Part shown: piece after piece, positions 1 through 64,000 of the stretch
Layout of the letters: every line of letters begins with the position of its first letter
Numbering within the stretch: the stretch's first letter is position 1
Assembly: GCA_025060135.1 (NCBI GenBank)
Contig: JANXCY010000004.1
Coordinates: forward strand, 34,341 to 98,340
DNA length: 64,000 bases
Origin: Anaerolineae bacterium
GTDB lineage: Bacteria > Chloroflexota > Anaerolineae > B4-G1 > DUEL01
Direction of reading: 5' to 3'
Position numbers and translations under genes: made by a program
Notes under the pieces: generated by a model
Told to the model about the DNA's origin: nothing
Databases searched by the model: none
Seen by the model: only the letters and a program-made list of their open reading frames with translations

Positions 1-568
1 AGAAACCGGCGGCGATGGCTTCCCGAATCAGGTCCTCCACCGCGCCCACTTCGGCATCCCGGGCAGTGGCGTATTTTTTGGCGCTTACCTGGAAGTGGTC
101 GCCTTGAATGAAGAGAGGACCCCGGTAGCCCTCCCGAATCGCTGCACCGATAACGACGGTGGCATACTCCGCCGGGCGCTGGTCGGTATAGCCGATTTCG
201 GAGCGAGCGATCTCAAAAATCATCGCGCCGACGTTCCGGGCCCGGGCGGCGCGAAATACCGCACGGGCCATATCATAGGTCAGGGTGCGCAGGTTCATCG
301 CGGGCACGGTCCAGTTCGTGGAGGTCTCGCCGCGCCCCCGGGCCATGTAGAGGTCGTGGATGGAGGCCGGGCGGACTCCCAGGGCCTGGCCCAGTTCCCA
401 GAGCAGTGCGCGGGCGGCGGCCCGTTCCTCCGCCTCCCCAAACACCGCCGCGTAGACCAGACCATCCAGCGCCGGGCCGCGCAGGCGGGATTCGTCCAGG
501 ACCTGGACCTTGTTCCCCTCCATAGCAACGATTCCCTGAAGATCATCCAGCAAAGGTTTGTCGGCCAT
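1..568 (-). CDS. Class II (metal-dependent) fructose/ketose-bisphosphate aldolase family protein. This is the N-terminal part; the C-terminus runs off the left edge.
   Basis: My own reverse translation from the ATG at 568 gives MADKPLLDDLQGIV...WTVPAMNLRTLTYDMARAVF...MIFEIARSEIGYTDQRP...PLFIQGDHFQV and stays open to position 1. It is absent from the ORF track because it is truncated. A purine-rich GGGGGAA lies just upstream of the ATG. Confidence 0.6.
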   Translation of the reverse strand, partial: MADKPLLDDLQGIVAMEGNKVQVLDESRLRGPALDGLVYAAVFGEAEERAAARALLWELGQALGVRPASIHDLYMARGRGETSTNWTVPAMNLRTLTYDMARAVFRAARARNVGAMIFEIARSEIGYTDQRPAEYATVVIGAAIREGYRGPLFIQGDHFQVSAKKYATARDAEVGAVEDLIREAIAAGF

Positions 569-590
569 ATGATTCCCCCGGTTTATAGGA

Positions 591-950
591 TTAAGGAATT
601 TGTCGTAGAACTCGTTCGGCGACCTGAATCGCAGCAGTTACGAGAGTCGGCAAGCTCGGGACGTCGGGATCATAGTCACAATAGTTACGCCATATTCTCA
701 AATCGTTGATGTCCTCAGCTATGTCGTTGTATCCCAACTGATACAGATAGTTTCGGAGCATCCGATGGTCTGTTCCGCTTCGGGCCCGTTGAAAGCCACG
801 CATCTCAACGAGTCTCCAGGTATATCCGAAAGCGGCGTAATAAGCCCGACTGACCGTTGTACGACTAGCCGCTTCTTCGGAATAACCTGGGCCGGATTGT
901 CCTTGAAGGTCACGAGCCAAAGCGAGAAATTCGCTCCAGTCAAACGGCAT
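591..950 (-). CDS. HEPN-like small helical protein (119 aa), a candidate RNase-type toxin.
   Basis: Track ORF. It has an SRAYYAAF helix, R57-SGTD-H62 (R-x4-H), and a C-terminal LRIWRNYCDY element resembling the RN-x3-H/Y helix of HEPN folds. It overlaps the upstream ORF by 11 nt. One hand-counted line is about 47% GC. Confidence 0.5.
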   Translation of the reverse strand: MPFDWSEFLALARDLQGQSGPGYSEEAASRTTVSRAYYAAFGYTWRLVEMRGFQRARSGTDHRMLRNYLYQLGYNDIAEDINDLRIWRNYCDYDPDVPSLPTLVTAAIQVAERVLRQIP

Positions 951-1587
951 AAGGACTCTCTGGTGCTTGGAAGTCGGTGGTGAGGAAAATCCACCCCTGG
1001 CAGCCCGTCAACATGTCCCGGTAGGCCGACCGGGTTCGTCGAATTCTTTCCAGAGCCAATTCATCGTATTTCGCAAAACGGGCACACAGGATCAGATACT
1101 CATCCTCTTCCTCGGGATCGTGGTAAAGGGATAAGGTTAACTGGGCATCGGGCAGATGGCTTCGGACCAGACGGGCCACCTCGGGAACCAAATCTATCAG
1201 TTCGGGATAGCGCTGAAGGTAATCCTGAACCTCATTGGTTTTGATGATTTTTAAGCCATGTCTACGAATTTTCTCCAGCGTTTCTTGAATACGGACAAAC
1301 TGCACATACTGCTGAGATAGCAGACGAACATCCGGGAGAAAGGGAGCATCCCAGGTCGGCCAAAATCTTTCTGGGATCAGGAGCGCTGACTGGAAACCGG
1401 CTTTCCCAGCCATTGGATGCTGCACAGATGAAGATACATATAGGCCGGTCAAGGGCACACTCCAAGCGAGATTCTTAAAGGACCCCGGCGCTGCTGGTAC
1501 CTCAACGGTTACCAGCCTGTCCCGTAGAGTATCAAAAGGGCCAGTGAAGTACGCCGTTTCAACCAGATATTCGGTTGAGCAACTCAT
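940..1587 (-). CDS. Hypothetical protein (215 aa) with no domain recognisable by eye. It is a candidate partner of the HEPN-like protein.
   Basis: Track ORF. It lies 2 nt after the upstream gene and overlaps the downstream HEPN-like gene by 11 nt. Amino-acid composition looks normal rather than the Arg/Pro/Gly-rich composition of antisense artefacts. It is low in GC. Confidence 0.55.
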   Translation of the reverse strand: MSCSTEYLVETAYFTGPFDTLRDRLVTVEVPAAPGSFKNLAWSVPLTGLYVSSSVQHPMAGKAGFQSALLIPERFWPTWDAPFLPDVRLLSQQYVQFVRIQETLEKIRRHGLKIIKTNEVQDYLQRYPELIDLVPEVARLVRSHLPDAQLTLSLYHDPEEEDEYLILCARFAKYDELALERIRRTRSAYRDMLTGCQGWIFLTTDFQAPESPYAV

Positions 1588-1589
1588 TT

Positions 1590-2327
1590 TTATGCCTCCG
1601 GCTCAAACATGGCCCTGAGATGGTCAGTAATAGAGCCTTCAAAAATTTCCTCAATCTTGCTATGGGCCTCCTCCAGCCAGTCTATTATCCATTCCGGGGC
1701 CAAAGATTTCGATTGAGCCAGGGAGTATTCAATATCCAGAACGACCGTTGTGGGATCTTCCAAGACGTTGTTCAATTGCACTCTGCATCGGTCACGGCCC
1801 TCGTTTAGAGAGATAAGGCCTCCTACAATGAACGCAAGAATGTGGGAGGCCGGAAGAGGCCCAAAACGGGGTCGGATTTCAAAACAATCTTCTAACCTCT
1901 GCGGAAACTCCGAAATATTTATCTGATTAATGTATCGCAATCCGACAAATTCCAATCCTTCTACTTCTACAACTGCTCTGAGATTAGACCACGCCTTCTC
2001 AATTTTTGAGCGGAAAACAGCCCAGGTGGGATAGGGTTTGAGAGCGTTCACCGTCAAAATGCGAGGGCCCAATTGAACCAGCATCGTTCTGCTTTCCGAG
2101 GAGAGGACCAAAATGGGCTCCGCACCTAGGAAAAAAGCAGGCTGCTCCTGTTCCGATGGAACGCGAACTCCCACTCCCCGAAAGACACGGGTTTCCCGAT
2201 GAGGAAATTCGTCTATAAGCTTCTCGTAGAAAAGGCCAGGGATCGTCACGTCCCAGGGGGTATCCGATGAGAGAACAAATTGACAGACTGCCTCCACAAC
2301 GGGTGGTCGCTGATATTTTCTGCCCAT
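1590..2327 (-). CDS. TIGR04255-like conserved hypothetical protein (246 aa from the ATG at 2327).
   Basis: The N-terminus MGRKYQRPPVVEAVCQFVL and a length near 250 aa match my memory of the TIGR04255 family. A GGAG lies 8 nt upstream of ATG 2327. The longer track start (2372) would overlap the rmlC-like gene. One hand-counted line is about 42% GC. Confidence 0.5.
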   Translation of the reverse strand: MGRKYQRPPVVEAVCQFVLSSDTPWDVTIPGLFYEKLIDEFPHRETRVFRGVGVRVPSEQEQPAFFLGAEPILVLSSESRTMLVQLGPRILTVNALKPYPTWAVFRSKIEKAWSNLRAVVEVEGLEFVGLRYINQINISEFPQRLEDCFEIRPRFGPLPASHILAFIVGGLISLNEGRDRCRVQLNNVLEDPTTVVLDIEYSLAQSKSLAPEWIIDWLEEAHSKIEEIFEGSITDHLRAMFEPEA

Positions 2328-2344
2328 AGTTTCTTCTCCGGCTC

Positions 2345-2803
2345 TCACTTGATCTCCGGCCAGCGGGTCCAATCGTAGCCGATGGTGGGGTCGTCGTGGG
2401 GGATGCGGCCCTCGTCGGTCCCGTCGTATTCATTAGAAGTGATGTAGAAGATATGAGCGGGGCCCTGAAGGACCCGGTAACCGTGCGCGACGCCCGGCGG
2501 GATTTTCAGGACAACGGGAGGATGGCCGTCTCCCAGCAGGAATTCCTGCAGTTGACCATAAGTTGGGGAGTCGGGGCGGGCGTCGTAGAGGGCCGCCCGC
2601 ACCGTCCCGCAGGCCACGTACCACCAGTCGGTCTGGCGGTGGTGGATGTGCCAGGCCTTGGCCACCCCGGTGTGGCTCATGGTGTGGCTCCACTGGGCAA
2701 ACCCCTCGGCAAAAATGGGGTCGCTGGCCCGGAGGATCTCGCGGAAAAAGCCGCGCTCGTCGGTGTGGGTAACCAGGGATTTGATCTCAACGCCGTGGAT
2801 CAC
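2345..2803 (-). CDS. dTDP-4-dehydrorhamnose 3,5-epimerase-like cupin (short RmlC family).
   Basis: MIHGVEIKSLVTHTDERGFFREI...AKAWHIHHRQTDWWYV...PPGVAHGY is a typical RmlC-like cupin core. Confidence 0.8.
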   Translation of the reverse strand: MIHGVEIKSLVTHTDERGFFREILRASDPIFAEGFAQWSHTMSHTGVAKAWHIHHRQTDWWYVACGTVRAALYDARPDSPTYGQLQEFLLGDGHPPVVLKIPPGVAHGYRVLQGPAHIFYITSNEYDGTDEGRIPHDDPTIGYDWTRWPEIK

Positions 2804-2848
2804 GAGGGAAGCCTCCGGTTAGAGCAGTCTGCCGATGGCGTCCATACA

Positions 2849-2947
2849 CTACCGCAAATCGCCCAGGTGGTTCTGGAGAGTCTCATATACCCGATGGTAG
2901 TCCCCATCCCAGTATCGGTGTACCCGCACTTTCCGGAAACGGGCCAT
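2849..2947 (-). pseudogene. Remnant of a HEPN (DUF86/HepT-type) toxin gene; only the C-terminal R-x4-H helix is left.
   Basis: My own translation gives (GLRIFGHPR)MARFRKVRVHRYWDGDYHRVYETLQNHLGDLR*, matching the RN-x-x-x-H-x-Y helix of DUF86. Stops interrupt the frame just upstream (about 2985). Only about 70 codons of space exist after the MNT gene, whereas a DUF86 protein normally needs more than 110 aa. Confidence 0.45.
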
Positions 2948-3045
2948 CCGCGGATGCCCGAATATCCTCAAACCGGCTCCAGATCAGGGATTCATTCAGG
3001 CCCAAGAAGTGATTGCCTCCTTCAGGGCGGTGCGCACCAGAGGCC

Positions 3046-3430
3046 TCATACCAGGTAACGGGTCCACGTCCAGAATACCTCGCGGACCCGCAACTCCTCG
3101 TCCCGGCTCAGCAGGAGTGGGCCCCGGAAGACGGAATACCGGAAGCCCAGAGGAGCGGCGTTCAGCACCCGGATGTCCACCGGCAGTGAATGCCCGATCT
3201 CCCCGGGGTGCCCGTTCGGCCTCCCCGGCCAGTTCCAGCGCCCGTTCGGTAAAATCTCCACCGTCTTCCAGATAGATGGCGACGTCCACATCGTGGAAGG
3301 GCAGGCCTTCCAGAAAGGAGCCGTAGAGATAGGCAAACCGGACATCCGGCTGGGCCTCCAGAACTCCTTTCAGGGCTGCAACGATAGCCTCCCGCTCTTC
3401 CGGTGTTTTGGGGTGCTGGTGCTCAACCAT
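3046..3430 (-). pseudogene. Minimal nucleotidyltransferase (MNT/MntA-type antitoxin) carrying an apparent frameshift.
   Basis: The ORF from 3430 begins ...FAYLYGSFLEGLPFHDVDVAIYLE (GS-x10-D-x-D NTase motif) and then turns into Arg/Gly/Pro junk. The expected continuation ...IGHSLPVDIRVLNAAPLGFRYSVFRGPLLLSRDEE is in another frame (track ORF 3046..3345). The frames switch near the CCCCGGGG run at about 3205-3235. Confidence 0.55.
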
Positions 3431-3524
3431 CCACCCTACCCTTCTGAATTATATCCCGCTCCGGAAAATGGGCAAGCGCACCCACACGGAGGGAGGCCAG
3501 CAAAAATCTGCGTCCATCTGCGTC

Positions 3525-5165
3525 CTACTTCCCCTGCCAGCGGGCCAGGGTGATCGCGCCGTCTTCGGTCACCCGGCGGGCCTGTCCATCCACCGTTACC
3601 AGCCAGAGGTCGCCCCGATAGACAACCAGCACCCGTCCCCCTGCCGGGTCCCAGGCGGCCGCCGGATACTCCAACCCCGGCTCCCGGGGGTCCTGGGGGA
3701 ACAGCAGCCGCCGGTCCGACCCGTCCCGGTCCATCCGATAGAGGTCGTAGGTGCTGGTGTGGGAGGCATAGGGAGCCCGGGCCCGCCCAAAGAGGATCTG
3801 TTCACCTTCTGGCGAGAACAACGGCGCCGCCCACATCCCGGCCTCCGGGACCAGTTTCGCCTGCAGGAGCGCCGCCGAAGAGGTTACAACACTCAGCACG
3901 TAGATGTCAAAAACGGGGCTATCCTCTGGCTCCTCCCCGGTGGGGGAAGGGCCGTGGAGCACGGTAACCAGATATGCCCCCTCCGGCGACCAGGAAAGGG
4001 TCGGGACCCAGGCCCAGGGAGCGTAGGTGCGGAACGGCGGGAACCGTACCAGCGGAACCGCTTCTGGCTTCCGGGCCGAGAGGTCTACCAGACCTATCTC
4101 GTCGGCGCGGGCGTAGGCCAGGAGAGTGGATTCGTTGTCCTCTCCGGCGGGAGCCCAGGCGTAGGTCGTCCCCCACCAGCCGTAGGTGCCGCCCGCCGAG
4201 GGCCCCAGCACCCGACGGCGGTCCCGGAGCCGACCGTCCGCCTGGGGACGGGCCACGAAGAGGTCGTTGGCGGCCTCCCAGCCTGGCGGCGATTCGCGGG
4301 GCGTGCCGGTAGAATACGCAATCCACTCCCCATCCGGCGACCAAGCCGCCCAGAGGACGTTCTGTTCGGGCAACCGTACCGGTTCGGCCCCCGGGGCAAC
4401 CGTATCTACCAGCCACAGGGTGTTCAGAACGCCGGTCTCGGTGGCGGTGCGGGTGAAGAGAAGCCGGGAGCCATCGGGCGAAAGGTCAAAGACCCGACCG
4501 TCCAGGTCGCCGGTCGCCGTCAGGCGGCGACGGCTGCCAGTGGTCCCCCGCATCACCCAGGCGTTGTGGGCGGAGAGGTAGGCAACCGTACCGGAGATGG
4601 GCACCGCCGTTACCTCCTCGCGCGCGCCCACCAGGAGGATCTCATTCTGGGGCTCCTGGACGGTAACCCGCCGGGCCAGGCGCCGCTCCACCTCCACGCC
4701 GTCCTCCAGGGTGATGACGTACGTCAGTTCCTCCACACCGTTCACCCCGGCCCGCAGAAGGCGGGTCTGACCGACCGGGATCGTCGCATCCCGCACCGTC
4801 TCCCGACCATAGGGGAGGGTCTGTTGAACCGTTTCGGTCCGAACCTCCACCCGCACCACCCGAACGGTCATCCCGTCGGTCAGGAGAACAGTTTCCGGTG
4901 GGACGACGCGGTCATCCTCGTCCAGGGTGATCCCGGTCCGCGCCAGCAGTTCCCCTACCGTCTGGGCGTCGGTGGTCAGGGTGCGGGTCTGCCCATCGGC
5001 GATCAGGGTAACCCGCACGGGAGCAATGGGGGTACAGGCAAGCAGCAGGCTGCTGAGAATACAGAGAACAGAACAGCCACCCAGACACAAAGACACGAAG
5101 TGAGCCCCTCTCCTTTTTTTGTGTCTTTGCATCTTCGGGGTGAACCTTCGTCTTTCGGCGTTCAT
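3525..5165 (-). CDS. Secreted or lipoprotein with DUF348 + G5 domains followed by a TolB-like (PD40) beta-propeller.
   Basis: The signal/lipobox-like N-terminus is MQRHKKRRGAHFVSLCLGGCSVLCILSSLLLAC. VRVTLIADGQTRTL...MTVRVVRV matches DUF348, and TETVQQTLPYGRETVRD...VNGVEELTY matches G5. Repeated SPDG/SPEG blades follow. The start is ambiguous (ATG 5165 overlapping the pyrD stop, ATG 5132, or GTG 5096). The track start at 5414 overlaps pyrD and is rejected. Confidence 0.8.
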   Translation of the reverse strand: MNAERRRFTPKMQRHKKRRGAHFVSLCLGGCSVLCILSSLLLACTPIAPVRVTLIADGQTRTLTTDAQTVGELLARTGITLDEDDRVVPPETVLLTDGMTVRVVRVEVRTETVQQTLPYGRETVRDATIPVGQTRLLRAGVNGVEELTYVITLEDGVEVERRLARRVTVQEPQNEILLVGAREEVTAVPISGTVAYLSAHNAWVMRGTTGSRRRLTATGDLDGRVFDLSPDGSRLLFTRTATETGVLNTLWLVDTVAPGAEPVRLPEQNVLWAAWSPDGEWIAYSTGTPRESPPGWEAANDLFVARPQADGRLRDRRRVLGPSAGGTYGWWGTTYAWAPAGEDNESTLLAYARADEIGLVDLSARKPEAVPLVRFPPFRTYAPWAWVPTLSWSPEGAYLVTVLHGPSPTGEEPEDSPVFDIYVLSVVTSSAALLQAKLVPEAGMWAAPLFSPEGEQILFGRARAPYASHTSTYDLYRMDRDGSDRRLLFPQDPREPGLEYPAAAWDPAGGRVLVVYRGDLWLVTVDGQARRVTEDGAITLARWQGK

Positions 5166-6106
5166 CTGTGCCCCATCATCTCCAGGGCCCGGCCGCGAAA
5201 GTCCTCTACCCGCCGGTAGCCGTGCCGCTCCATGTACTCCTGAATGCCCTGGCAGACCTCCCGGAAGACCTCCAGGCCCCGGTAGTAGACAGCGGAGCCG
5301 ATGCCGACAGCGGTGGCGCCGACCAGAATCATCTCCACGGCATCGCGAGCGGTGGTGATGCCGCCGGTGGCGATCACGGGGACATCTACTGTCCGACAGA
5401 TGTCGTAGACGCAACGGACGGCAATGGGACGCAGGGCTGGACCACTCACGCCGCCCGTCCCGTGGGAAAGGACGGGTCGGGCCGTCTCTATATCCAGAAT
5501 CAGGCCAGGCCCCAGGCTATTGACAGCGGTGATGCCGTCCGCGCCGGCCTCCACCACGGCCTCGGCAATGCGAAGGATGTCAGTAACGTTGGGGGAGAGT
5601 TTGACCAGGACGGGGATGTCCGTGTTGGCCTTTACCCGGCGGGTTACCTGCGCAGAGACGTAGGGGTCGGCCGCGAACATGCGCAGGTACTGGTCGTCGA
5701 TGTTGGGGCAGGAGATGTTGACCTCAATCAGGTCGGGGCGGGCCTCGGAGACGTACCGGGCGATGGTGCCAAAGTCATAGATGGTATCGGCGAAGATGCT
5801 GGCGATGACGGGGACGCCCAGAGGGGCCAGTTGCTCCTTCGCGGCCCGGATCTCGTCCACCATGACCTCCACGCCGGGGTTGGAGAGGCCAACGGCGTTA
5901 ATGAGACCTCCGCCCCACTCCACGATGACGGGGTTGGGATAGCCATCGCGGGGGGCCAGGCTGACCGATTTGGTGGTAACGGCACCCGCACCGGAGCAGG
6001 CCACCCGGACCAGCACGCCGTGGGTCAGCCCCAGGATGCCGGAGGCCAGCACCGTGGGGTTGGGCAATCGGATGCCGCAGAGGGAAACCGAGAGATCCAC
6101 TGCCAT
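5162..6106 (-). CDS. pyrD: Dihydroorotate dehydrogenase, class 1B catalytic subunit.
   Basis: MAVDLSVSLCGIRLPNPTVLASGILG...INAVGLSNPG...VKLSPNV...ATGGI is the characteristic PyrD pattern. Confidence 0.9.
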   Translation of the reverse strand: MAVDLSVSLCGIRLPNPTVLASGILGLTHGVLVRVACSGAGAVTTKSVSLAPRDGYPNPVIVEWGGGLINAVGLSNPGVEVMVDEIRAAKEQLAPLGVPVIASIFADTIYDFGTIARYVSEARPDLIEVNISCPNIDDQYLRMFAADPYVSAQVTRRVKANTDIPVLVKLSPNVTDILRIAEAVVEAGADGITAVNSLGPGLILDIETARPVLSHGTGGVSGPALRPIAVRCVYDICRTVDVPVIATGGITTARDAVEMILVGATAVGIGSAVYYRGLEVFREVCQGIQEYMERHGYRRVEDFRGRALEMMGHR

Positions 6107-6108
6107 TT

Positions 6109-7014
6109 TTACGCCTGTTCTCGTATCGCCTCCAGAGCCACCCAGTCCTCTATCTGCTGGCGCCCGACGACGCTCAGGCCGGCCTGCTGGAAGGCGTTCC
6201 GGACCTCATCCTCCTGACCGGCCAACAGACCGGCGGCCACGAGCCGCCCTTCCAGCGCCAACCGACGAGCCAGACCCTGCTCCGCCATTTCCACCAGCAC
6301 CCGGGCCAGGATGTTGACGACGACCAAGTCAAACCGCCCGAAGGCCTGGGGCAAGGAGCCCCGGGCCACGCGTACCCGGTCGGCGACGCCGTTGCGGCGG
6401 ATGTTCTCCCGGGCCACGGCGACCGCCTGGGGGTCAGTATCCAGGGCCAGGACGCGCCTGGCGCCCAGTTTCGCGGCGGCGATGGCCAGAATCCCCGAGC
6501 CGGTCCCCAGGTCCAGCACCCGCGCGCCGGGTCGGACATGCTCTTCTAATGCCAGCAGGCACATCTGTGTGGTCGGATGGGTGCCGGTGCCGAAAGCCAT
6601 CCCCGGGTCCAGTTCCACCACCACTTCCCCTTCGGCGGGGGTATACGGCAGCCAGGAGGGACGGATCACCAGACGGCGGCCCACATGGAGGATGGTCAGG
6701 TGTTGCTTCCAGGCCTCGGCCCAGTCGGCCTCGGGGATGAGGCGAAACGACGGCGCGGGCAGGGGGAGAATCTGGGCCAGGTGCCAGAGGGCTTCCTCCA
6801 CCCGACGACGGGTCTGCGGGAGCCGGTCATCAGCCGGGATGTAGGCACGAACGGTGATGATGCCGGCCGCAAAGCCTTCCGGGCCGGCCTCCAGTGCCAC
6901 GCCCCGGGGCGCGAAGCGGCTGAGGACCTCCGCCACGGCCTCCGCGCCCTCTCCCGTTGTCCCCACACTCACTTCCAGCCAGTCCATATCGGACGCCAGA
7001 GAGTAGACCGCCAA
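6109..7014 (-). CDS. prmA: Ribosomal protein L11 methyltransferase.
   Basis: It contains the SAM motif VLDLGTGSGILAIAAAKLGA..VLALDTDPQAV and has PrmA length and architecture. Confidence 0.9.
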   Translation of the reverse strand: MAVYSLASDMDWLEVSVGTTGEGAEAVAEVLSRFAPRGVALEAGPEGFAAGIITVRAYIPADDRLPQTRRRVEEALWHLAQILPLPAPSFRLIPEADWAEAWKQHLTILHVGRRLVIRPSWLPYTPAEGEVVVELDPGMAFGTGTHPTTQMCLLALEEHVRPGARVLDLGTGSGILAIAAAKLGARRVLALDTDPQAVAVARENIRRNGVADRVRVARGSLPQAFGRFDLVVVNILARVLVEMAEQGLARRLALEGRLVAAGLLAGQEDEVRNAFQQAGLSVVGRQQIEDWVALEAIREQA

Positions 7015-7083
7015 CTATGGCACGCAGACGACCAGGACAAACCGGTGCCTCGCTGTTCCGGCCTCATTCGCCCTTCCTGCTGT

Positions 7084-7950
7084 TCACTGCTCAGCCAGCG
7101 CGTCCCGAGCATCCCGGTACCCCAACTCTATCAGTTCCCGGCTGGTGCGGGGGTCGTAGCGGAGAATCTGCGCAAGGCCGATGGCTTTGCTGGGAACGAT
7201 GACCCGGCAGCGGATATAGCGATGCTTTTCGTCCCTTTGCTGGGCGACCAGTTGGTTAATCCGTTCCAGTTGCTTGATGTCGTTCTCAAAGGTGGCGCTG
7301 AGGGCCAGGTCCAGCATCACCGCGAAGGCCTGCCAGGGCCAGCGGGGAAGGGGGATATACCGTTCTCCTACCGGGGAGAGCAGGACCACGTAGATTTCGT
7401 CCGCTCCGGCATCAATGGCGGCCGCCAGGGGGGTGTTGGCCATCACGGCTCCATCCCAGTAGTGATGGTCTCCGATCCGGGTCCAGGGATAGACCAGGGG
7501 GATGGAGCAACTGGCCAACACATGCGCGGGGGTGATCTCCGTCTCCCGATTGTCAAAAATGCGCAGGTCCCCTCGCTCCACCTCGGTGGCGGTGATGAGC
7601 AGCCGCTTTTCCGTGCGAGCCAGCGCGTCAAAATGGATAAACCGGTGAAGGGTACGGACCCACGGGGAGGTATCGTAGATGGATCGCCAGGGACGCAGTC
7701 GCCAGAACCGCTGGATGTCCCGGGTTCGGGTGGAGAGCCAGGCCGCCTCCAGTTCCCACGCGGTCTTCCCCGAAGCGATCGCGGCGGCGTTGATGGCGCC
7801 GATAGAGGTGCCGACCAGGATGTCCGGGATCAACCCGGCCTCTTCCATGTATTTGTAAACGCCACATTCGTATGCGCCTCGTCCACCTCCGCCGGAAAGC
7901 ACCAGGGCCCGGGCCGGCCTCTTGTTTTCCGTCCGAAGGTCTTTTTCCAT
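7084..7950 (-). CDS. Patatin-like phospholipase.
   Basis: ALVLSGGGGRGAYECGV (oxyanion GGG-R-G) plus GTSIGA (G-x-S-x-G) plus a later DGA motif. Confidence 0.9.
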   Translation of the reverse strand: MEKDLRTENKRPARALVLSGGGGRGAYECGVYKYMEEAGLIPDILVGTSIGAINAAAIASGKTAWELEAAWLSTRTRDIQRFWRLRPWRSIYDTSPWVRTLHRFIHFDALARTEKRLLITATEVERGDLRIFDNRETEITPAHVLASCSIPLVYPWTRIGDHHYWDGAVMANTPLAAAIDAGADEIYVVLLSPVGERYIPLPRWPWQAFAVMLDLALSATFENDIKQLERINQLVAQQRDEKHRYIRCRVIVPSKAIGLAQILRYDPRTSRELIELGYRDARDALAEQ

Positions 7951-7962
7951 GGGAGCCCCCCT

Positions 7963-9084
7963 TTATCGTCGTCGGGGTAAGAGAGCCGGATACGCGGTAA
8001 CCAGCCGGTAGGCCTCTTCCAGGTCCTGCCGGGTCAGCAGGCCCAGGAAGATGCCTCCATCCACCACCGGCACCGCTTCGGCTCCGCTCTCGCTGATGCG
8101 CTGCTGGACGTCAAACAGGTCATCGTCCGGGCCAACGACTAGGAACTCCGGTTCCATGACCTGACGGATAGCAATCTGCGGCCCATGCTCTTTGAGTCCC
8201 CGTAGGACACCGGTACGGGTCAACATGCCCACAACTCGTCCCTCTTCGCAGACGGGGAAATCGGACTGGAAGCCCTCTAACATCAGGTCCGCCGCATGGC
8301 CCAACGGGTCTTCTGGATGGACGACCTGAGGGGAATGGGAATAGACCTGGCGGACTCGCAGTCCAGCCAGGGCCGTCCGGAGTTGCACCAGGTGTCCCTC
8401 CTGAGTGGCGCCGGAATAGACAAAGAGGGCCACCAGGATGAGCAGAACGTCCCGGCTGAGGAGGCCCAGTAACCCCAGCATCCATGCCAGGGCCTGTCCC
8501 ACCCGGACGGCCAGCGCGGTGGCGCGGCCATAGGGCATCACCGTGGCCAGGATGGCCCGCAGCACCCGCCCCCCATCCATCGGGAACGCCGGAAGGAGAT
8601 TGAAGCCCGCGAGAAAGAGATTGGTGATCGCCAAATAGGGGAGCAGGTATGACCAGGAGAGGGGCCCGGACGAAGAGAGAGAACGTAGGAAATCCGTCCA
8701 TATCCGTAGGGGAAAGAGGAACACCGTCAGCAGGGCCAGCCCGACGCCAATCACCCCGCTGGTAACCGGACCAGCCAGCGCCATCAACAGTTCCTGGTAG
8801 GGGCGTTCGGGCAGCCGTTCCATCTGGGCCACGCCGCCCAAAGGGAGCAGAGTGATTTCAATAACGCGGCCGCCGAACTGGATGGCCAGCAGGCTGTGGG
8901 CCAATTCGTGGAGGACAACGCAAAGGAAGAGCAAAAGGGTTACCACCACGCCGAACAGAGCTCCTTGGCCCACGTGGGTCTGCCCGCGCCCGAACTGGAC
9001 GGCCGCCCAAAGGAGAACCAGGGGAAAGGTGATGTGGACCCGGACCGGGATACCTTGAATGGTGATCAGTTTCAGGGAACCCAC
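7963..9084 (-). CDS. Site-2 protease (peptidase M50) with tandem CBS domains.
   Basis: It has HELAHSL (HExxH), multiple TM helices, a later NLLPAFPMDGG motif and a CBS pair at the C-terminus. I prefer the GTG at 9084 (AAGGA sits 7 nt upstream) over the track's TTG at 9102. Confidence 0.85.
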   Translation of the reverse strand: MGSLKLITIQGIPVRVHITFPLVLLWAAVQFGRGQTHVGQGALFGVVVTLLLFLCVVLHELAHSLLAIQFGGRVIEITLLPLGGVAQMERLPERPYQELLMALAGPVTSGVIGVGLALLTVFLFPLRIWTDFLRSLSSSGPLSWSYLLPYLAITNLFLAGFNLLPAFPMDGGRVLRAILATVMPYGRATALAVRVGQALAWMLGLLGLLSRDVLLILVALFVYSGATQEGHLVQLRTALAGLRVRQVYSHSPQVVHPEDPLGHAADLMLEGFQSDFPVCEEGRVVGMLTRTGVLRGLKEHGPQIAIRQVMEPEFLVVGPDDDLFDVQQRISESGAEAVPVVDGGIFLGLLTRQDLEEAYRLVTAYPALLPRRR

Positions 9085-9150
9085 GATACGTCCTTTCGTC
9101 AACGCTCCGGGCCGGCAGGTCCACCGGGCCGGAGGGTTTGTATCGGTATA

Positions 9151-9179
9151 ACTATAACATACTCCAGGCGGGGTGTCAA
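9151..9179 (-). promoter_or_regulatory. Sigma70-like promoter for the M50 protease gene.
   Basis: The reverse strand reads TTGACA - 17 nt - TATAGT. Confidence 0.45.
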
Positions 9180-9204
9180 AGGGAACCGAATGGGGACTGG
9201 GAGG

Positions 9205-10113
9205 TCAGTGCTGCCCCAGGCGGTCTCCCAGGAGGTTCGCGGCCAGGATCGTGAGGGTGAGGGCAGCACCGGGGAAAACCGCCGCCCAGGGCGCGTCCCG
9301 CAGATAGGCCCGACCCTCGGCCAGCATTGCTCCCCACTCCGGAACCCCCGGCGGGACACCCAGGCCCAGGAAGTGGAGCGCCGCTCCGTTGAGGAGCACC
9401 CAGCCCAGTTGCGTGGCGGCGAAGGCCAGGAGGGCCGGCGCGGTATTGGGCAGAATGTGGCGCAGGGCGATTCGCCAGGGGCTGGCCCCAATAGCCCGGG
9501 CGGCTTCGATATACGGCTGAGCACGGATCGCTCGCGCGGCCGCGCGGACGACGCGGGCATAGGGCGCGGCGGCCGCCAACCCCACCGCCACCGTTACCGA
9601 CGAAAGCCCCGGCCCCAGCACGGCCACTCCAGCCATTGCCAGCAGGAGGCCAGGGAACGCCAGCCAGGCATCCACCAGTCGCATCAGGAAACCGTCCAGC
9701 CAGCCCCCTGCGCTGCCCGCTGCCAGCCCCAGCGGCAGGCCGATGACCACCGCCAGGGTCAGTGCTCCAACGCCCATCCCCAGTGTCCAGCGCCCTCCCC
9801 AGAGCAGGCGCGCCAGTACATCCCGGCCCAAGAAATCGGTCCCCAACAGTCCCCCAGAGCCCGGGGGGAGCAACGCCCGGGAGGGATCCGTGGTGAGCGG
9901 ATCCACCGGTGTCAGGTATGGAGCCAGCATAGCCCCCAGTACGGCGGCTATCAGCCAGAGAAGGGAACACAGGACCAGCGGCTGACGCCTCAGGGGTCGG
10001 CGAGGAGAGACAGCCTGTAACGGGGGAATCGCCACCCCACAGAGCGCGCGGGCCAGCACATTCTGTTTTGGACAACCCAAATCTTGCTTCACGGCCTGAA
10101 TGTTGCCACGCAT
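9205..10113 (-). CDS. Peptide/nickel ABC transporter permease (DppC/OppC-like).
   Basis: It is multi-TM, has the conserved EAA-loop region ...YIEAARAIGASPWRIALRHILPN, and sits in the ABC operon. Confidence 0.85.
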   Translation of the reverse strand: MRGNIQAVKQDLGCPKQNVLARALCGVAIPPLQAVSPRRPLRRQPLVLCSLLWLIAAVLGAMLAPYLTPVDPLTTDPSRALLPPGSGGLLGTDFLGRDVLARLLWGGRWTLGMGVGALTLAVVIGLPLGLAAGSAGGWLDGFLMRLVDAWLAFPGLLLAMAGVAVLGPGLSSVTVAVGLAAAAPYARVVRAAARAIRAQPYIEAARAIGASPWRIALRHILPNTAPALLAFAATQLGWVLLNGAALHFLGLGVPPGVPEWGAMLAEGRAYLRDAPWAAVFPGAALTLTILAANLLGDRLGQH

Positions 10114-10195
10114 CTACACGAATTGCACGAATATAAAATTTCGAGAAAATTCGCGGCTCACTACCGTTTTCGTGAACGTTCGTGTCATTCGTGGC
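10114..10195. repeat. AT-rich 82-bp spacer between the two permease genes. It carries phased CACGAA/TTCGTG hexamers and a duplicated copy of the upstream gene's 3' end.
   Basis: CACGAA occurs at 10117 and 10126. TTCGTG occurs at 10169, 10179 and 10188, with spacings of 9-10 bp. ATTCGCGGCTCACTACCG (10149-10166) matches ATTCGTGGCTCACTGCCG (10187-10204), and the latter covers the permease stop codon. Confidence 0.7.
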
Positions 10196-11116
10196 TCACT
10201 GCCGCAAACGGGGGTCCAGCCAGACCTGGATGAGATCGGCCAGGAGGCCGGTCAGCAGATAGGCCAGAGCGCCCACCAGCACCACGCCCCGCACCACCGG
10301 TAGGTCCCGCCAGAGGATGGCCTGGACCGCCAGCCGTCCCAGTCCCTGGCGAGCAAAGACCGACTCGGTTACCACGGCGCCGCTCAGGAGAAACCCTAAC
10401 TGAAGAGCGACCACCGCCACAGCGGGCCCCAGCGCCGGGCGCAGGACATGCACCAGGAGGATGCGCCAGGGGGGAATTCCCCGGGCCAGCGCGGCCAGGA
10501 CATAGGGCATCCGGAGTGCCTCTACTACCTGTGCCCGTACCATCCGGGCCACCGAACCGGCCAGAGCAAATCCCAGCGTGGCCGTCGGGAGGACAAGATA
10601 AGGAAGGCCACCGCTCCCTGCCGAGGGGAACCAGCGCAGATGGAGGGAGAAAAGGAGAATGGCCAGCAGACCGGACCAGAACACGGGGGTAGAAAGGCCC
10701 AAGACGGCCAGCCCGGTGAGCAGAGCGTCCACCCAGGTCCCCCGATAGAGCGCGGCCAGAAGCCCCAGGACCACCCCCACCAGCGCGCCGAAGAGGGTCG
10801 CGGCCAGAGCCAGTTCGGCCGTCGCCGGGAGTTGCTCCAGAATCATGCGCCTCACGGAACGGCCGTGGAGCCACGAAACGCCCAGGTCGCCCCGGGCCAG
10901 ATCGGCCAGGTAGCGGACGTACTGGACAGGGAGGGGGTCATCCAGGCCCAGTTGAACCCGCCGGCGGGCCACCTCATCGGCGGAGGCACCCGAGGCGGCC
11001 AGCAACGTCTGGGCGGGATCGCCCGGTGTCAGGTGCATTGCCCCGAAGGCCAACGTCGCCGCCAGCCAGAGAACCAGGACCGCCTCCAGCAGACGCCGCA
11101 AACCGTATCCGAACAT
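10196..11116 (-). CDS. Peptide/nickel ABC transporter permease (DppB/OppB-like).
   Basis: From M41 of the track ORF it reads MFGYGLRRLLEAVLVLWLAATLAFGAMHLTPGDP, a typical DppB N-terminus. The longer start overlaps the SBP gene. Confidence 0.85.
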   Translation of the reverse strand: MFGYGLRRLLEAVLVLWLAATLAFGAMHLTPGDPAQTLLAASGASADEVARRRVQLGLDDPLPVQYVRYLADLARGDLGVSWLHGRSVRRMILEQLPATAELALAATLFGALVGVVLGLLAALYRGTWVDALLTGLAVLGLSTPVFWSGLLAILLFSLHLRWFPSAGSGGLPYLVLPTATLGFALAGSVARMVRAQVVEALRMPYVLAALARGIPPWRILLVHVLRPALGPAVAVVALQLGFLLSGAVVTESVFARQGLGRLAVQAILWRDLPVVRGVVLVGALAYLLTGLLADLIQVWLDPRLRQ

Positions 11117-11213
11117 CTCCCCAGGAGAGAGGGACGGGCGCTGGATCAGCGCCCGTCCCGAACGCCTCCTTGTTGCCTGGGATGGCACACCGCGAACGGT
11201 TCCTCCATCCGGG

Positions 11214-12779
11214 TTACCGCCGCAGGGTAACATCAATCAGCCAGGGGAACCACCCCCGGGCGTCAAACCGCAACCCCTGCACCCGATTGCTCACCCCATT
11301 CAGGTTGACATAGTCCCGGATGGGGATGATCAGCGCGGATTCCATCACCCGGTCCTGGACTTTGGCGTAGAGGTCGGCCCGCCGGTTCCGGTCGGAGACC
11401 CGGGCCCCCTCTTCCAGCCACCGGTCCATCTCCGGGTCGTTCACTTTAGACCAGTTGAACCCGCCCTGGGAATGGAAGAATCGGCGCAGGATGTCCGGGT
11501 CGCTACCGGAGAGGTTGAAGGGCATCAGGTGGTGGCGGCCCTCTTTGGCAATTTCCAGTGCCTCGGGGTAACTCACCACCTGGCTCTGGACCCGCACCCC
11601 CAGCCGGGCCCACTGGTCGGCGATCAACTGCCCGACCTCGGGCATGTAGCCCCAGCCCATCAGGTAGAAATCCAGGACCAGCGGCTGGCCGTCCTTATCC
11701 CGGACGCCATCTCCATCGGTATCCTTCCAACCGGCTTCCTCCAGGAGCGCGGCGGCCTGGTCGGGGTTATACGGTTGGTAGAATTGGCAGACCATCGGGT
11801 TGTAGCCGAAGGTGGCCGCCGCCAGCGGCCCGCAGGCCACCGGTGAGGTATCCCGGAAGACGGCGGAGATGATGGCCTTCCGGTCGGTGCCGAAGAGGAG
11901 GGCCTGCCGGACGTTGATGTCGTCCAGGGGTGAACGGGTCGTGTTCATAAAGAGCATCAGCGAGACCCCCGGAATGGCCACCGCCTCAATCCGGAAGTCC
12001 GCGCTCCCCTGGAGACGGGCCGCGTCCTGCGGGGGAATCTCGCCCATCACGTCCGCCGCCCCCGACTCCAGTGCCGGAGATCGGGTGGCCGGGTCGGTGA
12101 AGAAGCGGAACTCCACTTCCTCCAGTTGGGCCGTCCGGTGCTGGTAGACGGGCGGCCCCCAGGCGTAGTTGGGGTTGCGCCGCAGGAGCAGGTGGTCGCC
12201 TGGGACATATTCCACGAAGATGAACGGCCCCGTGCCCACCTGATGCAACTGGTACTCGCTTCCCCATTGCTGCACCGCTGTCGGGGAAGCCATGGCCAGG
12301 TAGACCTGGCTCAGCGAGTCCAGAAGGGGCGCGAAGGGCTCCCTGAGGATGATGCGGACGGTGTACTCGTCCACCACCTCCGTCCGCTCGTAGGGCCCCA
12401 GCATAAAGCGGGCTCGCTGGGAGGCCAAGTCGGGGCTGACGATACGCTCCAGGTTGAAGCGCACCGCCTCGGCATTGAAGGGGGTGCCGTCGTGGAACTT
12501 CACCCCCCGGCGCAGGTAGAACGTATAGACTTTGCCGTCCTCCGAGACCTCCCACTGCTGGGCCAATCCGGGCACGAATTCCCCCGTCTTCGGGTCCTGG
12601 TAGACCAGGGTATCGTAGACGGAAGTGAGAGGGATGCCCAGTTCGGACGAGGCGTTGATGTGGGGGTCAATCCCGGAGGGGGCCAGGGTGAGGCCGTAGA
12701 CGATCCGGCCTCCCGGTTGGGGCGTGCAGCCTGTTGCCAGTGCCGCCGCCACCAGCAGTACCAGCAGCCGACGACGCAT
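11214..12779 (-). CDS. ABC transporter substrate-binding protein, family 5 (peptide/nickel), lipoprotein.
   Basis: It has the lipobox MRRRLLVLLVAAALATGC and a length and pattern typical of SBP_bac_5 (...VKFHDGTPFNAEAV...). Confidence 0.9.
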   Translation of the reverse strand: MRRRLLVLLVAAALATGCTPQPGGRIVYGLTLAPSGIDPHINASSELGIPLTSVYDTLVYQDPKTGEFVPGLAQQWEVSEDGKVYTFYLRRGVKFHDGTPFNAEAVRFNLERIVSPDLASQRARFMLGPYERTEVVDEYTVRIILREPFAPLLDSLSQVYLAMASPTAVQQWGSEYQLHQVGTGPFIFVEYVPGDHLLLRRNPNYAWGPPVYQHRTAQLEEVEFRFFTDPATRSPALESGAADVMGEIPPQDAARLQGSADFRIEAVAIPGVSLMLFMNTTRSPLDDINVRQALLFGTDRKAIISAVFRDTSPVACGPLAAATFGYNPMVCQFYQPYNPDQAAALLEEAGWKDTDGDGVRDKDGQPLVLDFYLMGWGYMPEVGQLIADQWARLGVRVQSQVVSYPEALEIAKEGRHHLMPFNLSGSDPDILRRFFHSQGGFNWSKVNDPEMDRWLEEGARVSDRNRRADLYAKVQDRVMESALIIPIRDYVNLNGVSNRVQGLRFDARGWFPWLIDVTLRR

Positions 12780-12813
12780 GGTTCACCTCCCATCAGGGTA
12801 GGATTCTAGGAAG

Positions 12814-12841
12814 ATTATACCACATTCACTGCCTCTGACCA
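12814..12841 (-). promoter_or_regulatory. Extended -10 promoter for the ABC operon.
   Basis: The reverse strand reads TGGTCA - 16 nt - (TGG)TATAAT. GGGAGGTG lies upstream of the ATG at 12779. Confidence 0.45.
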
Positions 12842-12867
12842 GCGCGGGATTTCGGGAACGGTCGGGT

Positions 12868-12895
12868 TTGACGGATTTCCCATTTGTGCTATACT
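12868..12895 (+). promoter_or_regulatory. Sigma70-like promoter for the HNH-nadD unit.
   Basis: TTGACG - 16 nt - TATACT, with GGAGGA 6 nt before the ATG at 12919. Confidence 0.45.
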
Positions 12896-12918
12896 TGTAA
12901 CAAGCACGGAGGACAGGG

Positions 12919-13422
12919 ATGAACCGGCCGGTACTGGTGCTGAACGGGAACTACGAGCCTCTGCATGTCTGCACGACGAAGCGGGCCATGGGGCTAATTC
13001 TCTCCGGGAAGGCCGTCGTGGTGGAGAACGGTCGGGGCTATATCCGAACCGTCTCCACGGTCTACGAGCGGCCGTCGGTCATTCGCCTGGTCTTCGTCGT
13101 GCGCCGGCCTGCGCCCCGCGTTCGTCTGACCAAGCGGGAGATTTTACGGCGGGATGAGTACCGCTGTCAGTACTGCGGCCGCGAAGTCGCCAATCTGACC
13201 ATCGACCATGTGGTCCCTCGCCACCGAGGGGGAGAGCACACCTGGGAGAACCTGGTGGCGGCCTGTCCTCAATGCAATCGGCGCAAAGGGAATCGCACGC
13301 TGGAAGAGGCCCGGATGACGCTCCTGAGGCCTCCTTTTGAGCCCCGCCCTACAGCCCGTTACCTTTTCAGCAACTACCTGCGGGATAACCAGGAATGGAT
13401 CAAATACATTGAAGGGTGGTGA
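12919..13422 (+). CDS. HNH endonuclease family protein.
   Basis: CQYCGREVANLTIDHVVPRHRGGEHTWENLVAACPQCNRRKGN is a full HNH/zinc-finger signature. Confidence 0.85.
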   Translation: MNRPVLVLNGNYEPLHVCTTKRAMGLILSGKAVVVENGRGYIRTVSTVYERPSVIRLVFVVRRPAPRVRLTKREILRRDEYRCQYCGREVANLTIDHVVPRHRGGEHTWENLVAACPQCNRRKGNRTLEEARMTLLRPPFEPRPTARYLFSNYLRDNQEWIKYIEGW

Positions 13423-14023
13423 GTCCCTTCGTTTTGGAATCCTGGGCGGCACGTTTGATCCTCCTCACTACGGTCATCTGGCCCTGGCGGAGACGGCGCG
13501 CGTACAACTGGGGCTGGCCCAGGTGCTGTTTGTCCCAGCCGGTGATCCGCCTCACAAACCCGGTGGCCCGATCACTCCGGCGGTCCACCGGGCCGCCATG
13601 GTGGAGGCCGCCATCGCCGACAATCCCGCTTTCGTCCTCTCCCGCGTCGATCTGGACCGGCCTGGCCCTCATTACACCGTAGAGATGCTGGCCCTGCTGA
13701 AGAGACAGTTGGACGGAGCGCAGTTCTACTTTTTAATGGGAAGCGACAGCCTGGTGGAGTTCCCCACCTGGCGCGACCCGGGGGGAATTCTCCGCCAGGC
13801 AACGCTGGGAGTGATGGAACGGCCCGGCTGGCCTGTGGACCTCCACGCCCTGGAGCAACAGGTGCCTGGCCTTCGGGCACGAGTGGTCTGGCTGGACGCG
13901 CCCCGCCTGGACCTTTCGGCCAGCGACCTGCGGCGACGGGTGCGAGAGGGTTTGCCGGTCCGCTACCTGGTCCCTCCAGCGGTGGAAACCTATATCCGAG
14001 AGCACCGACTGTATCGCCCTTAA
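13409..14023 (+). CDS. nadD: Nicotinate-nucleotide adenylyltransferase.
   Basis: It contains GILGGTFDPPHYGHL (the (H/T)xGH motif). I chose the in-frame TTG at 13409; the track start at 13337 lies deep inside the HNH gene. Confidence 0.85.
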   Translation: MKGGESLRFGILGGTFDPPHYGHLALAETARVQLGLAQVLFVPAGDPPHKPGGPITPAVHRAAMVEAAIADNPAFVLSRVDLDRPGPHYTVEMLALLKRQLDGAQFYFLMGSDSLVEFPTWRDPGGILRQATLGVMERPGWPVDLHALEQQVPGLRARVVWLDAPRLDLSASDLRRRVREGLPVRYLVPPAVETYIREHRLYRP

Positions 14024-14083
14024 CCGGCTGGAGGGCAGGTTTCGGGTGTCCCGGTAGCCATCACCTCCCCCTTGGAGAGGACC

Positions 14084-15226
14084 ATGCCTGCGAAAATTCT
14101 GATCGTAGAAGACGACCTGGAAAGCCTGAAACTGATCGGGCTGATGCTCCAGAATCGGGGGTATCAGATCATCGCCGCCCAGAACGGTCCCCAGGCGCTG
14201 AGCAAAGCCGTCAACGAGTCTCCCGACCTGGTTCTACTGGATGTTATGATGCCCGGGATGGATGGGTATGAGGTGGCCCGGCGGCTGCGCGCCGACGCCC
14301 GCACTGCCTCCCTTCCCATCATTATGCTTACTGCCCGGGGACAGGTTACCGACAAGGTGGCCGGGTTTGAGGCTGGGGCCGACGAATACCTGGTCAAGCC
14401 CGTCCATCCGGCGGAACTGGTTACCCGAATAGAGGCGCTACTGGCACGCTCTGCCCGCCTGGGACCACCGGTTCACGTCCCGCGCGGCAAAAGCATCGGC
14501 TTTCTGGGTTGCAAGGGAGGCGTAGGAACCAGCACGCTGGCCGTCAACCTGGGAGTGGCGCTAATTCGGGGACCGGCATCCGGGAAAAGGGCCATTCTGA
14601 TTGACATCCGTACCGGTTCGTCCACCCTGGCTCTCCAGATGGGTCTGCGCCCTCAGCGGGGCCTCCAAGTCCTGGCAGAGCGGGACCCTGCTGGCCTGAC
14701 GGCGGACACCATCCTGACCCACGCCGACCGACATGCTACGGGAATGCTGGTTCTGGGTGGATTGCCGGAACCCTCGGGCGTTGTCCCATCGTTTACTCCG
14801 ACCCATGCCGAAGCCCTTGTGCGCGCTCTGGCCGGAGAACTGGACTACGTCCTGATAGATATGGGGACAGGGCTGGAAGAGGTGAACCGAACGTTGCTGC
14901 GCTTTCTTCACTACGTGGTCGTGGTGGTCGAACCCACCCGGCTCGGCTTGCTGTTGGCCCAGGGACTGTTGGGTATGCTGGACACCCTGGAAGTTGGCCG
15001 ACACCGCCAAGGTGTGGCGCTCGTCAACCGGGCACCCACATCTATGACGCCCGGCAAGGATACGGTGGAAGAGTTCTTAGGACGGGAAATCATCGGCATC
15101 ATTCCCCCCGCGCCGGAACTGGCCTTCCAGGCAGCGGAGCGGGGAGTGCCGATGGTGATGCTCCAGCCCGAAAGCGTGGTGGCGGTTCAATTCAACCACC
15201 TGGCTCAGTACATTGCCTCTCGATAG
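14084..15226 (+). CDS. Response-regulator receiver fused to a MinD/ParA-type (CpaE/TadZ-like) ATPase.
   Basis: The receiver reads KILIVEDD...DLVLLDVMMPGMDG...LTARG...KP. A deviant Walker A follows: GCKGGVGTSTLAVNL. The ATG at 14084 is preceded by GGAGAGG. Confidence 0.8.
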   Translation: MPAKILIVEDDLESLKLIGLMLQNRGYQIIAAQNGPQALSKAVNESPDLVLLDVMMPGMDGYEVARRLRADARTASLPIIMLTARGQVTDKVAGFEAGADEYLVKPVHPAELVTRIEALLARSARLGPPVHVPRGKSIGFLGCKGGVGTSTLAVNLGVALIRGPASGKRAILIDIRTGSSTLALQMGLRPQRGLQVLAERDPAGLTADTILTHADRHATGMLVLGGLPEPSGVVPSFTPTHAEALVRALAGELDYVLIDMGTGLEEVNRTLLRFLHYVVVVVEPTRLGLLLAQGLLGMLDTLEVGRHRQGVALVNRAPTSMTPGKDTVEEFLGREIIGIIPPAPELAFQAAERGVPMVMLQPESVVAVQFNHLAQYIASR

Positions 15227-15228
15227 CG

Positions 15229-15924
15229 ATGGCTGTACTCCCTCAGTTTGCTCACCCCTGGGACCTCTCTCCAGCCGAGGCTCGCGCCCTCCAGGAACGA
15301 CTGCGCGCCCAGGTACGGATAACTCCGCTGGCCACTCCGCCTCGCTGGGTCGCCGGGGTGGATGTGGGTATCCAGGACGACATCGCCCGTGCAGCAGTGG
15401 TGCTGCTCTCCTTCCCCGACCTGACTCCACTGGAGGCATCCACCGCCCAGGTGCCAGTCTCCTTCCCCTATATTCCCGGCCTGCTGGCCTTCCGGGAAGG
15501 TCCGGCGGTGCTGGAAGCGCTGGCGCAACTGAATGGTCAACCGGACGTTCTCCTTTTTGACGCTCAGGGGCTGGCCCATCCCCGCCGGATGGGCCTGGCC
15601 ACCCATATGGGCATTCTGCTGGACTGGCCCAGTATCGGCTGTGCCAAATCCCGCCTCTGGGGGGAACACGAGGAGCCCCCGCCCCAGCGGGGGAGTTGGG
15701 TACCGCTCTGGGACGGCGAAGAGGTCATCGGCGCTGTCCTGCGCACCCAGACGGGCGTCCAGCCCGTATATGTTTCTGTCGGCCATCGGGTGGACCTGGA
15801 GACCGCGATAGACCTGGTGCTGGCCTGCGCGCCGACCTGCCGGCTGCCGGAACCCATCCGCTGGGCCCACCGGGTGGCCAGTGGAGAGGCTCTCCCCACT
15901 GCCCGCCAGCCGACGCTGTTCTGA
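15229..15924 (+). CDS. nfi: Endonuclease V.
   Basis: VAGVDV...FPYIPGLLAFREGP...LLFDAQGLAHPRRMGLATHMG is the canonical Nfi pattern. Confidence 0.9.
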   Translation: MAVLPQFAHPWDLSPAEARALQERLRAQVRITPLATPPRWVAGVDVGIQDDIARAAVVLLSFPDLTPLEASTAQVPVSFPYIPGLLAFREGPAVLEALAQLNGQPDVLLFDAQGLAHPRRMGLATHMGILLDWPSIGCAKSRLWGEHEEPPPQRGSWVPLWDGEEVIGAVLRTQTGVQPVYVSVGHRVDLETAIDLVLACAPTCRLPEPIRWAHRVASGEALPTARQPTLF

Positions 15925-15992
15925 GTGGGGGATCCAGGATTTGCGACGGTGGCCCAGCCTCCTGCCGTCTCCACCTTACTACTGGGAGTGGT

Positions 15993-17489
15993 ATGCTGCA
16001 AACCCGACCGATCGGGAGCATCCTCAAAGGGCTGAGCATTCTGCTGGTGACGATAGCAGCCGCTATCGGTGGGGGATATCTGCTGGCCGAATTTGGGCCG
16101 CTCCTGGCAGCAGCAAGCCTGTTCGCCCTGGTGCTGGCCCTCTGGATGCTGCAGAACATAGAGATTGCCTACTGGACCGTCATCGGTGTGGTCTGCCTGC
16201 TCCCTTTCGCCTCCTTCCCCTTTGAGATCGGTTTCCGCCCCACCTTCCTGGACGCCGCTCTGGGAATGCTCTTTCTCGTCTGGCTCCTCCGCTGGATGAC
16301 GGAAAGCGAGCGGAACTTCATCGCCACCGGGCTGGGCGGACCCGTCCTGTTCTTCCTCCTGGTCGTGCTGATGGCCTTCGTCCTCGGTCTGGGCCACGCC
16401 CCGCCGACCGCTTACATGATCCGTCACTTTGCCGAAATCCTGATGAGCATCTTGCTGTTCTTCCTGGTGGTCAACACGGTCCAGGATACCAGTCGGCTGG
16501 AGCGGTTGGTCCGGGCCCTCATCCTCTGCGCGTTTGCCGAGGCGGTCCTGGGCATCCTGCTGTATGGGGTCCCGGACGACTGGGCCATCCGCGCCCTTTC
16601 GGCCCTGCGGGTTCTGGGCTACCCCTCGGGGCCAGGAGTCCTGCGCTACATTATGGACGACCCGACACTCCCTCAGCGGGCCACCGCCACATCGGTGGAC
16701 CCCAACATCCTGGGGAGCCTGATGAACCTCTCCCTGGCCCTGGCCGTCCCCCAACTCTTTGCCCGCCGACCGCTGATCCGGCGGCTGTACCTGGTGCCCA
16801 TCCTGGGCGCGCTGGCGCTTTGTCTGGGCCTGACCATCTCTCGGGGGTCTATGGTAGGCGCGGGAGTAGCGCTGATGGTCGTCGCTACCCTGCGCTATCG
16901 GAAACTTTGGGGGCTCCTCCTGGCGGCTGGGGCCCTGCTCCTGCTCCTCCCCCAGACCCAGACGCTGGTAGAGCACTTTATCGCTGGCCTGCGGGGCGAA
17001 GACCTGGCCACCCAGATGCGGTTTGGAGAATACCGGGATGCCATCAAACTGATTCTGCGCTACCCGGTGCTGGGTGTCGGCTTTGCCGGTTCGCCGGATG
17101 TGGATACCTACATCGGGGTCTCCAACCTCTATTTGATGATCGCCGAGCAGACCGGGCTGGTGGGACTGGCAGCCTTCCTGGTGGTGATGGGAGTCTTCCT
17201 GGCCCGGTTCTGGCGGGCCCGGGCTTCCTTCCGGCAGAGCGAGCACACCGCCTCCGAGAGGGGAGAGGATCCCCTTGGGCGGTTAGAGCCCCTGTGGTGG
17301 GGACTGCATGCGGCCATCATCGGGGCATTGGTGGGGGGACTCTTTGATCACTACTTCTTCAACCTGGATTTCCATCATTCGGCGACGCTCTTCTGGCTCA
17401 TCCTGGGCCTGGCAACGGCTGCTACCGAAATCGCGCAGAGCATCCATATGGAGTCGCCCCGCGTGATAACGAAGAGCCCCTCGGTGTGA
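15993..17489 (+). CDS. O-antigen ligase/polymerase family (Wzy_C) integral membrane protein.
   Basis: It has about 10 or more TM helices and the loop ...LTISRGSMVGAGVALMV typical of O-antigen ligase-like proteins. The start is taken at MLQTRPIGSIL because the track start at 15696 overlaps nfi. Confidence 0.75.
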   Translation: MLQTRPIGSILKGLSILLVTIAAAIGGGYLLAEFGPLLAAASLFALVLALWMLQNIEIAYWTVIGVVCLLPFASFPFEIGFRPTFLDAALGMLFLVWLLRWMTESERNFIATGLGGPVLFFLLVVLMAFVLGLGHAPPTAYMIRHFAEILMSILLFFLVVNTVQDTSRLERLVRALILCAFAEAVLGILLYGVPDDWAIRALSALRVLGYPSGPGVLRYIMDDPTLPQRATATSVDPNILGSLMNLSLALAVPQLFARRPLIRRLYLVPILGALALCLGLTISRGSMVGAGVALMVVATLRYRKLWGLLLAAGALLLLLPQTQTLVEHFIAGLRGEDLATQMRFGEYRDAIKLILRYPVLGVGFAGSPDVDTYIGVSNLYLMIAEQTGLVGLAAFLVVMGVFLARFWRARASFRQSEHTASERGEDPLGRLEPLWWGLHAAIIGALVGGLFDHYFFNLDFHHSATLFWLILGLATAATEIAQSIHMESPRVITKSPSV

Positions 17490-17500
17490 GGTGCCTCTCA

Positions 17501-17722
17501 ATTGTTCGGGCATCGGTCTGCCTCTTGGGTGCCGACTCAAGGGCCACGCCGAGGTCGCTTCGCTCGCGATGACCTTACCCGCCCGAGGCATCGCCCCTGC
17601 CGGGGCCGACGGCCGGGTGGCTTCCCTTCGTTCGCCACAAGGCCGGCCTCCGCCGACCCTTATTATCAGGCATCCGCGAAGGCGAATGCTGGGCCCGGAG
17701 GGCCCTGGGAAGGCGGATTTCC
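17501..17722. repeat. Dispersed structured repeat, family A, copy 1.
   Basis: It aligns over about 220 bp with 24681-24905 (same orientation, roughly three quarters identical by eye). Several hairpins are conserved. Confidence 0.75.
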
Positions 17723-17928
17723 CATCTGCGCCTCCGGCCAGGACGATCCGACAAAAATGAGCCCCACTCTTGCGGTACCTCGGGCTGGCTGCGCGCGACC
17801 CTCCGGTTGGCTGCAGGATTCCCCCGCGCAGGAAAACCAGGAGTTTCGCAGCATGGCCAGAGGCCACCTCCACCCCATCCCCTTTCGGTTCTTCCCTCTC
17901 CCGGGCGATCGCGGCGGCCCACGTCCTG

Positions 17929-19557
17929 CTATTGCGCGCGGATGATGAAATTCCGATCTGCCGCGATGACGGTCGGATCGGCCCGCAGACGAGCCACGAT
18001 GGCTTCCTCCAGCCCCACCGGCACCCGTAACCGCCACACCTGCACGCCGGAGCGGTCCGTATAGAGCCGTTCGCTACCAGGGGCCAACCCCAATACCCCG
18101 AACAGGCGCTCCGCCTGCCCGCCCGCCCGTACCGTCACCACCACCTCTCCGGGTACAACCTCCCCGGCTTCCCGGGCTTTCTGCCCCTCTGGGCCCCATA
18201 CCCGCGCGCCCAGGCAGACGGGGTAATTTCCCTCTGCGCCCTCCCACAACGTCGCGAAGGCGTCTATTCGCCCACAGCCGGAGTCTACGTCCCAGCCACT
18301 GGGCCCCAGGTCCTTCGCCTGATCCAGAATCGCTGAAGCCACCTGGTCGGGAGTATAGGTGGGGAAACGGGCGTAGACCAGCGCGGCCAGCCCGGCAACA
18401 AAGGGCGTGGCCATAGAGGTCCCGCTCATATAGCAGTAATTCCCATCCTGGCAGGTGCTGAGAATCGCCTCCCCGGGCGCGGCCACGCTGACGTGGGCCC
18501 CAGAGTTGGAGAAGGAGGCCATCGTATCCCTCGATGTCGTCGCGGCCACCCCCAGCACATGGGTACAGTTGGCGGGAAATGCGGGAACCGTAATATCCGG
18601 CCGATTCCCTGCTGCTGCCACCAGCAGGACGCCCCGGCTATGGGCGTAGTTCACCGCGTCCTGAAGCGTGGACGGACAGGGATAGGGGCCACCCAGGCTC
18701 ATGTTGATGACCTTTGCGCCCCGATCGGCGGCGTAGCGGATGGCCGGAATCAGTTGGTCCGTGCTTCCCCTACCCTGAGCGTTCAGCACCTTCAACGGCA
18801 GAACGGTCGCCTCCCAGCCCAGGCCGGCCACCCCCTGGGTGTTGTTCGTCGTCGCCGCCGCGATGCCGGAAACGTGAGTACCGTGGCCGTGGTCGTCCAT
18901 TGCGTCTCCATCGTTGTGGATGAAATCCCAGTCTATATCCGTGCGCACTTTGCCGGAAAGGTCCGGGTGATAATAGTTGGTGCCGGTATCCAGGATGGCA
19001 ATCAGGACACCCGTGCCTTTGGAGAGGGCCCAGGCTTCGGGTGCCCGGATTAAGGTCAATCCCCACTGAGAACCGTAGGAGGCGTCGTTGGGATAGACGG
19101 GCGGAGGAGGCGGCGGACGGTAATTCCGCATGACCAGGGGAAGGTAGGCGAGGAAAGGGATCAACGCTCCGGTAATCGGCTGGTTGGCGGTTACCGTGAC
19201 GGAGCCCCGGAAGCCAATAGGCAGGTCAGCGACAACGGCCAGATCGTAGATGTGGGCTGTTCCCGAGGGGATCAGGTCAGAAGTGATCGTGATCAGAGCC
19301 CCTTGAGCATCATAAAAAGTGTGCGCGGTCGTGGCGGTGGTCGTTCCTTGGTTGGTAATGACGTACCGGGAAGCGAGGCCCAGGCCTTTCCAGAGGCCGG
19401 TCAGTTGAACAACGGCTTCCGGGGGAGAGGGGTCAGCGCGAGAAGGGACGACGCTCGCTGTGAGCCACAGGGTGCAGACCAGGAGGCCCGTTCCGACCAG
19501 AACAGACAGCCCGATTCGGGTGGTGCGCTGTTTGCGGTCCGCGCGCTTTATATCCAC
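17929..19557 (-). CDS. Secreted subtilisin-like serine protease (peptidase S8).
   Basis: The catalytic triad blocks are DTGTNYYHPDL, HGTHVSGIAAA and SGTSMATPFVAGLAALV. An N-terminal signal anchor is present. Confidence 0.9.
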   Translation of the reverse strand: MDIKRADRKQRTTRIGLSVLVGTGLLVCTLWLTASVVPSRADPSPPEAVVQLTGLWKGLGLASRYVITNQGTTTATTAHTFYDAQGALITITSDLIPSGTAHIYDLAVVADLPIGFRGSVTVTANQPITGALIPFLAYLPLVMRNYRPPPPPPVYPNDASYGSQWGLTLIRAPEAWALSKGTGVLIAILDTGTNYYHPDLSGKVRTDIDWDFIHNDGDAMDDHGHGTHVSGIAAATTNNTQGVAGLGWEATVLPLKVLNAQGRGSTDQLIPAIRYAADRGAKVINMSLGGPYPCPSTLQDAVNYAHSRGVLLVAAAGNRPDITVPAFPANCTHVLGVAATTSRDTMASFSNSGAHVSVAAPGEAILSTCQDGNYCYMSGTSMATPFVAGLAALVYARFPTYTPDQVASAILDQAKDLGPSGWDVDSGCGRIDAFATLWEGAEGNYPVCLGARVWGPEGQKAREAGEVVPGEVVVTVRAGGQAERLFGVLGLAPGSERLYTDRSGVQVWRLRVPVGLEEAIVARLRADPTVIAADRNFIIRAQ

Positions 19558-20492
19558 ACTCCCTCTCCCACCCGCCCCAGCACCAGGGCCAGGAGCGCCA
19601 TGCGGACGTAGACGCCGTTACGGGCCTGACGGAAGTAGGCGGCGTTGGGAAGTCCGTCCACCTCTGGCGCGATTTCGTCCACCCGGGGGAGAGGATGCAG
19701 GATCGTTACGCTGGGGTTAATCCGTTCTATCATCTCCCGGGTCAGGATGTAACTCCCCCGGAGCCGCTCGTACTCGGCAGGGTCGGCGAAGCGCTCCTTC
19801 TGGATCCGGGTCATGTAGAGGACGTCGGCCTGGGCCAGCGCGGCCTCCAGGTCTGTTGTCTCCTCCACCTGCACGCCCTGGGCCCGCAGCGCGGCGACGA
19901 TGTCAGGGGGCATCCGCAGCGCCTCGGGGCTGACCAGCATCAGGCGGCAATTGTAGTGGCGGTAGACCCAAACTCCGGAGTGGACGGTGCGGCCATATTT
20001 CAGGTCGCCGCAGAGGGCAATCGTTAGGCCGTCCACCCGGCCCCGCTCAGCGCGGATGGTATAAAGGTCCAGCAGGGCCTGGGTGGGATGCTGTCCGGCC
20101 CCATCGCCGCCGTTGATGACGGGGTGCTCCGCCACCTCCGCCGCCACCTTCGCCGAGCCCATTTGGGGATGACGGATGACGATAATGTCGGCGTACTGGT
20201 CTACCGTCCGGACGGTGTCCTCCAGCGTCTCCCCCTTGGCCACAGAAGAGGACTCCGCTGAGGAGAAACCAATCACCCGTCCCCCCAGGCGGTGCATGGC
20301 CGTTTCAAAGGAGAGACGGGTACGGGTGCTGGGCTCAAAAAAGAGCGTCGCCAGGACGTAGCCGCTGAGCAGGTCCAGAGAGGGAGCCCGCTGAAGGCGG
20401 GTTCGGAATTCGTCGGCGACGTTCATCATCCGCTCCAGTTCCTCCCGGGTGAACTGGGCGCCGTCCAGGATGTCCTGTCCTTTTAGGGTCAT
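19548..20492 (-). CDS. pyrB: Aspartate carbamoyltransferase catalytic subunit.
   Basis: From MTLKGQDIL it reads ...FFEPSTRTRLSFETA...HPTQALLD...HPLPR. The start is the ATG at 20492. Confidence 0.9.
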   Translation of the reverse strand: MTLKGQDILDGAQFTREELERMMNVADEFRTRLQRAPSLDLLSGYVLATLFFEPSTRTRLSFETAMHRLGGRVIGFSSAESSSVAKGETLEDTVRTVDQYADIIVIRHPQMGSAKVAAEVAEHPVINGGDGAGQHPTQALLDLYTIRAERGRVDGLTIALCGDLKYGRTVHSGVWVYRHYNCRLMLVSPEALRMPPDIVAALRAQGVQVEETTDLEAALAQADVLYMTRIQKERFADPAEYERLRGSYILTREMIERINPSVTILHPLPRVDEIAPEVDGLPNAAYFRQARNGVYVRMALLALVLGRVGEGVWI

Positions 20493-20575
20493 GACGGTTC
20501 TCCTTAAAAAGAATACCGGAGGCAGGAGGGAGGACACAAATGGCAATTATGTCCATCGGCGTTTATCGGCGTTTC

Positions 20576-23416
20576 TCATCGGGCAGTGGGGAGGGTGAAG
20601 GCGAAACGGCTTCCCCGGCCCGGCTCGCTCTCCACACTGACCTCACCGCCCAGTTTTTCCACAATCCGTTTAACGATGGAAAGCCCCAGGCCGTGTCCCT
20701 CGCCCTTGGAGGTGAGCCGGGTAAAGGGGGTAAACAACAGGCCCTGTTCCTCGGGAGTCAGGCCGGGGCCGTTATCCTGTACCCAGAAACGGACCATGCC
20801 GGGGGAGTCGGGTGGATAGTCCGCGCCCAATTCCACGCGTGGCGGCTGCCCGCCGTATTTCAGCGCGTTGCTGATGTAGTTGAACCACACTTCCTCCACC
20901 CATGGTCGGTAGCCCAGAGCAACGGGCCAGGTCGGGGGGAGAATCACCTGGGCACCGGAATGCTCAATCTGGTCGCGCACGCGCGCCAGAACATCGGCCA
21001 CAATGCCTGCCATGTCCAGAGGATGGCTCTCTACTGCCTGAGAACGGACGGTGGCGAGTTTCAGGAGGGCATCAATGACGTCGGTCATTTTATGCCCGTA
21101 CTGGGCAATGCTCCGAAGATGCTCGCGCAGCGCGTCGGAGGAGAAGGCCGGAAGGTTATCTTCCAGCATTTCCGCATAGCCGACGATGAGCGCGACCAGA
21201 CTGCGGAGGTCGTGGGCGACCATTTGGGCAAAGGCATCCAGTTCTTCGTTGCGGGCCTCCAGTTGGTCGGCATACTGGCGCAGTTGCGCTTCCACCTGTT
21301 TGCGCCGGGCAATTTCCCGGTGGGTGAGTGCCAGGGCCTGGGATTTGGCGATCGCCAGGGCGATATGGGATGCCATGTATTCGGCCCGCGCGATCTCGTC
21401 GGGGGAGAAGCGACGGGGCTGCTTAAACCCAATGAGCACAGCGCCCAGTTTCTGCTCTCCGATCATTAACGGAAGAACCAGCAGAGAACGGGCGGAGAAT
21501 CGGGCCGCCTGATGAGGGCTAAGGTACGGGGTATGCAGCACATCCTCCATCGCCAGTACGTGTCCGAAGTGGAGGGCAGGTTCCGTCACCCTCGCTAGGG
21601 TGTCTTCCGGTGGAGCGGAAAGGGTAAAGACCACCTCCGGCATCGGCCCGTACGCCGCGACGGGAACAGGCACCCCGCGCGCCTCATCCCAGAGGGCAAG
21701 GTAGCAAACGTCAGCCTGGAAGAGTTCCCCCAACCGGTCGGCCAGGGCCTGGAGCATGTTCTGGAAGTCGGTGGTGCCGATAGCAATGCGGATCATTTCG
21801 TTGAGCGTCGCCAGATAGCGGGTCTGCCCCTCCAGCAAGCGGTCGGCACGGGCGCGCTGAATCGCGGCGCCCACCAGATTGGCAGCGGCCTGCAGCGCAG
21901 CGATTTCCGCCTCCGTCCATTCGCGCTCAAAGCGGCACTCGTCAAACCCGATCAGCCCCCACCATTCCGGGCCCACGAAGATGGGCACGGCTGCGATGGA
22001 ACGGATGTCCTGGGCCGCCAGGACTTCCTGCTCGCTGAGAGGAAAGTTCCGCACCAGGCCCCAGACGGCCTCTCTCCGGGTCATCCTCTGGACCCAGCGC
22101 TGGAATCCCCACTTCTCGTAGGAAAAGTTCTGCAGGTCGGGGTTATCCATCTGCGGAGTAACACCCGGTGCCGTCCATTCGTAGCGCTGGCTGGTCAACA
22201 GGTCGCCATCGGGTCCTGGATGGTTTTCAAAGATATAGGCCCGGCTGACGTCGGTGGCGTTCCCCAAAGCAGCCAGGACATCGGGCAGTTCCCGTTCCCA
22301 ATCCGGTGCCCGCAGCAGGCGGTCGGCCGCGCTCGCGACCGCTTCCAGAATGGCGTCCCGGCGGCGGAGGGCATCTTCGGCCCGCTTCAGTCCGGTGATC
22401 TCGCGCAGGACGGCCACCCGGCCCACAAGCCGTCCCCGCCGGTCGTGGATGGGGGAGAGGCGCAGGTTGTACACCCGCTGCTGGATGCCCTCCCCAAGGG
22501 TGATCTCGGCCTCCGCCTGAAGGACGTCATGATATTGCTCCACCAGATCGTGCCGCCGGGTTACCACCTGCCGGATCGGCCGGCCCACCAATTCGGCGGC
22601 CGGTCGGCGGAAAATCTGCTGGGCCGCCGGGTTCAGGTCCACGATCCGGCTCTGCCGATCCAGCACAATCACCCCATCGGTTATCCCATCCACCACCGCG
22701 CTGCGCGCAATGGGGATAATATCCAGCAACCGGAATCGGGAAAGGCCCCAGACCATCGCCGGGCCCGCCAGGGCAAACATCAGGGAGGTCAGGTCTACCG
22801 GATGGAGGGGATTCGGCCCGAAGACGTAAAGCGCGTTGGCCATCCAGGGAAGCATGACACCAGATAGGAGGGCGGCAATTTGCCCCCGGTAGGGAGGCGG
22901 GGAACGGAAAAGTTCCTTCAGGAGGAGAACCACGCCCAAGAAGAGCAGAAGGTAAGAGTACGCGAAGTGGACCCACCACCAGACCCCGTGGGTAACGCTC
23001 AGCAGTACATACGGCCCCCGGATCACCGACTCCACCCGGCTCCAGAGAAGGCCATAACGGTCATTGGTCCAGGCCGCCAGCCATGTGAGGGCCGGTTCCA
23101 GAGTCAACATGAGCCAGCGGCGGCCTGCCAACCAGTTCCCTCGACCGGTATACTGGATGGCCAGGGCCAGCCAGGCCGCAGGTACCGTCACGACACCCAG
23201 GTATCCCATCCGGGCCCAGAAGAGCGCGAAACGGGGTTCCCGAGCGGCCAGTTCCAGAGCATAGCAGCCAGACCACTCAGCCGTTGCCAGCAGGAGGAGG
23301 GCCAGCGGAAACGATCCCGGTGCAGGCCGTCGCCGCCAGGCCATCAGGGCCAGAGCAAGGGCCAGCCCCCCTGCCCCAACCAGCGGCCAGATGTAGGGAG
23401 GAAACTGCCAGGACAT
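20576..23416 (-). CDS. Sensor histidine kinase with an N-terminal 7TM region, PAS, two GAF-like regions, HisKA and HATPase_c.
   Basis: It has an N-terminal multi-TM block, the H-box VAHDLRS, N/G boxes (NALKYG, DNGPGL, GHGLGLSIV), and long GAF-like segments between. Confidence 0.9.
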   Translation of the reverse strand: MSWQFPPYIWPLVGAGGLALALALMAWRRRPAPGSFPLALLLLATAEWSGCYALELAAREPRFALFWARMGYLGVVTVPAAWLALAIQYTGRGNWLAGRRWLMLTLEPALTWLAAWTNDRYGLLWSRVESVIRGPYVLLSVTHGVWWWVHFAYSYLLLFLGVVLLLKELFRSPPPYRGQIAALLSGVMLPWMANALYVFGPNPLHPVDLTSLMFALAGPAMVWGLSRFRLLDIIPIARSAVVDGITDGVIVLDRQSRIVDLNPAAQQIFRRPAAELVGRPIRQVVTRRHDLVEQYHDVLQAEAEITLGEGIQQRVYNLRLSPIHDRRGRLVGRVAVLREITGLKRAEDALRRRDAILEAVASAADRLLRAPDWERELPDVLAALGNATDVSRAYIFENHPGPDGDLLTSQRYEWTAPGVTPQMDNPDLQNFSYEKWGFQRWVQRMTRREAVWGLVRNFPLSEQEVLAAQDIRSIAAVPIFVGPEWWGLIGFDECRFEREWTEAEIAALQAAANLVGAAIQRARADRLLEGQTRYLATLNEMIRIAIGTTDFQNMLQALADRLGELFQADVCYLALWDEARGVPVPVAAYGPMPEVVFTLSAPPEDTLARVTEPALHFGHVLAMEDVLHTPYLSPHQAARFSARSLLVLPLMIGEQKLGAVLIGFKQPRRFSPDEIARAEYMASHIALAIAKSQALALTHREIARRKQVEAQLRQYADQLEARNEELDAFAQMVAHDLRSLVALIVGYAEMLEDNLPAFSSDALREHLRSIAQYGHKMTDVIDALLKLATVRSQAVESHPLDMAGIVADVLARVRDQIEHSGAQVILPPTWPVALGYRPWVEEVWFNYISNALKYGGQPPRVELGADYPPDSPGMVRFWVQDNGPGLTPEEQGLLFTPFTRLTSKGEGHGLGLSIVKRIVEKLGGEVSVESEPGRGSRFAFTLPTAR

Positions 23417-23421
23417 CTGGA

Positions 23422-24555
23422 TTACCGCACTACCATTGCCAGTCGCCGAATCCCCTCATGGATTTCCTCGGGCGTCAGCGCGCAGAAGGGGAGGCGAATA
23501 AAGTGATCACCGCCACCGTTGGCGAAGAAGCCCCGGCCATCGGTCAGCCGCAGCCCGGCCTCTTGAGCCCTCTGGAGGAGCGCCTCCGCCTGCACCGGCC
23601 CGCTGAGGTACAACCCCACGAAGAAGCCACCGTCCGGGCGGTGCCAGGTGGCTCTCCCTCCCAGGTACTCCTCCAGCGCGCCCAGGATCGCGTCCAGCCG
23701 GGGACGGTAGAGTTCTTTCAGGAATTCCAGGTGTGGTTCCAGCCAGCCTCGACGGATGAATTCGTCCACCATTGCCTGGTTGAGGTAACTGGCGTTGATG
23801 TAGGTATCTTCTGCCATCTTGGCCAGCGGCCCCGCCAGGTCAGGCGGCACGATGATATACCCCACCCGCAGCCCAGGGCTGATGAGTTTGCTGTAGGAGG
23901 ACATCTGAATGACGCGTTCGGGGGCGAAATCCCGCAGGGTAGGGAGGTCAGTGCCCCGGTAGCGGAGGCGACGGTAGGGGAGGTCTTCCACTACCAGGAA
24001 GCCATATTCCCGGGCCAGTTGGGCGACCCGCTGTCGTTTCTGGACGGCCATCACCGACCCGCTGGGGTTCTGGAAATCAGGGACGAGGTAGAAGAGAACG
24101 GGGCGTTCGCCGCTCCTGAGTCGTTCTTCCAGGACCTCCACGTCCGGCCCATCGTCCTGGAGAGGGATACCAACCACCCGTGCCCCGGCCCGGCGCAGGA
24201 TGGTGATGGCCCGGTCGTAAGAGGGTTCCTCCGTGCAGGCGATGTCCCCGGGGCGGATGAGCATCCGCGCCAGCAGGTCCAGCAACTGGAGGGAGCCCTG
24301 CCCCAAAATGACCTGGTCCTCATGGACGCCGGCTTCGGCGGCGATGTGGGCACGCAAAGGGCGGAAGCCTCGGGCCGGGGCATACTGCAAGACCTCGTCC
24401 CCATGTTCCCTCAGCACTGTGGTGGCGCACTCTGCCAGTTTCGCTTTCGGAAAGGATTCGGGAGCAGGGATCCCCCGGGTGAAAGCAATCACCGGTTGCA
24501 TATGCTCTAACCTCCTTGCCGAGAGGGTGGCCTCTTCGCGAAAGAAGACCTTCAA
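23422..24555 (-). CDS. PLP-dependent aminotransferase, class I/II (2-aminoadipate/aromatic aminotransferase-like).
   Basis: ...IAFTRGIPAPESFP...YAPARGFRPLR...SYSKLISPGLRVGY (PLP lysine block). Confidence 0.85.
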   Translation of the reverse strand: MKVFFREEATLSARRLEHMQPVIAFTRGIPAPESFPKAKLAECATTVLREHGDEVLQYAPARGFRPLRAHIAAEAGVHEDQVILGQGSLQLLDLLARMLIRPGDIACTEEPSYDRAITILRRAGARVVGIPLQDDGPDVEVLEERLRSGERPVLFYLVPDFQNPSGSVMAVQKRQRVAQLAREYGFLVVEDLPYRRLRYRGTDLPTLRDFAPERVIQMSSYSKLISPGLRVGYIIVPPDLAGPLAKMAEDTYINASYLNQAMVDEFIRRGWLEPHLEFLKELYRPRLDAILGALEEYLGGRATWHRPDGGFFVGLYLSGPVQAEALLQRAQEAGLRLTDGRGFFANGGGDHFIRLPFCALTPEEIHEGIRRLAMVVR

Positions 24556-24680
24556 TGATTATACTTGAGCGAGGGGCTCTGTCAAATCTTTTCCCCAGGC
24601 GGTTCAGTCTTCCCACTCCTCCAAAGGATGTATTTCTGACGGAGACGAAGGGCCCATTCCGGCAACAGGGTGCATCCTAA

Positions 24681-24905
24681 ATTGGTCGGGCGTCGGTCAG
24701 CCGCCGCTGGGCGCCGACGAAAGGGCCCCACCGAGATCGCTTCGCTTCGCTCGCGATGACCTCGCTCGCTCGAGGCGTCGCCCTGGCCTGGGCCTTCGGC
24801 CGGGTTGCTTCACTCCGTTCGCAACAAGGTCGGCCTTCGCCGACCCTCCATCGGGCATCCGCGAAGGCGACGCTGGGCCTGGAGGGCCCAGGGAAGTTCG
24901 TTGCA
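24681..24905. repeat. Dispersed structured repeat, family A, copy 2.
   Basis: See copy 1. The inner stem is GTTGC/GCAAC here and GTGGC/GCCAC in copy 1. Confidence 0.75.
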
Positions 24906-24935
24906 TTCTTGAGAAGCCGCCGGCAATCCACGATG

Positions 24936-24964
24936 TTGCCTCTTCTTCCAAAAACGGGTATAAT
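24936..24964 (+). promoter_or_regulatory. Near-consensus promoter directly abutting the miaB start (leaderless-type).
   Basis: TTGCCT - 17 nt - TATAAT. Only 8 nt separate the -10 from the ATG at 24973. Confidence 0.5.
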
Positions 24965-24972
24965 TTAGGGAA

Positions 24973-26322
24973 ATGAAATATCATATCTGGACCATTGGGT
25001 GTCAGATGAATGAAGCGGACTCCCAACGGCTGGCGGCGGCGCTGGAGCACCTGGGATACGCTCCGACCCCCCGGGCCGAGGAGGCTGATGTCATTGTGCT
25101 GAACACCTGCGTCGTCCGGCAGCAGGCGGAAGACCGGGTCTACGGACGTCTGAATTCCCTGCGCCCCCTGAAAGCCCGCCGCCCGGACGTGGTCATCGGC
25201 CTGATGGGATGTCTGGTGGGCCGCCGGGACCCGACCCCCCTGCGCGAGCGGTTCCCATGGGTAGACGTCTTCGCCCCACCCTCCGACCCCGGGCCGCTGC
25301 TGGACTATCTGGCCGAGCGGGGAGGGGCCGATATGGGACGGGCATTGATAGCAGAAGAGGCGGCCCGTTTGATCCCCGTCCCTTTTCGTCTGCCGCGCCA
25401 GGGAAATGGCCACCCGGTTACCGCTTACGTTCCCGCCGTCCTGGGCTGTTCCCATGCCTGCACCTACTGCATTATCCCCTACCGCCGGGGGCCGGAACGC
25501 AGCCGACCGATGGAGGAGATTCTGGCCGAGGCACGCGCACTGGTCGCCCAGGGAGTGAAAGAAATCACCCTGCTGGGTCAGATCGTGGATCGCTACGGAT
25601 ATGACCTGTACCCTCAGAGCGACCGTCCTCCGCTGGTGAGCCTGTTGGAGCGGCTCCACGAAATAGAAGAGCTGGAACGCATCCGCTTCCTGACCAGCCA
25701 CCCCTCCTGGATGACGGACGATCTCCTGGAGGCGGTAGCCCGTCTGCCCAAAGTCTGCGAGCACCTGGAGGTGCCGGTGCAGGCGGGGGATGACCAAATC
25801 CTGGCCCGGATGCGCCGAGGCTACACCGTCGACGACTATCGCCGCCTGGTGAAACGAGCCCGCGCGCTCATCCCGGGTGTCTCTATAGCCACTGATGTCA
25901 TCGTGGGCTTCCCAGGAGAGACAGAGGCCCAGTTCAGGCGGACGTATGACCTGCTGGCGGAACTGCGCCTGGATAAGGCCCATATCGCCCGATATTCCCC
26001 CCGTCCTCAAACCCTGGCGGCCCGCCGCTATCCAGATGACGTTCCGCCAGAGGAGAAGGAGCGCCGCCGCCAGATGCTGGATGACCTGCAGGCCCGCATC
26101 GCGGCCGAGATCAACGCCCAACTGGTGGGGCAAGAAGTAGAAGTGCTGGTAGAGGGCCAGAAAAAGGGCCGCTGGTGGGGCCGTACCCGGACCGACAAAC
26201 GGGTCTTCTTTGAAAGCCCGCACGACCGGACCGGTCAGCGGGTCCGGGTGCGCATCACCTGGGCCGGGCCCTGGTCGCTGATCGGGACCGTTACTGAACT
26301 CGAAATCCGGAGTGGGGAGTAG
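24973..26322 (+). CDS. miaB: tRNA-i6A37 methylthiotransferase (radical SAM, TRAM).
   Basis: MKYHIWTIGCQMNEADS..., radical SAM CSHACTYCIIP, and a C-terminal TRAM-like region. Confidence 0.9.
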   Translation: MKYHIWTIGCQMNEADSQRLAAALEHLGYAPTPRAEEADVIVLNTCVVRQQAEDRVYGRLNSLRPLKARRPDVVIGLMGCLVGRRDPTPLRERFPWVDVFAPPSDPGPLLDYLAERGGADMGRALIAEEAARLIPVPFRLPRQGNGHPVTAYVPAVLGCSHACTYCIIPYRRGPERSRPMEEILAEARALVAQGVKEITLLGQIVDRYGYDLYPQSDRPPLVSLLERLHEIEELERIRFLTSHPSWMTDDLLEAVARLPKVCEHLEVPVQAGDDQILARMRRGYTVDDYRRLVKRARALIPGVSIATDVIVGFPGETEAQFRRTYDLLAELRLDKAHIARYSPRPQTLAARRYPDDVPPEEKERRRQMLDDLQARIAAEINAQLVGQEVEVLVEGQKKGRWWGRTRTDKRVFFESPHDRTGQRVRVRITWAGPWSLIGTVTELEIRSGE

Positions 26323-26325
26323 GCC

Positions 26326-28359
26326 TTGACCGAGTCTCAGAAGCGGAATCCTTCCGAGCCCGAAGAAGAGACCCATAAGCCGCCGGACGATCTTTCCACC
26401 CGGGTCATCCCGGGACTGGCGGCCCGGGTGGGGAGCCGGGTGTTGGCGGAGCCAGCCGTACCGGCTCCTGCCGCCGCCCCACCGACCCGTCCGATTGGGC
26501 CAGTGTCCCCCTCGCCGAAGCGGACGGAAGGGTGGCTCCCAGAAGGAACCGTCCTCCAGAACCGCTACCGCATCCTGGGCGTCCTGGGAGCCGGGGGGAT
26601 GAGCGTCGTCTATAAGGCCCAGGACCTGCGCTTCCCCAAGGTTACCCGCCTTTGTGCCATCAAGGAGATGCTGAACACCACCACCGACCCCCGACTGCGG
26701 GCCCTGATGGTTCAGAACTTTGAGCGGGAAGCCAGCATCCTGGCCACCCTCAGCCATCCAGCCATCCCTCAGGTGTACGATTACTTCACCGAAGGCGACC
26801 GGGCGTATCTGGTAACGGAATTTATCTCAGGCAAAGACCTGGAAGCGCTGCTGAACGAAACAGAGGGCTTCTTCTCGGAGGCCCAGGTGGTTCAGTGGGC
26901 GATCCAGATTTGCGATGTGCTCACGTATCTCCATACCCGCCAGCCCCAACCGGTCGTCTTCCGAGATATGAAGCCCTCCAATATTATGCTGGATGACCAG
27001 GGGCGGATTCACCTGGTGGATTTCGGCATCGCCAAAGTGTTCCAGAGCGGAGAGAAGGGAACGATGATCGGCACGGAGGGGTACTCTCCGCCGGAGCAGT
27101 ACCGGGGGATCGCCGAGCCCCGGGGGGACATCTACGCGCTGGGGGCCACACTCCACCATCTGCTGACCAAACAGGACCCCCGCCTGGAGCCGCCTTTCTC
27201 GTTCCAGAAGCGACCCATTCACCAGTATAACCCGGCCGTCTCTGCCGAACTGCAGGAGATTATCTACCGGGCCCTGGAATACGACGTCCAGAAACGGTTC
27301 GGGTCGGCGGAGGAGATGAAACGGGCCCTTCTCTCCCTCAAATCCGCCCGTGGGCTGGCCGCCACCGCCTACATCTCCGCACCGGAAACGGTTCGACCCG
27401 ACGCGCTGAAAGTGATCTGGCAGTTCGCCTGCGAGGACGAAGTGCGCTCCAGCCCCTGCATCCACGAGGGTATTCTCTACATCGGTGCCTACGACAACAA
27501 CCTATACGCCCTGGATGCCGAAACGGGGAAGTTTCTCTGGAAATATGCTGCCGAGGGCGGCATTGCTTCCTCTCCGGTAGTGGCCGAGGGGAGAGTCTTC
27601 TTCGGGTCCATTGACCATTCACTCTACGCCGTCAACGCCGAGACGGGACGCCTTCTGTGGACCTGTCCCACCAAAGGGCGCATCTTTGCTTCGCCCCGCG
27701 TCCAGTTCGGACACGTCTTCATTGGCTCTGACGACCATCGCTTCTACGCGGTGAATGTGGCCAACGGGCGAGTGGCGTGGAGTGTAGAGACAGAAGGGGC
27801 CATCCGCTCCACCCCGGCCATTGGCCCGGATGCTATCTACTTCGGCGACGAGGCAGGCATCCTGAACGCGGTGGGTGTGAATGGTCGTCTGCTCTGGCGA
27901 TTCCGGGCCCGACGGGCGTTAACCTCTTCCCCCGCGATCGCCCACGACCTGCTCTATGTGGGCTCTCAGGACTGGTTCGTCTATGCACTGGACCTGCGGG
28001 CGGGCTGGGTAGTCTGGCGTTACCGCACCGATGGGCCGGTGGTCTCCTCTCCAACCGTGGTTGGGAACACGCTCTACATTGGCTCGGCCGACGGGCACGT
28101 GTACGCCCTGGATGCCACCAACGGCTATCTGGTCTGGCGGTACCGGACCGGGGGACAGGTTACCTCTTCGCCGACCGTCCACCAGGGCGCGGTGTACGTG
28201 GGGTCTGTGGACGGGTGCCTTTATTCGCTGGATGCCCAAACCGGGCAACTGCGCTGGCGCTTCCAGACCGGCGGCCCGGTGGTCTCTAGCCCTCGGGCAG
28301 TGAACGACATCGTCTATTTCGGCTCGCTGGACCACAATGTCTACGCGTTGCCGATTTGA
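26326..28359 (+). CDS. Ser/Thr protein kinase with a C-terminal PQQ-type beta-propeller.
   Basis: GAGGMSVVYKA, VVFRDMKPSNIML, DFGIAK and GTEGYSPPE mark the kinase. At least 6 repeats of the ...LYALDA.TG...W type follow. Confidence 0.9.
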   Translation: MTESQKRNPSEPEEETHKPPDDLSTRVIPGLAARVGSRVLAEPAVPAPAAAPPTRPIGPVSPSPKRTEGWLPEGTVLQNRYRILGVLGAGGMSVVYKAQDLRFPKVTRLCAIKEMLNTTTDPRLRALMVQNFEREASILATLSHPAIPQVYDYFTEGDRAYLVTEFISGKDLEALLNETEGFFSEAQVVQWAIQICDVLTYLHTRQPQPVVFRDMKPSNIMLDDQGRIHLVDFGIAKVFQSGEKGTMIGTEGYSPPEQYRGIAEPRGDIYALGATLHHLLTKQDPRLEPPFSFQKRPIHQYNPAVSAELQEIIYRALEYDVQKRFGSAEEMKRALLSLKSARGLAATAYISAPETVRPDALKVIWQFACEDEVRSSPCIHEGILYIGAYDNNLYALDAETGKFLWKYAAEGGIASSPVVAEGRVFFGSIDHSLYAVNAETGRLLWTCPTKGRIFASPRVQFGHVFIGSDDHRFYAVNVANGRVAWSVETEGAIRSTPAIGPDAIYFGDEAGILNAVGVNGRLLWRFRARRALTSSPAIAHDLLYVGSQDWFVYALDLRAGWVVWRYRTDGPVVSSPTVVGNTLYIGSADGHVYALDATNGYLVWRYRTGGQVTSSPTVHQGAVYVGSVDGCLYSLDAQTGQLRWRFQTGGPVVSSPRAVNDIVYFGSLDHNVYALPI

Positions 28360-29287
28360 GGAATCAATCCATCCTACCCCTGGAGTCAAGGCCTTGCACT
28401 GGAAATCGTGGCTTCACCGTTTGCGGTGGATGTTCCAGCGGGAGAGAGAACGGCCCGCACCTCCGACCACCCCCGGGCCTGAGCCTCGCCGTCCCCCCCG
28501 GATGGAAGTGGGGTGGGCCACCGATGTAGGGCGACAACGAAGTCTCAACGAAGACGCGGTGCTGGTGATGGAGGCCTGGCAGGAGGGACACTACGCCATG
28601 CCCCCGGTGGGTCTCTTCCTTCTGGCAGATGGCATGGGAGGCCACCGGGCCGGTGAGGTGGCCAGCGCGCTGGCGGTGCGGACGGCGGCTCGCCACATCC
28701 TGCAGAATCTATGGGCCGCGCTTTCGGACCAGCATCACAGCGCTGATGAGCCATCCCTCCAAGAGGTATTGACCGACGCCTTCCGTCGGGCGCACGAAGC
28801 CGTTACCGGGCGTGTGCCCGGCGGCGGAACGACCCTGTTGTGCGCGCTGCTGCTGGGGGATCGGGCCTACATCGCCAACGTTGGAGACAGCCGGGCCTAT
28901 CTGGTCTCTCCCCAGGGCTGTCGGCAGATTACCCGAGACCACTCGGTGGTGGATATGATGGTAGAACTGGGACAGATGACGGCGGAGGAAGCGGCCCGTC
29001 ACCCCCAGCGGAATGTGCTCTACCGAGCAGTGGGACAGCGGGGAACGCTGGAAGTGGATACGTTTATCTGCACCCTGTCGCCCGGTGAGGTCCTGCTGCT
29101 CTGCTCCGATGGCCTGTGGGAAACCGTGGGAGGAGCAGAAATCGTTCGGGTGGTAACGGCCTCCGCCTCGCTTCAGGAGGCGTGCGACACCCTGGTGGAG
29201 AAGGCCAATCAGGCCGGAGGCCGGGATAACATCAGCGTCATCCTCGCCGCACCCGGTTGTGAGGGAAGTGTGGCTTCCGGAGTGTAA
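28337..29287 (+). CDS. PP2C-family Ser/Thr phosphatase.
   Basis: ATDVGRQRSLNEDA, LADGMGGHRAGEVAS, NVGDSRAY and GGRDNISV. The start is uncertain: 28337 overlaps the kinase by 23 nt, and internal Met codons exist. Confidence 0.85.
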   Translation: MSTRCRFEESIHPTPGVKALHWKSWLHRLRWMFQRERERPAPPTTPGPEPRRPPRMEVGWATDVGRQRSLNEDAVLVMEAWQEGHYAMPPVGLFLLADGMGGHRAGEVASALAVRTAARHILQNLWAALSDQHHSADEPSLQEVLTDAFRRAHEAVTGRVPGGGTTLLCALLLGDRAYIANVGDSRAYLVSPQGCRQITRDHSVVDMMVELGQMTAEEAARHPQRNVLYRAVGQRGTLEVDTFICTLSPGEVLLLCSDGLWETVGGAEIVRVVTASASLQEACDTLVEKANQAGGRDNISVILAAPGCEGSVASGV

Positions 29288-29289
29288 GG

Positions 29290-30765
29290 ATGCGGGAGGG
29301 CGAAAAGGACTTATACGCTATACTGGGGGTCTCCCCACTGGCCACCCAGGAGGAAATCCGACACGCGTACCGCAAACTGGTCCGGCGGTTCCACCCGGAT
29401 AGCGGTTCGGAAGAGGCCTCGGCGGAGCGGTTCCAAGAGGTCCAAGAAGCCTATCAGGTCCTGGGAGACATCGCCCGCCGGCAGGCCTACGACCGGCGAC
29501 GGGCCGAGCGGGGGGAGAGCCCGACCACCGCCCTGGCATGGGACATCCTGGTCAGCCGCCAGCAACTCCTGGCGCTGCCGGAAGAACAGATGCTCTACCT
29601 GCTGGTGGACTTGAAGCCGTCCGGTCAAACGACCTTCAAACGGATTCCCCTGAACCTGTGCCTGGTCATTGACCAGAGCACCTCTATGGACGGCGACCGG
29701 CTGGACCACGTCAAAGTGGCCGCCCACCAGATTGTGGACGAGTTAACCAAAGAGGACATCGTCGGGGTGGTCGCGTTTAACGACCGGGCCACCATCATGC
29801 ATCCCAGCCAGGCCCTGACCGAACCGCTGCGAGTCCATGCCCGCATCTCCTCAATCTGGGCCGGCGGAGGGACGGAGATCTTCCAGGGATTGCGGGCCGG
29901 CCTGGAAGAAGTCCGCCGATTCCATCGCAAAGGCGAGATGCTCAGCCATGTCATTCTGTTGACCGATGGGCGGACCTATGGCGATGAGGAACATTGCCTT
30001 GCCGAAGCCCGACGGGCAGCGGCGGAGGGGATCGAGATCACAGTCCTGGGCATTGGCGAAGATTGGAATGACGTCTTTCTGGACCGGCTGGCCCGTCAGA
30101 CCGGAGGGACTTCTGCCTACATCGCGTATCCTCAGCAGGTTCGCGGGGTGATGCGGGACCTGATCCAGCGGCTTTCCATGCTGTTGGCCCGGAACGTTAC
30201 GCTGACGGTTCGTTCCACCGAACGGGCATGGGTAGAGAACGCATTCCGCGCGGCCCCGTTTATAGAACGCCTGAGCGCCGAGGGAGGAGTGTACACGCTG
30301 GGCAATTTGCTGGCCGGAAGGCCCATGCAGGTCCTCCTGGAAATCGTAGTGCAGGAACCAACGCCCGGGTTCCATCGCCTGGCCCAACTGGAGATGAACG
30401 CGGAAATCCCCTCGTTCCACCGGCAGGAACGGCTCATCTTTGACCTGGAGCGGGAGTTCGTATCCGAAGAGGTGGAAGAACCGGTATCGCCGATCTTGGT
30501 GAATGTCCTCAGCCGGCTGAGCATCTTCCGGATGCAGGAGCAGGTCTGGAAGGCGCTGGATACCGGACGGACCGAGGAGGCCCGGCAGCGGCTGGAGACC
30601 ATTGCCACCCGCCTGCTGGATATGGGGGAGGCTGAACTGGCACACGTGGCCTTGCTGGAAGCCGGACGGATCGCCCAGGGCGGGCAAATGTCCAGCAAGG
30701 GCGAGAAGGTGATCCGTTACGGCACCCGGGGCCTGGGTTTAAAAGAAGGGAGGGAATGGGAATGA
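29290..30765 (+). CDS. J-domain (DnaJ-like) + von Willebrand factor A domain protein with an uncharacterised C-terminal half.
   Basis: DLYAILGVSPLATQEEIRHAYRKLVRRFHPD carries the HPD motif. The vWA MIDAS is LCLVIDQSTSMDG...GGGTEI...LLTDG. Confidence 0.85.
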   Translation: MREGEKDLYAILGVSPLATQEEIRHAYRKLVRRFHPDSGSEEASAERFQEVQEAYQVLGDIARRQAYDRRRAERGESPTTALAWDILVSRQQLLALPEEQMLYLLVDLKPSGQTTFKRIPLNLCLVIDQSTSMDGDRLDHVKVAAHQIVDELTKEDIVGVVAFNDRATIMHPSQALTEPLRVHARISSIWAGGGTEIFQGLRAGLEEVRRFHRKGEMLSHVILLTDGRTYGDEEHCLAEARRAAAEGIEITVLGIGEDWNDVFLDRLARQTGGTSAYIAYPQQVRGVMRDLIQRLSMLLARNVTLTVRSTERAWVENAFRAAPFIERLSAEGGVYTLGNLLAGRPMQVLLEIVVQEPTPGFHRLAQLEMNAEIPSFHRQERLIFDLEREFVSEEVEEPVSPILVNVLSRLSIFRMQEQVWKALDTGRTEEARQRLETIATRLLDMGEAELAHVALLEAGRIAQGGQMSSKGEKVIRYGTRGLGLKEGREWE

Positions 30766-31304
30766 TAGAGTGTCCATCCTGCAGCAAGCAGCATCGGTTG
30801 GGCACCCTATTCTGCACCGAATGCGGCGTCTATCTCCCAACGAGCAAGACGTTGCGGACCGAGCCGTTCCCCACCGATGAACTGGCGGCGCCTCGCGCCG
30901 CAACCTGGGAAGTGGAAACGTTGGAACCTCAGCGAGAACGAGCCCCCCAGGTGGTGCGAGTGCGCATCCTGCATACCCAGCGGGAAGTCGTTCTTCCCGC
31001 CCTGCCCGAACTGCTGCTGGGGAGACTGGACCCAACCCATGGGATTTTCCCCCATCTGGACCTGGGCGTAGAGGATGGGTTAAAAATGGGGGTGTCCCGG
31101 CGCCATGCCCGGATTACCCAGCGGGAAGGCAAGGTGTACATAGAGGACGTGGGAAGCGCCAACGGCACCTTCCTGAATGGCCAGCGCCTGACCCCTTATC
31201 TGCCGTATCCCCTTCCCAAAGAATCCGAGGTCCAGTTGGGCCGCCTGCGCCTGCACGTTACGATTGGTACCGGTGAGGGGACAGAGCAAGCATCGGTCCG
31301 TTAA
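30756..31304 (+). CDS. Zinc-ribbon + FHA domain protein.
   Basis: CPSC-x12-CTEC lies at the N-terminus. The FHA core is LGRLDP...VSRRHARITQREGKVYIEDVGSANGTFLNGQRL. Confidence 0.85.
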   Translation: MGMIECPSCSKQHRLGTLFCTECGVYLPTSKTLRTEPFPTDELAAPRAATWEVETLEPQRERAPQVVRVRILHTQREVVLPALPELLLGRLDPTHGIFPHLDLGVEDGLKMGVSRRHARITQREGKVYIEDVGSANGTFLNGQRLTPYLPYPLPKESEVQLGRLRLHVTIGTGEGTEQASVR

Positions 31305-31351
31305 CGCCCGGAGCCCAGACTCCGGCGCCCCGCGGGCTCAGGAGGTGGCAT

Positions 31352-31594
31352 ATGCCGATGACGGTTCTGATTCATATGATGAACGAAGACCCGATTGTGG
31401 CGGAAATTGAGCGCGTTCCGGAACCCACGGACCAATTTCTGGTTTGTGAGAACCCCCGCCGCCGGGACGGACGGGAAATCCAGTACCTCCTCCCGGAAGT
31501 TCGCTCGTTGATCCTCCCATGGCACCGGATCCATTGTGTGGAGATTCTGCCCACCGGTGAGGAAGAGCAATTGGTAACGTTCGTACGGGAATAA
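31352..31594 (+). CDS. Small hypothetical protein (80 aa), predicted mostly beta.
   Basis: Track ORF. AGGAGG lies about 8 nt upstream, the composition is normal, and it ends 3 nt before the response-regulator gene. I recognise no motif. Confidence 0.55.
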   Translation: MPMTVLIHMMNEDPIVAEIERVPEPTDQFLVCENPRRRDGREIQYLLPEVRSLILPWHRIHCVEILPTGEEEQLVTFVRE

Positions 31595-31597
31595 CGG

Positions 31598-32341
31598 ATG
31601 AGCGGGAAACAATCCTCCGGCCCTCTCCTCCTCATCGTGGATGACGAGGAAAAAATCCTCCGGTTCGTACGTATGAACCTGGAACTGGAAGGGTTTCGAA
31701 TCATCACGGCGACATCGGGAATCGAAGCACTCCAACGGGTTCGCTCCGTTCACCCGGACCTGATTCTACTGGACGTGATGATGCCGGACATGGATGGCTT
31801 TGAGACACTCCGACTTCTGCGAGAGTTCTCCGACGTGCCCGTCATTATGCTGACGGTTCGCTCCGATGAGGACGATATCGTCTACGGATTGCGCCTGGGC
31901 GCAGATGACTACATCACCAAACCCTTCAGCATACGGGAACTGGTCAGCCGTATCCACGCCGTCCTCCGGCGGGCCCGTCCGATGGTTCCACCGGAGTCCG
32001 CCGTCCTGAAGATTGACGACTATCTCAGCGTGGATTACAACCTTCAGGAGGTGATCGTGGGGGGAAAGCGAGCGAAACTCCGCCCCACGGAGTTTCGTCT
32101 CCTCAGCGTGCTGATTGAGAACGCCGGATGGGTGGTCCCTCAGGAAACCCTGCTGACCAAAGTTTGGGGGCCCGAATACCGGGATGAGACCCACTACGTC
32201 CGTTTATATATCGCCTATCTCCGCAAGAAGATTGAGCCAGACCCTTCCAACCCGCGCTACATTTTCACCGAGCGAGGGGTAGGGTACCGCTTTGTGGATT
32301 TCCGACGGGCTGCAGAAACAGGGGCAGGAGGAAAGCCATGA
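31598..32341 (+). CDS. OmpR/PhoB-family response regulator (receiver + winged helix).
   Basis: LLIVDDE...[14 protein letters not shown]...MLTVRS...DDYITKPF, then [11 protein letters not shown]...GVGYRF. Confidence 0.9.
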
Positions 32342-32844
32342 AGTCCTGCAAAGTAGTCATCACCGGCGCATTCAACACCGGGAAGAGCGCCTTTATCCAG
32401 GCGGCCTCTGACATCGCCGTCGTCAGCACAGAGAAGCGCATCACCGATGCCCTGTCCCAGGTAAAGGAAACCACCACGGTGGCCCTGGATTACGGACAGA
32501 CCACGGTGGAAGGGTGGCGATTTCACCTCTACGGGACACCCGGCCAGCCGCGCTTTGAGTTTATGTGGGATATTCTGGCTCGGGATGGCGATGCCCTCCT
32601 GGTCTTGGTGGATAGCACCGACCGCTCCACCCTGACGCTGGCCCGCCAACTCCTGCGACGCCTGGCCCGTCGGCGAATGCCTTATCTGGTGGTAGCGACC
32701 AAACAGGACGGACATCGTCCCATGCCTCTGCCGGAGATTGCCCGGGCCCTGGGGGTATCTTCCCGACAGGTGGTCGCCTGCGATCCCCGGCAGAGGGCCA
32801 GCACGCACGCGGTGCTGGCCCACCTCGCCCGGTTATTGGGGTAA
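32338..32844 (+). CDS. Small Ras-like GTPase of the MglA/CvnD (COG2229-like) type.
   Basis: G1 is GAFNTGKS, G3 is YGTPGQPRF and G4 is ATKQD. Its ATG overlaps the regulator's stop (ATGA). Confidence 0.8.
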
Positions 32845-33129
32845 TCTCTGCTCCGGGGCAGCCAACGCCTTCAGCGGCCCCACCACCTGCACATCCACCG
32901 GAATCCCCTCTATCTCCTTCGGGATGAGGTCCCCCGGCGCCAATTCCTCCGGTGGCACCTTTTGGGTGACCGAGACGATGAGGGCCAGTTCGCCCGTATA
33001 CTGCCCACCCCGCTGGCGGAGGCCGATGCCCACCCCAACGACGTTCGCTTTGCGCATCAACTCCGCCTCATGCGCCCTCTTGATCGCCTGAACGCGCGCC
33101 ATCTCATCCGATTGCCCCATTTCCCCCAC
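32833..33129 (-). CDS. Hypothetical protein (98 aa).
   Basis: Track ORF. It is the last gene of the alaX-MBL strand, with normal composition (…ELMRKANVVGVGIGLRQ…). Its 3' end overlaps the convergent GTPase gene by 12 nt. Confidence 0.5.
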   Translation of the reverse strand: MGEMGQSDEMARVQAIKRAHEAELMRKANVVGVGIGLRQRGGQYTGELALIVSVTQKVPPEELAPGDLIPKEIEGIPVDVQVVGPLKALAAPEQRLPQ

Positions 33130-33153
33130 TCCGCATGAGGCCTGATCCTCGCT

Positions 33154-33999
33154 TTACTCCAGCGCCTTTAACTCTTCCAACCAGCGCTCCAATCCGGTCC
33201 GAATCTGGAGGAGCAGCGGCTCCCCTTCACCCTCCGATGAGAAGAATCGCTGCGCCAGGGCCTCCGCGACCACCGTTAAGTTGGGAGAGGGGATTTCAGC
33301 GAGCGCAGCCTGCAGGTACTGATAGGCCGATCGGAGATACCCCGTCAACGGCGCAGCGACTTCTGGCCCACCCACCGGCCCCCGGCCTGGCACGACCACC
33401 CGGGCCGGCGGAGTCCCTCCCTCCAGTCGGTCCAATACCTCCAGCCAGCGGGTCGGAGATGGCACCTCCGCCAGAGGGGGATAGGAGTGAAGCACCACGT
33501 CGCCTGCAAATAGCACCCTCTGGGAAGGTAGCCAGACCCACACATTGCCCGCCGATGGGCCAGGGACAGACTCTACATTCACCGGAATCTCATCTTCCAG
33601 CGTGATGCGTCCCTCCACCACCAGTTCCGGAAGCGGGACGCTTTCCAGGTCCGGAGGGAGAATGGGCTTCCCCTGAGCAGCGTGGCGGCGGTTCCAATCC
33701 TCCACTAGTGCCTGCAGCAAGCCGTCGCCTCGCTCCCGGATGGTCTGCCAGGTCCCGCGCCCGGCGATAAGGGGAACTCCTACCCAGAGCGCTCCCAGCA
33801 ACCGGTCCGGATGGGCATCGGTCAGAACAAGATAGCGGAGAGGACGCCCAAGAGCCCGAGCAGTCTTCCGCCACGCCTGATGGTCGGAGGGAAACGGGGG
33901 CGCATCTATCGCTACCATCCATCGCCCGGTTACCACCAGGCCCACGTTGATCCCCGGATAGACAGAAGAGACGTAGACGCCGGGAGCCACCTCGTTCAT
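33154..33999 (-). CDS. Metallo-beta-lactamase-fold protein with a degenerate metal motif.
   Basis: The overall MBL pattern is present (…VAIDAPP…YLVLTDAHPDRLLG…), but D-A-H-P-D-R replaces H-x-H-x-D-H. Confidence 0.7.
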   Translation of the reverse strand: MNEVAPGVYVSSVYPGINVGLVVTGRWMVAIDAPPFPSDHQAWRKTARALGRPLRYLVLTDAHPDRLLGALWVGVPLIAGRGTWQTIRERGDGLLQALVEDWNRRHAAQGKPILPPDLESVPLPELVVEGRITLEDEIPVNVESVPGPSAGNVWVWLPSQRVLFAGDVVLHSYPPLAEVPSPTRWLEVLDRLEGGTPPARVVVPGRGPVGGPEVAAPLTGYLRSAYQYLQAALAEIPSPNLTVVAEALAQRFFSSEGEGEPLLLQIRTGLERWLEELKALE

Positions 34000-34011
34000 C
34001 CTACCGTCCCC

Positions 34012-35244
34012 TTAACTCCGACCAAGTATCTGCTGGATGATCGCCTCCAGGACCTCCGCTACCCGCTGACGCGGGGCGGCGGGAGCACTCCCCTGCGCGA
34101 AACGGGCCTGCCCACCCCCTTTGCCCCCCAGCGGTTCGGCGACGGCCCGCAGAAGGGCCGTCGCATCGGCCGGGCCCCCCTCCGCGCAGGCTACACAGAG
34201 GTGGACCCGTTCTCCGCCCACCGATGCCACCAGTGCAACAGTGCCCGGCCGGTCGGCCACTTTCTGGGCCAACGCCCGCAGGTCGGCAGGCTCCCAGTTC
34301 TCCTTCACCCCCCAGGCCACCCGCCACGAGCCGCTGGCAATAGCTGTCTCTGCCAGCCGCTCTGCCTCCACCTCCACCAGCCGCTGTCGCAGCCCGCGCG
34401 CTTCCTGCCGGGCCTCTTTGGCCTCCTCTTGCAGACGGCTCACCGCCTCCGGCAACTCCCGATACCCTACCGTCAGCCTCGCGGCCAGATCCGCTACCAC
34501 GCCGTTTTTCATTCGGTAATCCCGCAATGCGCGCCCGCCGCAGAGAAATTCTACCCGCGTCTCCTGGCCCCGGTAGTCCAGGCGCAACACCTTCAGCAGG
34601 CCGATTTCGCCAGTCCGGGCGACATGCGTCCCCCCGCACGGGCTCAGGTCAAAAGGGCGCCCCCCTTCTTCCCCCGCCACCTCCACCAGGCGGATAGGCC
34701 CCTCTACCACCGGAGGACGGCGCAGTGGGAGGGCCGCCACTGCCTCCGGATGCACCCAATAGGCCCGCACCAGGCGGTCCTCCCAGATGATCCGATTCAC
34801 CCGTTCTTCCACTTCCTCCAGCGCCTCCCGCGAGAGACGCGGGATGTTCAGGTCAATCGTACTGACCTCTGCACCCAAATGAAAAGCAACGGTATCGGCG
34901 TCCAACCACTGTTCGCAGGCCGCGGAGAGCAGATGCTGTCCGGTGTGCTGTTGCATGTGGTCAAAACGACGAGACCAGTCTACCTCGCCTACCACCTCAT
35001 CGCGAAGGAGGGGCGCCTCCAGGAGGTGCACAATGGCCCCATCCGGCTCCCGGATTTCCACCCCGATGACCGGAATGCCCTCCAGCCGGCCCCGGTCGGA
35101 GGGCTGGCCACCGGAGGTCGGATAGAACGCCGTCCGGTCCAGCACCACCGCCGGATGGCCCGCCCAGATCAACCGCTCTACCACCCGGGCGGTGAACCGG
35201 GTCTGGTACGAATCGGTATAGTATAGCCGCTCCGTCATCAGCAT
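34012..35244 (-). CDS. alaX: Alanyl-tRNA editing protein (AlaX-L type, with a DHHA1-like C-terminus).
   Basis: From MLMTERLYYTDSYQTRFTARV it reads ...TAFYPTSGGQPSD...HTGQHLLSA...CGGTHV. The upstream 164 codons of the track ORF cross repeat B1 and are rejected. Confidence 0.85.
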   Translation of the reverse strand: MLMTERLYYTDSYQTRFTARVVERLIWAGHPAVVLDRTAFYPTSGGQPSDRGRLEGIPVIGVEIREPDGAIVHLLEAPLLRDEVVGEVDWSRRFDHMQQHTGQHLLSAACEQWLDADTVAFHLGAEVSTIDLNIPRLSREALEEVEERVNRIIWEDRLVRAYWVHPEAVAALPLRRPPVVEGPIRLVEVAGEEGGRPFDLSPCGGTHVARTGEIGLLKVLRLDYRGQETRVEFLCGGRALRDYRMKNGVVADLAARLTVGYRELPEAVSRLQEEAKEARQEARGLRQRLVEVEAERLAETAIASGSWRVAWGVKENWEPADLRALAQKVADRPGTVALVASVGGERVHLCVACAEGGPADATALLRAVAEPLGGKGGGQARFAQGSAPAAPRQRVAEVLEAIIQQILGRS

Positions 35245-35340
35245 AGGCCCTGAGAAGATAGCCCCTCCACAAACGGGTTTACCCGGTTGTCGCGCGCCAG
35301 AGTCATCGCCACAAATTCGGGTGAACTGGATAACTTCTCG

Positions 35341-35460
35341 AAATGCCGAAAGCCGCGTAGCGCAGGCTGTGAGCCTGTAATTGAGCCTGTATGCGGCAGG
35401 CCTGGCAGCCTGCGCCACAGCGCCACCAGTGAAAGGACCTGAATGTTCAGATAGGCTCTC
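35341..35460. repeat. Mosaic intergenic repeat, family B, copy 1.
   Basis: It shares modules with the copies at 46808, 47821 and 61822: GTAGCGCAGGC-N5-GCCTG, GGCAGCCTG, and a ...CCTGAAT... tail. Confidence 0.7.
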
Positions 35461-38089
35461 ACCGAGGGGCCGACACGCTGGGATGAATAGGTAGAGTGAA
35501 GATAAACCGGGCCCCCTGGCCGGGCTGGCTTTCCACCCAGATACGGCCTCCGTGCGCCTCCACCGCCAGTTTGCAGAACGCGAGCCCGATGCCTGTGCCG
35601 CGCACCGGCTGATGAGGAAGGCGAACAAAACGGTCAAAGATACGTTGCTGCTCTTCCGGAGGAATGCCCGGACCGGTATCGGATACGGTAAAGCGAAGGG
35701 TATCCGCCGAGGGAGCATCCACCTCCACCCGTACATGTCCTCCGGGCGGGGTAAACTTGATTGCGTTATCCAGCAGGTTAATCACCGTTCGCAGGAGGAG
35801 ATTCCGGTCGCCGGTCAACACTGGGAGCCCTTCAGGGAGGTCGGAATCCAAGTGAATCTCCCGGGCCACGGCCACCGGGCCCATCTGTTCCACCGCCTCC
35901 TGCACCATCTGCCGGACATCTATAGCCTGGGGGGTCAGTTCCGCCTTCCCGGATTCCAGACGAGCGATGTCCAGAATAGAGTCAATCAACGCAAAGAGCC
36001 GCTCCCCGCTGCGCTCCGCGACCGAGAATAATTGCTCCAGCGAAATCCCCATCGTGGGGTCCTGAACCGTCGCTCGGATGAGTTCCAGACTGCTCATGAT
36101 CGAGGAAAGCGGATTGCGGAGGTCGTGGATAATCATATGGGTCAGGTCCTCCCGCACTTTCTCCAATTGCCGCCTTTCGGTGATGTCGTGAAGGACCCAC
36201 TGGATGTATGGGGTACGAGCATGGAAAATCCGGGTGGCTCGCACTTCAAAGGGAAGCCGTTGCCCCTCCCGGGTGGTCATCTCCAGATAGCCGAAAATAT
36301 CTTCCCCCTGCAGTCCTCGCTCCAGCCACTCCCGAGCCTCTTGGGGAGCGGAAGTCAGAGGGAACATATCCCGATGGAGGAGTTCCTCCCGGGTGTACCC
36401 CAACATCTGGCAGAATTTCCGGTTGACATCGGTGATCCGGCCCTGAGCGTCGGTGATCAAGATGGGGTCGGCGCTGTTTTCAAAGAGGCTGGAGTACCGT
36501 TCTTCCGCATCCCGGGCGCGGTTAAAGTGGCGAGCGTTCTGGATGGCGCTGGCGGCCAATGCCGCCACATTCAGCAACAGTTTCATTCCCCCTTCGTCCA
36601 GCGTCCCTTCCAGCGGGTTGATCGCTTCCACCACTCCCAGAACCTCTCTTCCCAGCCGGATAGGGACGGCGATGACCGTGCGGGTCCGAAAACCCGTCTC
36701 CTGATCCACGCCAGAGTACCAGCGGGGGTCCTGCTCCACCGAGGGGACCACCACGGGAAGGCCCGATTGGGCGACCCAGCCCGCGATACCCTGACCGGGC
36801 TTCAGGCGGACCCCAACCACCTGGCTGGCGGCCGCGCCCGTCGCGACCCGAAAGACCAGTTCACCGGTCTGCTCATCCACCAGGGCCACCGACGCGGCCT
36901 CCACCCGAAAATGCTCCCGAACACTTTCCAGTAGGGAGCGGAGGACGTCGTCCATTTCCAACGAAGCCGCCAGCGCCTGCCCGGTGCGGTGGAGAAACGC
37001 GACCTCCTCCAATTGTCGCTGGGTCTGCTGGAGCAATTGGGCGTTGGCGATCGCGATGGCAGCGTGGTCGGCAAAGGCCGCCACGATCCCGGCATCCTCC
37101 CGGGTATACATGTTCGGCTGCAGGCTGTGCACCGCGAGTACCCCAATAACTGTTCCTCGGGCCACCAGGGGCGCTCCGATCCAACTGCGGATCGGAGGGG
37201 CGCCCGGGATGTTCGGCCAACCCTCCTCACTCTGGATGTCGGCACAGACCAGGGGCTCCCGGGCGGCCACCACCCGGGCCATCAGGTGGCGGCCTTCCAC
37301 CGGAAGGGTCAGATTGCGAACCGTCTCCGGATGCTCCAGCCCGTGCCATGCGCGGATGACCAGTCGCGGACCCTCCACCAGAAAGATGGACGCGCTATCG
37401 TGAGGTACCACCTGGCTCAGGGATGCCAGAATCAATGAGAGGACCTCATCCAGGTCCAGCGTGGCCGTGAGCGCGCGGGCGATCTCCCGCAGGGTATCCG
37501 CGAGATGGCGACGTTGTTCCTCCAGAGCAAACAGCCATGCGTTCTCCAGAGCCACCGTCGCCTGATCGGAAATAAACCGGAGAGCCCGCAGGTCATCATC
37601 GTCAAAATAGCCAGGCTGAGGATGCAAGCAGGTCAGGATGCCGATGGCCCGTCGGGAGGAGATCAGGGGAACACAAAGGGCAGCACGAACAGGAACACCA
37701 GATTCGGCTTCCGGCAATCTCCGCCAGCGAGAGTCTGCCTCTACATCATCTATCCGCACAGCCTGGCGGCTTCGGAGCACCCAGCCGCCCAAACCCTCCG
37801 CCAGCACCAGCCGGGCGGCCTCCGTGCTCCCCTGCCGGAATCGCCCCTCTCGCAGCAGAAGCACCGAGACGACCCGCTCCTCTTCGTCCACCAGGATGAG
37901 GCTCCCCAAGTCGGCTTCCACTGCCTGAACGGCCAGCGCCAATGCCCGCCGGGCCAGGCCATCTAAGTCTAAGCCCGAGGTGAGTTCCCGAACCACTTCC
38001 ATCAACCAACCGGTCCCTCGGGCCCAGCGCCGTCTCCACCGTTTCATTAGAGTTTGTCCTTTACTCTCCAGACTCCCTGACGCGTTCAC
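35459..38089 (-). CDS. Multi-GAF/PAS sensor histidine kinase (876 aa, cytoplasmic).
   Basis: It has at least 3 GAF-like blocks, a PAS (…SSLFENSADPILITD…), the H-box IIHDLRNPLSSI, and HATPase N/G boxes. Confidence 0.9.
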   Translation of the reverse strand: MNASGSLESKGQTLMKRWRRRWARGTGWLMEVVRELTSGLDLDGLARRALALAVQAVEADLGSLILVDEEERVVSVLLLREGRFRQGSTEAARLVLAEGLGGWVLRSRQAVRIDDVEADSRWRRLPEAESGVPVRAALCVPLISSRRAIGILTCLHPQPGYFDDDDLRALRFISDQATVALENAWLFALEEQRRHLADTLREIARALTATLDLDEVLSLILASLSQVVPHDSASIFLVEGPRLVIRAWHGLEHPETVRNLTLPVEGRHLMARVVAAREPLVCADIQSEEGWPNIPGAPPIRSWIGAPLVARGTVIGVLAVHSLQPNMYTREDAGIVAAFADHAAIAIANAQLLQQTQRQLEEVAFLHRTGQALAASLEMDDVLRSLLESVREHFRVEAASVALVDEQTGELVFRVATGAAASQVVGVRLKPGQGIAGWVAQSGLPVVVPSVEQDPRWYSGVDQETGFRTRTVIAVPIRLGREVLGVVEAINPLEGTLDEGGMKLLLNVAALAASAIQNARHFNRARDAEERYSSLFENSADPILITDAQGRITDVNRKFCQMLGYTREELLHRDMFPLTSAPQEAREWLERGLQGEDIFGYLEMTTREGQRLPFEVRATRIFHARTPYIQWVLHDITERRQLEKVREDLTHMIIHDLRNPLSSIMSSLELIRATVQDPTMGISLEQLFSVAERSGERLFALIDSILDIARLESGKAELTPQAIDVRQMVQEAVEQMGPVAVAREIHLDSDLPEGLPVLTGDRNLLLRTVINLLDNAIKFTPPGGHVRVEVDAPSADTLRFTVSDTGPGIPPEEQQRIFDRFVRLPHQPVRGTGIGLAFCKLAVEAHGGRIWVESQPGQGARFIFTLPIHPSVSAPR

Positions 38090-38727
38090 CCGTCAAACTC
38101 CACAACCTCCCGCCCCTGCAATTTCTCTAATACCTTCTCCACAATCAGGTCCAGGTGGTGGGAATTGACCACAAAATCCAGTCGGTCCGCAGGAATGGTC
38201 AGCACCGGGCAGAGGTGGAAACCCGCGATCCATTCCTCGTACAATTCGTTCAACTGCTCTAGGTACCCAGGAGAGATGTTTCGTTCAAACGGGCGTCCTC
38301 GCTGAGCAATGCGGGTCATCAACGTGGGGACCGATGCTCGCAAATAGATGATCAGGTCGGGTGGGGGCAACAACGCCCGCATCACCTCATACAGTTCCCA
38401 ATAACTGCGATAATCCCGCCCGCTCATCAGCCCCTGCCGGTAGAGGTTGCGGGCAAAGACCTCCGCATCTTCGTAGACGGTCCGGTCCTGCACAACAGAA
38501 TGGGGCCGCTGGAGCAACTGATGGTGATGGCGCAGCCGCCGGGAGAGGAAAAAGACCTGGGAATGGAAACTCCAGCGGGCCATATCCTGATAGAAATCGG
38601 CCAGGTAGGGATTATCGGAAACCGCCTCATAAAACGGCTCCCACCCCAGGCGCTCCCCCAGCATACAGGTCAGGCTGGATTTGCCGACCCCGATGTTCCC
38701 AGCGATGGCGACAAACCATTTGTTCAT
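38086..38727 (-). CDS. Deoxynucleoside kinase family protein, paralogue 1 (214 aa).
   Basis: P-loop IAGNIGVGKSS, ...NPYLADFY...FHSQVFFLSRR...QDRTVYED.. and the arginine-rich lid RIAQRGRPFE. The ATG at 38727 overlaps the stop of the upstream kinase, and its own stop overlaps the next kinase's ATG. Confidence 0.85.
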   Translation of the reverse strand: MNKWFVAIAGNIGVGKSSLTCMLGERLGWEPFYEAVSDNPYLADFYQDMARWSFHSQVFFLSRRLRHHHQLLQRPHSVVQDRTVYEDAEVFARNLYRQGLMSGRDYRSYWELYEVMRALLPPPDLIIYLRASVPTLMTRIAQRGRPFERNISPGYLEQLNELYEEWIAGFHLCPVLTIPADRLDFVVNSHHLDLIVEKVLEKLQGREVVEFDG

Positions 38728-41700
38728 GGCATCTCCCCGGCTCGGCGGAAGGAAAGGGTGAATGTGCTCCCCTTCCCCACTTCGCTTTCCACCTGGACGG
38801 AGCCGCAGTGGGCCTCCATGATTTCCCACACCAGCGCCAGACCGATGCCCATCCCTCCAAAACGACGGGTGGTGGAGCCGTTGACCTGATAGAATCGCTC
38901 AAAGATATGGCTCAGGTGTTCCTCCGGAATCCCCACCCCCTCGTCCTGGACTGCTATCTTTACCCATTCTCCCTCGGCCCAGGCCCGAATCTGGACAACC
39001 CCGCCTTGGGGGCTGAACTTAATGGCGTTGTCCACCAGTTGCGAGAGAGCCAGCAGAAAGTGCTCCTGGTCGGCCAGAATGAGGGGCAAGTCCACCGGAA
39101 TCCGGGTAACGATTTCTATCCCGGCGTTTCGGGCCCGACGCGCATAATGTTCCACCACCAGCGCGACCCCTTCTGGCACCGCTATGGGAGCAATCCGCAT
39201 CGCCTCCGGACGGACACTGCGCAGCGCGGTCAGATTGCCGATGAGACGGGCCAGCGTCTGAGTTCGTTCATAGACGACCTGAAGGGCCGAGCGCTGCAGC
39301 GGATGGAGGGTACCCAGTTCATCGTTCAGAAGCAGTTCCACATACCCCTGGATCAGCGTGAGCGGCGTACGCAGTTCGTGCCCCACGTTCTGGATCATCT
39401 GGTCCCGCAGCCGGTCCAGATTCTGTAACCGTCGCAGCGCGACCGTCAGTTCCGCGGATTGTTCTTCCAGTTGCTGGTACAACCGGGCATTCTCCATGGC
39501 GATAGCGGCCTGTCCGGCGAACGCCGTCGCCACCCGGGCATGCTCTCGGGTGTAGAAACCGGGCTCATGCTTATCCACCGTCAGCATGCCGATCACGCGG
39601 TCCCCGTAGAGCAGCGGAACCCCCATCCAGGCATGAATGTCAGCCGCTGCGTGGGGCGGTTGGCGGAACCGTTCGTAGAGGGCCTGGGCATCCTCCAGAA
39701 TCAAGGGCTCCCGGGTACGAATCACCTGGGCGTTGGGGTTATCGCCTGCCGCCGGGTCGATCGTTACCCCTAACAGTTCCTCCGTGTTGGGAAACCCCCG
39801 CCCAGCGATGATTTCCAGTTTTCCATCATGGAGTAACTGGACCGACGCACTGTCGTAGGGGACCACCCGTTGCAGTTCGGTCAGGATACGTTCCAGGACC
39901 TCCCGAAGGTCTAGAGAGGTCGTCATCGCCAGGGCGGCACGATAGAGGCTCTCCGCCTCTTCCCGACGCCGCTGTTCCCGCTGATACAGACGGGCGTTCT
40001 CCAGAGCAATAGCCAGTTCTCCGGCGATAGCGGTGAAGAAAACCAGGTCCTCCTCCCGGAACGCGTTCGGCTGCCGACTCTCCACATTCAGGACGCCGAT
40101 AACCTCCGTGCCCACCCGGAGAGGAACGCACACCTCCGAACGGACCTCCGGATGGCCTTCGTAGTAAAAGGGAACGGCCCGCACATCTCCGATCAGCATG
40201 GCCCGTCCGGTCTGGAAGACCATCCCGCTAACACTTCGGTCCAGCGGGATGCGAAACGACTCCGCCGGGAGAGTGTAGCCAATCTGGGAGGGGTGGACCC
40301 GCAGGAACGACCCCGATTCGTCCGGAAGGATGACAGCCAGGAACTCCACTCCCAGCGCGGCGCGCAGCGTCTGGATCGTCCGCTGCAGGACCTGGTCAAA
40401 ATCCAGCGTGGAGGCCGCCGCCAGCATGACCTCCCGCAACACCCATGCCTGCGCCTGGCGGCGCAGCGATTCCTGGTACAGATGAGCGTTTTCTATCGCC
40501 GTCGCCAGTTGGTCCGCAACGGTCTTCAGAACGGTTACATCCTCGGGAGTGAACGCGGCCGGACGGTCGGATTGGATGGTCATTGCGCCGATGACCCGTT
40601 CCCGACTCAATAGGGGCAGAGCCATCTCGGAGCGGGTAGCGGGCAGGAGGGGGTTATCAAACCGGACCGCCTCTTTCCCCACATCCAGCGCGATGCGGGG
40701 CTTGCCGTAGGCCGTGCACCAGCCAATCATAGAGGGGCCACCCACCCTCAGCTTGTGGCCCATCTCCAGCATCTTCCGGCCAGCCTCGCCCGTACCGGCC
40801 CGCAGAACGGCCCAACGCCCGCTTTCGTCCAGCAGAAAGATACCAACATAGTAAAGGTTAAATCGCTCCCGGACCAGTTCGGCAGTCTCGGAGAGAAGAC
40901 GCCGAACGTCCAGAATGGAAGCAGCCGCCCGGGCGACCTCGGCGGCCATCTCCAGTTGCGCGGCACGCTGCCGGCTCTCTTGCAGCAGGCGGACATTTTC
41001 AATGGCAATCGCCGCCTGGGCAGCAATCCCCTCCAGCATCCACCGATCTTCGGGCTGAAAAGCGTAGGGAAGATAAGATTGAGCCGAGAGAACACCAACA
41101 ATCCGGTTATGCACCTCCAGGGGGAGGACAGCCAGAGAACGAGTGGGATCGCCAATCCGGATCGCTGGAACCGGCAGTTCTTCCTGCTGCGTATCGTTGA
41201 TCCAGAGAGGTTGACCGGTACGGATCACCCACCCTGCCAGGCCGGCCTCTTCGGAGAGTTTCAGGTGCAGCGGCGGCTGTCGCTCCCCCCGATCAATCAT
41301 CACCGGAACGTGCAGTTCATCCAGCACTCCGTCGTAGAGGCCAATGTAGAGGGTGGAAACACCCAGAACCCGCTGAATCGTACCCGCAATGACCCATAGG
41401 ACCTCTTCCAGGTTATGGGTGGAGAGAATGCGCTGGTCCACTTCCCGAAAAGCGGCCAGGATGTCCATCCAGCGCTGAGTTTGCCGGGAGAGCGATAGAT
41501 GCGCCAGGACGAGTGCCGCCTGGTCCGCCAGCGCCTGATAGAAACGCATCTCTTCCGGCCCCCAGGAGTGGCGCTGGTTGGAGTAAAATACAAGCGCTCC
41601 CAGGACTTTCTGACGATAGGCCAGAGGGAGCACCACATAGGAGCGAAATCCCTCCCGACGCGCGGCCTCCCAAAGGACCCGGGCCTCCGGGTCGTTCCAG

Positions 41701-42008
41701 GCATCCTGGATAATGATGGGGCCTGGCTCGCGAAGCAGGCGGGAACCGGGCACCTGATGGAAAACCTCCGTCAGGAAAGAGAGGTAGTCCGGAGAGAGCC
41801 CCTGAGCACCGCCCACCGTCAGGCGGTCATGCTCTGCGTCGTAGATATAGATCGCCCCCCGGTCAGCATGACTGTTCTGGATGCCCGCGGCCACAATCTC
41901 GGCCAGGACCTCCTCCAGTTCAGTGCCGACCAGAAGATGACGAACAACGTCCGGATCGCTGATCGGTCGCTGCCGGATGTGCGTGGAGAGCCCAGGTTTT
42001 CGGGGCAA
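38724..42008 (-). CDS. Giant multi-GAF sensor histidine kinase (about 1095 aa).
   Basis: It has about five GAF-like repeats (recurrent ...ALENARLYQ... helix ends), the H-box VGHELRTPLTLIQGY, and HATPase boxes. The start is uncertain. I use the in-frame TTG at 42008, 1 nt after the upstream stop; the track ATG at 42152 would overlap the upstream gene by 143 nt. Confidence 0.85.
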   Translation of the reverse strand: MPRKPGLSTHIRQRPISDPDVVRHLLVGTELEEVLAEIVAAGIQNSHADRGAIYIYDAEHDRLTVGGAQGLSPDYLSFLTEVFHQVPGSRLLREPGPIIIQDAWNDPEARVLWEAARREGFRSYVVLPLAYRQKVLGALVFYSNQRHSWGPEEMRFYQALADQAALVLAHLSLSRQTQRWMDILAAFREVDQRILSTHNLEEVLWVIAGTIQRVLGVSTLYIGLYDGVLDELHVPVMIDRGERQPPLHLKLSEEAGLAGWVIRTGQPLWINDTQQEELPVPAIRIGDPTRSLAVLPLEVHNRIVGVLSAQSYLPYAFQPEDRWMLEGIAAQAAIAIENVRLLQESRQRAAQLEMAAEVARAAASILDVRRLLSETAELVRERFNLYYVGIFLLDESGRWAVLRAGTGEAGRKMLEMGHKLRVGGPSMIGWCTAYGKPRIALDVGKEAVRFDNPLLPATRSEMALPLLSRERVIGAMTIQSDRPAAFTPEDVTVLKTVADQLATAIENAHLYQESLRRQAQAWVLREVMLAAASTLDFDQVLQRTIQTLRAALGVEFLAVILPDESGSFLRVHPSQIGYTLPAESFRIPLDRSVSGMVFQTGRAMLIGDVRAVPFYYEGHPEVRSEVCVPLRVGTEVIGVLNVESRQPNAFREEDLVFFTAIAGELAIALENARLYQREQRRREEAESLYRAALAMTTSLDLREVLERILTELQRVVPYDSASVQLLHDGKLEIIAGRGFPNTEELLGVTIDPAAGDNPNAQVIRTREPLILEDAQALYERFRQPPHAAADIHAWMGVPLLYGDRVIGMLTVDKHEPGFYTREHARVATAFAGQAAIAMENARLYQQLEEQSAELTVALRRLQNLDRLRDQMIQNVGHELRTPLTLIQGYVELLLNDELGTLHPLQRSALQVVYERTQTLARLIGNLTALRSVRPEAMRIAPIAVPEGVALVVEHYARRARNAGIEIVTRIPVDLPLILADQEHFLLALSQLVDNAIKFSPQGGVVQIRAWAEGEWVKIAVQDEGVGIPEEHLSHIFERFYQVNGSTTRRFGGMGIGLALVWEIMEAHCGSVQVESEVGKGSTFTLSFRRAGEMP

Positions 42009-42009
42009 C

Positions 42010-42924
42010 TCATTCCTCCTCCGGCATAAACTCACCGGTCCCGGAGACCTCTTCCATCCGTGCCAGAGAGCAACGGACCCGCGCCAGTGCCTGGCGAAAC
42101 GCTTGGGAATCGCCCGTGGGGTCGGCAGAAAGAGCCGCGCCCAGCACGCCAACCGCTTCGGTCAGGGCCAGGAAGGCAGCCACCAGTGAGCGCTGAGGGG
42201 TCAACGGGGCTTCCCGGGAGTCCACGGGCTCCTCCACCAGCCGCTCCCGAACCTCCGCCGCGCTCAAGGCAGTCCGAATCCGCCCCTCTATATAGGCCAG
42301 GTCCTGCGGGTTGCGAACAAAATCCAGGTGGTCGGTGTTGATGACCAGAAGGGGAGTGGCATGGTAGGTGGCAAAGTGGCGCTCGTAAGCCTGGCGCAGG
42401 CTCTCAATATAAGCCGGGTCCATACCCCGCTCATAGGGCCGATCGCGCGCCGCAATGCGCGCCATCAGCACCTCCAGGCTGGCCTGTAGATATACCACCA
42501 GGTCGGGCAGAACAACCTTCTCCGCCAGGGCCTGATGGAGCCGCTCGTAGGTCGCCAGTTCGTCTCCTGTCAGATTCAGATGGGCAAAGAGGCGATCTTT
42601 GGCAAAGGTGTAATCGGCGATCAACGGACGGTCGTTGCGCCGAATTTCCTGCTGCTGACGGTAGCGGCTAAGCAGAAAGAAAATCTGCGTCTGAAAGGCG
42701 TACCGGCGGCGATCCGCATAAAAGTCAGAAAGAAAAGGGTTTTCCTCAAAGACTTCCAGCAGGAGGTCAGCCTGGAAACGGGGCTGTAACAACCGGGCCA
42801 GGGCTGTCTTGCCGACACCGATCACGCCCTCAATGGCCAGATAGAACGGTCGGGGCACATCGTCCTCCACAGCGGGGCTGGGAACCCTCGCCTTCAGCGC
42901 GGGTCCCCCTTCATCCCATAGCAT
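42010..42924 (-). CDS. Deoxynucleoside kinase family protein, paralogue 2, with an 84-aa C-terminal extension (305 aa).
   Basis: P-loop IEGVIGVGKTA, ...NPFLSDFY...FQTQIFFLLSRY...IADYTFAKD... and RIAARDRPYE. The start is the ATG at 42924. The rest of the 953-aa track ORF is antisense to aor. Confidence 0.8.
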   Translation of the reverse strand: MLWDEGGPALKARVPSPAVEDDVPRPFYLAIEGVIGVGKTALARLLQPRFQADLLLEVFEENPFLSDFYADRRRYAFQTQIFFLLSRYRQQQEIRRNDRPLIADYTFAKDRLFAHLNLTGDELATYERLHQALAEKVVLPDLVVYLQASLEVLMARIAARDRPYERGMDPAYIESLRQAYERHFATYHATPLLVINTDHLDFVRNPQDLAYIEGRIRTALSAAEVRERLVEEPVDSREAPLTPQRSLVAAFLALTEAVGVLGAALSADPTGDSQAFRQALARVRCSLARMEEVSGTGEFMPEEE

Positions 42925-42977
42925 ACTCCGGAAAGGGCGAAAAGTCAAGACGACCCGCGCGAACTCGCGTGGGGGGC

Positions 42978-43006
42978 TTGACAAAACGGGATTCTGCGCG
43001 ATAACT
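42978..43006 (+). promoter_or_regulatory. Candidate promoter of aor.
   Basis: TTGACA - 17 nt - ATAACT. It leaves a leader of about 135 nt before the ATG at 43147. Confidence 0.35.
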
Positions 43007-43146
43007 GATTTACTGGCTCCGGAGCGCCGGGAGTATCTCCATGGCCTGAGGCGGACGGAGAGACCAGTATTCGGATAAGGAGCAGGGTTTTGTGACCACC
43101 TGGGCAAAGCCCTGCCGCCCTGGAACAGCGACGCCCAGGAGGGATC

Positions 43147-44976
43147 ATGTACGGCTGGAACGGGAGAATCCTCAGGGTCAATCTGACAACTGGAGCAACA
43201 AGTGTGGAGGAGGTGGACCCCCGCATAGCGCGCGATTTCCTCGGCGGGCGGGGGTGGGCCATCCGCTACCTCTATGACGAGATGGCCCCCCAGGCGGATC
43301 CCCTCTCCCCGGAGAACAAACTGATCTTCGCCACGGGCCCACTCACCGCTACCCCGGTGCCCACCGGCAACCGGTATATGGTGGTCACCCAATCCCCCCT
43401 CACCGGAGCGCTCTCCTGCTCCAACTCCGGTGGCTTCTTCCCCACCGAGATGAAGCGCACCGGGTTTGACCTCTTTATCTTTGAGGGGAGAGCAGAGCGG
43501 CCCGTCTACCTCTGGGTGAACGACGAGCGGGTGGAGATTCGCCCTGCCGACCATCTCTGGGGACGGACCGTCTTTGAGACCGAAGACATGCTGCGGGCCG
43601 AAACGGACCCCCGCGCGCGGGTGGCCTGCATCGGCCCGGCAGGAGAGCGACAGGCGCTCATCGCAGCCATTATGAACGAGAAACACCGGGCCGCTGCCCG
43701 TTCCGGCGTGGGCGCAGTGATGGGCTCCAAGAACCTCAAGGCGGTCGTCGTGCGGGGCACCCGCCGCATCCCCCTGGCCCGCCCCGAAGAACTGAAGGCC
43801 CTTTCGGGCCAGGTAGTGGAGGAGGTTAAGCAGGCAGTGGCAGCAGGGAAATCCACCCTGCGCATCTATGGCACTGCCTACGTGCCTCCGGTTACCAACG
43901 AAGTGGGCATCCTGCCCACCTTCAACTTCCGGACAGGCGTCTTTGCCGGAGCGGAGGCCATCTCGGGCCGCACGCTGAACCAGAAATACCTGGTGCGACC
44001 TAAAGCCTGCTACGGCTGTCCCATCGCCTGCGGCCGGGTCACCCGGGTGGAAGACCCCCTCTTCGGCGGCGAAGGAGAAGGGCCGGAGTACGAGACCATC
44101 GGCTCGCTGGGCAGCGCCTGCGGCGTGGATAACCTGGCGGCTATTACCAAAGCCAACTACCTCTGTAATGAACTGGGTCTGGATACCATTTCCGCTGGAA
44201 TCACCATCGCCTGCGCAATGGAGATGTACGAACAGGGCCTCATCCCCACATCGGATATTGGCCGTCCCCTGCGCTTCGGCGACGCGGAGGCGGTGGTGGA
44301 GATGGTCCGCCAGGCCGGCCTGCGGGAAGGCTTCGGCGACCTTATCGCCCAGGGGAGTTACCGCCTGGCCTCCCACTACGGCCATCCGGAGTACTCCATG
44401 AGCGCCAAGAAACAGGAATTCCCCGCCTACGACCCGCGCGGCGCTAAAGGGATGGGCCTCCTTTATGCCACCTCCAACATCGGTGCCTCCCATATGAGGG
44501 GCGACACAGCCTACATGGAGGTCTTCGGCGTCCCCAAGAAAGTAGACCCCCTCTCCTGGGAGGACAAGCCCCGGCTGGTAAAATACTTTGAGGACATTTT
44601 TACCATCGTGGATGCAGCGGGACTGTGCGTCTTCCTGAGCATCCGCTACCTCTTTGAGCCAACGTACAACGTGGAACCGGTGCGCATCTCCCGATTGATG
44701 GAGTACGCCACCGGCGCCGGGTACGATGAGGAGACGTTGCTCAAGGCCGGAGAACGGGTCTACAACCTGGAGCGCATGTTCCTGATACGCGCGGGCTTCT
44801 CCCGAGCCGACGACACCCTTCCGCCCCGAATGCTGTATGAGCCGATGCCGGAGGGGCCGGCGAAGGGGCATGTAGTGGAGTTGGACCGGATGCTCCCGGA
44901 GTACTACCGGCTGCGAGGCTGGGATGAGAACGGAGTCCCGACGCCGGAAAAACTGGCGGAGTTAGGGCTTCCGTAA
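43147..44976 (+). CDS. aor: Aldehyde:ferredoxin oxidoreductase (tungstopterin AOR family).
   Basis: MYGWNGRILRVNLTTG...DFLGGRGWAIRYLY...CYGCPIACGR (4Fe-4S Cys motif), and a length near 609 aa. Confidence 0.9.
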   Translation: MYGWNGRILRVNLTTGATSVEEVDPRIARDFLGGRGWAIRYLYDEMAPQADPLSPENKLIFATGPLTATPVPTGNRYMVVTQSPLTGALSCSNSGGFFPTEMKRTGFDLFIFEGRAERPVYLWVNDERVEIRPADHLWGRTVFETEDMLRAETDPRARVACIGPAGERQALIAAIMNEKHRAAARSGVGAVMGSKNLKAVVVRGTRRIPLARPEELKALSGQVVEEVKQAVAAGKSTLRIYGTAYVPPVTNEVGILPTFNFRTGVFAGAEAISGRTLNQKYLVRPKACYGCPIACGRVTRVEDPLFGGEGEGPEYETIGSLGSACGVDNLAAITKANYLCNELGLDTISAGITIACAMEMYEQGLIPTSDIGRPLRFGDAEAVVEMVRQAGLREGFGDLIAQGSYRLASHYGHPEYSMSAKKQEFPAYDPRGAKGMGLLYATSNIGASHMRGDTAYMEVFGVPKKVDPLSWEDKPRLVKYFEDIFTIVDAAGLCVFLSIRYLFEPTYNVEPVRISRLMEYATGAGYDEETLLKAGERVYNLERMFLIRAGFSRADDTLPPRMLYEPMPEGPAKGHVVELDRMLPEYYRLRGWDENGVPTPEKLAELGLP

Positions 44977-45026
44977 AGAACAGAGCACAGGCTGCCAGGC
45001 CTCGTCGGCCCCCAAGGAGACGTAAC

Positions 45027-45815
45027 ATGGACCTGGGACTGCAGGGCAAAACCGCTGTGGTAACTGCTGCCAGCCGGGGACTGGGCCGTGCAGTGGCAAC
45101 TGAACTGGCTCGGGAGGGCGCGCGAGTGGTCATCTGTGCCCGCCAGGAAGGCCCGCTGGAGGCCGCCGCGCGGGCCATCCGTGAGGCCACCGGCACCGAA
45201 GTCATCGCCGTCCCCGCCGATGTCGCCGATCCGCAGGGAGTGGAGCGAGTGGTGGAGACCGCCCGCGCTCACCTGGGCCGTATAGACATCCTGGTCACCA
45301 ACGCCGGAGGCCCCCCGCCAGGCCGCTTCCTGGAACTGACCCCAGCCCACTGGGAGGCCGCCGTCCAACTGACCCTGATGAGCGTCGTCCGCCTCTGCTA
45401 CGCGGTCGTCCCCGCCATGCGCGCCCAGAAAAGCGGTGCCATCGTCGCGATGACTTCCGTCAGCGTGAAGCAACCTCTGCCCCATCTCATCCTCTCCAAC
45501 AGCCTGCGCATGGCCGTCGTGGGGTTGGTCAAAACCCTCTCCGACGAACTGGCACCGGAGGGCATCCGGGTAAACGCCGTCTGTCCAGGTTGGACCCGCA
45601 CAGAGCGGGTGGTGCAATTGCTGGAAGACCGGGCGGCCCGCAACGGAACAACACCCGAAGAGGAGGAAGCCCGCATCACCGCTGCCATCCCCCTGGGCCG
45701 CATGGCCACTCCGGAGGAAATTGCCCGTGCAGTGGCATTTCTCGTCTCCCCGGCTGCCTCCTACATCACCGGCATCAGCCTCCTGGTGGATGGAGGACTG
45801 TACCGGGGAGTGTAG
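45027..45815 (+). CDS. Short-chain dehydrogenase/reductase (FabG-like).
   Basis: TAASRGLGRA (TGxxxGxG variant), NAGG, and the S...Y-x3-K region (SNSLRMAVVGLVK). Confidence 0.85.
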   Translation: MDLGLQGKTAVVTAASRGLGRAVATELAREGARVVICARQEGPLEAAARAIREATGTEVIAVPADVADPQGVERVVETARAHLGRIDILVTNAGGPPPGRFLELTPAHWEAAVQLTLMSVVRLCYAVVPAMRAQKSGAIVAMTSVSVKQPLPHLILSNSLRMAVVGLVKTLSDELAPEGIRVNAVCPGWTRTERVVQLLEDRAARNGTTPEEEEARITAAIPLGRMATPEEIARAVAFLVSPAASYITGISLLVDGGLYRGV

Positions 45816-45824
45816 CCCATACCG

Positions 45825-46763
45825 ATGTCCCTGGCACCTCTGGATGCTGCCCGACACCGGGTCCTGATGTTCGGCGGAAAGGGAGGAGTGGGAAAAACCA
45901 CCGCCTCCGCCGCAACGGCCCTTCACTTCGCGCGCCAGGGCCGGCGGACCCTGATTATCTCCAGCGACCTCACCCCCTCCCTTTCCGACATCTTTGAGAC
46001 CGAAATCGGTCCGACCGAACGACCAGTCCCCGGAGTGGACAACCTCTACGGCCTGGAGATTGATCCGGAAGAGGTGATGCGCCGGTGGAAGGAAAAGTTC
46101 GGGCCGGAAGTGTATGCGGCCGCCTCGGCGCTGGTGGACCTCCCGTATGACGAAGTGGTGGACTATGTGGCGATGGCGCCGGGCATCCAGGAAGAATTCC
46201 TGCTGGATTACATCCTGGAGCGCATCCACGACCATCGCTATGATCTCATCGTCTGGGACACCGCGCCAGCCGGGGACACGCTCCGCCTCTTGGGCCTACC
46301 CCAGCGCTTTCTGGAGCACCTGCGGGTAGCCCCGAGGATTTACCTGGAAGTCCGGGATACCTTCCGGCTCTCTCGTACCCCTTTCCTGGACATCATAGAG
46401 AGCTGGAAACAACTCTCCGAACGGACCATCCGTTTCTTCACCGACCCGGAGCATGTGGCATTCATTATGGTGACCATCCCGGAGGCGCTGGGGGTCTATC
46501 AGAGCCGCCGGGTCATCCGGGACCTCCGCCGCTATGGATTGCACGTTCGTTTCCTGATCGTCAACGACGTCATCCGAGAACCCGACTGCGCGTTCCACCA
46601 ACAACGATGGGAGATGCAGCAACGATACCTCCGACAATTGCGGGAAGAACTGGATGACCGCCTGACGCTCGTGGAACTCCCCCTGTTGCCCTACGAAGTG
46701 AAAGGCGTGGAGCGCCTGGCGGAGGTAGAGCGATACCTCTTCGGTGAACAGGACGGCCCTTGA
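45825..46763 (+). CDS. ArsA/GET3-family P-loop ATPase (single-domain).
   Basis: FGGKGGVGKTTASAATA (deviant Walker A), ...ISSDLTPSLSD..., and ...DTAPAGDTLRLL. Confidence 0.85.
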   Translation: MSLAPLDAARHRVLMFGGKGGVGKTTASAATALHFARQGRRTLIISSDLTPSLSDIFETEIGPTERPVPGVDNLYGLEIDPEEVMRRWKEKFGPEVYAAASALVDLPYDEVVDYVAMAPGIQEEFLLDYILERIHDHRYDLIVWDTAPAGDTLRLLGLPQRFLEHLRVAPRIYLEVRDTFRLSRTPFLDIIESWKQLSERTIRFFTDPEHVAFIMVTIPEALGVYQSRRVIRDLRRYGLHVRFLIVNDVIREPDCAFHQQRWEMQQRYLRQLREELDDRLTLVELPLLPYEVKGVERLAEVERYLFGEQDGP

Positions 46764-46807
46764 GCGCTCCTTTGCGGTCATCACGTTTGCAGAGAGGGGA
46801 CCCCCTA

Positions 46808-46900
46808 TGGCAGCGCTGTAGCGCAGGCGGTGCGCCTGGATCCCCAACCCTGGCAGCCTGCACAGGCCCCACCACGGAAGTCCTGCCTCTGAGCCTGCTC
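46808..46900. repeat. Family B repeat, copy 2.
   Basis: It contains GTAGCGCAGGCggtgcGCCTG...CCTGGCAGCCTGC...GGAAGTCCTG, in the same orientation as the other copies. Confidence 0.65.
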
Positions 46901-47004
46901 GGGCCATACACTGGGTGTCCCCCTGCACCGCCCAGAACCTGGAGCGGAGAGATGGATCCCGTGGTCTCCTCGCAGGCCCGGTGGTGGGAGCCGCTGGAGG
47001 AATA

Positions 47005-47796
47005 ATGCCACCGGACACCCGCCGTTTCTCCGCGTTCCTCTGCCTTCTGCCCGCTGGCTGTCTTCTGCTCCTGATCTCCTGCTCCCCCACCGACCGCCTG
47101 GACCGGATTCTAGAAACGGGGGTCCTGCGAGTCGGGATGGACGCCAGTTATCCGCCCTTTGAATACATAGACGGAGAAGGGAACCTGGTGGGGCTAGACG
47201 TGGACCTGGGGCGAGAACTGGCCGCGCGGCTGGGAGTGGAGGCCCACTTCGTCGCCAACCTCTCCTACGATGGCCTCTATGACGCGCTCACCGCTGACGT
47301 AGTAGACGTGATCATCTCGGCCCTCTACGTGGACCCAATGCGGATGGCAGATTTTGCCTACTCCCGTTCCTACTTCAACGCTGGAGAAGTCCTGGTAGTG
47401 CGGGCCGGGACGGCCGGGATAGCGGAGATGGCCGACCTGGCCGGGCGAACCCTGACGGTGGAGTGGGGAAGCGAGGGGGACGTGGTGGCCCGACAGTGGG
47501 CCCGGCGACTGGCTGGTATGACCGTCCTTCCCTCCCCGACAGCCGAAGAGGCCCTGGCTCGGGTCGCCTCCGGCGAGGCCGATGCCGCGCTGGTGGACCA
47601 CCTCTCCGCACTGACGGGAATGAGGGAAGGGCTCCCCCTCCAAATCGCTGGTGACCCAGTAACCGATGAACTCTACGCCGTGGCTGTCCGCCGGGCAGAC
47701 AGCGCACTCCTGCGGGCCGTCAATAGCGCGCTGACAGCAATGGAAGCGGACGGCACCCTCCCCCGTCTGCGACGAAAATGGCTGGGTGGGCCGTAA
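47005..47796 (+). CDS. ABC transporter substrate-binding protein, family 3 (polar amino acids), lipoprotein.
   Basis: From MPPDTRRFSAFLCLLPAGCLLLLISCS (lipobox) it reads ...LRVGMDASYPPFEY...G.DVDL.. as in SBP_bac_3. Confidence 0.85.
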   Translation: MPPDTRRFSAFLCLLPAGCLLLLISCSPTDRLDRILETGVLRVGMDASYPPFEYIDGEGNLVGLDVDLGRELAARLGVEAHFVANLSYDGLYDALTADVVDVIISALYVDPMRMADFAYSRSYFNAGEVLVVRAGTAGIAEMADLAGRTLTVEWGSEGDVVARQWARRLAGMTVLPSPTAEEALARVASGEADAALVDHLSALTGMREGLPLQIAGDPVTDELYAVAVRRADSALLRAVNSALTAMEADGTLPRLRRKWLGGP

Positions 47797-47820
47797 TCTT
47801 TAGAACATGTCTGAAAAAAG

Positions 47821-47925
47821 CCAAGAGTCCCGTAGCACAGGCTATTCGCCTGTACGGATGCAGAAGCAGCCTGAACCCCGCCGCAAGTCCCTGGAGGGCC
47901 TGAATTTAATAGGCTCTTAGCGAAT
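47821..47925. repeat. Family B repeat, copy 3.
   Basis: It contains GTAGCACAGGCtattcGCCTG...AGCAGCCTG...GTCCCTGGAGGGCCTGAATTTAATAGGCTCT. Confidence 0.65.
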
Positions 47926-47967
47926 CGGATAAGGAGAACCCGAATGGACGCGCGGGGTCCTGGCCCC

Positions 47968-49119
47968 CTACCCCCGTCTCCGCAGAGCCAGATAGACGCC
48001 CAGGACGATAGCCAGCCCTTCCAGCCCAAAGAGGAGCATCAGCAGAGGGTCGGACCCCCCGTCGATCCGGGTCGTCGCCGTTGGGAGGGGGGTCCAGGTG
48101 GGAAACGGAGTACGAGTGGTGGCTTGGATAGAGGGCGGGGAGGGAAAAGGAGCCCCGGCAGGACTCGGGGAGAGACCGGGCGTGGGAGTCGCTAACGGGG
48201 GGAGGGGCGTAGGAGCCGGTAACAGCGGGACCGTTGGCGGAGGAGTGGGTGGCGGAGTCGGTGTATCGGTGGGAGCAGGAAGAGTAGGAGTGTTGGTGGG
48301 AGCCAGCGGGGTGGCAGACACGCCGGGTGGCACCAGCCGGATGCTATCAGCGGAACCGGCGGTCCGTCCGGCCCCATCCCGAAACTGAACATACACCCAG
48401 TGCTCCCCAGGCTCTTCCGGAAGAGTCCACGGCAGAAGCGGCGCCCACGGCTGCCAAGATGCCCCGCTGAAATCCGGCGTGTTGCTCAGACGAACCTCTA
48501 CGGCGCGGCCCATATACGCGTTCCCTTCCCCCTGAGGATACGCTTCCTCGTTCGTCAGCCGGATGGCCACCTGAGGAGACTCCGTCGTGGAGGCACCATC
48601 GTTAATGAAAACCGGCAGAACATTGGGCCGGGCCCCAAAATCCAGGACGTAATAGACCCGTCCCTCATCGTCGGTCGCAACGCCGATACCAATTTCCCGA
48701 TAGCGGCTGCTGAGAAGATTCTCCCGATGAGGCGGGTCCCCCATAAACCATTCCAGCGCATCTTGGACATCCCCGTATCCGGTCCAATAGTTCTCCCCGA
48801 CCACCGCGCCATTTCCCCATGCCGCGTAGCCCGCCTCGGCGATGCGCCGCGCGGGAGTGGAGCCATCGGAGCCCACATGGGAAGCCCGTCGGTGTGCCGC
48901 CAGATCGTCGGCATGCCGCTGAGCGGCAGCAGCCAGAAGACTGGACCAGCCGTAGGGCGGGAGCCCATTATCCAGCCGGGCCTGACAGACCAGCATGTAG
49001 AACCGCGCCGCTGGATGCTCTTCCTGCGCGCGGGCAAGCCCGATGGCCAGCATCACCATCCCCACTATCCCCCCAACCCGGATAAAGTGTCTGAGCAGAC
49101 CTGTGCGCTTGTTGCTCAT
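47968..49119 (-). CDS. CAP/SCP (PR-1-like) domain protein with a Pro/Thr-rich stalk and a C-terminal TM anchor.
   Basis: It has an N-terminal signal anchor and a CAP core (…HADDLAAHRRASHVGSDGS…GENYWTG…HRENLLSSRYREIGIGV). A long PT-rich segment follows, ending in ...DGGSDPLLMLLFGLEGLAIVLGVYLALRRRG. Confidence 0.8.
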   Translation of the reverse strand: MSNKRTGLLRHFIRVGGIVGMVMLAIGLARAQEEHPAARFYMLVCQARLDNGLPPYGWSSLLAAAAQRHADDLAAHRRASHVGSDGSTPARRIAEAGYAAWGNGAVVGENYWTGYGDVQDALEWFMGDPPHRENLLSSRYREIGIGVATDDEGRVYYVLDFGARPNVLPVFINDGASTTESPQVAIRLTNEEAYPQGEGNAYMGRAVEVRLSNTPDFSGASWQPWAPLLPWTLPEEPGEHWVYVQFRDGAGRTAGSADSIRLVPPGVSATPLAPTNTPTLPAPTDTPTPPPTPPPTVPLLPAPTPLPPLATPTPGLSPSPAGAPFPSPPSIQATTRTPFPTWTPLPTATTRIDGGSDPLLMLLFGLEGLAIVLGVYLALRRRG

Positions 49120-49242
49120 CCCGTCACCCGACTACCGGTCATCAGTTCGCTGGTCATTTTAACACACAGCGGTCGTTCCCACAACCTGGTTGACAAATTC
49201 TCCTTTTAATGGCATAGTACCCACCGGAGGTGAAAAGAAAAG

Positions 49243-50379
49243 ATGGTAACTATTGAGCCCGTCCGGAGCCATCGCGACCTGGAGGCCTTCGTCCGCTTCC
49301 CCTGGCGAGTGTATCGGGGAGACCCCAACTGGGTACCGCCGCTGATTTCGGACCAGATGAAGCGCCTAGATCCCCAGCGGAGTTCCTTCTTCCGCCACGC
49401 CGACGTCCTGCGTCTGCTGGCCCGGGCCGGGCGGGAAGTCGTGGGTACGATCGTAGCGTTCGTGGACCATCGGGCGAACGAGTATCGGGGCGAGGCAGTA
49501 GGAGGCTTCGGCTTCTTTGAAGTGGTGGAGGATTATGCCGTAGCAGCCGCACTGTTAGACGCCGCGCGGGACTGGCTCAGACAACAGGGAACGACGGTCA
49601 TGCGCGGCCCGATGAACTTCACCCAGTCCGACCACGGGGGAGTCCTCATCGCCGGTGCGGATTGTCCACCCGTTATGTTGCAATCGCACACCCCGCCCTA
49701 CTATGCCCGATTCCTGGAACAATACGGCATGGAGAAACACGCCGATTTCTATGCCTATCGAATTTTCCGGCATCAGATTGGCGAACACCTGGAGCATGTG
49801 CCGCCGGAGATTCTCCATGTGGCGCAGGCAGCCCAGCGGATCAACCAGGCGACCCTCCGCCCCATCCGCCTGAATGACTGGGATCGGGAGGTACGCATCG
49901 TCTGGCATCTGTTCCATGAAACGCTGAAACATTTCCCGGATTACATCCCGATGGCGGAAGAAGATTTCATCGCAATGGCCAATCCCTTACGCGCCCTGAT
50001 CGACCCGGAAATGGCGCTCATTGCCGAAGTCGGCGGAGAACCGGTGGGCTTTGGGGTCGCAATCCCGGACATCAATCGGGTCCTTATCCACCTGAATGGG
50101 CGATTGTTTCCCTTCAACTGGTTACGGGCGCGCTGGCTGATGCGCCGGATCGACGTGGCGTCCTTTAAATTAATGGGAGTTCTGGAACCATACCGGATGA
50201 GAGGCATAGACGCGCTGATATACCTGGGCGTCATTCGGGGATTTATGCGACGGAGGTATGCTTGGCTGGATGGCTCAGTTACCGGGGAATACAACCTGAT
50301 GATGAACCTGGTCGCCCAACGGTGGGGAGCCGAGCGATACAAACATTTCCGGGTATATCAGCAATCACTGACGGATTAA
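49243..50379 (+). CDS. GNAT-related N-acyltransferase-like protein (378 aa family of unknown function).
   Basis: The N-terminus ...VRSHRDLEAFVRFPWRVYRGDPNWVPPL resembles a recurrent uncharacterised GNAT-like family. GGAGGTG lies upstream. A candidate promoter, TTGACA (49190) - 17 nt - CATAGT, is also present. Confidence 0.65.
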   Translation: MVTIEPVRSHRDLEAFVRFPWRVYRGDPNWVPPLISDQMKRLDPQRSSFFRHADVLRLLARAGREVVGTIVAFVDHRANEYRGEAVGGFGFFEVVEDYAVAAALLDAARDWLRQQGTTVMRGPMNFTQSDHGGVLIAGADCPPVMLQSHTPPYYARFLEQYGMEKHADFYAYRIFRHQIGEHLEHVPPEILHVAQAAQRINQATLRPIRLNDWDREVRIVWHLFHETLKHFPDYIPMAEEDFIAMANPLRALIDPEMALIAEVGGEPVGFGVAIPDINRVLIHLNGRLFPFNWLRARWLMRRIDVASFKLMGVLEPYRMRGIDALIYLGVIRGFMRRRYAWLDGSVTGEYNLMMNLVAQRWGAERYKHFRVYQQSLTD

Positions 50380-50524
50380 ACCGTTCCGGCACGCAGTGCC
50401 GAACCCGAAGATCGGACATAACTCCCTTCTGCTGGCTGATCTCCGATGGGCCCAACAACGAGAGAGAGGATCGGGTGTTTTCAATATTAGAGATATGCTC
50501 ATTTCGCGTTTTCAGGAGGCCCCG

Positions 50525-50773
50525 ATGCCCAGGATCACCTTTGAGGAGTTTCGTCGGATTGTGGCGGAGGAACTGGATGTGGATGAATCCAAGGTCTCGC
50601 CGGAAGCGTCCTTTGTGGAAGACCTGATGGCCGATTCCATTCGGTTGGTGGAGATGATGCTGCGCCTGGAAGAGATGGGAATCCGTATCCCCATAGAGAT
50701 GGCCTGGCAGGTTCGCACCGTTGGGGACGCCTACCGCCTGTACGCCGAAGCCCTGGATGCCCGACGTTCCTGA
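50525..50773 (+). CDS. Acyl/peptidyl carrier protein (stand-alone, 82 aa).
   Basis: ...SFVEDLMADSIRLVEMM... is a phosphopantetheine-attachment-like D-S motif. AGGAGG lies 5 nt upstream of the ATG at 50525. Confidence 0.65.
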   Translation: MPRITFEEFRRIVAEELDVDESKVSPEASFVEDLMADSIRLVEMMLRLEEMGIRIPIEMAWQVRTVGDAYRLYAEALDARRS

Positions 50774-50786
50774 ATCAGGGGTTTTG

Positions 50787-51251
50787 ATGCCTCTATTAAT
50801 TGATGGTCACAACCTGATTGGCCAGACCCCGGGGCTCAGCCTGGCGAATCCGGATGACGAGGCGGCCCTGGTCCGCCGGATCCAACGATACTGCCGGCGC
50901 TCCCGGCGGCAGGCGATTGTGGTTTTTGACGCGGGTGTGGTCGGAGGGCGCTCCGAGGCCCTGAGCACGCCCGAAGTGGAAGTAGTATTTGCGCCCTCGG
51001 GTCGCCACGCCGATGAGGTGATCCGGGAACGTCTGCGGAAAGTTCGGGACCCCGCTGGATGGACGGTCGTCTCGTCCGACCGCGCCGTTCAGCAGGCAGC
51101 CCGACAGGCCGGTGCGCGGGTGCTTTCCTCTGAGACCTTTGCTGCGGAAATGGAGCGGAAATTCCCACCCCCCAGGAGAAACCCACCCCTTCTCTCTCCG
51201 AGGATGAGATTCAGGAATGGATGGACCGGTTTCGGCAACGATAATCCCTGA
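50787..51251 (+). CDS. YacP/Rae1-like NYN-domain ribonuclease.
   Basis: MPLLIDGHNLIG...VVFDAG...VVFAPSGRHADEVI...VVSSDRAV is the typical YacP pattern. Confidence 0.75.
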   Translation: MPLLIDGHNLIGQTPGLSLANPDDEAALVRRIQRYCRRSRRQAIVVFDAGVVGGRSEALSTPEVEVVFAPSGRHADEVIRERLRKVRDPAGWTVVSSDRAVQQAARQAGARVLSSETFAAEMERKFPPPRRNPPLLSPRMRFRNGWTGFGNDNP

Positions 51252-51278
51252 CGGCCGGAGCGAGTGGCATCGGACCTG

Positions 51279-51307
51279 TTGACAGTATGGAGGGGGTATG
51301 GTACAAT
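51279..51307 (+). promoter_or_regulatory. Promoter of the tRNA/tmRNA cluster.
   Basis: TTGACA - 17 nt - TACAAT. The first tRNA starts 13 nt after the -10. Confidence 0.55.
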
Positions 51308-51319
51308 AACAATGCATAT

Positions 51320-51406
51320 GGAGGGATGGCCGAGCGGACGATGGCGGCGGTCTTGAAAACCGCTGTGACCGGACGGTCACCGGGGGTTCAAATCCCTCTC
51401 CCTCCG
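51320..51406 (+). tRNA. tRNA-Ser (anticodon TGA).
   Basis: I folded the cloverleaf by hand. The acceptor is GGAGGGA/TCCCTCC. The anticodon arm is GCGGT-CTTGAAA-ACCGC. A long variable arm GTGACC/GGTCAC and the T-loop GGTTCAAATCC are present. No CCA is encoded. Confidence 0.85.
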
Positions 51407-51455
51407 CTGAATCGCAAAGGGTGGAGCGATATCTTCAGGTTCAGGCGAACCGTCC

Positions 51456-51544
51456 GGGGAGGTGCCGGAGAGGTCGATCGGGGCCGCCTGCTAAGCGGTT
51501 GTGGGGGTAAAACTCCACCCAGGGTTCGAATCCCTGCCTCCCCG
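51456..51544 (+). tRNA. tRNA-Ser (anticodon GCT).
   Basis: The acceptor is GGGGAGG/CCTCCCC. The anticodon loop is CTGCTAA. A long variable arm and the T-arm CAGGG-TTCGAAT-CCCTG are present. Confidence 0.85.
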
Positions 51545-51550
51545 CCTCGC

Positions 51551-51624
51551 GCCCCCGTAGCTCAAATGGACAGAGCATTTGGTTGCGGACCAAAAGGTTG
51601 CAGGTTCAAGTCCTGCCGGGGGTA
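51551..51624 (+). tRNA. tRNA-Arg (anticodon GCG).
   Basis: The acceptor is GCCCCCG/CGGGGGT (G1:U72). The D-arm is GCTC..GAGC. The anticodon arm is TTTGG-TTGCGGA-CCAAA. The T-arm is GCAGG-TTCAAGT-CCTGC. Confidence 0.8.
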
Positions 51625-51645
51625 CTGGGGATAAAGCCCCAGCGT

Positions 51646-52025
51646 GGGGATGAACGGTCTCGACGGGGAAGGACGGTCACGGACGGCGAGCCGGGGCGCT
51701 CTGACCCCGTGAACAACGGAGCGACCCAAGAATGCCAACACTTGGGCTGCCATTCCCGTCGCCGCGTAAGCGGTAGGGAAACCGGGCCGCCAGGAGCGCG
51801 GCCCCGTCCGCCTCAACCCCTCACCGGCGGGCTGAGGATCGGGCGCGACAAAGTCGGTGTGCGGCGGCCTGACGCCGATACGGCCGCCTAAGGCCCCATC
51901 GGCTGAGTCCAGGCAGCGCGCGGTCGGCCGCGACGCGCCGGACGAGAACCCAAGAGCCGACTACGCTCGTAGATGTCCCTGGCCCAATTCTCCGGACGCG
52001 GGTTCAAATCCCGCCATCTCCACCA
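51646..52025 (+). ncRNA. ssrA: tmRNA (ssrA).
   Basis: The 5' end GGGGATGAACGGTCTCGACGGGGA pairs with the 3' end ...GGACGCGGGTTCAAATCCCGCCATCTCCACCA (G3:U70, encoded CCA). The internal tag frame GCC AAC ACT TGG GCT GCC ATT CCC GTC GCC GCG TAA (51734-51769) gives ANTWAAIPVAA. Confidence 0.85.
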
Positions 52026-52030
52026 CCCAA

Positions 52031-52058
52031 AGCGCCGGGCCCTGATGGGCCCGGCGCT
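52031..52058 (+). terminator. GC-rich hairpin after ssrA.
   Basis: AGCGCCGGGCCC-tgat-GGGCCCGGCGCT is a perfect 12-bp stem. Only a weak T tract follows. Confidence 0.55.
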
Positions 52059-52089
52059 TCCGGTTGGTACACCGGCCAGGTGGCCGGCG

Positions 52090-53169
52090 CTATAGGCTCC
52101 CCCGCAGTTGCCCGCAGCCAGCCTGAATCTCCGTTCCCCGCCGCAGACGGACCGTGAACGGGACCCCTCGTCGCTCCAGCACAGCAGTGAACGCGGTGAT
52201 GGCTTCCCGTGAGGAGGGATGACCATCGTAGGCCGGAGTGGGATTCAGAGGGATCAGGTTGACATGGGCAGTCAATCCCTCCAATCGCCGGACCAGCGCC
52301 TCCGCCTGGTCCGGAGAGTCGTTGACTCCGGCAATGAGCACCCATTCAAAACTGAGGCGCCGACCGGTGCGGGCAAAATACCGTCGGCAGGCCGCAAAAA
52401 GAGCATCCAGCCCGTAGCGGCGGTTGACCGGTACCAGGCGGTTCCGCAGATCGTCGGTGGCAGCATGGAGGGAAACGGCCAGCGTGATCTGAAGCGGCCC
52501 GCCCCAGGGATTGCTCTCGCTGGCCAGTCGGTCCATTTCCGGGACTATGCCAACCGTAGAAAGGGTTATGCGCCGCTGCCCTAACCGGAATCCCTGAGGA
52601 TCACTCAAACGGCGAATCGCCTCCACCGTCGCCTCGTAATTCAGCAACGGCTCCCCCATCCCCATCAGCACCACATGGGAAAGGGAACGACCGGAAGACC
52701 CACCCTCGGCCCCCAGAACACGGGCAAAGTGAAGCGCCTGAGCAACAATTTCGCCCGCAGAGAGGTTGCGACGGAACCCCACCTGTCCGGTGGCGCAGAA
52801 GACACAGCCCAGAGGACAGCCCACCTGAGTGGAAATACAGGCCGTGCGCCGTCGCTCGTAGCGCATCAGGACGGCTTCCACCGTCTCGCCATCGGCCAGC
52901 CGGAGCAGGTCCTTACGCGTGAGACCGTCGGAAGAGACCCGGGTGGCCTGGATCGGAGGGGAGAGGAGAGGATACCGCTCTGCCAGACGCTCCCGCAGGG
53001 AGCGGGGCAGATTGGTCATCTGCTCCCAATCATCGGCCAGATGGACATACAGCCATTCCCAGACCTGCCGGGCGCGGAAAGGGGGTTCACCCCACTGGTC
53101 CATCAGGGCCTGGAGAGCAGGAAAGGAGAGATCATAGGGACTGGAACGGGGAGGGACATCGGCAGCCAT
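52090..53169 (-). CDS. rlmN: 23S rRNA/tRNA A2503/A37 C2-methyltransferase (radical SAM).
   Basis: ...PFRARQVWEWLY..., CISTQVGCPLGCVFCATG, and a C-terminal ...GCGQL. Confidence 0.9.
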   Translation of the reverse strand: MAADVPPRSSPYDLSFPALQALMDQWGEPPFRARQVWEWLYVHLADDWEQMTNLPRSLRERLAERYPLLSPPIQATRVSSDGLTRKDLLRLADGETVEAVLMRYERRRTACISTQVGCPLGCVFCATGQVGFRRNLSAGEIVAQALHFARVLGAEGGSSGRSLSHVVLMGMGEPLLNYEATVEAIRRLSDPQGFRLGQRRITLSTVGIVPEMDRLASESNPWGGPLQITLAVSLHAATDDLRNRLVPVNRRYGLDALFAACRRYFARTGRRLSFEWVLIAGVNDSPDQAEALVRRLEGLTAHVNLIPLNPTPAYDGHPSSREAITAFTAVLERRGVPFTVRLRRGTEIQAGCGQLRGSL

Positions 53170-53178
53170 GCCGACCGG

Positions 53179-54150
53179 CTACTTCTCCATCACCAGCGCC
53201 AGTTTCCAGAGTTCCATATTAATCTCTTTGCAAAAAGCGACAGCCTCCTCCAGCGGCGTGGTCACCGCGCGGTCGTGTCGCCATCCCACCATCACACCGC
53301 TTTTGCCCCGGATCAGGGCTTCGGCAGCAGCAGCGCCCAGCCGGGTCGCCAGCAACCGGTCAAAAGCCGACGGACGCCCTCCCCGCTGGATATGGCCCAG
53401 AACGGTCAGGCGAATCTCAAACCCTAATTCCTCATGGCGGCTGTTCAGATAGTCCACCAGGGCGCGCGTGCCGGGCTTCCAACCCTCAGCAACGATGATG
53501 ATACAATGGGCCTTCCCCCGCACATACGTATCGCCGATAACCCGCGCCACTTCTTCCATAGTGATTTCGACTTCCGGGATCAGTACCAATTCGGCCCCAC
53601 CGGCCACGCCACTGGCCAGCGCCAGATACCCGCAGTCGCGCCCCATCGTCTCGATCAGAAAGGCCCGATTATGAGAGGAAGCCGTATCTTTAATGCGATC
53701 GATCGCATCCAGAATGGTGTTCAGCGCGGTGTCCACACCGATGGCAATGTCGGTCCCGTTAATGTCGTTATCTATCGTGGCCGGGACACCGACAACGGGG
53801 AAGCCCATCCGGTGCAATTCCAGCGCGCCGGTAAGGGAGCCATTGCCGCCGATAACGACCAGGCCGTCTATATCCAGCCGATTGAGGGTTCGCAGCGCTT
53901 CCCGGCGTCCCTTTTCAGTGAGGAACTCCGGACAGCGGGCAGTGCCCAGGAACGTGCCTCCATGCCCCATGATACCACTGACGGCCCGTCGATCCAGGTC
54001 CACAACCTCGCCGTTGATCAGGCCCAGGTACCCTCGCCGAACCCCAACCACCTCGACGCCCAGATGAATGGCCATCCGGGTTACTGCCCGAATGCAGGGG
54101 TTCAACCCGGGCCCGTCCCCCCCGCTGGTCAGGACGGCGATACGTTTCAT
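53179..54150 (-). CDS. pfkA: 6-phosphofructokinase (short PfkA type, 324 aa).
   Basis: From MKRIAVLTSGGDGPGLNPCIRAV it reads ...VVIGGNGSL...PATIDNDI...LGHIQRGG. The start is the ATG at 54150. Confidence 0.9.
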   Translation of the reverse strand: MKRIAVLTSGGDGPGLNPCIRAVTRMAIHLGVEVVGVRRGYLGLINGEVVDLDRRAVSGIMGHGGTFLGTARCPEFLTEKGRREALRTLNRLDIDGLVVIGGNGSLTGALELHRMGFPVVGVPATIDNDINGTDIAIGVDTALNTILDAIDRIKDTASSHNRAFLIETMGRDCGYLALASGVAGGAELVLIPEVEITMEEVARVIGDTYVRGKAHCIIIVAEGWKPGTRALVDYLNSRHEELGFEIRLTVLGHIQRGGRPSAFDRLLATRLGAAAAEALIRGKSGVMVGWRHDRAVTTPLEEAVAFCKEINMELWKLALVMEK

Positions 54151-54244
54151 TTCTCCCCCGAATGCTGACAGTCCCTGGAGAATTTCCCGGCGGCGGGCCC
54201 GCCCCAACGGAAATGGCTCAGTCTCCACCGATCGGCAATATGGG

Positions 54245-55402
54245 CTAATACAGGAACATCGGCTTACCGTGAACGTGCATCACCTTGGGGCGGTACTCGT
54301 CTACATCATAGAGGGCCCGTACATCCACGTGCTTGGTCCCCAACGTCGGCGATGCCGCGTCTACATCGGTGTAGCGCCCCTCCCGCAGGGCAACCATCCG
54401 CCCAAACTTCCGCTCCTGAATGAGATCCATAGCCGTGTTGGCGAAGTTGACAGCGACCATAATGTCCAGCGCGTCCGGCTCACCTGAGCGCATCAGGTAG
54501 GCCAGTTCCTGGCACATCGTCCCTTCGCCCGTGATCTGCTCCAACCGCTTCGCCGTCACGGCGCCGATACCACCCAGTTTCTTGTGCCCATAGGGGTCAG
54601 GGACACCGGATTGGATCACCTCTTTCCCGATCTCGCGGGCCCCCTCCGAGATAGTCATAATCGCATAGCGACTGGGATTCTCGTACTTGTCTTTTAACAG
54701 CAAATGGGCCAGTTTCTCAATATCAAAGGGCACCTCGGAGATAATGGCCCGGTCGGCCCCAGAGAGATAAGCAGCGATCAGAGAGGTCTCTCCAGAATGG
54801 CGGCCAAAGAGTTCCACCACGCAGATGCGTTCATGGGAGCCAGCAGTAGAACGCAGTTGGTGAATGAAGCGAACACTGCGGGTAACAGCGGTGGAAAAGC
54901 CAATACAGTAGTCCGTGCCGAAAACGTCGTTGTCCATCGTCTTGGGGATGCTGACAATGGGGAAGCCCTCGCGGTGAATGCGCGCCGCGTACCCTAAGGT
55001 GTCTTCCCCACCGATAGGCACCAGGACGTCTATCTTCAGATGCTCCAGCACCCGTAGGACATGGGCCGTAAAGTCCACGTTCCCATTTTTGTCCACCGGG
55101 AATGCCTCCGGGTCCAGGAACGGAGGAGCCTTATCTGGCGCGACCCGACCGGGATTGGTCCGGGAAGTATGCAGAAACGTGCCGCCGGTCCGGTCAATGG
55201 TGCGCACCACGGCTTTTTCCAGAGGGATCACATATTCTGGCTGGGGGGACGGGTCGTCCGGATTGTAGTAAAGGAGTCCGGCCCATCCCCGACGAATGCC
55301 CAGCACTTCGTGCCCCTCATCCACGGCCCGATAGACCAGAGCCTTGATACAGGGATTCAGTCCGGGGACATCGCCCCCTCCGGTCAGAACTCCGATTCTC
55401 AT
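54245..55402 (-). CDS. Phosphofructokinase paralogue (longer form, 386 aa; phosphoryl donor not assignable by eye).
   Basis: From [22 protein letters not shown] it reads ...[11 protein letters not shown]...PKTMDNDV.... The start is the ATG at 55402. Confidence 0.85.
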
Positions 55403-55475
55403 ACTCTCCTCCCCAGCGTATCGGATTGGCGCGCCAAGCGCTGCATGAAGATGGATGGTATGAAGTATCTTTTGG

Positions 55476-55504
55476 ATTATACCACGCCTTTCCGGATTTG
55501 GCAA
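55476..55504 (-). promoter_or_regulatory. Promoter of the pfk-pfkA-rlmN strand.
   Basis: The reverse strand reads TTGCCA - 17 nt - TATAAT. Confidence 0.5.
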
Positions 55505-55535
55505 AAGGAATGGCGAAAACCCCCCGATATGCCCC

Positions 55536-55564
55536 TTGACGGAGCGGGAGGAAAATGGCATAAT
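55536..55564 (+). promoter_or_regulatory. Promoter of the polyprenyl synthase/glycosyltransferase strand.
   Basis: TTGACG - 17 nt - CATAAT. Confidence 0.45.
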
Positions 55565-55629
55565 GAAAGCATCCGGTGGAGCGCCATACCGGTTCGGCTC
55601 TGTCGGCAACACCCGTTCCGGAGACGCCC

Positions 55630-56595
55630 GTGTCGTCATTGCCGTTTTTCCACCTGGTCGCTGACGACCTCCGTCAAGTAGAGGCTCTCCTGCGAGCCCA
55701 GGAAGCGAACCCCCATCCGGCGATCGCTGGCGCGGTAGACCATCTGCTGGGCAGCGGGGGCAAGCGGCTGCGCCCGGCCCTGGTCCTCCTCTCTTCCCAT
55801 CTGTGCGGAGCAGACCCCAGTGCAGCCCTCTTCGCCGCCGCTGGCGTGGAGATGCTCCATACAGCCACCCTGGTCCACGATGACCTGATTGACGGCTCCC
55901 TGATGCGCCGGGGCGCAGAGACCCTGAATGCCCGCTGGTCCCCGGCCGCCACCGTCCTGACCGGCGATTACCTCTTCGCCCGCGCGGCCTATCTGGTGGC
56001 CCGCACGGCCAACGTTCGTCTGGTGCAGCGGTTCGCTGAGACCCTCATGGTCATCTGCAACGGGGAAATCCGCCAGATGTTTGACGGAAGAGACCGGGTA
56101 CCCACCTTTCAGGAGTACGAACAGCGCATCTATGCCAAGACCGCCTCCCTGATCGCGCTGTCGGCAGAAGCCGGCGCCATCCTGGCCCACGCTGACGAGG
56201 ACACCATTTCCGCCCTGCACAGGTACGGAGAACGGCTGGGCCTGGCCTTCCAGGTGGTGGACGACATCCTGGACTTTGTCGCCGATGAGCAGACCCTGGG
56301 GAAACCGGTGGGCAGCGACCTGCGTCAGGGCCTGATCACCCTCCCGGTCATGCTGTTCTTGGAGGACAGCCACGATCATCCGACTCTCCAGCGGCTCCGC
56401 CACGGACCCCTCTCCGAAGACGCGGTTCAGGAAGCCGTCCGGACCGTTGCGGCCTCCCCGGCGATTGACCGCTCCCTTCAGGTCGCCCGCGGCTACATCC
56501 GGGAGGCGAAGGAAACCCTCCAATCCCTTCCGCCCTCCGACTACCGGGACGCCCTGCTGGACCTGGCGGACTTCGTCACCCGGCGTCAATTCTGA
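55630..56595 (+). CDS. Long-chain polyprenyl diphosphate synthase (hepta/octaprenyl type).
   Basis: The first motif is [10 protein letters not shown] and the second is DDILDF. I chose the GTG at 55630 (GGAGA sits 6 nt upstream); the track start at 55576 is also possible. Confidence 0.85.
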
Positions 56596-56601
56596 CCTTG
56601 G

Positions 56602-56665
56602 TCATCCCGTCATTCTCTCATTCCATCATTCTGTCATTCCGTCATTCCACCATTTCGTCATTTAT
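56602..56665. repeat. Tandem octanucleotide repeat, 8 units of TCATTCNN.
   Basis: The units are tcatcccg, tcattctc, tcattcca, tcattctg, tcattccg, tcattcca, ccatttcg and tcatttat. The period is exactly 8 bp. The last unit overlaps the GT2 ATG. Confidence 0.85.
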
Positions 56666-57632
56666 GCCCGACCTCTCAGTTCTCATCGTCAACTGGAACG
56701 TCCGGGACCTGCTCCGGCGTTGCCTTCACTCCATCCTGGCCAGCCTGCCCATCGGTGCACTGGAAATCATCGTCGTGGATAACGGCTCCACCGATGGAAG
56801 CGCGGAGATGGTTCGGGCAGAGTTCCCGCAGGTCCACCTCATTGCCAACACCGATAACCGGGGCTTCACTAGGGCCAACAATCAGGGACTGGCCGTCGCC
56901 CGGGGCCGCTACATCCTTCTCCTGAACCCGGATACCGAAGTGGTCGGCGACGCCCTGGAGACGATGATCACCTTCGCCGATGCCCATCCCAACGTCGGTA
57001 TCGTCGGCCCGCAATTGCTGAATCCCGATGGGACGGTCCAGTCCTCCCGCCGCCGTTTCCCTACCCTGGGGACGGCCCTCTTTGAGTCCACCTGGCTTCA
57101 GCCGTATGCCCCCCGGCGCCTGCTCATGCACTACTACGTCCTGGACCGTCCCGACCATGAGATTCAGGACGTGGACTGGGTAACCGGAGCGGCATTAATG
57201 GCCCGGCGAGAGGCCGTAGAGCAGGTGGGGCCACTGGACGAAGGGTTTTTCATGTATTCGGAGGAACTGGACTGGTGCCGTCGGTTTCGGGAGGCGGGCT
57301 GGCGGGTCGTCTACCTACCCACCGCCCAGGTGATCCATCACGAGGGCAAAAGCAGCGAACAGGCCCTCCCTGCCCGCCATATCCACTTCCAGACCAGCAA
57401 GGTCCGCTATTTCCGTAAGTATCATGGCCCGGTCGCGGCGGAGACGCTGAGAGCGGTCCTTCTGGGCAACTACCTCTGGCAAATCGGACTGGAGGGAGCC
57501 AAGTGGCTCCTGGGCCACCAGCGTCCACTGCGGGCAGCACGCATCGGCGCATACCGACAGGTGGTGCAGGCCCTGATACGGGGATTAGGAGCCTATGCGC
57601 ATCGGGCTGGTAACCGGCGAATTTCCTCCTGA
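56664..57632 (+). CDS. Family 2 glycosyltransferase.
   Basis: [17 protein letters not shown]...[10 protein letters not shown]...LLNPDTEV is the GT-A DxD region. The start is the ATG at 56664. Confidence 0.85.
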
Positions 57633-58752
57633 CCAGGGTGGCGTGGGAGATTTCACCTTCCGGCTGGCGGAGGCGATGGTCGCGTTGGGCTGCGACGTGC
57701 ACGTGATCACCGGCCCCCTCCGCACTCTGGAGCACGAAACCCGTCCCCCCTTCCCCGTCCACCGCGCGGTCCCCTCCTGGCGCTGGGGTTGCTGGCGGGG
57801 GATTCTGAGAGTAGCCCAGGAGACACGCCTGGAACTCCTAAACCTCCAGTATCAGGCTGCCGCGTACGGGATGCATCCGGCGGTCCATTTCCTCCCCCAG
57901 CCTTCGGCCCGCCCACCGGTAGTGGTTACTTTCCACGACCTTCGGGTGCCGTACCTCTTCCCCAAGGCCGGTCCGCTACGCTGGCAAGTTGTTCGGATGC
58001 TGGCCCGCCGTGCCGATGGCGTCATCGTTACCAACCGGGAGGACTATCTCCGGCTGGAAGGGGAGATTCCCCGCGACCGCTTGGCCCTGATCCCTATCGG
58101 GAGCAACATCCCGCCCACGCCGCCCCCGGGCTACGACCCGCTCGCTGAACGGACCCGCTGGGGGGTGGGGCCCGGCGACCTCCTCCTGGGCTACTTCGGA
58201 TTCCTCAATGAGAGCAAAGGTGGAGAGGAGTTGATCCGGGCGCTGGCTCTGCTGGTGGCGCGCGGCGTCCCGGCCCACCTGCTGATGATCGGCGGGCGGG
58301 TGGGCACCTCCGATCCCACCAACCGGGCCTACGCGGCCTTTATAGATGGCCTCATCGCCGAACTGGGGTTGACGGAGCGGGTCCACTGGACCGGCTACAC
58401 AGACCCTCCCTCGGTCTCGGCGGGCCTGCTGGCGACGGACGTCTGCATTCTCCCCTACCGGGACGGGGTCTCCTTCCGGCGAGGGACGCTGCACGCCTGT
58501 CTGGCTCATGGGCGGGCCATCGTTACCACCTGCCCGGCGGTGCCCCTACCGGAAGTCCGGGACGGGGAGAATATGCTGCTGGTGCCGTCCCGAGACGCGG
58601 ACGCGCTGGCGGAAGCGGTCCTCCGGCTCTGGCGCGACCCGGCCCTGCGGGCTCGCCTGGAGGCCGGTGCGCGGGCTCTGGCCACCGACTTCTCCTGGGA
58701 CCGCATCGCCCGCCAGACGGTGGCATTCCTGAGCCGCTGGGTGTCCGGATGA
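57595..58752 (+). CDS. Family 4 (GT-B) glycosyltransferase.
   Basis: [20 protein letters not shown]..., and a C-terminal E-x7-E-like region ...PYRDGVSFRRGTLHACLAHGRAIV. Confidence 0.85.
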   Translation: MRIGLVTGEFPPDQGGVGDFTFRLAEAMVALGCDVHVITGPLRTLEHETRPPFPVHRAVPSWRWGCWRGILRVAQETRLELLNLQYQAAAYGMHPAVHFLPQPSARPPVVVTFHDLRVPYLFPKAGPLRWQVVRMLARRADGVIVTNREDYLRLEGEIPRDRLALIPIGSNIPPTPPPGYDPLAERTRWGVGPGDLLLGYFGFLNESKGGEELIRALALLVARGVPAHLLMIGGRVGTSDPTNRAYAAFIDGLIAELGLTERVHWTGYTDPPSVSAGLLATDVCILPYRDGVSFRRGTLHACLAHGRAIVTTCPAVPLPEVRDGENMLLVPSRDADALAEAVLRLWRDPALRARLEAGARALATDFSWDRIARQTVAFLSRWVSG

Positions 58753-58787
58753 AACGCTGGATTCCTGCATACACAAGGAGGTCATCT

Positions 58788-59675
58788 ATGGATTTTCTCA
58801 CCCGTCTGACATCTGGCGCCCCGATAGTGGCCGACGGTGCGATGGGGACTATGCTCCAAGCCGCCGGATTGCCGCCGGGCAAGACCGGAGAATTCTGGGT
58901 TCTGGAACGCCCAGAGGCCATCGCCACTGTCCATCGCGCTTACGTGGAAGCGGGCGCGGAACTGATTCTCACCTGTACCTTCGGGGGCACCCGCCCTCGC
59001 CTGGAGCGAATGGGACTGGCCGGACAGGTCGCCGAAGTCAACCGCCGGGCCGTGGAAATCGCCCGCCAGGCCACCGACGGACGGGCCTTCGTTGCCGGAG
59101 ACATCGGGCCGCTGGGAGAATGGCTGGCCCCATTGGGGAAGCGGTCGTACTCAGAGGCAGTAGACCTGTTCGCCGAACAGGCCGCCGCCCTGGCGGAGGC
59201 CGGGGTGGACGTCCTCTATATTGAAACCATGTCCGCCTTAGATGAAGCCCAGGCGGCAGTGGAAGGGGCTCGGCGGGCTGCTCCCCATCTGCCCATCACG
59301 CTGACGTTCTCCTTTGATACCCACGGACGCACCCACATGGGCGTCCGACCGGAACAGGCCGCCCGAGCGGCCCTGGAATGGGGGGTGGCAGCCTTCGGCG
59401 TCAACTGCGGCGCCACCCTGGAGATGACCGGAGAAGCGCTGGAGAAGATGCGGGCAGCGGCGCCTGGAGCCATTCTCATTGCCAAACCGAATGCGGGCCT
59501 GCCGCGCATCGTGGAGGGCAAACCCGTCTACGATGCGACGCCGGAAATGATGGCCGACTTCGCAGTCCGAGCGGTGGCCCTGGGCGCGCGCATTGTGGGC
59601 GGGTGCTGCGGCTCCACTCCGGAGCACATCCGGGCCATAGCCCGACGATGGGGCTCTTCCGCAGCGGCGGGATAG
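58788..59675 (+). CDS. Homocysteine S-methyltransferase domain protein (stand-alone MetH N-domain/BHMT-like).
   Basis: ...DGAMGTMLQ..., FGVNCG and GGCCGSTPEHI (zinc Cys ligands). AAGGAGG lies 5 nt upstream of the ATG at 58788. Confidence 0.8.
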   Translation: MDFLTRLTSGAPIVADGAMGTMLQAAGLPPGKTGEFWVLERPEAIATVHRAYVEAGAELILTCTFGGTRPRLERMGLAGQVAEVNRRAVEIARQATDGRAFVAGDIGPLGEWLAPLGKRSYSEAVDLFAEQAAALAEAGVDVLYIETMSALDEAQAAVEGARRAAPHLPITLTFSFDTHGRTHMGVRPEQAARAALEWGVAAFGVNCGATLEMTGEALEKMRAAAPGAILIAKPNAGLPRIVEGKPVYDATPEMMADFAVRAVALGARIVGGCCGSTPEHIRAIARRWGSSAAAG

Positions 59676-59678
59676 AAA

Positions 59679-59713
59679 CGGTTCCCTGCGGCGGCTTTGC
59701 CCGCAGGGAACCG
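59679..59713. terminator. Perfect 13-bp hairpin between convergent genes.
   Basis: CGGTTCCCTGCGG-cggctttgc-CCGCAGGGAACCG. Confidence 0.6.
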
Positions 59714-59855
59714 CTACTGCCCAACAGAATCCTATCGGGGAAAAGCAGCGGCCTCTCCAGGAGTTCCCCAGCCCCCTTGGAGCACCAGCGAACCGATGCA
59801 CCGCGCAGACAGTTAGCCGGTATCTAACAGACCGGGCGGCCTACGCTAGCCGCCC

Positions 59856-61583
59856 CTAAACCCACAGGGGGACAAAGGTAAACCGCTCCACATCCACCAG
59901 CCCCTGATCCGTTAACTTCAGCGCGGGGATGACCTCCAGGGCCAGAAAACTAAGCGTCATAAAGGGATCGGAAAGCATCGTCCCCAGCCTCCGCGCGGCC
60001 TCATTCAACCGGTCCATCTGATGGCGTACCACTTCCACCGGCCGATCGGACATCAGCCCGGCCACAGGGAGAGGCACGGCAGCCAGCACTTCCTCTCCAA
60101 CGGCTGCCACCAGTCCACCGCCCATCGCGGCTACCGCCCGCGCCGCAGTCATCATAGAAACATCATCCCCACCCACGACGATGAGATTATGGGCATCGTG
60201 CCCCACGCTTCCTGCCAGCGCGCCCTGTCGTAACCCCAGCCCGTGCACGAATCCGAGCCCCACGTTTCCCGTCCCCCGGTGGCGCTCTATTACAGCCAGT
60301 TTCAGGATGTCCCGCTCCGCATCGGCTACGGCCTCTCCCTCCCGCAGGGGCACTTCCTCTATCCGGTGCTCCGTCAGCACCTGGTCGGGGATAACACCAA
60401 TGATCCGGACCCGAGCGCTTCGGGCCGCCGGGTCCGGAGCCGAGATGTTCAGATGAACCCGTTCCCAATCCACGCGGACGGTGCCCCGCACTGCCGACTC
60501 GTCCGCCGAAGGTTCGGGCCATGCCCCTACCGGCTCTCCGGCCTGGGCCACCAGTCGCCCGGCGGAAAAGACCATCTCCGGACGGAAATTCTTCAGGTCG
60601 GAAAAGACTACTAAATCGGCCCGCAGGCCCGGCGCGATGGCCCCCCGGTCGGTGAGGCGGAACCATTCGGCCACGTTCAGGGTCGCCATCTGGATCGCCG
60701 TGATCGGGTCCAAACCCTCTGCCACAGCCAGCCGGATCAGATGGTCCAGATGCCCTTCGTCCAGCAAGTCGGCAGGGTGGCGGTCATCGGTACAGAAGGC
60801 ACAGCGGCGGCTATTGCTCGGAGTTACGGCTGGCAAGAGCGTCCGCAGGTTCTTCGCAGCCGTGGATTCCCGGATGAAAATCCGCATCCCCAGACGGAGT
60901 TTCTCCATCATTTCGGCCGTTGTCGTGCATTCATGGTCGGAGCCGGGGCCAGCGCCCACGTATGCCTGCAACCACTTCCCGCTGATGCCCGGAGCATGGC
61001 CATCCATCACCCGTCCCCGAAAGGCTTCCACTTTCGCCAGCACATCCGGGAAGCCCAGGACCAGACCGGGTACGTTCATCACTTCTGCCAGGCCCAGGAC
61101 GCGCGGCAGGTCTGCCAGTCCCTTCAGGTCCGCTGCCCCCAGTTCGGCCCCAGCAGTGCCCATTGTTGTCGCTGGCACACAGGAAGGAAGGTTGACATAG
61201 ACCGTCAGGGGCAGGCCCTCCGAAGCCGTCAGCATGTAACGAATCCCTGCCGCCCCGGCCACGTTGGCGATCTCATGGGGATCGCAGACGACCGTCGTGG
61301 TGCCCCGGGGGACCACAGCCCGGGCAAACTGATACGGAGTTACCATAGAGGACTCTATGTGGACATGAGCATCTATCAGGCCCGGGCAGACGTACCGCCC
61401 TCCCAGGTCCATCTCCTGGTGCCCCTGCACTCCGCTCCCAACGCCGACAATCCGCCCATCGGCAATAGCCACATCCGCTTCCACGATCTCCCCGGTGAAG
61501 ACGTTGATCACCCGTCCGTTCTTCAATATCAGTTCGGCGGGCTCGTCCCCCCGAGCAACTGCCAAGAACCGGGACAGGTCCAT
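59856..61583 (-). CDS. ade: Adenine deaminase.
   Basis: ...PGLIDAHVHIESSM..., a length near 575 aa, and amidohydrolase motifs. Confidence 0.9.
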   Translation of the reverse strand: MDLSRFLAVARGDEPAELILKNGRVINVFTGEIVEADVAIADGRIVGVGSGVQGHQEMDLGGRYVCPGLIDAHVHIESSMVTPYQFARAVVPRGTTTVVCDPHEIANVAGAAGIRYMLTASEGLPLTVYVNLPSCVPATTMGTAGAELGAADLKGLADLPRVLGLAEVMNVPGLVLGFPDVLAKVEAFRGRVMDGHAPGISGKWLQAYVGAGPGSDHECTTTAEMMEKLRLGMRIFIRESTAAKNLRTLLPAVTPSNSRRCAFCTDDRHPADLLDEGHLDHLIRLAVAEGLDPITAIQMATLNVAEWFRLTDRGAIAPGLRADLVVFSDLKNFRPEMVFSAGRLVAQAGEPVGAWPEPSADESAVRGTVRVDWERVHLNISAPDPAARSARVRIIGVIPDQVLTEHRIEEVPLREGEAVADAERDILKLAVIERHRGTGNVGLGFVHGLGLRQGALAGSVGHDAHNLIVVGGDDVSMMTAARAVAAMGGGLVAAVGEEVLAAVPLPVAGLMSDRPVEVVRHQMDRLNEAARRLGTMLSDPFMTLSFLALEVIPALKLTDQGLVDVERFTFVPLWV

Positions 61584-61765
61584 GCCCTACCTCCTCCGGC
61601 AACCCGTTTCACCTGCATAGGGCCGCATCCAAGAGGAATCATAGCATTACCGGTCATTCCTGTCAAACACCCGTCTTCGGCCCTCCAATCGACCGAGGTT
61701 GGGACATAAGTCGGGACATCCGCTTTCGCCTTTGTCCTAACTCATACCCGAACTTCAGAGAGACC

Positions 61766-61793
61766 TTGACAGAACGGCTGGCGAGGATATAAT
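61766..61793 (+). promoter_or_regulatory. Promoter upstream of the GNAT gene. The predicted leader contains repeat B4.
   Basis: TTGACA - 16 nt - TATAAT. Confidence 0.5.
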
Positions 61794-61821
61794 CCGGGGC
61801 GGCCCCCTGAGATATTTCTGA

Positions 61822-61948
61822 CCAATGCCGAAGGTTGCATAGGGCAGGCTGTCCGCCTGTAACGGGTAGCCCGAAACAGCCTTCCGATATGACGGGCCGG
61901 GTGGCTCGCACTACAGCGCCACAGGTCCCTGGAGAACCTGAATTTTCG
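61822..61948. repeat. Family B repeat, copy 4.
   Basis: AATGCCGAAGG...ATAGGGCAGGCtgtccGCCTGTAA...CAGCGCCACAGGTCCCTGGAGAACCTGAATTTT. Confidence 0.65.
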
Positions 61949-61950
61949 GA

Positions 61951-62898
61951 ATGAAGAGGCTGACCATTCGCCCGGCGACGCCCGAGGACGCGGCGGCTAT
62001 TACTGCTATCCACTGCAGCCACATCTCGGTCTGGCGGCGGGGTGGGAAGGGCGACATCGTCCCTTATGAGGCACTCTCCCCCTACGAGCAGTGGCTCCAT
62101 GGTGGCCCGTGGATGAATGCGGAGACCTGTGCAGCCCATCTCCGGCGCTGGCAGGAAACAGGCCATCTGACCCTGGTCGCTCTGTTGGGGGAAGAGGTGG
62201 TCGGCGAGGCAGAGTTCGTGGAGGATGAAGAGCCTCTCCCCTACGGACATGTTCTCCATCTCTCTCTCCTCATTGTCCACAGAGCCTATCTCGGGCAGGG
62301 GGTGGGACGGGCATTGGTGGATGCGGGAGTTACCCTGGCGCGGGAGCGCGGGTGTATTGCGCTCACGACTCAGCCGGAGCAGGCAGCAGAGCCTTTCTAC
62401 CACCGGGTGGGGTTTGAACCCTGGCTATGGCTGCGGGAGTGGCAGGCTCCGGCGCGGGAGGTCTTCCTCCCTGCCGACCTCCGTCGGGCTGATGATGCTC
62501 CCTATCCCGCTGGGCAGGGATTGGTATTGCGAGTGGGCCGTTACCAGGCCAGCCGCCATATGTGGTATGAGATGGCCAACCGACCCCTGCCGGAACTGGC
62601 TCGCCTCCCCTGGGGACGCTGGCAGGCCCCCATGCCCGGTGGGGAGAAACTCTGGCTGGGCCTGCGGGCCCAGCCCCTGGCTCCCACTCAGGCCGATGGC
62701 TTTATCTGGATGCCTCCCGGGGCCGACCTGCGCCCGGCAGTGGAAGCCCTCCAGTCCCTGGCAGCCCGTCTGGGCTTTGCCTTTGTGGACCTGCTTATGG
62801 AGGAGCCAGAGGGTCGGGCTCTGGCCTCCGCTCTGGACCTGGAATTTCAAACCGACCTGACCTTCTGGCGAATGGAGATCGGAGAACAATCCCCCTGA
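61951..62898 (+). CDS. GNAT-family N-acetyltransferase with an additional C-terminal domain.
   Basis: MKRLTIRPATPEDAAAITAIH...VHRAYLGQGVGRALV is the acetyl-CoA Q/R-x-x-G-x-G/A motif. Confidence 0.75.
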   Translation: MKRLTIRPATPEDAAAITAIHCSHISVWRRGGKGDIVPYEALSPYEQWLHGGPWMNAETCAAHLRRWQETGHLTLVALLGEEVVGEAEFVEDEEPLPYGHVLHLSLLIVHRAYLGQGVGRALVDAGVTLARERGCIALTTQPEQAAEPFYHRVGFEPWLWLREWQAPAREVFLPADLRRADDAPYPAGQGLVLRVGRYQASRHMWYEMANRPLPELARLPWGRWQAPMPGGEKLWLGLRAQPLAPTQADGFIWMPPGADLRPAVEALQSLAARLGFAFVDLLMEEPEGRALASALDLEFQTDLTFWRMEIGEQSP

Positions 62899-62956
62899 CC
62901 AAACCTGACCAAAGCCACCGGGCATCAGCCCTGCTCCGATCGGGCGGGGAAAGTCG

Positions 62957-62984
62957 TTGACATCCCCTAACAACTGGTTATAAT
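62957..62984 (+). promoter_or_regulatory. Promoter of the 63044 membrane-protein gene.
   Basis: TTGACA - 16 nt - TATAAT. Confidence 0.5.
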
Positions 62985-62996
62985 ACAGAGCAGGCG

Positions 62997-63019
62997 CCAG
63001 GCATTTCCGGGATGCCTGG
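62997..63019 (+). other. Leader hairpin.
   Basis: CCAGGCAT-ttccggg-ATGCCTGG is a perfect 8-bp stem between the -10 and the ATG at 63044. Confidence 0.5.
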
Positions 63020-63043
63020 CCGATTTCACTTCCGAGAGCCCCA

Positions 63044-63946
63044 ATGACGGAATGGTATCCCAATCCTCAGACCGGCCTGCGGGTCGGGCTGGCGCTGATC
63101 GCCGCGATAGCGCTGGTAGACGCAGGTCTGGTCATCTGGGCCGCCACGCAACCGGTCAGCGGGCTTACGTTTCTTATCGGGCTGTTCGTTCTGGGCAGCC
63201 TGGCTGCTATTGGAGCCATCGGCTATCGGATCAGTGGGCTGGTCCAATCCGCCTATGTTCTGGACCGCAATGCCTTGGTCATCCTCTGGGGAGAAAGCGA
63301 ACATGTGGTGCCGCTCCCCCATATCCAGCAGGTTCTGCTGGGCGAAGAAGTAAAGGGCCGCCTACGTTTCCAGGGCATCCGCTGGCCCGGGTACTGGGTG
63401 GGGTACGGTGAAATAGAAGGTCTGGGGCCAGCACTCTTTCACTCCACGGCGCCTCTGGAGGAGCAGGTTCTCCTGGTAACACCCGGCCTGACCTACGCGA
63501 TCTCCCCAGAGGACCGAAACGGATTCCTGACCACCCTTCAAACCCGGATGCAGATGGGCCCAACCCAAGTGTTGAAGCAGGTTTCCTATGGACCGGCCTT
63601 TGCTTACTGGGATTTCTGGAAGGATCGCCCTGCCCTGATCCTGCTGGCCGGAGGGCTGGGACTGTTGCTGGTCCTGACCGGCTTTCTCTGCTTTCGCTTC
63701 CCACATCTCCCACCGTTGCTCCCTCTCCACTTTGATGCCCTGGGTATACCTGACCGTCTGGGAGTACGCGGCCAGATCTTTTTTATTCCCCTGATCGGCC
63801 TGATCGTTCTGACAGTCAACGGTGTTTTGGGAGGTCTGCTGTATCAGAAGGAACGGCTGGCGGCTTACTTGCTCTGGGGAAGTGCTCTTATGATTCAGAT
63901 TCTTTTCTGGATTGCCGTTCTGGGTATTCTGGCGGTTGCAGATTGA
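63044..63946 (+). CDS. Integral membrane protein with an N-terminal bPH-like module and a C-terminal DUF1648/SdpI-like segment.
   Basis: Two TM helices are followed by a soluble region and then ...FRFPHLPPLLPLHFDALGIPDRLG...FIPLIGL, as in DUF1648. This assignment is from memory. Confidence 0.65.
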   Translation: MTEWYPNPQTGLRVGLALIAAIALVDAGLVIWAATQPVSGLTFLIGLFVLGSLAAIGAIGYRISGLVQSAYVLDRNALVILWGESEHVVPLPHIQQVLLGEEVKGRLRFQGIRWPGYWVGYGEIEGLGPALFHSTAPLEEQVLLVTPGLTYAISPEDRNGFLTTLQTRMQMGPTQVLKQVSYGPAFAYWDFWKDRPALILLAGGLGLLLVLTGFLCFRFPHLPPLLPLHFDALGIPDRLGVRGQIFFIPLIGLIVLTVNGVLGGLLYQKERLAAYLLWGSALMIQILFWIAVLGILAVAD

Positions 63947-64000
63947 CACGCGCAACCCCTGGAACTGCTGGAGTATCCATTTTCTGCCAGATAGACTATC

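Follow-up and report, generated by a model that had tools for sequence, protein, structure and literature searches.

Three genes, here called A, B and C, that lie next to each other in the 64,000-nucleotide stretch of DNA analysed (the window) form a conserved mobile cassette of many bacteria and archaea, and that the three make up one unit is strongly supported. The full form is a five-gene type III restriction-modification (R-M) operon, mod-A-B-C-res, and the copy in the window is an orphan. Being a conserved mobile cassette that often lies inside a type III R-M operon, A-B-C is, as far as its sequence and context indicate, a good candidate for a new toxin/defence module.

All genes of the locus are on the minus strand. 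Gene A (1590..2327) encodes a protein of the TIGR04255 family that starts at the ATG at 2327, as an alternative TTG start upstream at 2372 would run into the preceding gene. The preliminary description assigned this protein to the right family and gave it 246 residues by counting the stop codon; its true length is 245 aa. A gap of 2 nt separates A from gene B (940..1587), which encodes a 215-aa protein without an annotated family, and B overlaps by 11 nt with gene C (591..950), which encodes a 119-aa protein placed among HEPN-domain proteins of the PF05168/UPF0332 type through its homologue family. The same-strand packing described at first sight agrees with these coordinates, and the 17-nt and 22-nt spacers to the flanking genes were reproduced. 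Upstream and outside the cassette, an rmlC-like cupin gene (2345..2803; PF00908, E = 7.5e-25) ends with a stop codon at 2345-2347, 17 nt from the start of A; its product shows 95-97% amino acid identity to relatives and the gene has native G+C (GC3 0.82). Downstream, the stop codon of C (591-593) is followed after 22 nt by the ATG at 568 of a class II fructose-bisphosphate aldolase-like gene (1..568), of which only the 5' part lies within the window, and which was recognized by tblastn (88% identity over 189 aa to the aldolase of locus L001) and by the PF01116 matches of its relatives. There is no tRNA within 10 kb of the cassette and no meaningful repeat at its borders, as had been noted, and no promoter or terminator of its own was found above chance.

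The block is compositionally foreign, as proposed from the letters alone. The 42-47% G+C first given for it holds for local lines, but the whole cassette has 50.6% (A 49.5, B 51.7, C 51.1) against 63.0% for the window and 64-65% for the flanks, which makes it the lowest-G+C 1737-nt stretch of the 64 kb (mean 63.2%, sd 2.6); GC3 is 0.48-0.54 in the cassette genes vs 0.75-0.82 in the neighbouring genes. A deficit of 3 to 19 points relative to the flanks was found in 21 of 21 loci tested, and the cassette is the most divergent stretch between relatives that are otherwise 84-96% identical. These features argue against the notion that A, B and C belong to the ordinary core genome of this Chloroflexota lineage and owe their low G+C to something incidental. 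That notion draws on the occupation of the same site, rmlC-A-B-C-aldolase, in at least three related Thermoflexales/Anaerolineae assemblies, and on the dS of A relative to L004 (0.58), which is near that of rmlC (0.52) and consistent with vertical descent within the clade. Elsewhere, however, the cassette occupies unrelated sites in unrelated phyla and archaea and is linked to R-M genes, transposases and integrases; distribution and composition rule the core-gene explanation out, and we give it hardly any credence. Within the orphan lineage, A, B and C are under purifying selection (dN/dS 0.08-0.40), with A the most constrained of the three (0.10-0.13, vs 0.26-0.40 for B).

A second gene pair, 500 bp from the cassette (2831..3430), is an MNT/HepT type VII toxin-antitoxin pair of different families, PF18765/PF01934 (Polbeta match to PF18765, E = 5.4e-8). 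It had been described as decayed, which is true of HepT only: this gene (3005-2831) has lost about 75 internal codons, in this window only, with a gap at about 2954 relative to loci L001, L003 and L004, so that the relatives' HepT aligns to the window by tblastn only at aa 1-20 and aa 96-135/138, whereas the MNT ORF (3430-2996) is intact.

The three genes were proposed to act as one unit, and their order and adjacency are indeed conserved across unrelated genomes and phyla. A locus search seeded with a 9-sequence alignment of the B domain yielded 49 genomes, which span many bacterial phyla and four lineages of methanogens, with C directly after B in 44 and A before B in 30. Relatives of B thus occur together with TIGR04255 and HEPN genes in unrelated genomes, contrary to the possibility raised earlier that the three never co-occur elsewhere. 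The A-seeded metagenome loci with enough downstream sequence (n = 65) comprise 52 with A-B-C, 9 with A and a divergent B followed by C, and 4 with A alone, so that A is followed by a B-like gene and C in 61 of 65. Seeding with the HEPN protein placed B upstream of C in 10/10 distinct contexts. The tight order is kept in settings as unrelated as a Methanothrix pur/icd locus, a his operon, an S8-peptidase/transposase locus, an integrase-linked locus and a Thermus megaplasmid island that also carries pAgo, VapBC and Cas6. B-C is a separable two-gene core that is also found without A, for example alone among housekeeping genes in L029, L030, L047, L052, L059 and L061. B without C was seen at 5 loci, while C without a B-type gene was seen in none of the loci obtained from A or B, a seeding that gives counts of co-occurrence and no unbiased census of C; the asymmetry is the one expected of an antidote and a poison. 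Co-oriented, overlapping small genes with B first and a sporadic, mobile distribution conform to the generic layout of type II-like toxin-antitoxin systems. None of the three proteins has a match at E<=1 in PADLOC-DB v2.0.

In loci L020, L070/71, L084, L090, L098, L104, L152 and others, the cassette lies exactly between genes for a ~950-aa Mod protein and a ~930-aa ResIII protein, which match the PADLOC models MTase_III (E about 1e-180) and REase_III (E about 1e-8), respectively; L024 has B-C only in this position. Examples of the mod-A-B-C-res arrangement are those of Methylacidiphilum infernorum (CP065956) and of the Thermus brockianus pTB1 island. Mod and Res around the cassette are 70-88% conserved across samples. 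Loci L009, L011-13, L025, L027, L046 and L048 retain only C-terminal fragments of Mod or N-terminal fragments of Res beside an intact cassette, and the window copy stands without any Mod or Res similarity or remnant in the 64 kb (best E 0.09). A search of the literature on type III R-M systems and HEPN proteins found no description of the A-B-C cassette.

The distribution could also be that of a plain addiction module, in which B-C is an ordinary toxin-antitoxin pair that stabilizes itself and the adjacent R-M genes, with A as a hitch-hiker or regulator and no role against phage. The B-C pairs alone among housekeeping genes would fit this explanation, as would the mostly unrelated housekeeping genes that neighbour the cassette in 36 non-redundant loci, the lack of relatives of A or B on IMG/VR viral contigs, and the persistence of the window copy without an R-M partner. 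Three observations speak against it: A adjoins B-C in about two-thirds of the genomes and is the most constrained gene (dN/dS about 0.1); insertion at exactly the mod/res junction is seen repeatedly, with Mod and Res conserved; and cassettes are present in defence islands such as that of Thermus. We judge it unlikely that addiction is the whole explanation.

The assignment of C holds at the level of its family, where it is classed from sequence as a HEPN protein of the PF05168 type. By itself the window protein matches no model of Pfam, NCBIfam or PADLOC (E<=1), and a single-sequence search of the PDB was likewise empty. Among 36 homologues, some of which are named HEPN or UPF0332 by their sources, 20 match PF05168 (best E 3.7e-7), and the family profile aligns to PDB entries 9xbd and 9xbc ("HEPN domain-containing protein") at E = 1.2e-5 and 9.1e-5, with SRAYYA and RNxxDY in register. 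The early view of the 119-aa protein as HEPN-like is thus upheld for the family, though not by any HMM match of the window sequence. The active-site motif first suggested, R57-x4-H62, fails on conservation: H62 is conserved, but R57 varies among homologues and so marks no motif. Invariant residues in the alignment are R30, R35-A-Y-Y-A, D61-H62, R88 and D92; at least 90% of the sequences also have Y93, within a local motif WRNxCDY. No histidine follows the invariant R88 (R88-N-x-C-D92-Y93), a departure from the canonical Rx4-6H motif, and the invariant D61-H62 lies N-terminal to R88, as described for AF0298-like HEPN-T proteins. R88 and H62 match the account of Anantharaman et al. 2013 (PMC3710099), in which PF05168/AF0298-like HEPNs keep the arginine, lose the motif histidine and have an alternative conserved histidine further N-terminal; several such HEPNs cluster with R-M operons in the same survey. 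AF0298 (2hsb) was not recovered by the C sequence profile. In AF0298/AbiV-like HEPNs (HEPN-T, PF05168), as in C, the motif arginine is kept, the motif histidine is absent and an invariant histidine lies N-terminal; AbiV, a structural neighbour of AF0298, was shown experimentally to be an RNase (bioRxiv 10.1101/2024.05.05.592566). AbiV is neutralized by RNA, in the manner of a type III-like toxin-antitoxin system, not by a protein, and no partner of the TIGR04255 family or of B type has been reported for either AF0298 or AbiV. GenBank phages gave two weak HEPN matches only (31-35% identity).

Gene B encodes a protein of two parts. Variability and predicted disorder characterize the first ~85 residues, whereas the C-terminal domain (residues ~100-210, ~110 aa; 958..1290) is conserved in three alignments (A2, A4 and A5); in an AF2 model, pLDDT is <50 over residues 1-73 but reaches 80-92 over residues 90-210. 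The B proteins of L014 and L024 are hardly more than this domain. In a profile search, 1,158 cluster representatives passed E<=1e-3, of which 750 also passed E<=1e-10, and almost all of the alignments cover the C-terminal domain, which carries the motifs YLxRYP, L-x-L-x-V-Y-x-DPE-x-ED-E-[YH]-L, ARxxxYD and GW-x-x-LTTDF. The impression that the 215-aa protein has no recognizable motif was borne out by empty searches of Pfam, NCBIfam, PADLOC and, by sequence, the PDB. A divergent subfamily with the motif DPE...FD..WWL was tried as a route to a known DUF and was rejected, as Pfam and NCBIfam were again empty. Foldseek against the PDB gave no convincing match, the best being weak and of OsmC/Ohr type (E = 2e-3, TM about 0.3); an unnamed 104-aa viral protein matches the domain (E = 6e-6, TMt 0.64). 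The possibility that B is a divergent MNT was likewise rejected, since there is no Polbeta/NTP_transf_2 match, no G[SG]...DxD motif and no nucleotidyltransferase fold among the Foldseek matches; the earlier remark that the HEPN gene of the cassette is not paired with MNT therefore stands. The domain has many invariant polar residues (Y155, D157, E159, R170, Y174, T203, T204, D205), and B may act on C as a modifying enzyme instead of simply binding it.

The resemblance of A to TIGR04255 is a full-length match well above the curated cut-off (E = 3.8e-34; 118.6 bits, with the cut-off at 30) that covers positions 1-251 of the 252 in the profile, and its homologues carry the source name "TIGR04255 family protein". 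A single-sequence search of the PDB with A alone gave no match. The AF2 model (62 sequences; pLDDT 88, pTM 0.85) predicts a beta-alpha-beta4-alpha, TBP-like topology that occurs twice per chain (S1-H1-S2-S3-S4-S5-H2), and the top Foldseek matches in the PDB are TATA-binding proteins (prob 0.97-1.0, E = 3e-4, over 226-238 columns), at a TM of only 0.26-0.38 and an rmsd of 9-11 Å. The TBP-like assignment comes from this single model with its low TM and makes the fold a candidate. According to Brindefalk et al. 2013 (PMC3597702), all other characterized TBP domains are single-copy. No sequence repeat was found inside A (hhalign probability 0.2% between the N- and C-terminal halves), and unlike the TBP superfamily, which its modelled topology resembles, A has no sequence similarity to TBP, a gene context that points to a conflict system instead of transcription, and a sheet with conserved acidic, cysteine and histidine residues. 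With these residues (among them E12, C15, D179, C181 and H222), A looks less like a simple DNA saddle and more like a protein with a pocket for catalysis or for a ligand. Literature searches on TIGR04255, UPF0332, COG1895 HEPN and 9XBD returned nothing relevant, and TIGR04255 is named in no paper of the library searched.

The properties of the three proteins could also be read as those of non-toxic subunits of the type III enzyme, with C a dead HEPN, B an adaptor or modifying enzyme and A a DNA or ligand specificity factor, which together tune Mod/Res, for example by sensing modified DNA, without killing the cell. The missing motif histidine of C is in line with this view, since some HEPNs of that kind may be non-catalytic RNA binders (PMC3710099), and many PF05168-type HEPNs act as the domain with which a nucleotidyltransferase binds its substrate (PMC3710099); co-assembly is suggested by the location between mod and res, and the invariant polar residues of A and B are suggestive of catalysis or ligand binding. 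It is difficult to reconcile, however, with intact cassettes under purifying selection after the decay or in the absence of Mod/Res (the window, Methanothrix), with free-standing B-C pairs, and with the occurrence of orphan B but not orphan C, so that we regard such a non-toxic role as quite improbable.

The observations above have led us to favour, with modest confidence, a model whereby a HEPN toxin, a protein antidote and a nucleic-acid-binding accessory act inside, or derive from, a mod-A-B-C-res operon; the same modest confidence covers, jointly with this origin and mechanism, the horizontal acquisition of the cassette as a self-contained three-gene unit that is an orphan in the window. 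The predicted toxin, C, would be a dimeric and probably metal-independent RNase, with a putative site made of R88 and the alternative histidine H62 instead of the canonical Rx4-6H histidine. B is synthesized directly before C, presumably with translational coupling, and is the predicted antidote; its conserved acidic C-terminal domain would bind and neutralize C. A may serve as a double TBP-like accessory for nucleic acid binding or sensing that targets or regulates C, by analogy with TBP1-TBP2 of RnlA. Within mod-A-B-C-res the module would provide a second layer of defence, or work as an addiction device, once restriction has failed, as PrrC does in PrrI. The window copy would have lost mod and res, or may never have received them, and would act as a chromosomal toxin-antitoxin module.

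Several known systems share parts of this organization. RnlA has the domain order TBP1-TBP2-HEPN, in which TBP1 is needed for substrate binding (PMC8266594), and RnlA-RnlB and LsoA-LsoB resemble the cassette in combining two TBP-like domains (candidates in A), a HEPN domain and a small protein inhibitor (putative in B), with a sporadic, horizontally spread distribution. The differences are that TBP1, TBP2 and HEPN are fused in RnlA and would be divided between genes A and C here; that the RnlA HEPN belongs to the RNase LS family with a canonical Rx4-6H motif, whereas C is of the PF05168 type without the motif histidine; that rnlB follows the toxin gene while B precedes C; and that RnlAB, unlike A-B-C, is not embedded in R-M operons. 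RnlA was absent from the top 50 Foldseek matches of A, and B had no structural match to PDB chains, RnlB included. HepT-MntA also has a small HEPN gene preceded and overlapped by that of a neutralizer (a putative one here), is likewise abundant in thermophiles and archaea, and has a conserved tyrosine beside the HEPN arginine motif, as C has in Y93; unlike MntA, B is no nucleotidyltransferase, and the pair is usually joined by a further gene, A. PrrC-PrrI (EcoprrI) provides the precedent for a HEPN gene inserted in an R-M operon, and a second line of defence that acts when restriction is disabled has been proposed for at least 16 HEPN clades (PMC3710099). PrrC, however, is an ABC-ATPase-HEPN fusion encoded within a type Ic hsd operon, where the R-M proteins themselves keep it silent, while C is a stand-alone 120-aa HEPN protein in a type III mod/res operon with its own partner B and a TIGR04255 protein, and A-B-C, unlike PrrC-PrrI, also survives without R-M genes.

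The likeness to RnlA can be taken further, to a possible but rather doubtful tripartite "split RnlA". A double-TBP-like TIGR04255 sensor would detect an infection cue and set free a HEPN RNase with a non-canonical R88/H62 site, which the B domain, as a protein antitoxin of a new class, had kept inactive, either inside mod-A-B-C-res or free-standing, in bacteria and archaea. In the same tentative reading, the cue might come from the phage as nucleic acid, for example RNA-DNA hybrids, or arise when the type III enzyme next to the cassette fails.

If these proposals are true, the cassette would for the first time place two unstudied families in a functional context, TIGR04255, which is named but uncharacterized, and the B domain, which has more than 1,000 cluster representatives and neither a Pfam nor an NCBIfam model. 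A non-MNT protein antidote would be added to the known partners of HEPN toxins, and the combination of TBP-like and HEPN domains in RnlA would also exist as separate genes. The mod-A-B-C-res operon would be a widespread five-gene variant of type III R-M systems and a candidate for layered restriction and abortive infection. For annotation, the cassette accounts for a low-G+C island of three genes that recurs in thermophiles, in methanogens and in many uncultured lineages.

The cassette comprises three minus-strand genes, A (from an ATG at 2327 to 1590; 245 aa), B (1587–940; 215 aa) and C (950–591; 119 aa), with a gap of 2 nt between A and B and an overlap of 11 nt between B and C. An rmlC-like gene ends upstream (stop at 2345–2347), 17 nt ahead of the A start, and 22 nt beyond the C stop codon (591–593) a fructose-bisphosphate-aldolase-like gene begins with an ATG at 568; it shares 88% identity with the aldolase of relatives. 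Layout and composition were re-measured; the spacers and overlap agree with those of the preliminary description, whose account of the genes needed small numerical corrections. The cassette has a G+C content of 50.6% in a window of 63.0%; no other 1737-nt stretch of the 64 kb is lower (mean 63.2%, sd 2.6), and the GC3 of the cassette is 0.48–0.54 versus 0.75–0.82 in neighbouring genes. The block is compositionally foreign, as had been proposed, and the described lack of tRNAs and repeats at its borders was confirmed: within 10 kb there is no tRNA, and the borders carry no notable repeats. Promoter-like or terminator-like sites at the cassette showed no excess over chance.

A separate MNT/HepT pair (a nucleotidyltransferase–HEPN type VII toxin–antitoxin) lies upstream of rmlC at 2831–3430, with a promoter-like TTGCCC-16-TATAAT beside it at 3475–3448. 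The MNT ORF is intact, while HepT retains only aa 1–20 and 96–135, ~75 codons having been deleted near 2954. This deletion is peculiar to the window; HepT is intact in the homologous loci L001, L003 and L004. In L001 (4184–5164; Thermoflexales MAG JACIWQ010000002.1), a VapBC-like pair (82-aa protein and PIN protein) and a duplicated 99-aa rmlC fragment lie between rmlC and the cassette, so the same junction has acquired toxin–antitoxin cargo more than once.

The earlier claim that the three genes form one unit is borne out by the recurrence of their order across genomes and phyla. All fetched loci were annotated with HMMs built for A, B and C. Among 49 genomes seeded with the B domain, drawn from many bacterial phyla and from Methanothrix, Methanocalculus, Methanogenium and Methanocorpusculaceae, B is directly followed by C in 44 and preceded by A in 30. 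Metagenome loci seeded with A and having at least 1 kb downstream (n = 65) carry A-B-C in 52 cases and A alone in 4; in the remaining 9, A is followed by a ~500-nt gap encoding a divergent B subfamily and then by C. B lies upstream of C in 10/10 distinct HEPN-seeded contexts; B without C was found in five cases, and no C lacking a B-type gene was seen among the annotated loci. The same arrangement of three genes was seen with C homologues at a Methanothrix pur/icd locus, in a his operon adjoining SNF2/SWIM genes and at an S8 peptidase/transposase locus. Homologues of A show it on Thermus contigs, in Methylacidiphilum infernorum and on pTB1, a megaplasmid of Thermus brockianus (L150, NZ_CP016313.1 195136–209864), where pAgo (a PAZ-domain argonaute), a DNA methylase, a CopG/VapC pair, a SWIM protein and cas6 lie within 15 kb of the cassette. 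The L150 HEPN ORF (8285–8692) is intact, yet the PLSDB gene table lacks it. B-C pairs lacking A are found among housekeeping genes, and the HEPN of each is closest to one from an A-B-C locus, which suggests, in a sample unbalanced at 88 versus 10, that A has been lost or gained repeatedly.

Unusual loci were also observed. In a decayed cassette (L028, 5509–6357), the first A residues (MARHYKNPPVVEA) are fused in frame to a B domain, with no HEPN gene after the fusion and a tyrosine recombinase gene immediately upstream. Of two B-domain genes without a HEPN partner (L033, 409–1703; L031, 5983–6297), one directly precedes an N6_N4 DNA methyltransferase gene and the other lies among phage tail/fibre-like ORFs. 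In L151 (2669–3356), an apparent frameshift divides A into two ORFs; B and C are intact there, and the cassette adjoins a large-terminase gene at what may be a prophage edge. An unrelated 223-aa ORF without a PADLOC match occupies the A position in L068 (5013–5684), and a 949-aa DUF3987/NrS-1 primase-polymerase gene lies just upstream of a Methanothrix cassette (L065, 1614–4460).

The cassette is often found inside a type III restriction-modification (R-M) operon. In M. infernorum its neighbours on either side encode a 942-aa N6_N4 methyltransferase and a 924-aa ResIII protein, and L024 has a B-C pair flanked by the equivalent genes. Tracing by tblastn with these Mod (methyltransferase) and Res (restriction) proteins revealed the Mod-cassette-Res arrangement in many metagenome loci (e.g. 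L070/71, L073, L075, L076, L082, L084, L090, L098, L103, L104, L152), with Mod and Res 70–88% identical between samples; PADLOC assigns Mod to MTase_III (E ~1e-180) and, with a weak match (E ~1e-8), Res to REase_III. Other loci carry an intact cassette with only a C-terminal Mod or N-terminal Res fragment (L009/26/78, L011–13, L025, L027, L046, L048), and the window has no trace of either gene. Among 232 ORFs surveyed around 36 non-redundant loci, the only recurrent neighbour families were N6_N4_Mtase (7), ResIII (at least 4), Swt1-like HEPN (2) and IS605 OrfB (2), the others being housekeeping singletons. The most economical reading is an ancestral mod-A-B-C-res unit that spread horizontally and left orphan A-B-C or B-C once the restriction genes decayed. 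In L090 a second, weak HEPN-like ORF (4363–4698) lies between C and Res.

Purifying selection acts on each of the three genes (dN/dS of 0.10–0.13 for A, 0.26–0.40 for B and 0.08–0.34 for C), and cassette G+C is below that of the flanks in 21/21 loci. Nucleotide identity between the window and its nearest relative, L004, is 84–96% for rmlC, 81–90% for A, 62–86% for B and 47–70% for C. Over 591–1100 (C and the 3' end of B) it is 47–76%, against 81–96% for rmlC/A, and dS is saturated at the HEPN end and 0.52–0.58 for A/rmlC. This divergence suggests either recombinational replacement of the HEPN end or much faster evolution there than in the rest of the cassette.

The assignment of C as HEPN-like is supported at the family level: Pfam HEPN PF05168 is matched by 20 of its 36 close homologues, some of which carry a HEPN or UPF0332 label at source, and the family profile matches the PDB HEPN chains 9xbd and 9xbc in alignments that include the SRAYYA and RNxxDY segments. 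R30, R35-AYYA, D61-H62, R88 and D92 are invariant and Y93 nearly so. R57 is variable, so the R57-x4-H62 motif originally described does not hold. The canonical Rx4-6H histidine is absent, and C might consequently bind RNA only. Weak relatives of C (31–35% identity, E 2e-7 to 7e-9) occur in two unannotated GenBank phage records, MT836498.1 (2036–2368) and CP017837.1 (23721–24050).

Pfam, NCBIfam and PADLOC returned no match to B, nor did sequence searches of the PDB. Conservation of B is confined to the C-terminal ~110 residues, with the motifs YLxRYP, VYxDPExEDEYL, ARxxxYD and GWxxLTTDF in order, following an N-terminal part of variable length that is predicted to be disordered. Close homologues are confined to Thermoflexales/Anaerolineae assemblies, where they occupy the same site (MNT-HepT-rmlC, A-B-C, aldolase-SSB), and an exhaustive profile search retrieved 1,158 cluster representatives at E<=1e-3. 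The divergent subfamily, found between A and C in L126, L134, L137, L141, L143 and L145–L149 and marked by LE(V/I)xxDPE...FDxxWWL...GxLxIxxEF, is detected by a 50-sequence profile alone (E 1e-4 to 2e-9); Pfam and NCBIfam contain no match to it. The domain model (pLDDT 80–92) has no convincing PDB analogue; its only convincing structural match is an unnamed 104-aa viral protein, BFVD A0A823A1N8 (Foldseek E 6.3e-6, TMt 0.64, 18% identity), which may be a B-like protein encoded by a phage and, as such, a possible antitoxin mimic. The model bears no resemblance to a nucleotidyltransferase, so the cassette is not a HEPN-MNT system, in keeping with the initial observation that the usual MNT partner is missing. 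With so many invariant polar residues, B could act enzymatically and modify C.

A belongs to the TIGR04255 family by a full-length match (118.6 bits against a cut-off of 30); no mention of this family was found in the literature searched. An AlphaFold2 model from 62 homologues is confident (pLDDT 88, pTM 0.85) and contains the element order S1-H1-S2-S3-S4-S5-H2 twice. Its best PDB matches are TATA-binding proteins, over 226–238 columns (probability 0.97–1.0, E 3e-4; TM-scores only 0.26–0.38). With these low TM-scores and no detectable sequence similarity between the halves, the double TBP-like topology of the model is kept as a provisional label. E12, C15, D26, E35, Y132, N134, D179, C181, H222, E230 and R238 are among the invariant residues, and the conserved acidic, cysteine and histidine residues could mark a catalytic or ligand-binding pocket.

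A mobile unit of three genes under selection, the cassette encodes a HEPN-family member, its overlapping upstream partner and a TIGR04255 protein. We propose a model whereby C would be the toxic effector, probably an RNase acting through R88 and H62, and A a nucleic-acid-binding or sensing accessory. B would be the protein antidote of C, based on its coupled upstream position, the separable B-C pairs and the tolerance of orphan B where orphan C was not seen. RnlA is the nearest mechanistic precedent; the cassette is distinguished from RnlAB by its split genes, HEPN clade and gene order. Its R-M embedding recalls PrrC within PrrI (PMC3710099), but it is not PrrC, since it has no ABC ATPase and its host operons are of type III rather than type I. 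A, B and C all lack a matching model in PADLOC-DB v2, and the 2013 HEPN census (Anantharaman et al., PMC3710099) records the clustering of PF05168 HEPNs with R-M operons in no more than general terms. The genomic evidence for the cassette is strong and its distribution wide; with function read from sequence and context, it is a candidate HEPN toxin module tied to R-M, with two uncharacterised partner families.

Follow-up and report, generated by a model that had tools for sequence, protein, structure and literature searches.

A conserved Anaerolineae operon encoding a probable ArnAB-like phospho-switch with a J-domain add-on

A kinase, a phosphatase, a vWA protein with an N-terminal J domain (J-vWA) and a zinc-ribbon-FHA adaptor, encoded side by side in the 64,000-nucleotide stretch of Anaerolineae DNA analysed here (the window), form the central part of a signalling operon of 6-7 genes that is conserved throughout Anaerolineae (Chloroflexota). 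The J-vWA and zinc-ribbon-FHA proteins resemble the archaeal ArnB/ArnA phospho-switch pair. On balance, we consider it probable that the operon encodes a cytoplasmic switch based on Ser/Thr phosphorylation, passed on by vertical descent, with a bacterial ArnB/ArnA counterpart at its core. The literature searched contained no account of a J-vWA protein in bacteria.

Results

Operon organisation and synteny

The original prediction described a forward-strand block of four abutting or overlapping genes, and all four open reading frames were recovered (Table 1). Pfam agrees with each of its domain calls, far beyond chance, and the motifs it quoted (FRDMKPSN/DFG, ADGMGGH, HPD, DQSTS and CPSC...CTEC) occur as stated and are kept across 64-75 orthologues. 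The operon runs past 31304 into three further translationally coupled genes, whose products are an Sm-like protein of 80 aa, a response regulator of the OmpR type and a small GTPase resembling Arf, and extends up to 32844. The zinc-ribbon-FHA gene shares its first 10 nt with the end of the J-vWA gene, and the GTPase gene its first 4 nt with the end of the response-regulator gene.

Table 1. Coordinates of the operon genes and their domains in the window
Feature	Position	Strand	Size or residues	Basis
Ser/Thr kinase with PQQ/BamB-like beta-propeller	26326..28359	+	677 aa; kinase ~75-340, propeller ~350-677	Pfam
PP2C Ser/Thr phosphatase, Stp1/IreP type	28337..29287	+	316 aa	Pfam PP2C 9e-19
J-vWA protein, J domain fused to ArnB-type tripartite scaffold	29290..30765	+	491 aa	Pfam (DnaJ 5e-22, VWA 2.5e-19), AF2, Foldseek
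J domain	29290..29508	+	1-73	Pfam DnaJ 4.7e-22
HPD of J domain	29392-29400	+	35-37	
Two N-terminal beta-strands completing the beta-sandwich	29533..29619	+	82-110	DSSP on AF2 model
vWA domain	29650..30177	+	~121-296	Pfam VWA 2.5e-19
Intact MIDAS	29671-29685 (D128-x-S130-x-S132)	+	D128-x-S130-x-S132, T195, D226	
C-terminal six strands of the beta-sandwich	30181..30462	+	298-391	Model secondary structure
Four-helix bundle, ArnB C-terminal (RHB) domain counterpart	30490..30729	+	401-480	AF2 model
ArnA-like adaptor: Zn ribbon, variable linker, FHA	30756..31304	+	182 aa	Pfam
Zn ribbon	30762-30830	+	C6-x2-C9-x10-C20-x2-C23	
FHA domain	31011-31268	+	~86-171	Pfam FHA 2.3e-16
Conserved protein, predicted five-stranded Sm/LSm-like barrel and acidic C-terminal tail	31352..31594	+	80 aa	AF2 pLDDT 87
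OmpR-family response regulator (REC and winged helix), acceptor Asp59 intact	31598..32341	+		Pfam, orthologue conservation
Small Ras-superfamily GTPase, accessory operon member	32338..32844	+	168 aa	Pfam ATP_bind_1/Arf/Ras

Synteny of the operon held in each of the 80 species genomes examined, which all belong to Chloroflexota and in which it sits amid housekeeping genes; no defence genes, mobile elements or ter genes were found among its neighbours. This lineage-wide arrangement fits the remark in the original prediction that the block could equally be a housekeeping signalling module. Adjacency to miaB, which had been proposed as a mark of a core physiological role if strictly conserved, is confined to 3 close relatives. 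Links between the components are also visible as Rosetta-stone fusions, one joining the kinase to an ArnB-like vWA protein (P0304) and another joining a Ser/Thr kinase to FHA beside a J-vWA gene (L068).

Kinase and phosphatase

The kinase reading frame matched Pkinase (9e-42), Beta-prop_ACSF4 (3e-73) and PQQ_2 (9e-57) in Pfam. Its kinase-propeller architecture is the same as that of AfsK, although its NCBIfam AfsK score of 247.7 bits lies far below the equivalog cutoff of 1300. The protein has no transmembrane segment and all operon components are therefore considered cytoplasmic. The catalytic motifs are kept in 64 orthologues, kinase-domain identity is 54-91% among canonical-operon loci, and the gene lies upstream of the vWA gene at every assessable locus (66/66). 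The PP2C gene, present at 61 of 66 loci, encodes a protein scoring 229.6 bits with NCBIfam Stp1_PP2C (cutoff 230). The first ~55 residues of its reading frame are unconserved among orthologues, and translation may in fact begin at the ATG at 28502.

An ArnB-type scaffold behind the J domain

The part of the J-vWA protein that follows the vWA domain had been thought to contain no recognisable domain. [quoted passage not shown] Foldseek against the PDB placed ArnB from the ArnA-ArnB complex on top (8s05_A; E 3.6e-23, TMt 0.70), followed by Caci_2163 (4fx5, TMt 0.72), ArnE (5a8j) and then Sec23/24. Sequence comparison agreed: phmmer against 8s05_A was significant across the vWA domain and the sandwich (E 7.7e-11), residues 298-391 aligned to the ArnB sandwich with both phmmer and Foldseek, and the A1 profile of the J-vWA family found ArnB, Caci_2163 and ITIH4 at 56-64 bits (ArnB 55.8). 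Overall identity to ArnB is only ~17%, and Pfam ArnB_C was not detected by sequence on the C-terminal bundle.

All five MIDAS residues are invariant in 135 of 135 representative clusters. The helix-bundle region carries two motifs, T440-R-L-L and Y-G-T479-R-x-L482 (T479 codon at 30724-30726), which are candidate phospho-acceptor or FHA docking sites. In the latter, T479 is conserved in 134, R480 in 128 and L482 in 129 of the 135 clusters, and the arrangement of T479 with R at +1 and L at +3 holds in J-bearing and J-less proteins alike.

The zinc-ribbon-FHA adaptor

The adaptor gene is present at 75 of 77 loci. Residues 3-25 of its product match weak zinc-ribbon Pfam models, and 65 orthologues retain the cysteines as well as the phosphothreonine-binding FHA motifs GR, SRxH and NGT. 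The cysteine spacing equals that of ArnA (C21/C24/C35/C38), and the order of CxxC-x10-CxxC ribbon, linker and FHA is common to both proteins. There are weak matches to 8s05_C and 5a8i; the FHA likeness to ArnA is generic (E 1e-4), and the best PDB matches are OdhI/GarA.

Downstream genes

The 80-aa protein belongs to no family. Its 211 homologues are all ~80 aa and hypothetical, and the taxon labels given for them are all Anaerolineae, Anaerolineales or Chloroflexota. LSm/Sm/Hfq proteins are its best Foldseek matches, at weak values (E 0.03-0.2, TM 0.5-0.6), and its gene is found at 69 of 73 loci. The response regulator has no cognate histidine kinase in the operon, and its nearest NCBIfam models (RpaB, KdpE and MtrA) all score below cutoff. 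It is not universal (54/67 loci), and neither is the GTPase (31 of 54 assessable loci), whose P-loop and TKQD are conserved and which in sequence is closest, among PDB entries, to Arf-like GTPases (E 7e-9; Pfam Arf 4e-8).

The J domain

The J domain is closest to the J domains of DnaJ in the PDB (E ~1e-24) and shares with the DnaJ, CbpA and DjlA classes of co-chaperones the canonical domain, the HPD and the signature residues of helices II/III. In contrast to these co-chaperones, the J-vWA protein lacks a G/F region, a zinc-finger domain and C-terminal client-binding domains; its J domain is fused to the ArnB-type scaffold instead. The HPD is invariant in A1 and at least 97% conserved in 75 orthologues, and it is kept in the clade of the window; the proposed coupling of a phospho-switch to Hsp70 remains plausible. 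In other lineages with the same operon, however, the HPD is degenerate or absent: of 110 representative clusters that bear a J domain, 12 have lost it, and the whole J domain is absent from ~27 of the 150 top-ranked representative clusters, with the operon unchanged. Since these lineages keep the same operon, coupling to DnaK cannot be essential to the core mechanism.

Discussion

The closest parallel to the Anaerolineae operon is ArnA-ArnB, a motility-repression module of Sulfolobus acidocaldarius (PDB 8S05, 5A8I, 5A8J; PMC6509490, PMC12852372). In addition to the structural and sequence matches of the scaffold, both systems pair it with the product of a neighbouring gene, in which a flexible linker joins a zinc ribbon at the N-terminus to an FHA domain, and both have Hanks-type kinases and a Ser/Thr phosphatase as regulators. 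In ArnAB, the zinc finger docks on the sandwich and helix bundle, while the FHA domain binds the phosphorylated C-terminal bundle (PMC6509490, PMC12852372). The Anaerolineae operon differs in being bacterial and in adding the J domain, the Sm-like protein, the OmpR regulator and the small GTPase. It also encodes its own kinase and PP2C, whereas Sulfolobus uses a PP2A-type phosphatase and unlinked kinases, so there is no operon-level homology to the Arn network. Given that Anaerolineae have no archaellum, the regulated target must differ as well.

Phospho-switches built from similar parts are found elsewhere. In type VI secretion, the Hanks kinase PpkA, the PP2C PppA and the FHA reader Fha1 gate complex assembly, again with a vWA domain, which in PpkA is periplasmic and fused to the kinase, whereas the proteins of the Anaerolineae operon are all cytoplasmic. 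No T6SS genes are present at the locus. Among bacterial vWA proteins, Caci_2163 (PDB 4FX5) has the same tripartite fold as the J-vWA scaffold. Compared by domain content, DRA0331-DRA0334 of Deinococcus radiodurans (bioRxiv 10.64898/2026.01.23.701218) comprise the same four domain classes; there, the kinase is transmembrane, the PP2C has its own FHA domain, and a J domain is not reported.

The block had originally been labelled a variant of the TerY-P phage-defence triad, an identification that we reject on the basis of weak TerY profile scores, the ArnB-type fold and class-wide synteny. The triad was reportedly treated by Anantharaman, Iyer and Aravind in 2012 and by Gao et al. in 2020. Its exemplar on plasmid R478 (terY1-terX-terY2-terY3-PP2C-kinase) likewise combines vWA, PP2C and Ser/Thr kinase in one cluster. 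However, the J-vWA profile scored R478 TerY1, TerY3 and TerY2 at only 25.6, 23.7 and 18.5 bits, over the vWA core alone, compared to 56-64 bits for ArnB, 4FX5 and ITIH with the A1 profile, and the vWA domain was judged to lie outside the TerY clade. A TerY protein is either a standalone vWA domain of ~212 aa or also carries a TerY-C domain, unlike the J-vWA scaffold. Neither the 545-aa PP2C of R478 (E = 7.9) nor its InaA-like kinase (no match) was detected by the operon family profiles. TerY-P further lies beside ter genes on mobile elements, while the Anaerolineae operon is chromosomal. PADLOC was negative at the locus, which is uninformative given that the same PADLOC copy misses genuine TerY proteins too. 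An anti-phage or conflict system in a wider sense, in which the triad would sense infection and trigger a response with the J and FHA domains as elaborations, could draw on the shared domain classes, on kinase matches to generic defence models such as PD-T4-6 and MAD6 (as expected of any Hanks kinase), on the filamentous nature of Chloroflexota, such systems being enriched in multicellular prokaryotes, and on related themes in actinobacterial GTPase-centred systems with a kinase, PP2C and standalone vWA protein (Kaur et al., 2020). We regard it as very improbable: in addition to the points above, the operon has no effector domain (nuclease, protease or pore), is highly conserved among housekeeping neighbours and is co-transcribed with an OmpR-type regulator.

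Two further readings assign particular roles to the accessory parts. One, a specific version of the switch model with DnaK as input instead of output, is a proteostasis or heat-stress sensor: the J domain would make the scaffold a DnaK client or adaptor, and unfolded proteins titrating DnaK would alter the switch so that the response regulator turns on genes for chaperones and proteases. The conserved, canonical J domain and the hot-spring community from which the DNA originates are consistent with this idea, as are one or two hsp20 genes lying on the same strand 28-300 bp past the operon end in ~10 species and a Zn-metallopeptidase gene directly downstream in 12 others. These adjacencies are, however, clade-specific and absent from the window, neither the window nor the flank-gene clusters that recur at the surveyed loci show linkage to dnaK, grpE or clpB, and the persistence of the operon in J-less and HPD-less lineages further renders this version unlikely. 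The other reading, which we consider the least probable of all, would pair the scaffold with the Arf-like GTPase as effector or regulator in the manner of Sec23/24 and Sar1, the kinase, PP2C and FHA protein controlling GTPase-driven assembly at a membrane or the cytoskeleton. The depositors of 8S05 call the structure 'an archaeal ortholog of the Sec23/24 core motif', Sec23/24 chains come after the ArnB-type matches in Foldseek, Arf/Arl proteins are the best PDB sequence matches of the GTPase, and its gene overlaps that of the response regulator. Against this pairing, the GTPase is missing from many loci, the scaffold has no gelsolin domain, the part of Sec23 that bears the arginine finger, a membrane-binding element was not seen, and a weak likeness to Arf is widespread in small GTPases of prokaryotes.

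We therefore favour an ArnAB-like switch. In the mechanism we propose, the scaffold consists of a beta-sandwich, split by the MIDAS-bearing vWA domain, and the helix bundle, to which the zinc ribbon would tether the adaptor. Upon phosphorylation of the scaffold, presumably by the operon's kinase, the adaptor would clamp on via its FHA domain, with the essentially invariant Y-G-T479-R-x-L motif as the best candidate site. The state of the switch could then be relayed to co-translated proteins, namely the Sm-like protein, the response regulator and, in about half of the lineages, the GTPase, and its output would be transcriptional. In most lineages, including that of the window, a J domain with intact HPD appears to have been added ~8 residues ahead of the strand that opens the sandwich. 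Its role would be to bring DnaK-ATP to the scaffold, or to cargo of the complex or MIDAS site, and it may thereby link the switch to Hsp70. The Anaerolineae operon is, in sum, probably an uncharacterised bacterial phospho-switch of the ArnAB type to which a J domain has been added.

Results

Operon organization and products

The four plus-strand open reading frames of the original prediction proved exact in their positions, and all of their domains were upheld by Pfam (E 1e-16 to 1e-73). Three further genes continue the block past the Zn-ribbon-FHA gene, with tiny gaps or overlaps between them, and the J-vWA and Zn-ribbon-FHA genes overlap by 10 nt (see table). The only promoter-like site is found upstream of miaB, a consensus match that does not rise above chance, and the sequencing runs returned as carrying the window sequence were hot-spring DNA metagenomes, with no RNA runs among them.

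Genes of the operon, their occurrence among assessable loci, and the parts of the J-vWA protein
Feature	Position	Strand	Basis or remark	Assessable loci with the gene
Ser/Thr kinase + PQQ/BamB-like propeller, 677 aa	26326-28359	+	Pfam	66/66, upstream of vWA gene
PP2C, 316 aa	28337-29287	+	Pfam	61/66
J-vWA, 491 aa	29290-30765	+	Pfam	
Zn-ribbon-FHA, 182 aa	30756-31304	+	Pfam	75/77, downstream of vWA gene
80-aa ORF (orf80)	31352-31594	+		69/73, between FHA gene and response regulator
OmpR-type response regulator	31598-32341	+	acceptor Asp present	54/67
Small Ras-superfamily GTPase	32338-32844	+	best PDB sequence matches Arf/Arl	31/54
J-vWA, J domain	residues 1-73		AlphaFold model	
J-vWA, two beta-strands before vWA	residues 82-110		AlphaFold model	
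J-vWA, vWA domain	residues ~121-296		AlphaFold model	
J-vWA, six further strands	residues 298-391		AlphaFold model	
J-vWA, four-helix bundle	residues 401-480		AlphaFold model	

The kinase has no transmembrane segment, and its PQQ/BamB-like propeller is therefore cytoplasmic. Its likeness to Streptomyces AfsK is limited to the combination of kinase and PQQ propeller and does not reach equivalog level (NF053615 of NCBIfam, 247.7 bits; cutoff 1300). For the PP2C, the Stp1/IreP model of NCBIfam yields 229.6 bits (cutoff 230), and because the first ~55 residues of its reading frame are unconserved among orthologues, translation may actually begin at the ATG at 28502. The closest NCBIfam models of the response regulator are RpaB, KdpE, and MtrA. 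The product of orf80 has 211 homologues, all of ~80 aa and all annotated as ‘hypothetical’, and the taxon labels given are all Anaerolineae, Anaerolineales, or Chloroflexota. Its model, built with database homologues (pLDDT 87), is a barrel of five strands, followed by an acidic tail at the C-terminus. Foldseek places it nearest, though weakly, to LSm/Sm/Hfq proteins (E 0.03-0.2, TM 0.5-0.6); a Pfam scan found no LSM signature in it. We refer to orf80 as a predicted Sm/LSm-like barrel, without assigning it to a family.

Two long antisense frames, 24697-26757 (-; 686 aa) and 29851-30687 (-; 278 aa), which lie over the miaB, kinase, and J-vWA genes, are typical high-GC artefacts and were not accepted as genes. 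A 98-aa frame (32833-33129, -) converges on the end of the operon and shows a weak NAL1_N match (E 1.2e-7).

Conservation and genomic setting

We fetched 80 species-representative loci, each encoding a J-vWA relative; among the matches listed, such relatives come from at least 577 genomes. All 80 loci belong to Chloroflexota (Anaerolineae, Thermoflexales, Caldilineaceae, Ardenticatenia, and some labelled Chloroflexia), and the operon is syntenic in each of the 80 species genomes examined. Strict adjacency to miaB, which had been considered as a sign of a core physiological role, was not observed: miaB adjoins the operon only in three close relatives (L001, L003, and L005) and is therefore placed outside the conserved unit. 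A defense-island setting, also raised by the original prediction, does not agree with this synteny or with the flanks of the window, which consist of housekeeping genes (pyrB-like, aminotransferase, miaB, MBL hydrolase, and AlaX-like) and several PAS/GAF histidine kinases; no mobile or defense genes were found in these flanks.

Three large sensor histidine kinases lie within 10 kb of the operon (20576-23416, 35459-38089, and 38724-42152, all on the minus strand). Their architectures are 7TM-PAS-GAF, multi-GAF-PAS, and five-GAF, respectively, and in other species none of them keeps a syntenic place near the operon. Other neighbors recur in particular clades. Directly downstream (L007-L022 and L062), one or two hsp20 genes follow the operon by 28-300 bp on the same strand in ~10 species, and 12 others have a Zn-metallopeptidase gene at this place. 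On the upstream side, ~13 species carry a divergent pair of REC and histidine kinase genes. All three are clade-specific and missing from the window, and were rejected as parts of the operon. Elsewhere in the window, three tRNA genes are followed by a tmRNA gene (51320-52025, +; Rfam RF00023, 115.6 bits), and residues 678-861 of a 953-aa frame (42010-44871, -) match deoxynucleoside kinase, its first ~670 residues being without known domain.

An ArnB-type fold predicted for the J-vWA protein

Modeling of the J-vWA protein by AlphaFold from 15 orthologues (pLDDT 88.3, pTM 0.80) gave six strands and a four-helix bundle for the region following the vWA domain, in which no domain had been recognized previously. 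When the model was compared to the PDB by Foldseek, the first match was ArnB, the vWA protein of the archaeal ArnA/ArnB pair (8s05_A; E 3.6e-23, TMt 0.70, 412 columns aligned), with Caci_2163 (4fx5; TMt 0.72) at rank two, ArnE/vWA2 (5a8j; E 1.3e-19, TMt 0.61) at rank four, and ITIH1 and Sec23/24 chains next. In ArnB and ArnE, the vWA domain is inserted in an eight-stranded sandwich that is followed by a C-terminal helix bundle (PMC6509490, PMC12852372), and the J-vWA protein, as modeled, has precisely this topology. The PDB title of 8S05 reads ‘ArnAB complex, an archaeal ortholog of the Sec23/24 core motif’; the GTPase with best PDB matches to Arf/Arl shares an operon with a Sec23/24-core-like protein.

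The relationship to ArnB extends beyond the vWA domain in sequence as well as in fold. Residues 80-491 match 8s05_A in phmmer with an E-value of 7.7e-11, residues 123-412 aligning to ArnB 42-320 across vWA and sandwich, and with the family profile, ArnB obtains 55.8 bits and 4FX5 60 bits (56-64 bits for ArnB, 4FX5, and ITIH4 together). The Pfam ArnB_C model (IPR040929) gave no match in residues 289-491 or 400-491 at E-values of up to 10, and the likeness of the modeled helix bundle to that of ArnB is recognizable at the level of fold only.

Used alone as a homology query, residues 289-491 retrieved 16 mostly fragmentary proteins; we instead ran an exhaustive phmmer search with residues 80-491, which yielded 349 representative clusters at E <= 1e-30, and counted residues on 135 full-length representatives. 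The MIDAS residues D128, S130, S132, T195, and D226 are invariant (135/135). Essentially invariant, too, is a C-terminal [Y/F]-G-T479-R-x-L482 motif (T in 134/135), present in J-bearing and J-less proteins alike, and a second C-terminal motif, T440-R/H-L-L, is well conserved. One J-vWA relative has a C-terminal FGE-sulfatase (formylglycine-generating enzyme-like) domain (P0285, 699 aa), and a protein of 3177 aa has nine stretches matching vWA (P0261).

The FHA partner and a candidate phosphosite

The Zn-ribbon-FHA protein carries C6, C9, C20, and C23, then a variable linker, and then the FHA domain. ArnA likewise combines a zinc ribbon (C21, C24, C35, and C38), a linker, and an FHA domain (PMC12852372), and the cysteine spacing of the two proteins is identical. 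Sequence similarity to ArnA is generic only (E ~1e-4), the best PDB matches being OdhI/GarA. In the archaeal complex, the ArnA ribbon docks on the sandwich and helix bundle of ArnB, while the FHA domain engages this C-terminal bundle in its phosphorylated form (PMC6509490, PMC12852372).

The phosphothreonine-binding motifs of the FHA domain (GR, SRxH, and NGT) are kept in 65 orthologues. Many FHA domains favor threonine with leucine at position +3. Given that T479 has leucine at +3 and is positioned where the last helix ends, in the domain that holds the phosphosites of ArnB, we propose this residue as a candidate docking phosphothreonine for the FHA protein.

A canonical J domain with recurrent loss

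The J domain is canonical (Pfam DnaJ, 4.7e-22; E ~1e-24 against DnaJ J domains in the PDB), with helices modeled at residues 20-34 and 45-58 and HPD at 35-37. The HPD motif is invariant in the family alignment and is kept at >=97% in 75 orthologues of >=40% identity. Among the best 150 of the 349 representatives, 110 are J-bearing, of which 98 retain HPD and 12 have lost it (e.g. RFPED, FNPEN), and ~27 are full-length and J-less; a rough NJ tree requires ~12 events of J-domain gain or loss. J-less relatives (L083, L084) are encoded in the same operon of STK-propeller, PP2C, vWA, FHA, 81-aa gene, and response regulator. Since HPD or the whole domain is missing in lineages of the family, we consider the J domain an add-on, which is under selection in the clade of the window and dispensable for the core switch.

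A third J-less locus, L085, resembles these two, and its protein cluster includes a Kouleothrix fragment. Here, a serine recombinase (resolvase) and a pPIWI_RE module (8990-15278) stand directly after the 81-aa gene, in the usual place of the response regulator, and probably constitute a mobile defense element inserted at the 3’ end of the operon.

The linker from the J domain to sandwich strand 1 measures only ~8 residues, and the counterpart of this strand in ArnB belongs to the region of ArnA ribbon docking (PMC12852372). The J domain would hence sit beside the docking region, so that partner binding and J-domain accessibility could affect each other.

Comparison with TerY-P

The original prediction had labelled the gene cluster TerY-P-like, after a triad of vWA, PP2C, and kinase. 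As a control, we took the authentic TerY-P genes carried on plasmid R478 and compared profiles on the same E-value scale. The J-vWA profile matched TerY1, TerY3, and TerY2 with 25.6, 23.7, and 18.5 bits, in the vWA core only, far from the scores obtained with ArnB, 4FX5, and ITIH4, which places the vWA domain outside the TerY family. The kinase and PP2C are not of the R478 families either: the kinase profile gave no match to the R478 kinase and the PP2C profile an E-value of 7.9 with the R478 PP2C, as opposed to the Stp1/IreP-like PP2C and AfsK-like architecture found here. TerY proteins are standalone vWA domains of ~210 aa, some with a TerY-C domain, whereas the J-vWA protein is modeled as an ArnB-type tripartite protein. 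TerY-P, which is credited with phage resistance, occurs patchily, in ter clusters, defense islands, or mobile elements; the operon, syntenic in 80/80 species genomes of a single class and flanked by housekeeping and sensor-kinase genes, does not share this setting. PADLOC-DB v2.0.0 returned no match for the vWA and FHA proteins; genuine TerY1-3 and PP2C of R478 (L082 12763-17465) were likewise unmatched in this library, and its negative result can therefore not exclude TerY-P. By profile scores, with which predicted fold and genomic context agree, the TerY-P assignment fails.

Discussion

Sequence and structure models point to the operon being an uncharacterized, class-wide bacterial phospho-switch of the ArnAB type with a J-domain fusion. 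The ArnA/ArnB module regulates the archaellum in the Arn network together with the ArnC/D kinases and PP2A, whereas the operon is found in a bacterial host and comes with PP2C and its own AfsK-like kinase; it is not a member of the archaellum-regulating Arn network. Membership in the T6SS threonine-phosphorylation pathway was rejected, as the locus contains no T6SS genes. Neither for a bacterial J-vWA protein nor for the operon did our literature search yield a description. A vWA-STK-FHA-PP2C operon without J domain has been described in Deinococcus (bioRxiv 10.64898/2026.01.23.701218), and the ArnAB papers cite Caci_2163 and YfbK as structural orthologues only (PMC6509490, PMC12852372).

Evidence for joint function of the parts goes beyond synteny. 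A kinase is fused directly to an ArnB-like vWA protein in P0304 (687 aa), an STK-FHA fusion adjoins the J-vWA gene in L068 (6043-7287), and these fusions, as well as the J-less relatives in the same operon, suggest that the products act together. In the best-supported model, which we regard as probable, kinase and PP2C would set the phosphorylation state of the helix bundle on the ArnB-like scaffold, and the ArnA-like adaptor, already tethered through its ribbon, would clamp on via the FHA domain. The state of this complex would be passed to the Sm-like protein, the response regulator, and the GTPase, while the J domain would bring DnaK to the scaffold or to a client of the scaffold.

Other readings assign different weight to the same features. 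The scaffold could be a phosphorylation-gated Hsp70 adaptor, whose phosphorylation state, read by the FHA protein docked beside the point of J-domain attachment, would set the recruitment of DnaK to the scaffold or to a MIDAS-bound client; conversely, the availability of DnaK could gate the pathway from STK to response regulator. J-less and HPD-degenerate relatives speak for a core switch that works without DnaK, and we hold this proposal to be a tentative possibility. A stress sensor based on the titration of DnaK would build on the same J domain and would have to accommodate the same losses; we consider it unlikely. A TerY-P-like or other conflict system, for which the combination of vWA, PP2C, and kinase had been the argument, is highly improbable given the comparison with R478 and the flanking genes. 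A Sec23/24-Sar1-like pairing of the scaffold with the operon GTPase draws on the fold of the one and the Arf/Arl matches of the other; the GTPase is found at little more than half of the assessable loci, and we rank this pairing as the least probable reading of all.

The present result corrects a tempting mis-annotation, in that clusters of vWA, PP2C, and STK are not always TerY-P. To our knowledge, ArnA/ArnB is the sole vWA-FHA phospho-switch dissected biochemically and structurally, and it has so far been treated as archaeal. A bacterial counterpart, forming a core operon across a class of Chloroflexota with its own kinase and phosphatase, would widen the evolutionary footing of ArnA/ArnB. 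The operon also offers a self-contained protein set for reconstitution, whose members, coming from a thermophile, are likely to be well behaved, and the invariant T-R-x-L tail provides a concrete target for mutation. Finally, the J-domain fusion, kept in most lineages and repeatedly degenerate or missing, presents a testable link between Ser/Thr signaling and Hsp70. If the Hsp70-adaptor reading were true, Hanks-kinase signaling would be wired directly to the Hsp70 cycle in bacteria, and this wiring would rest on the core fold of COPII Sec23/24, with an Arf-like GTPase alongside in about half of the lineages.
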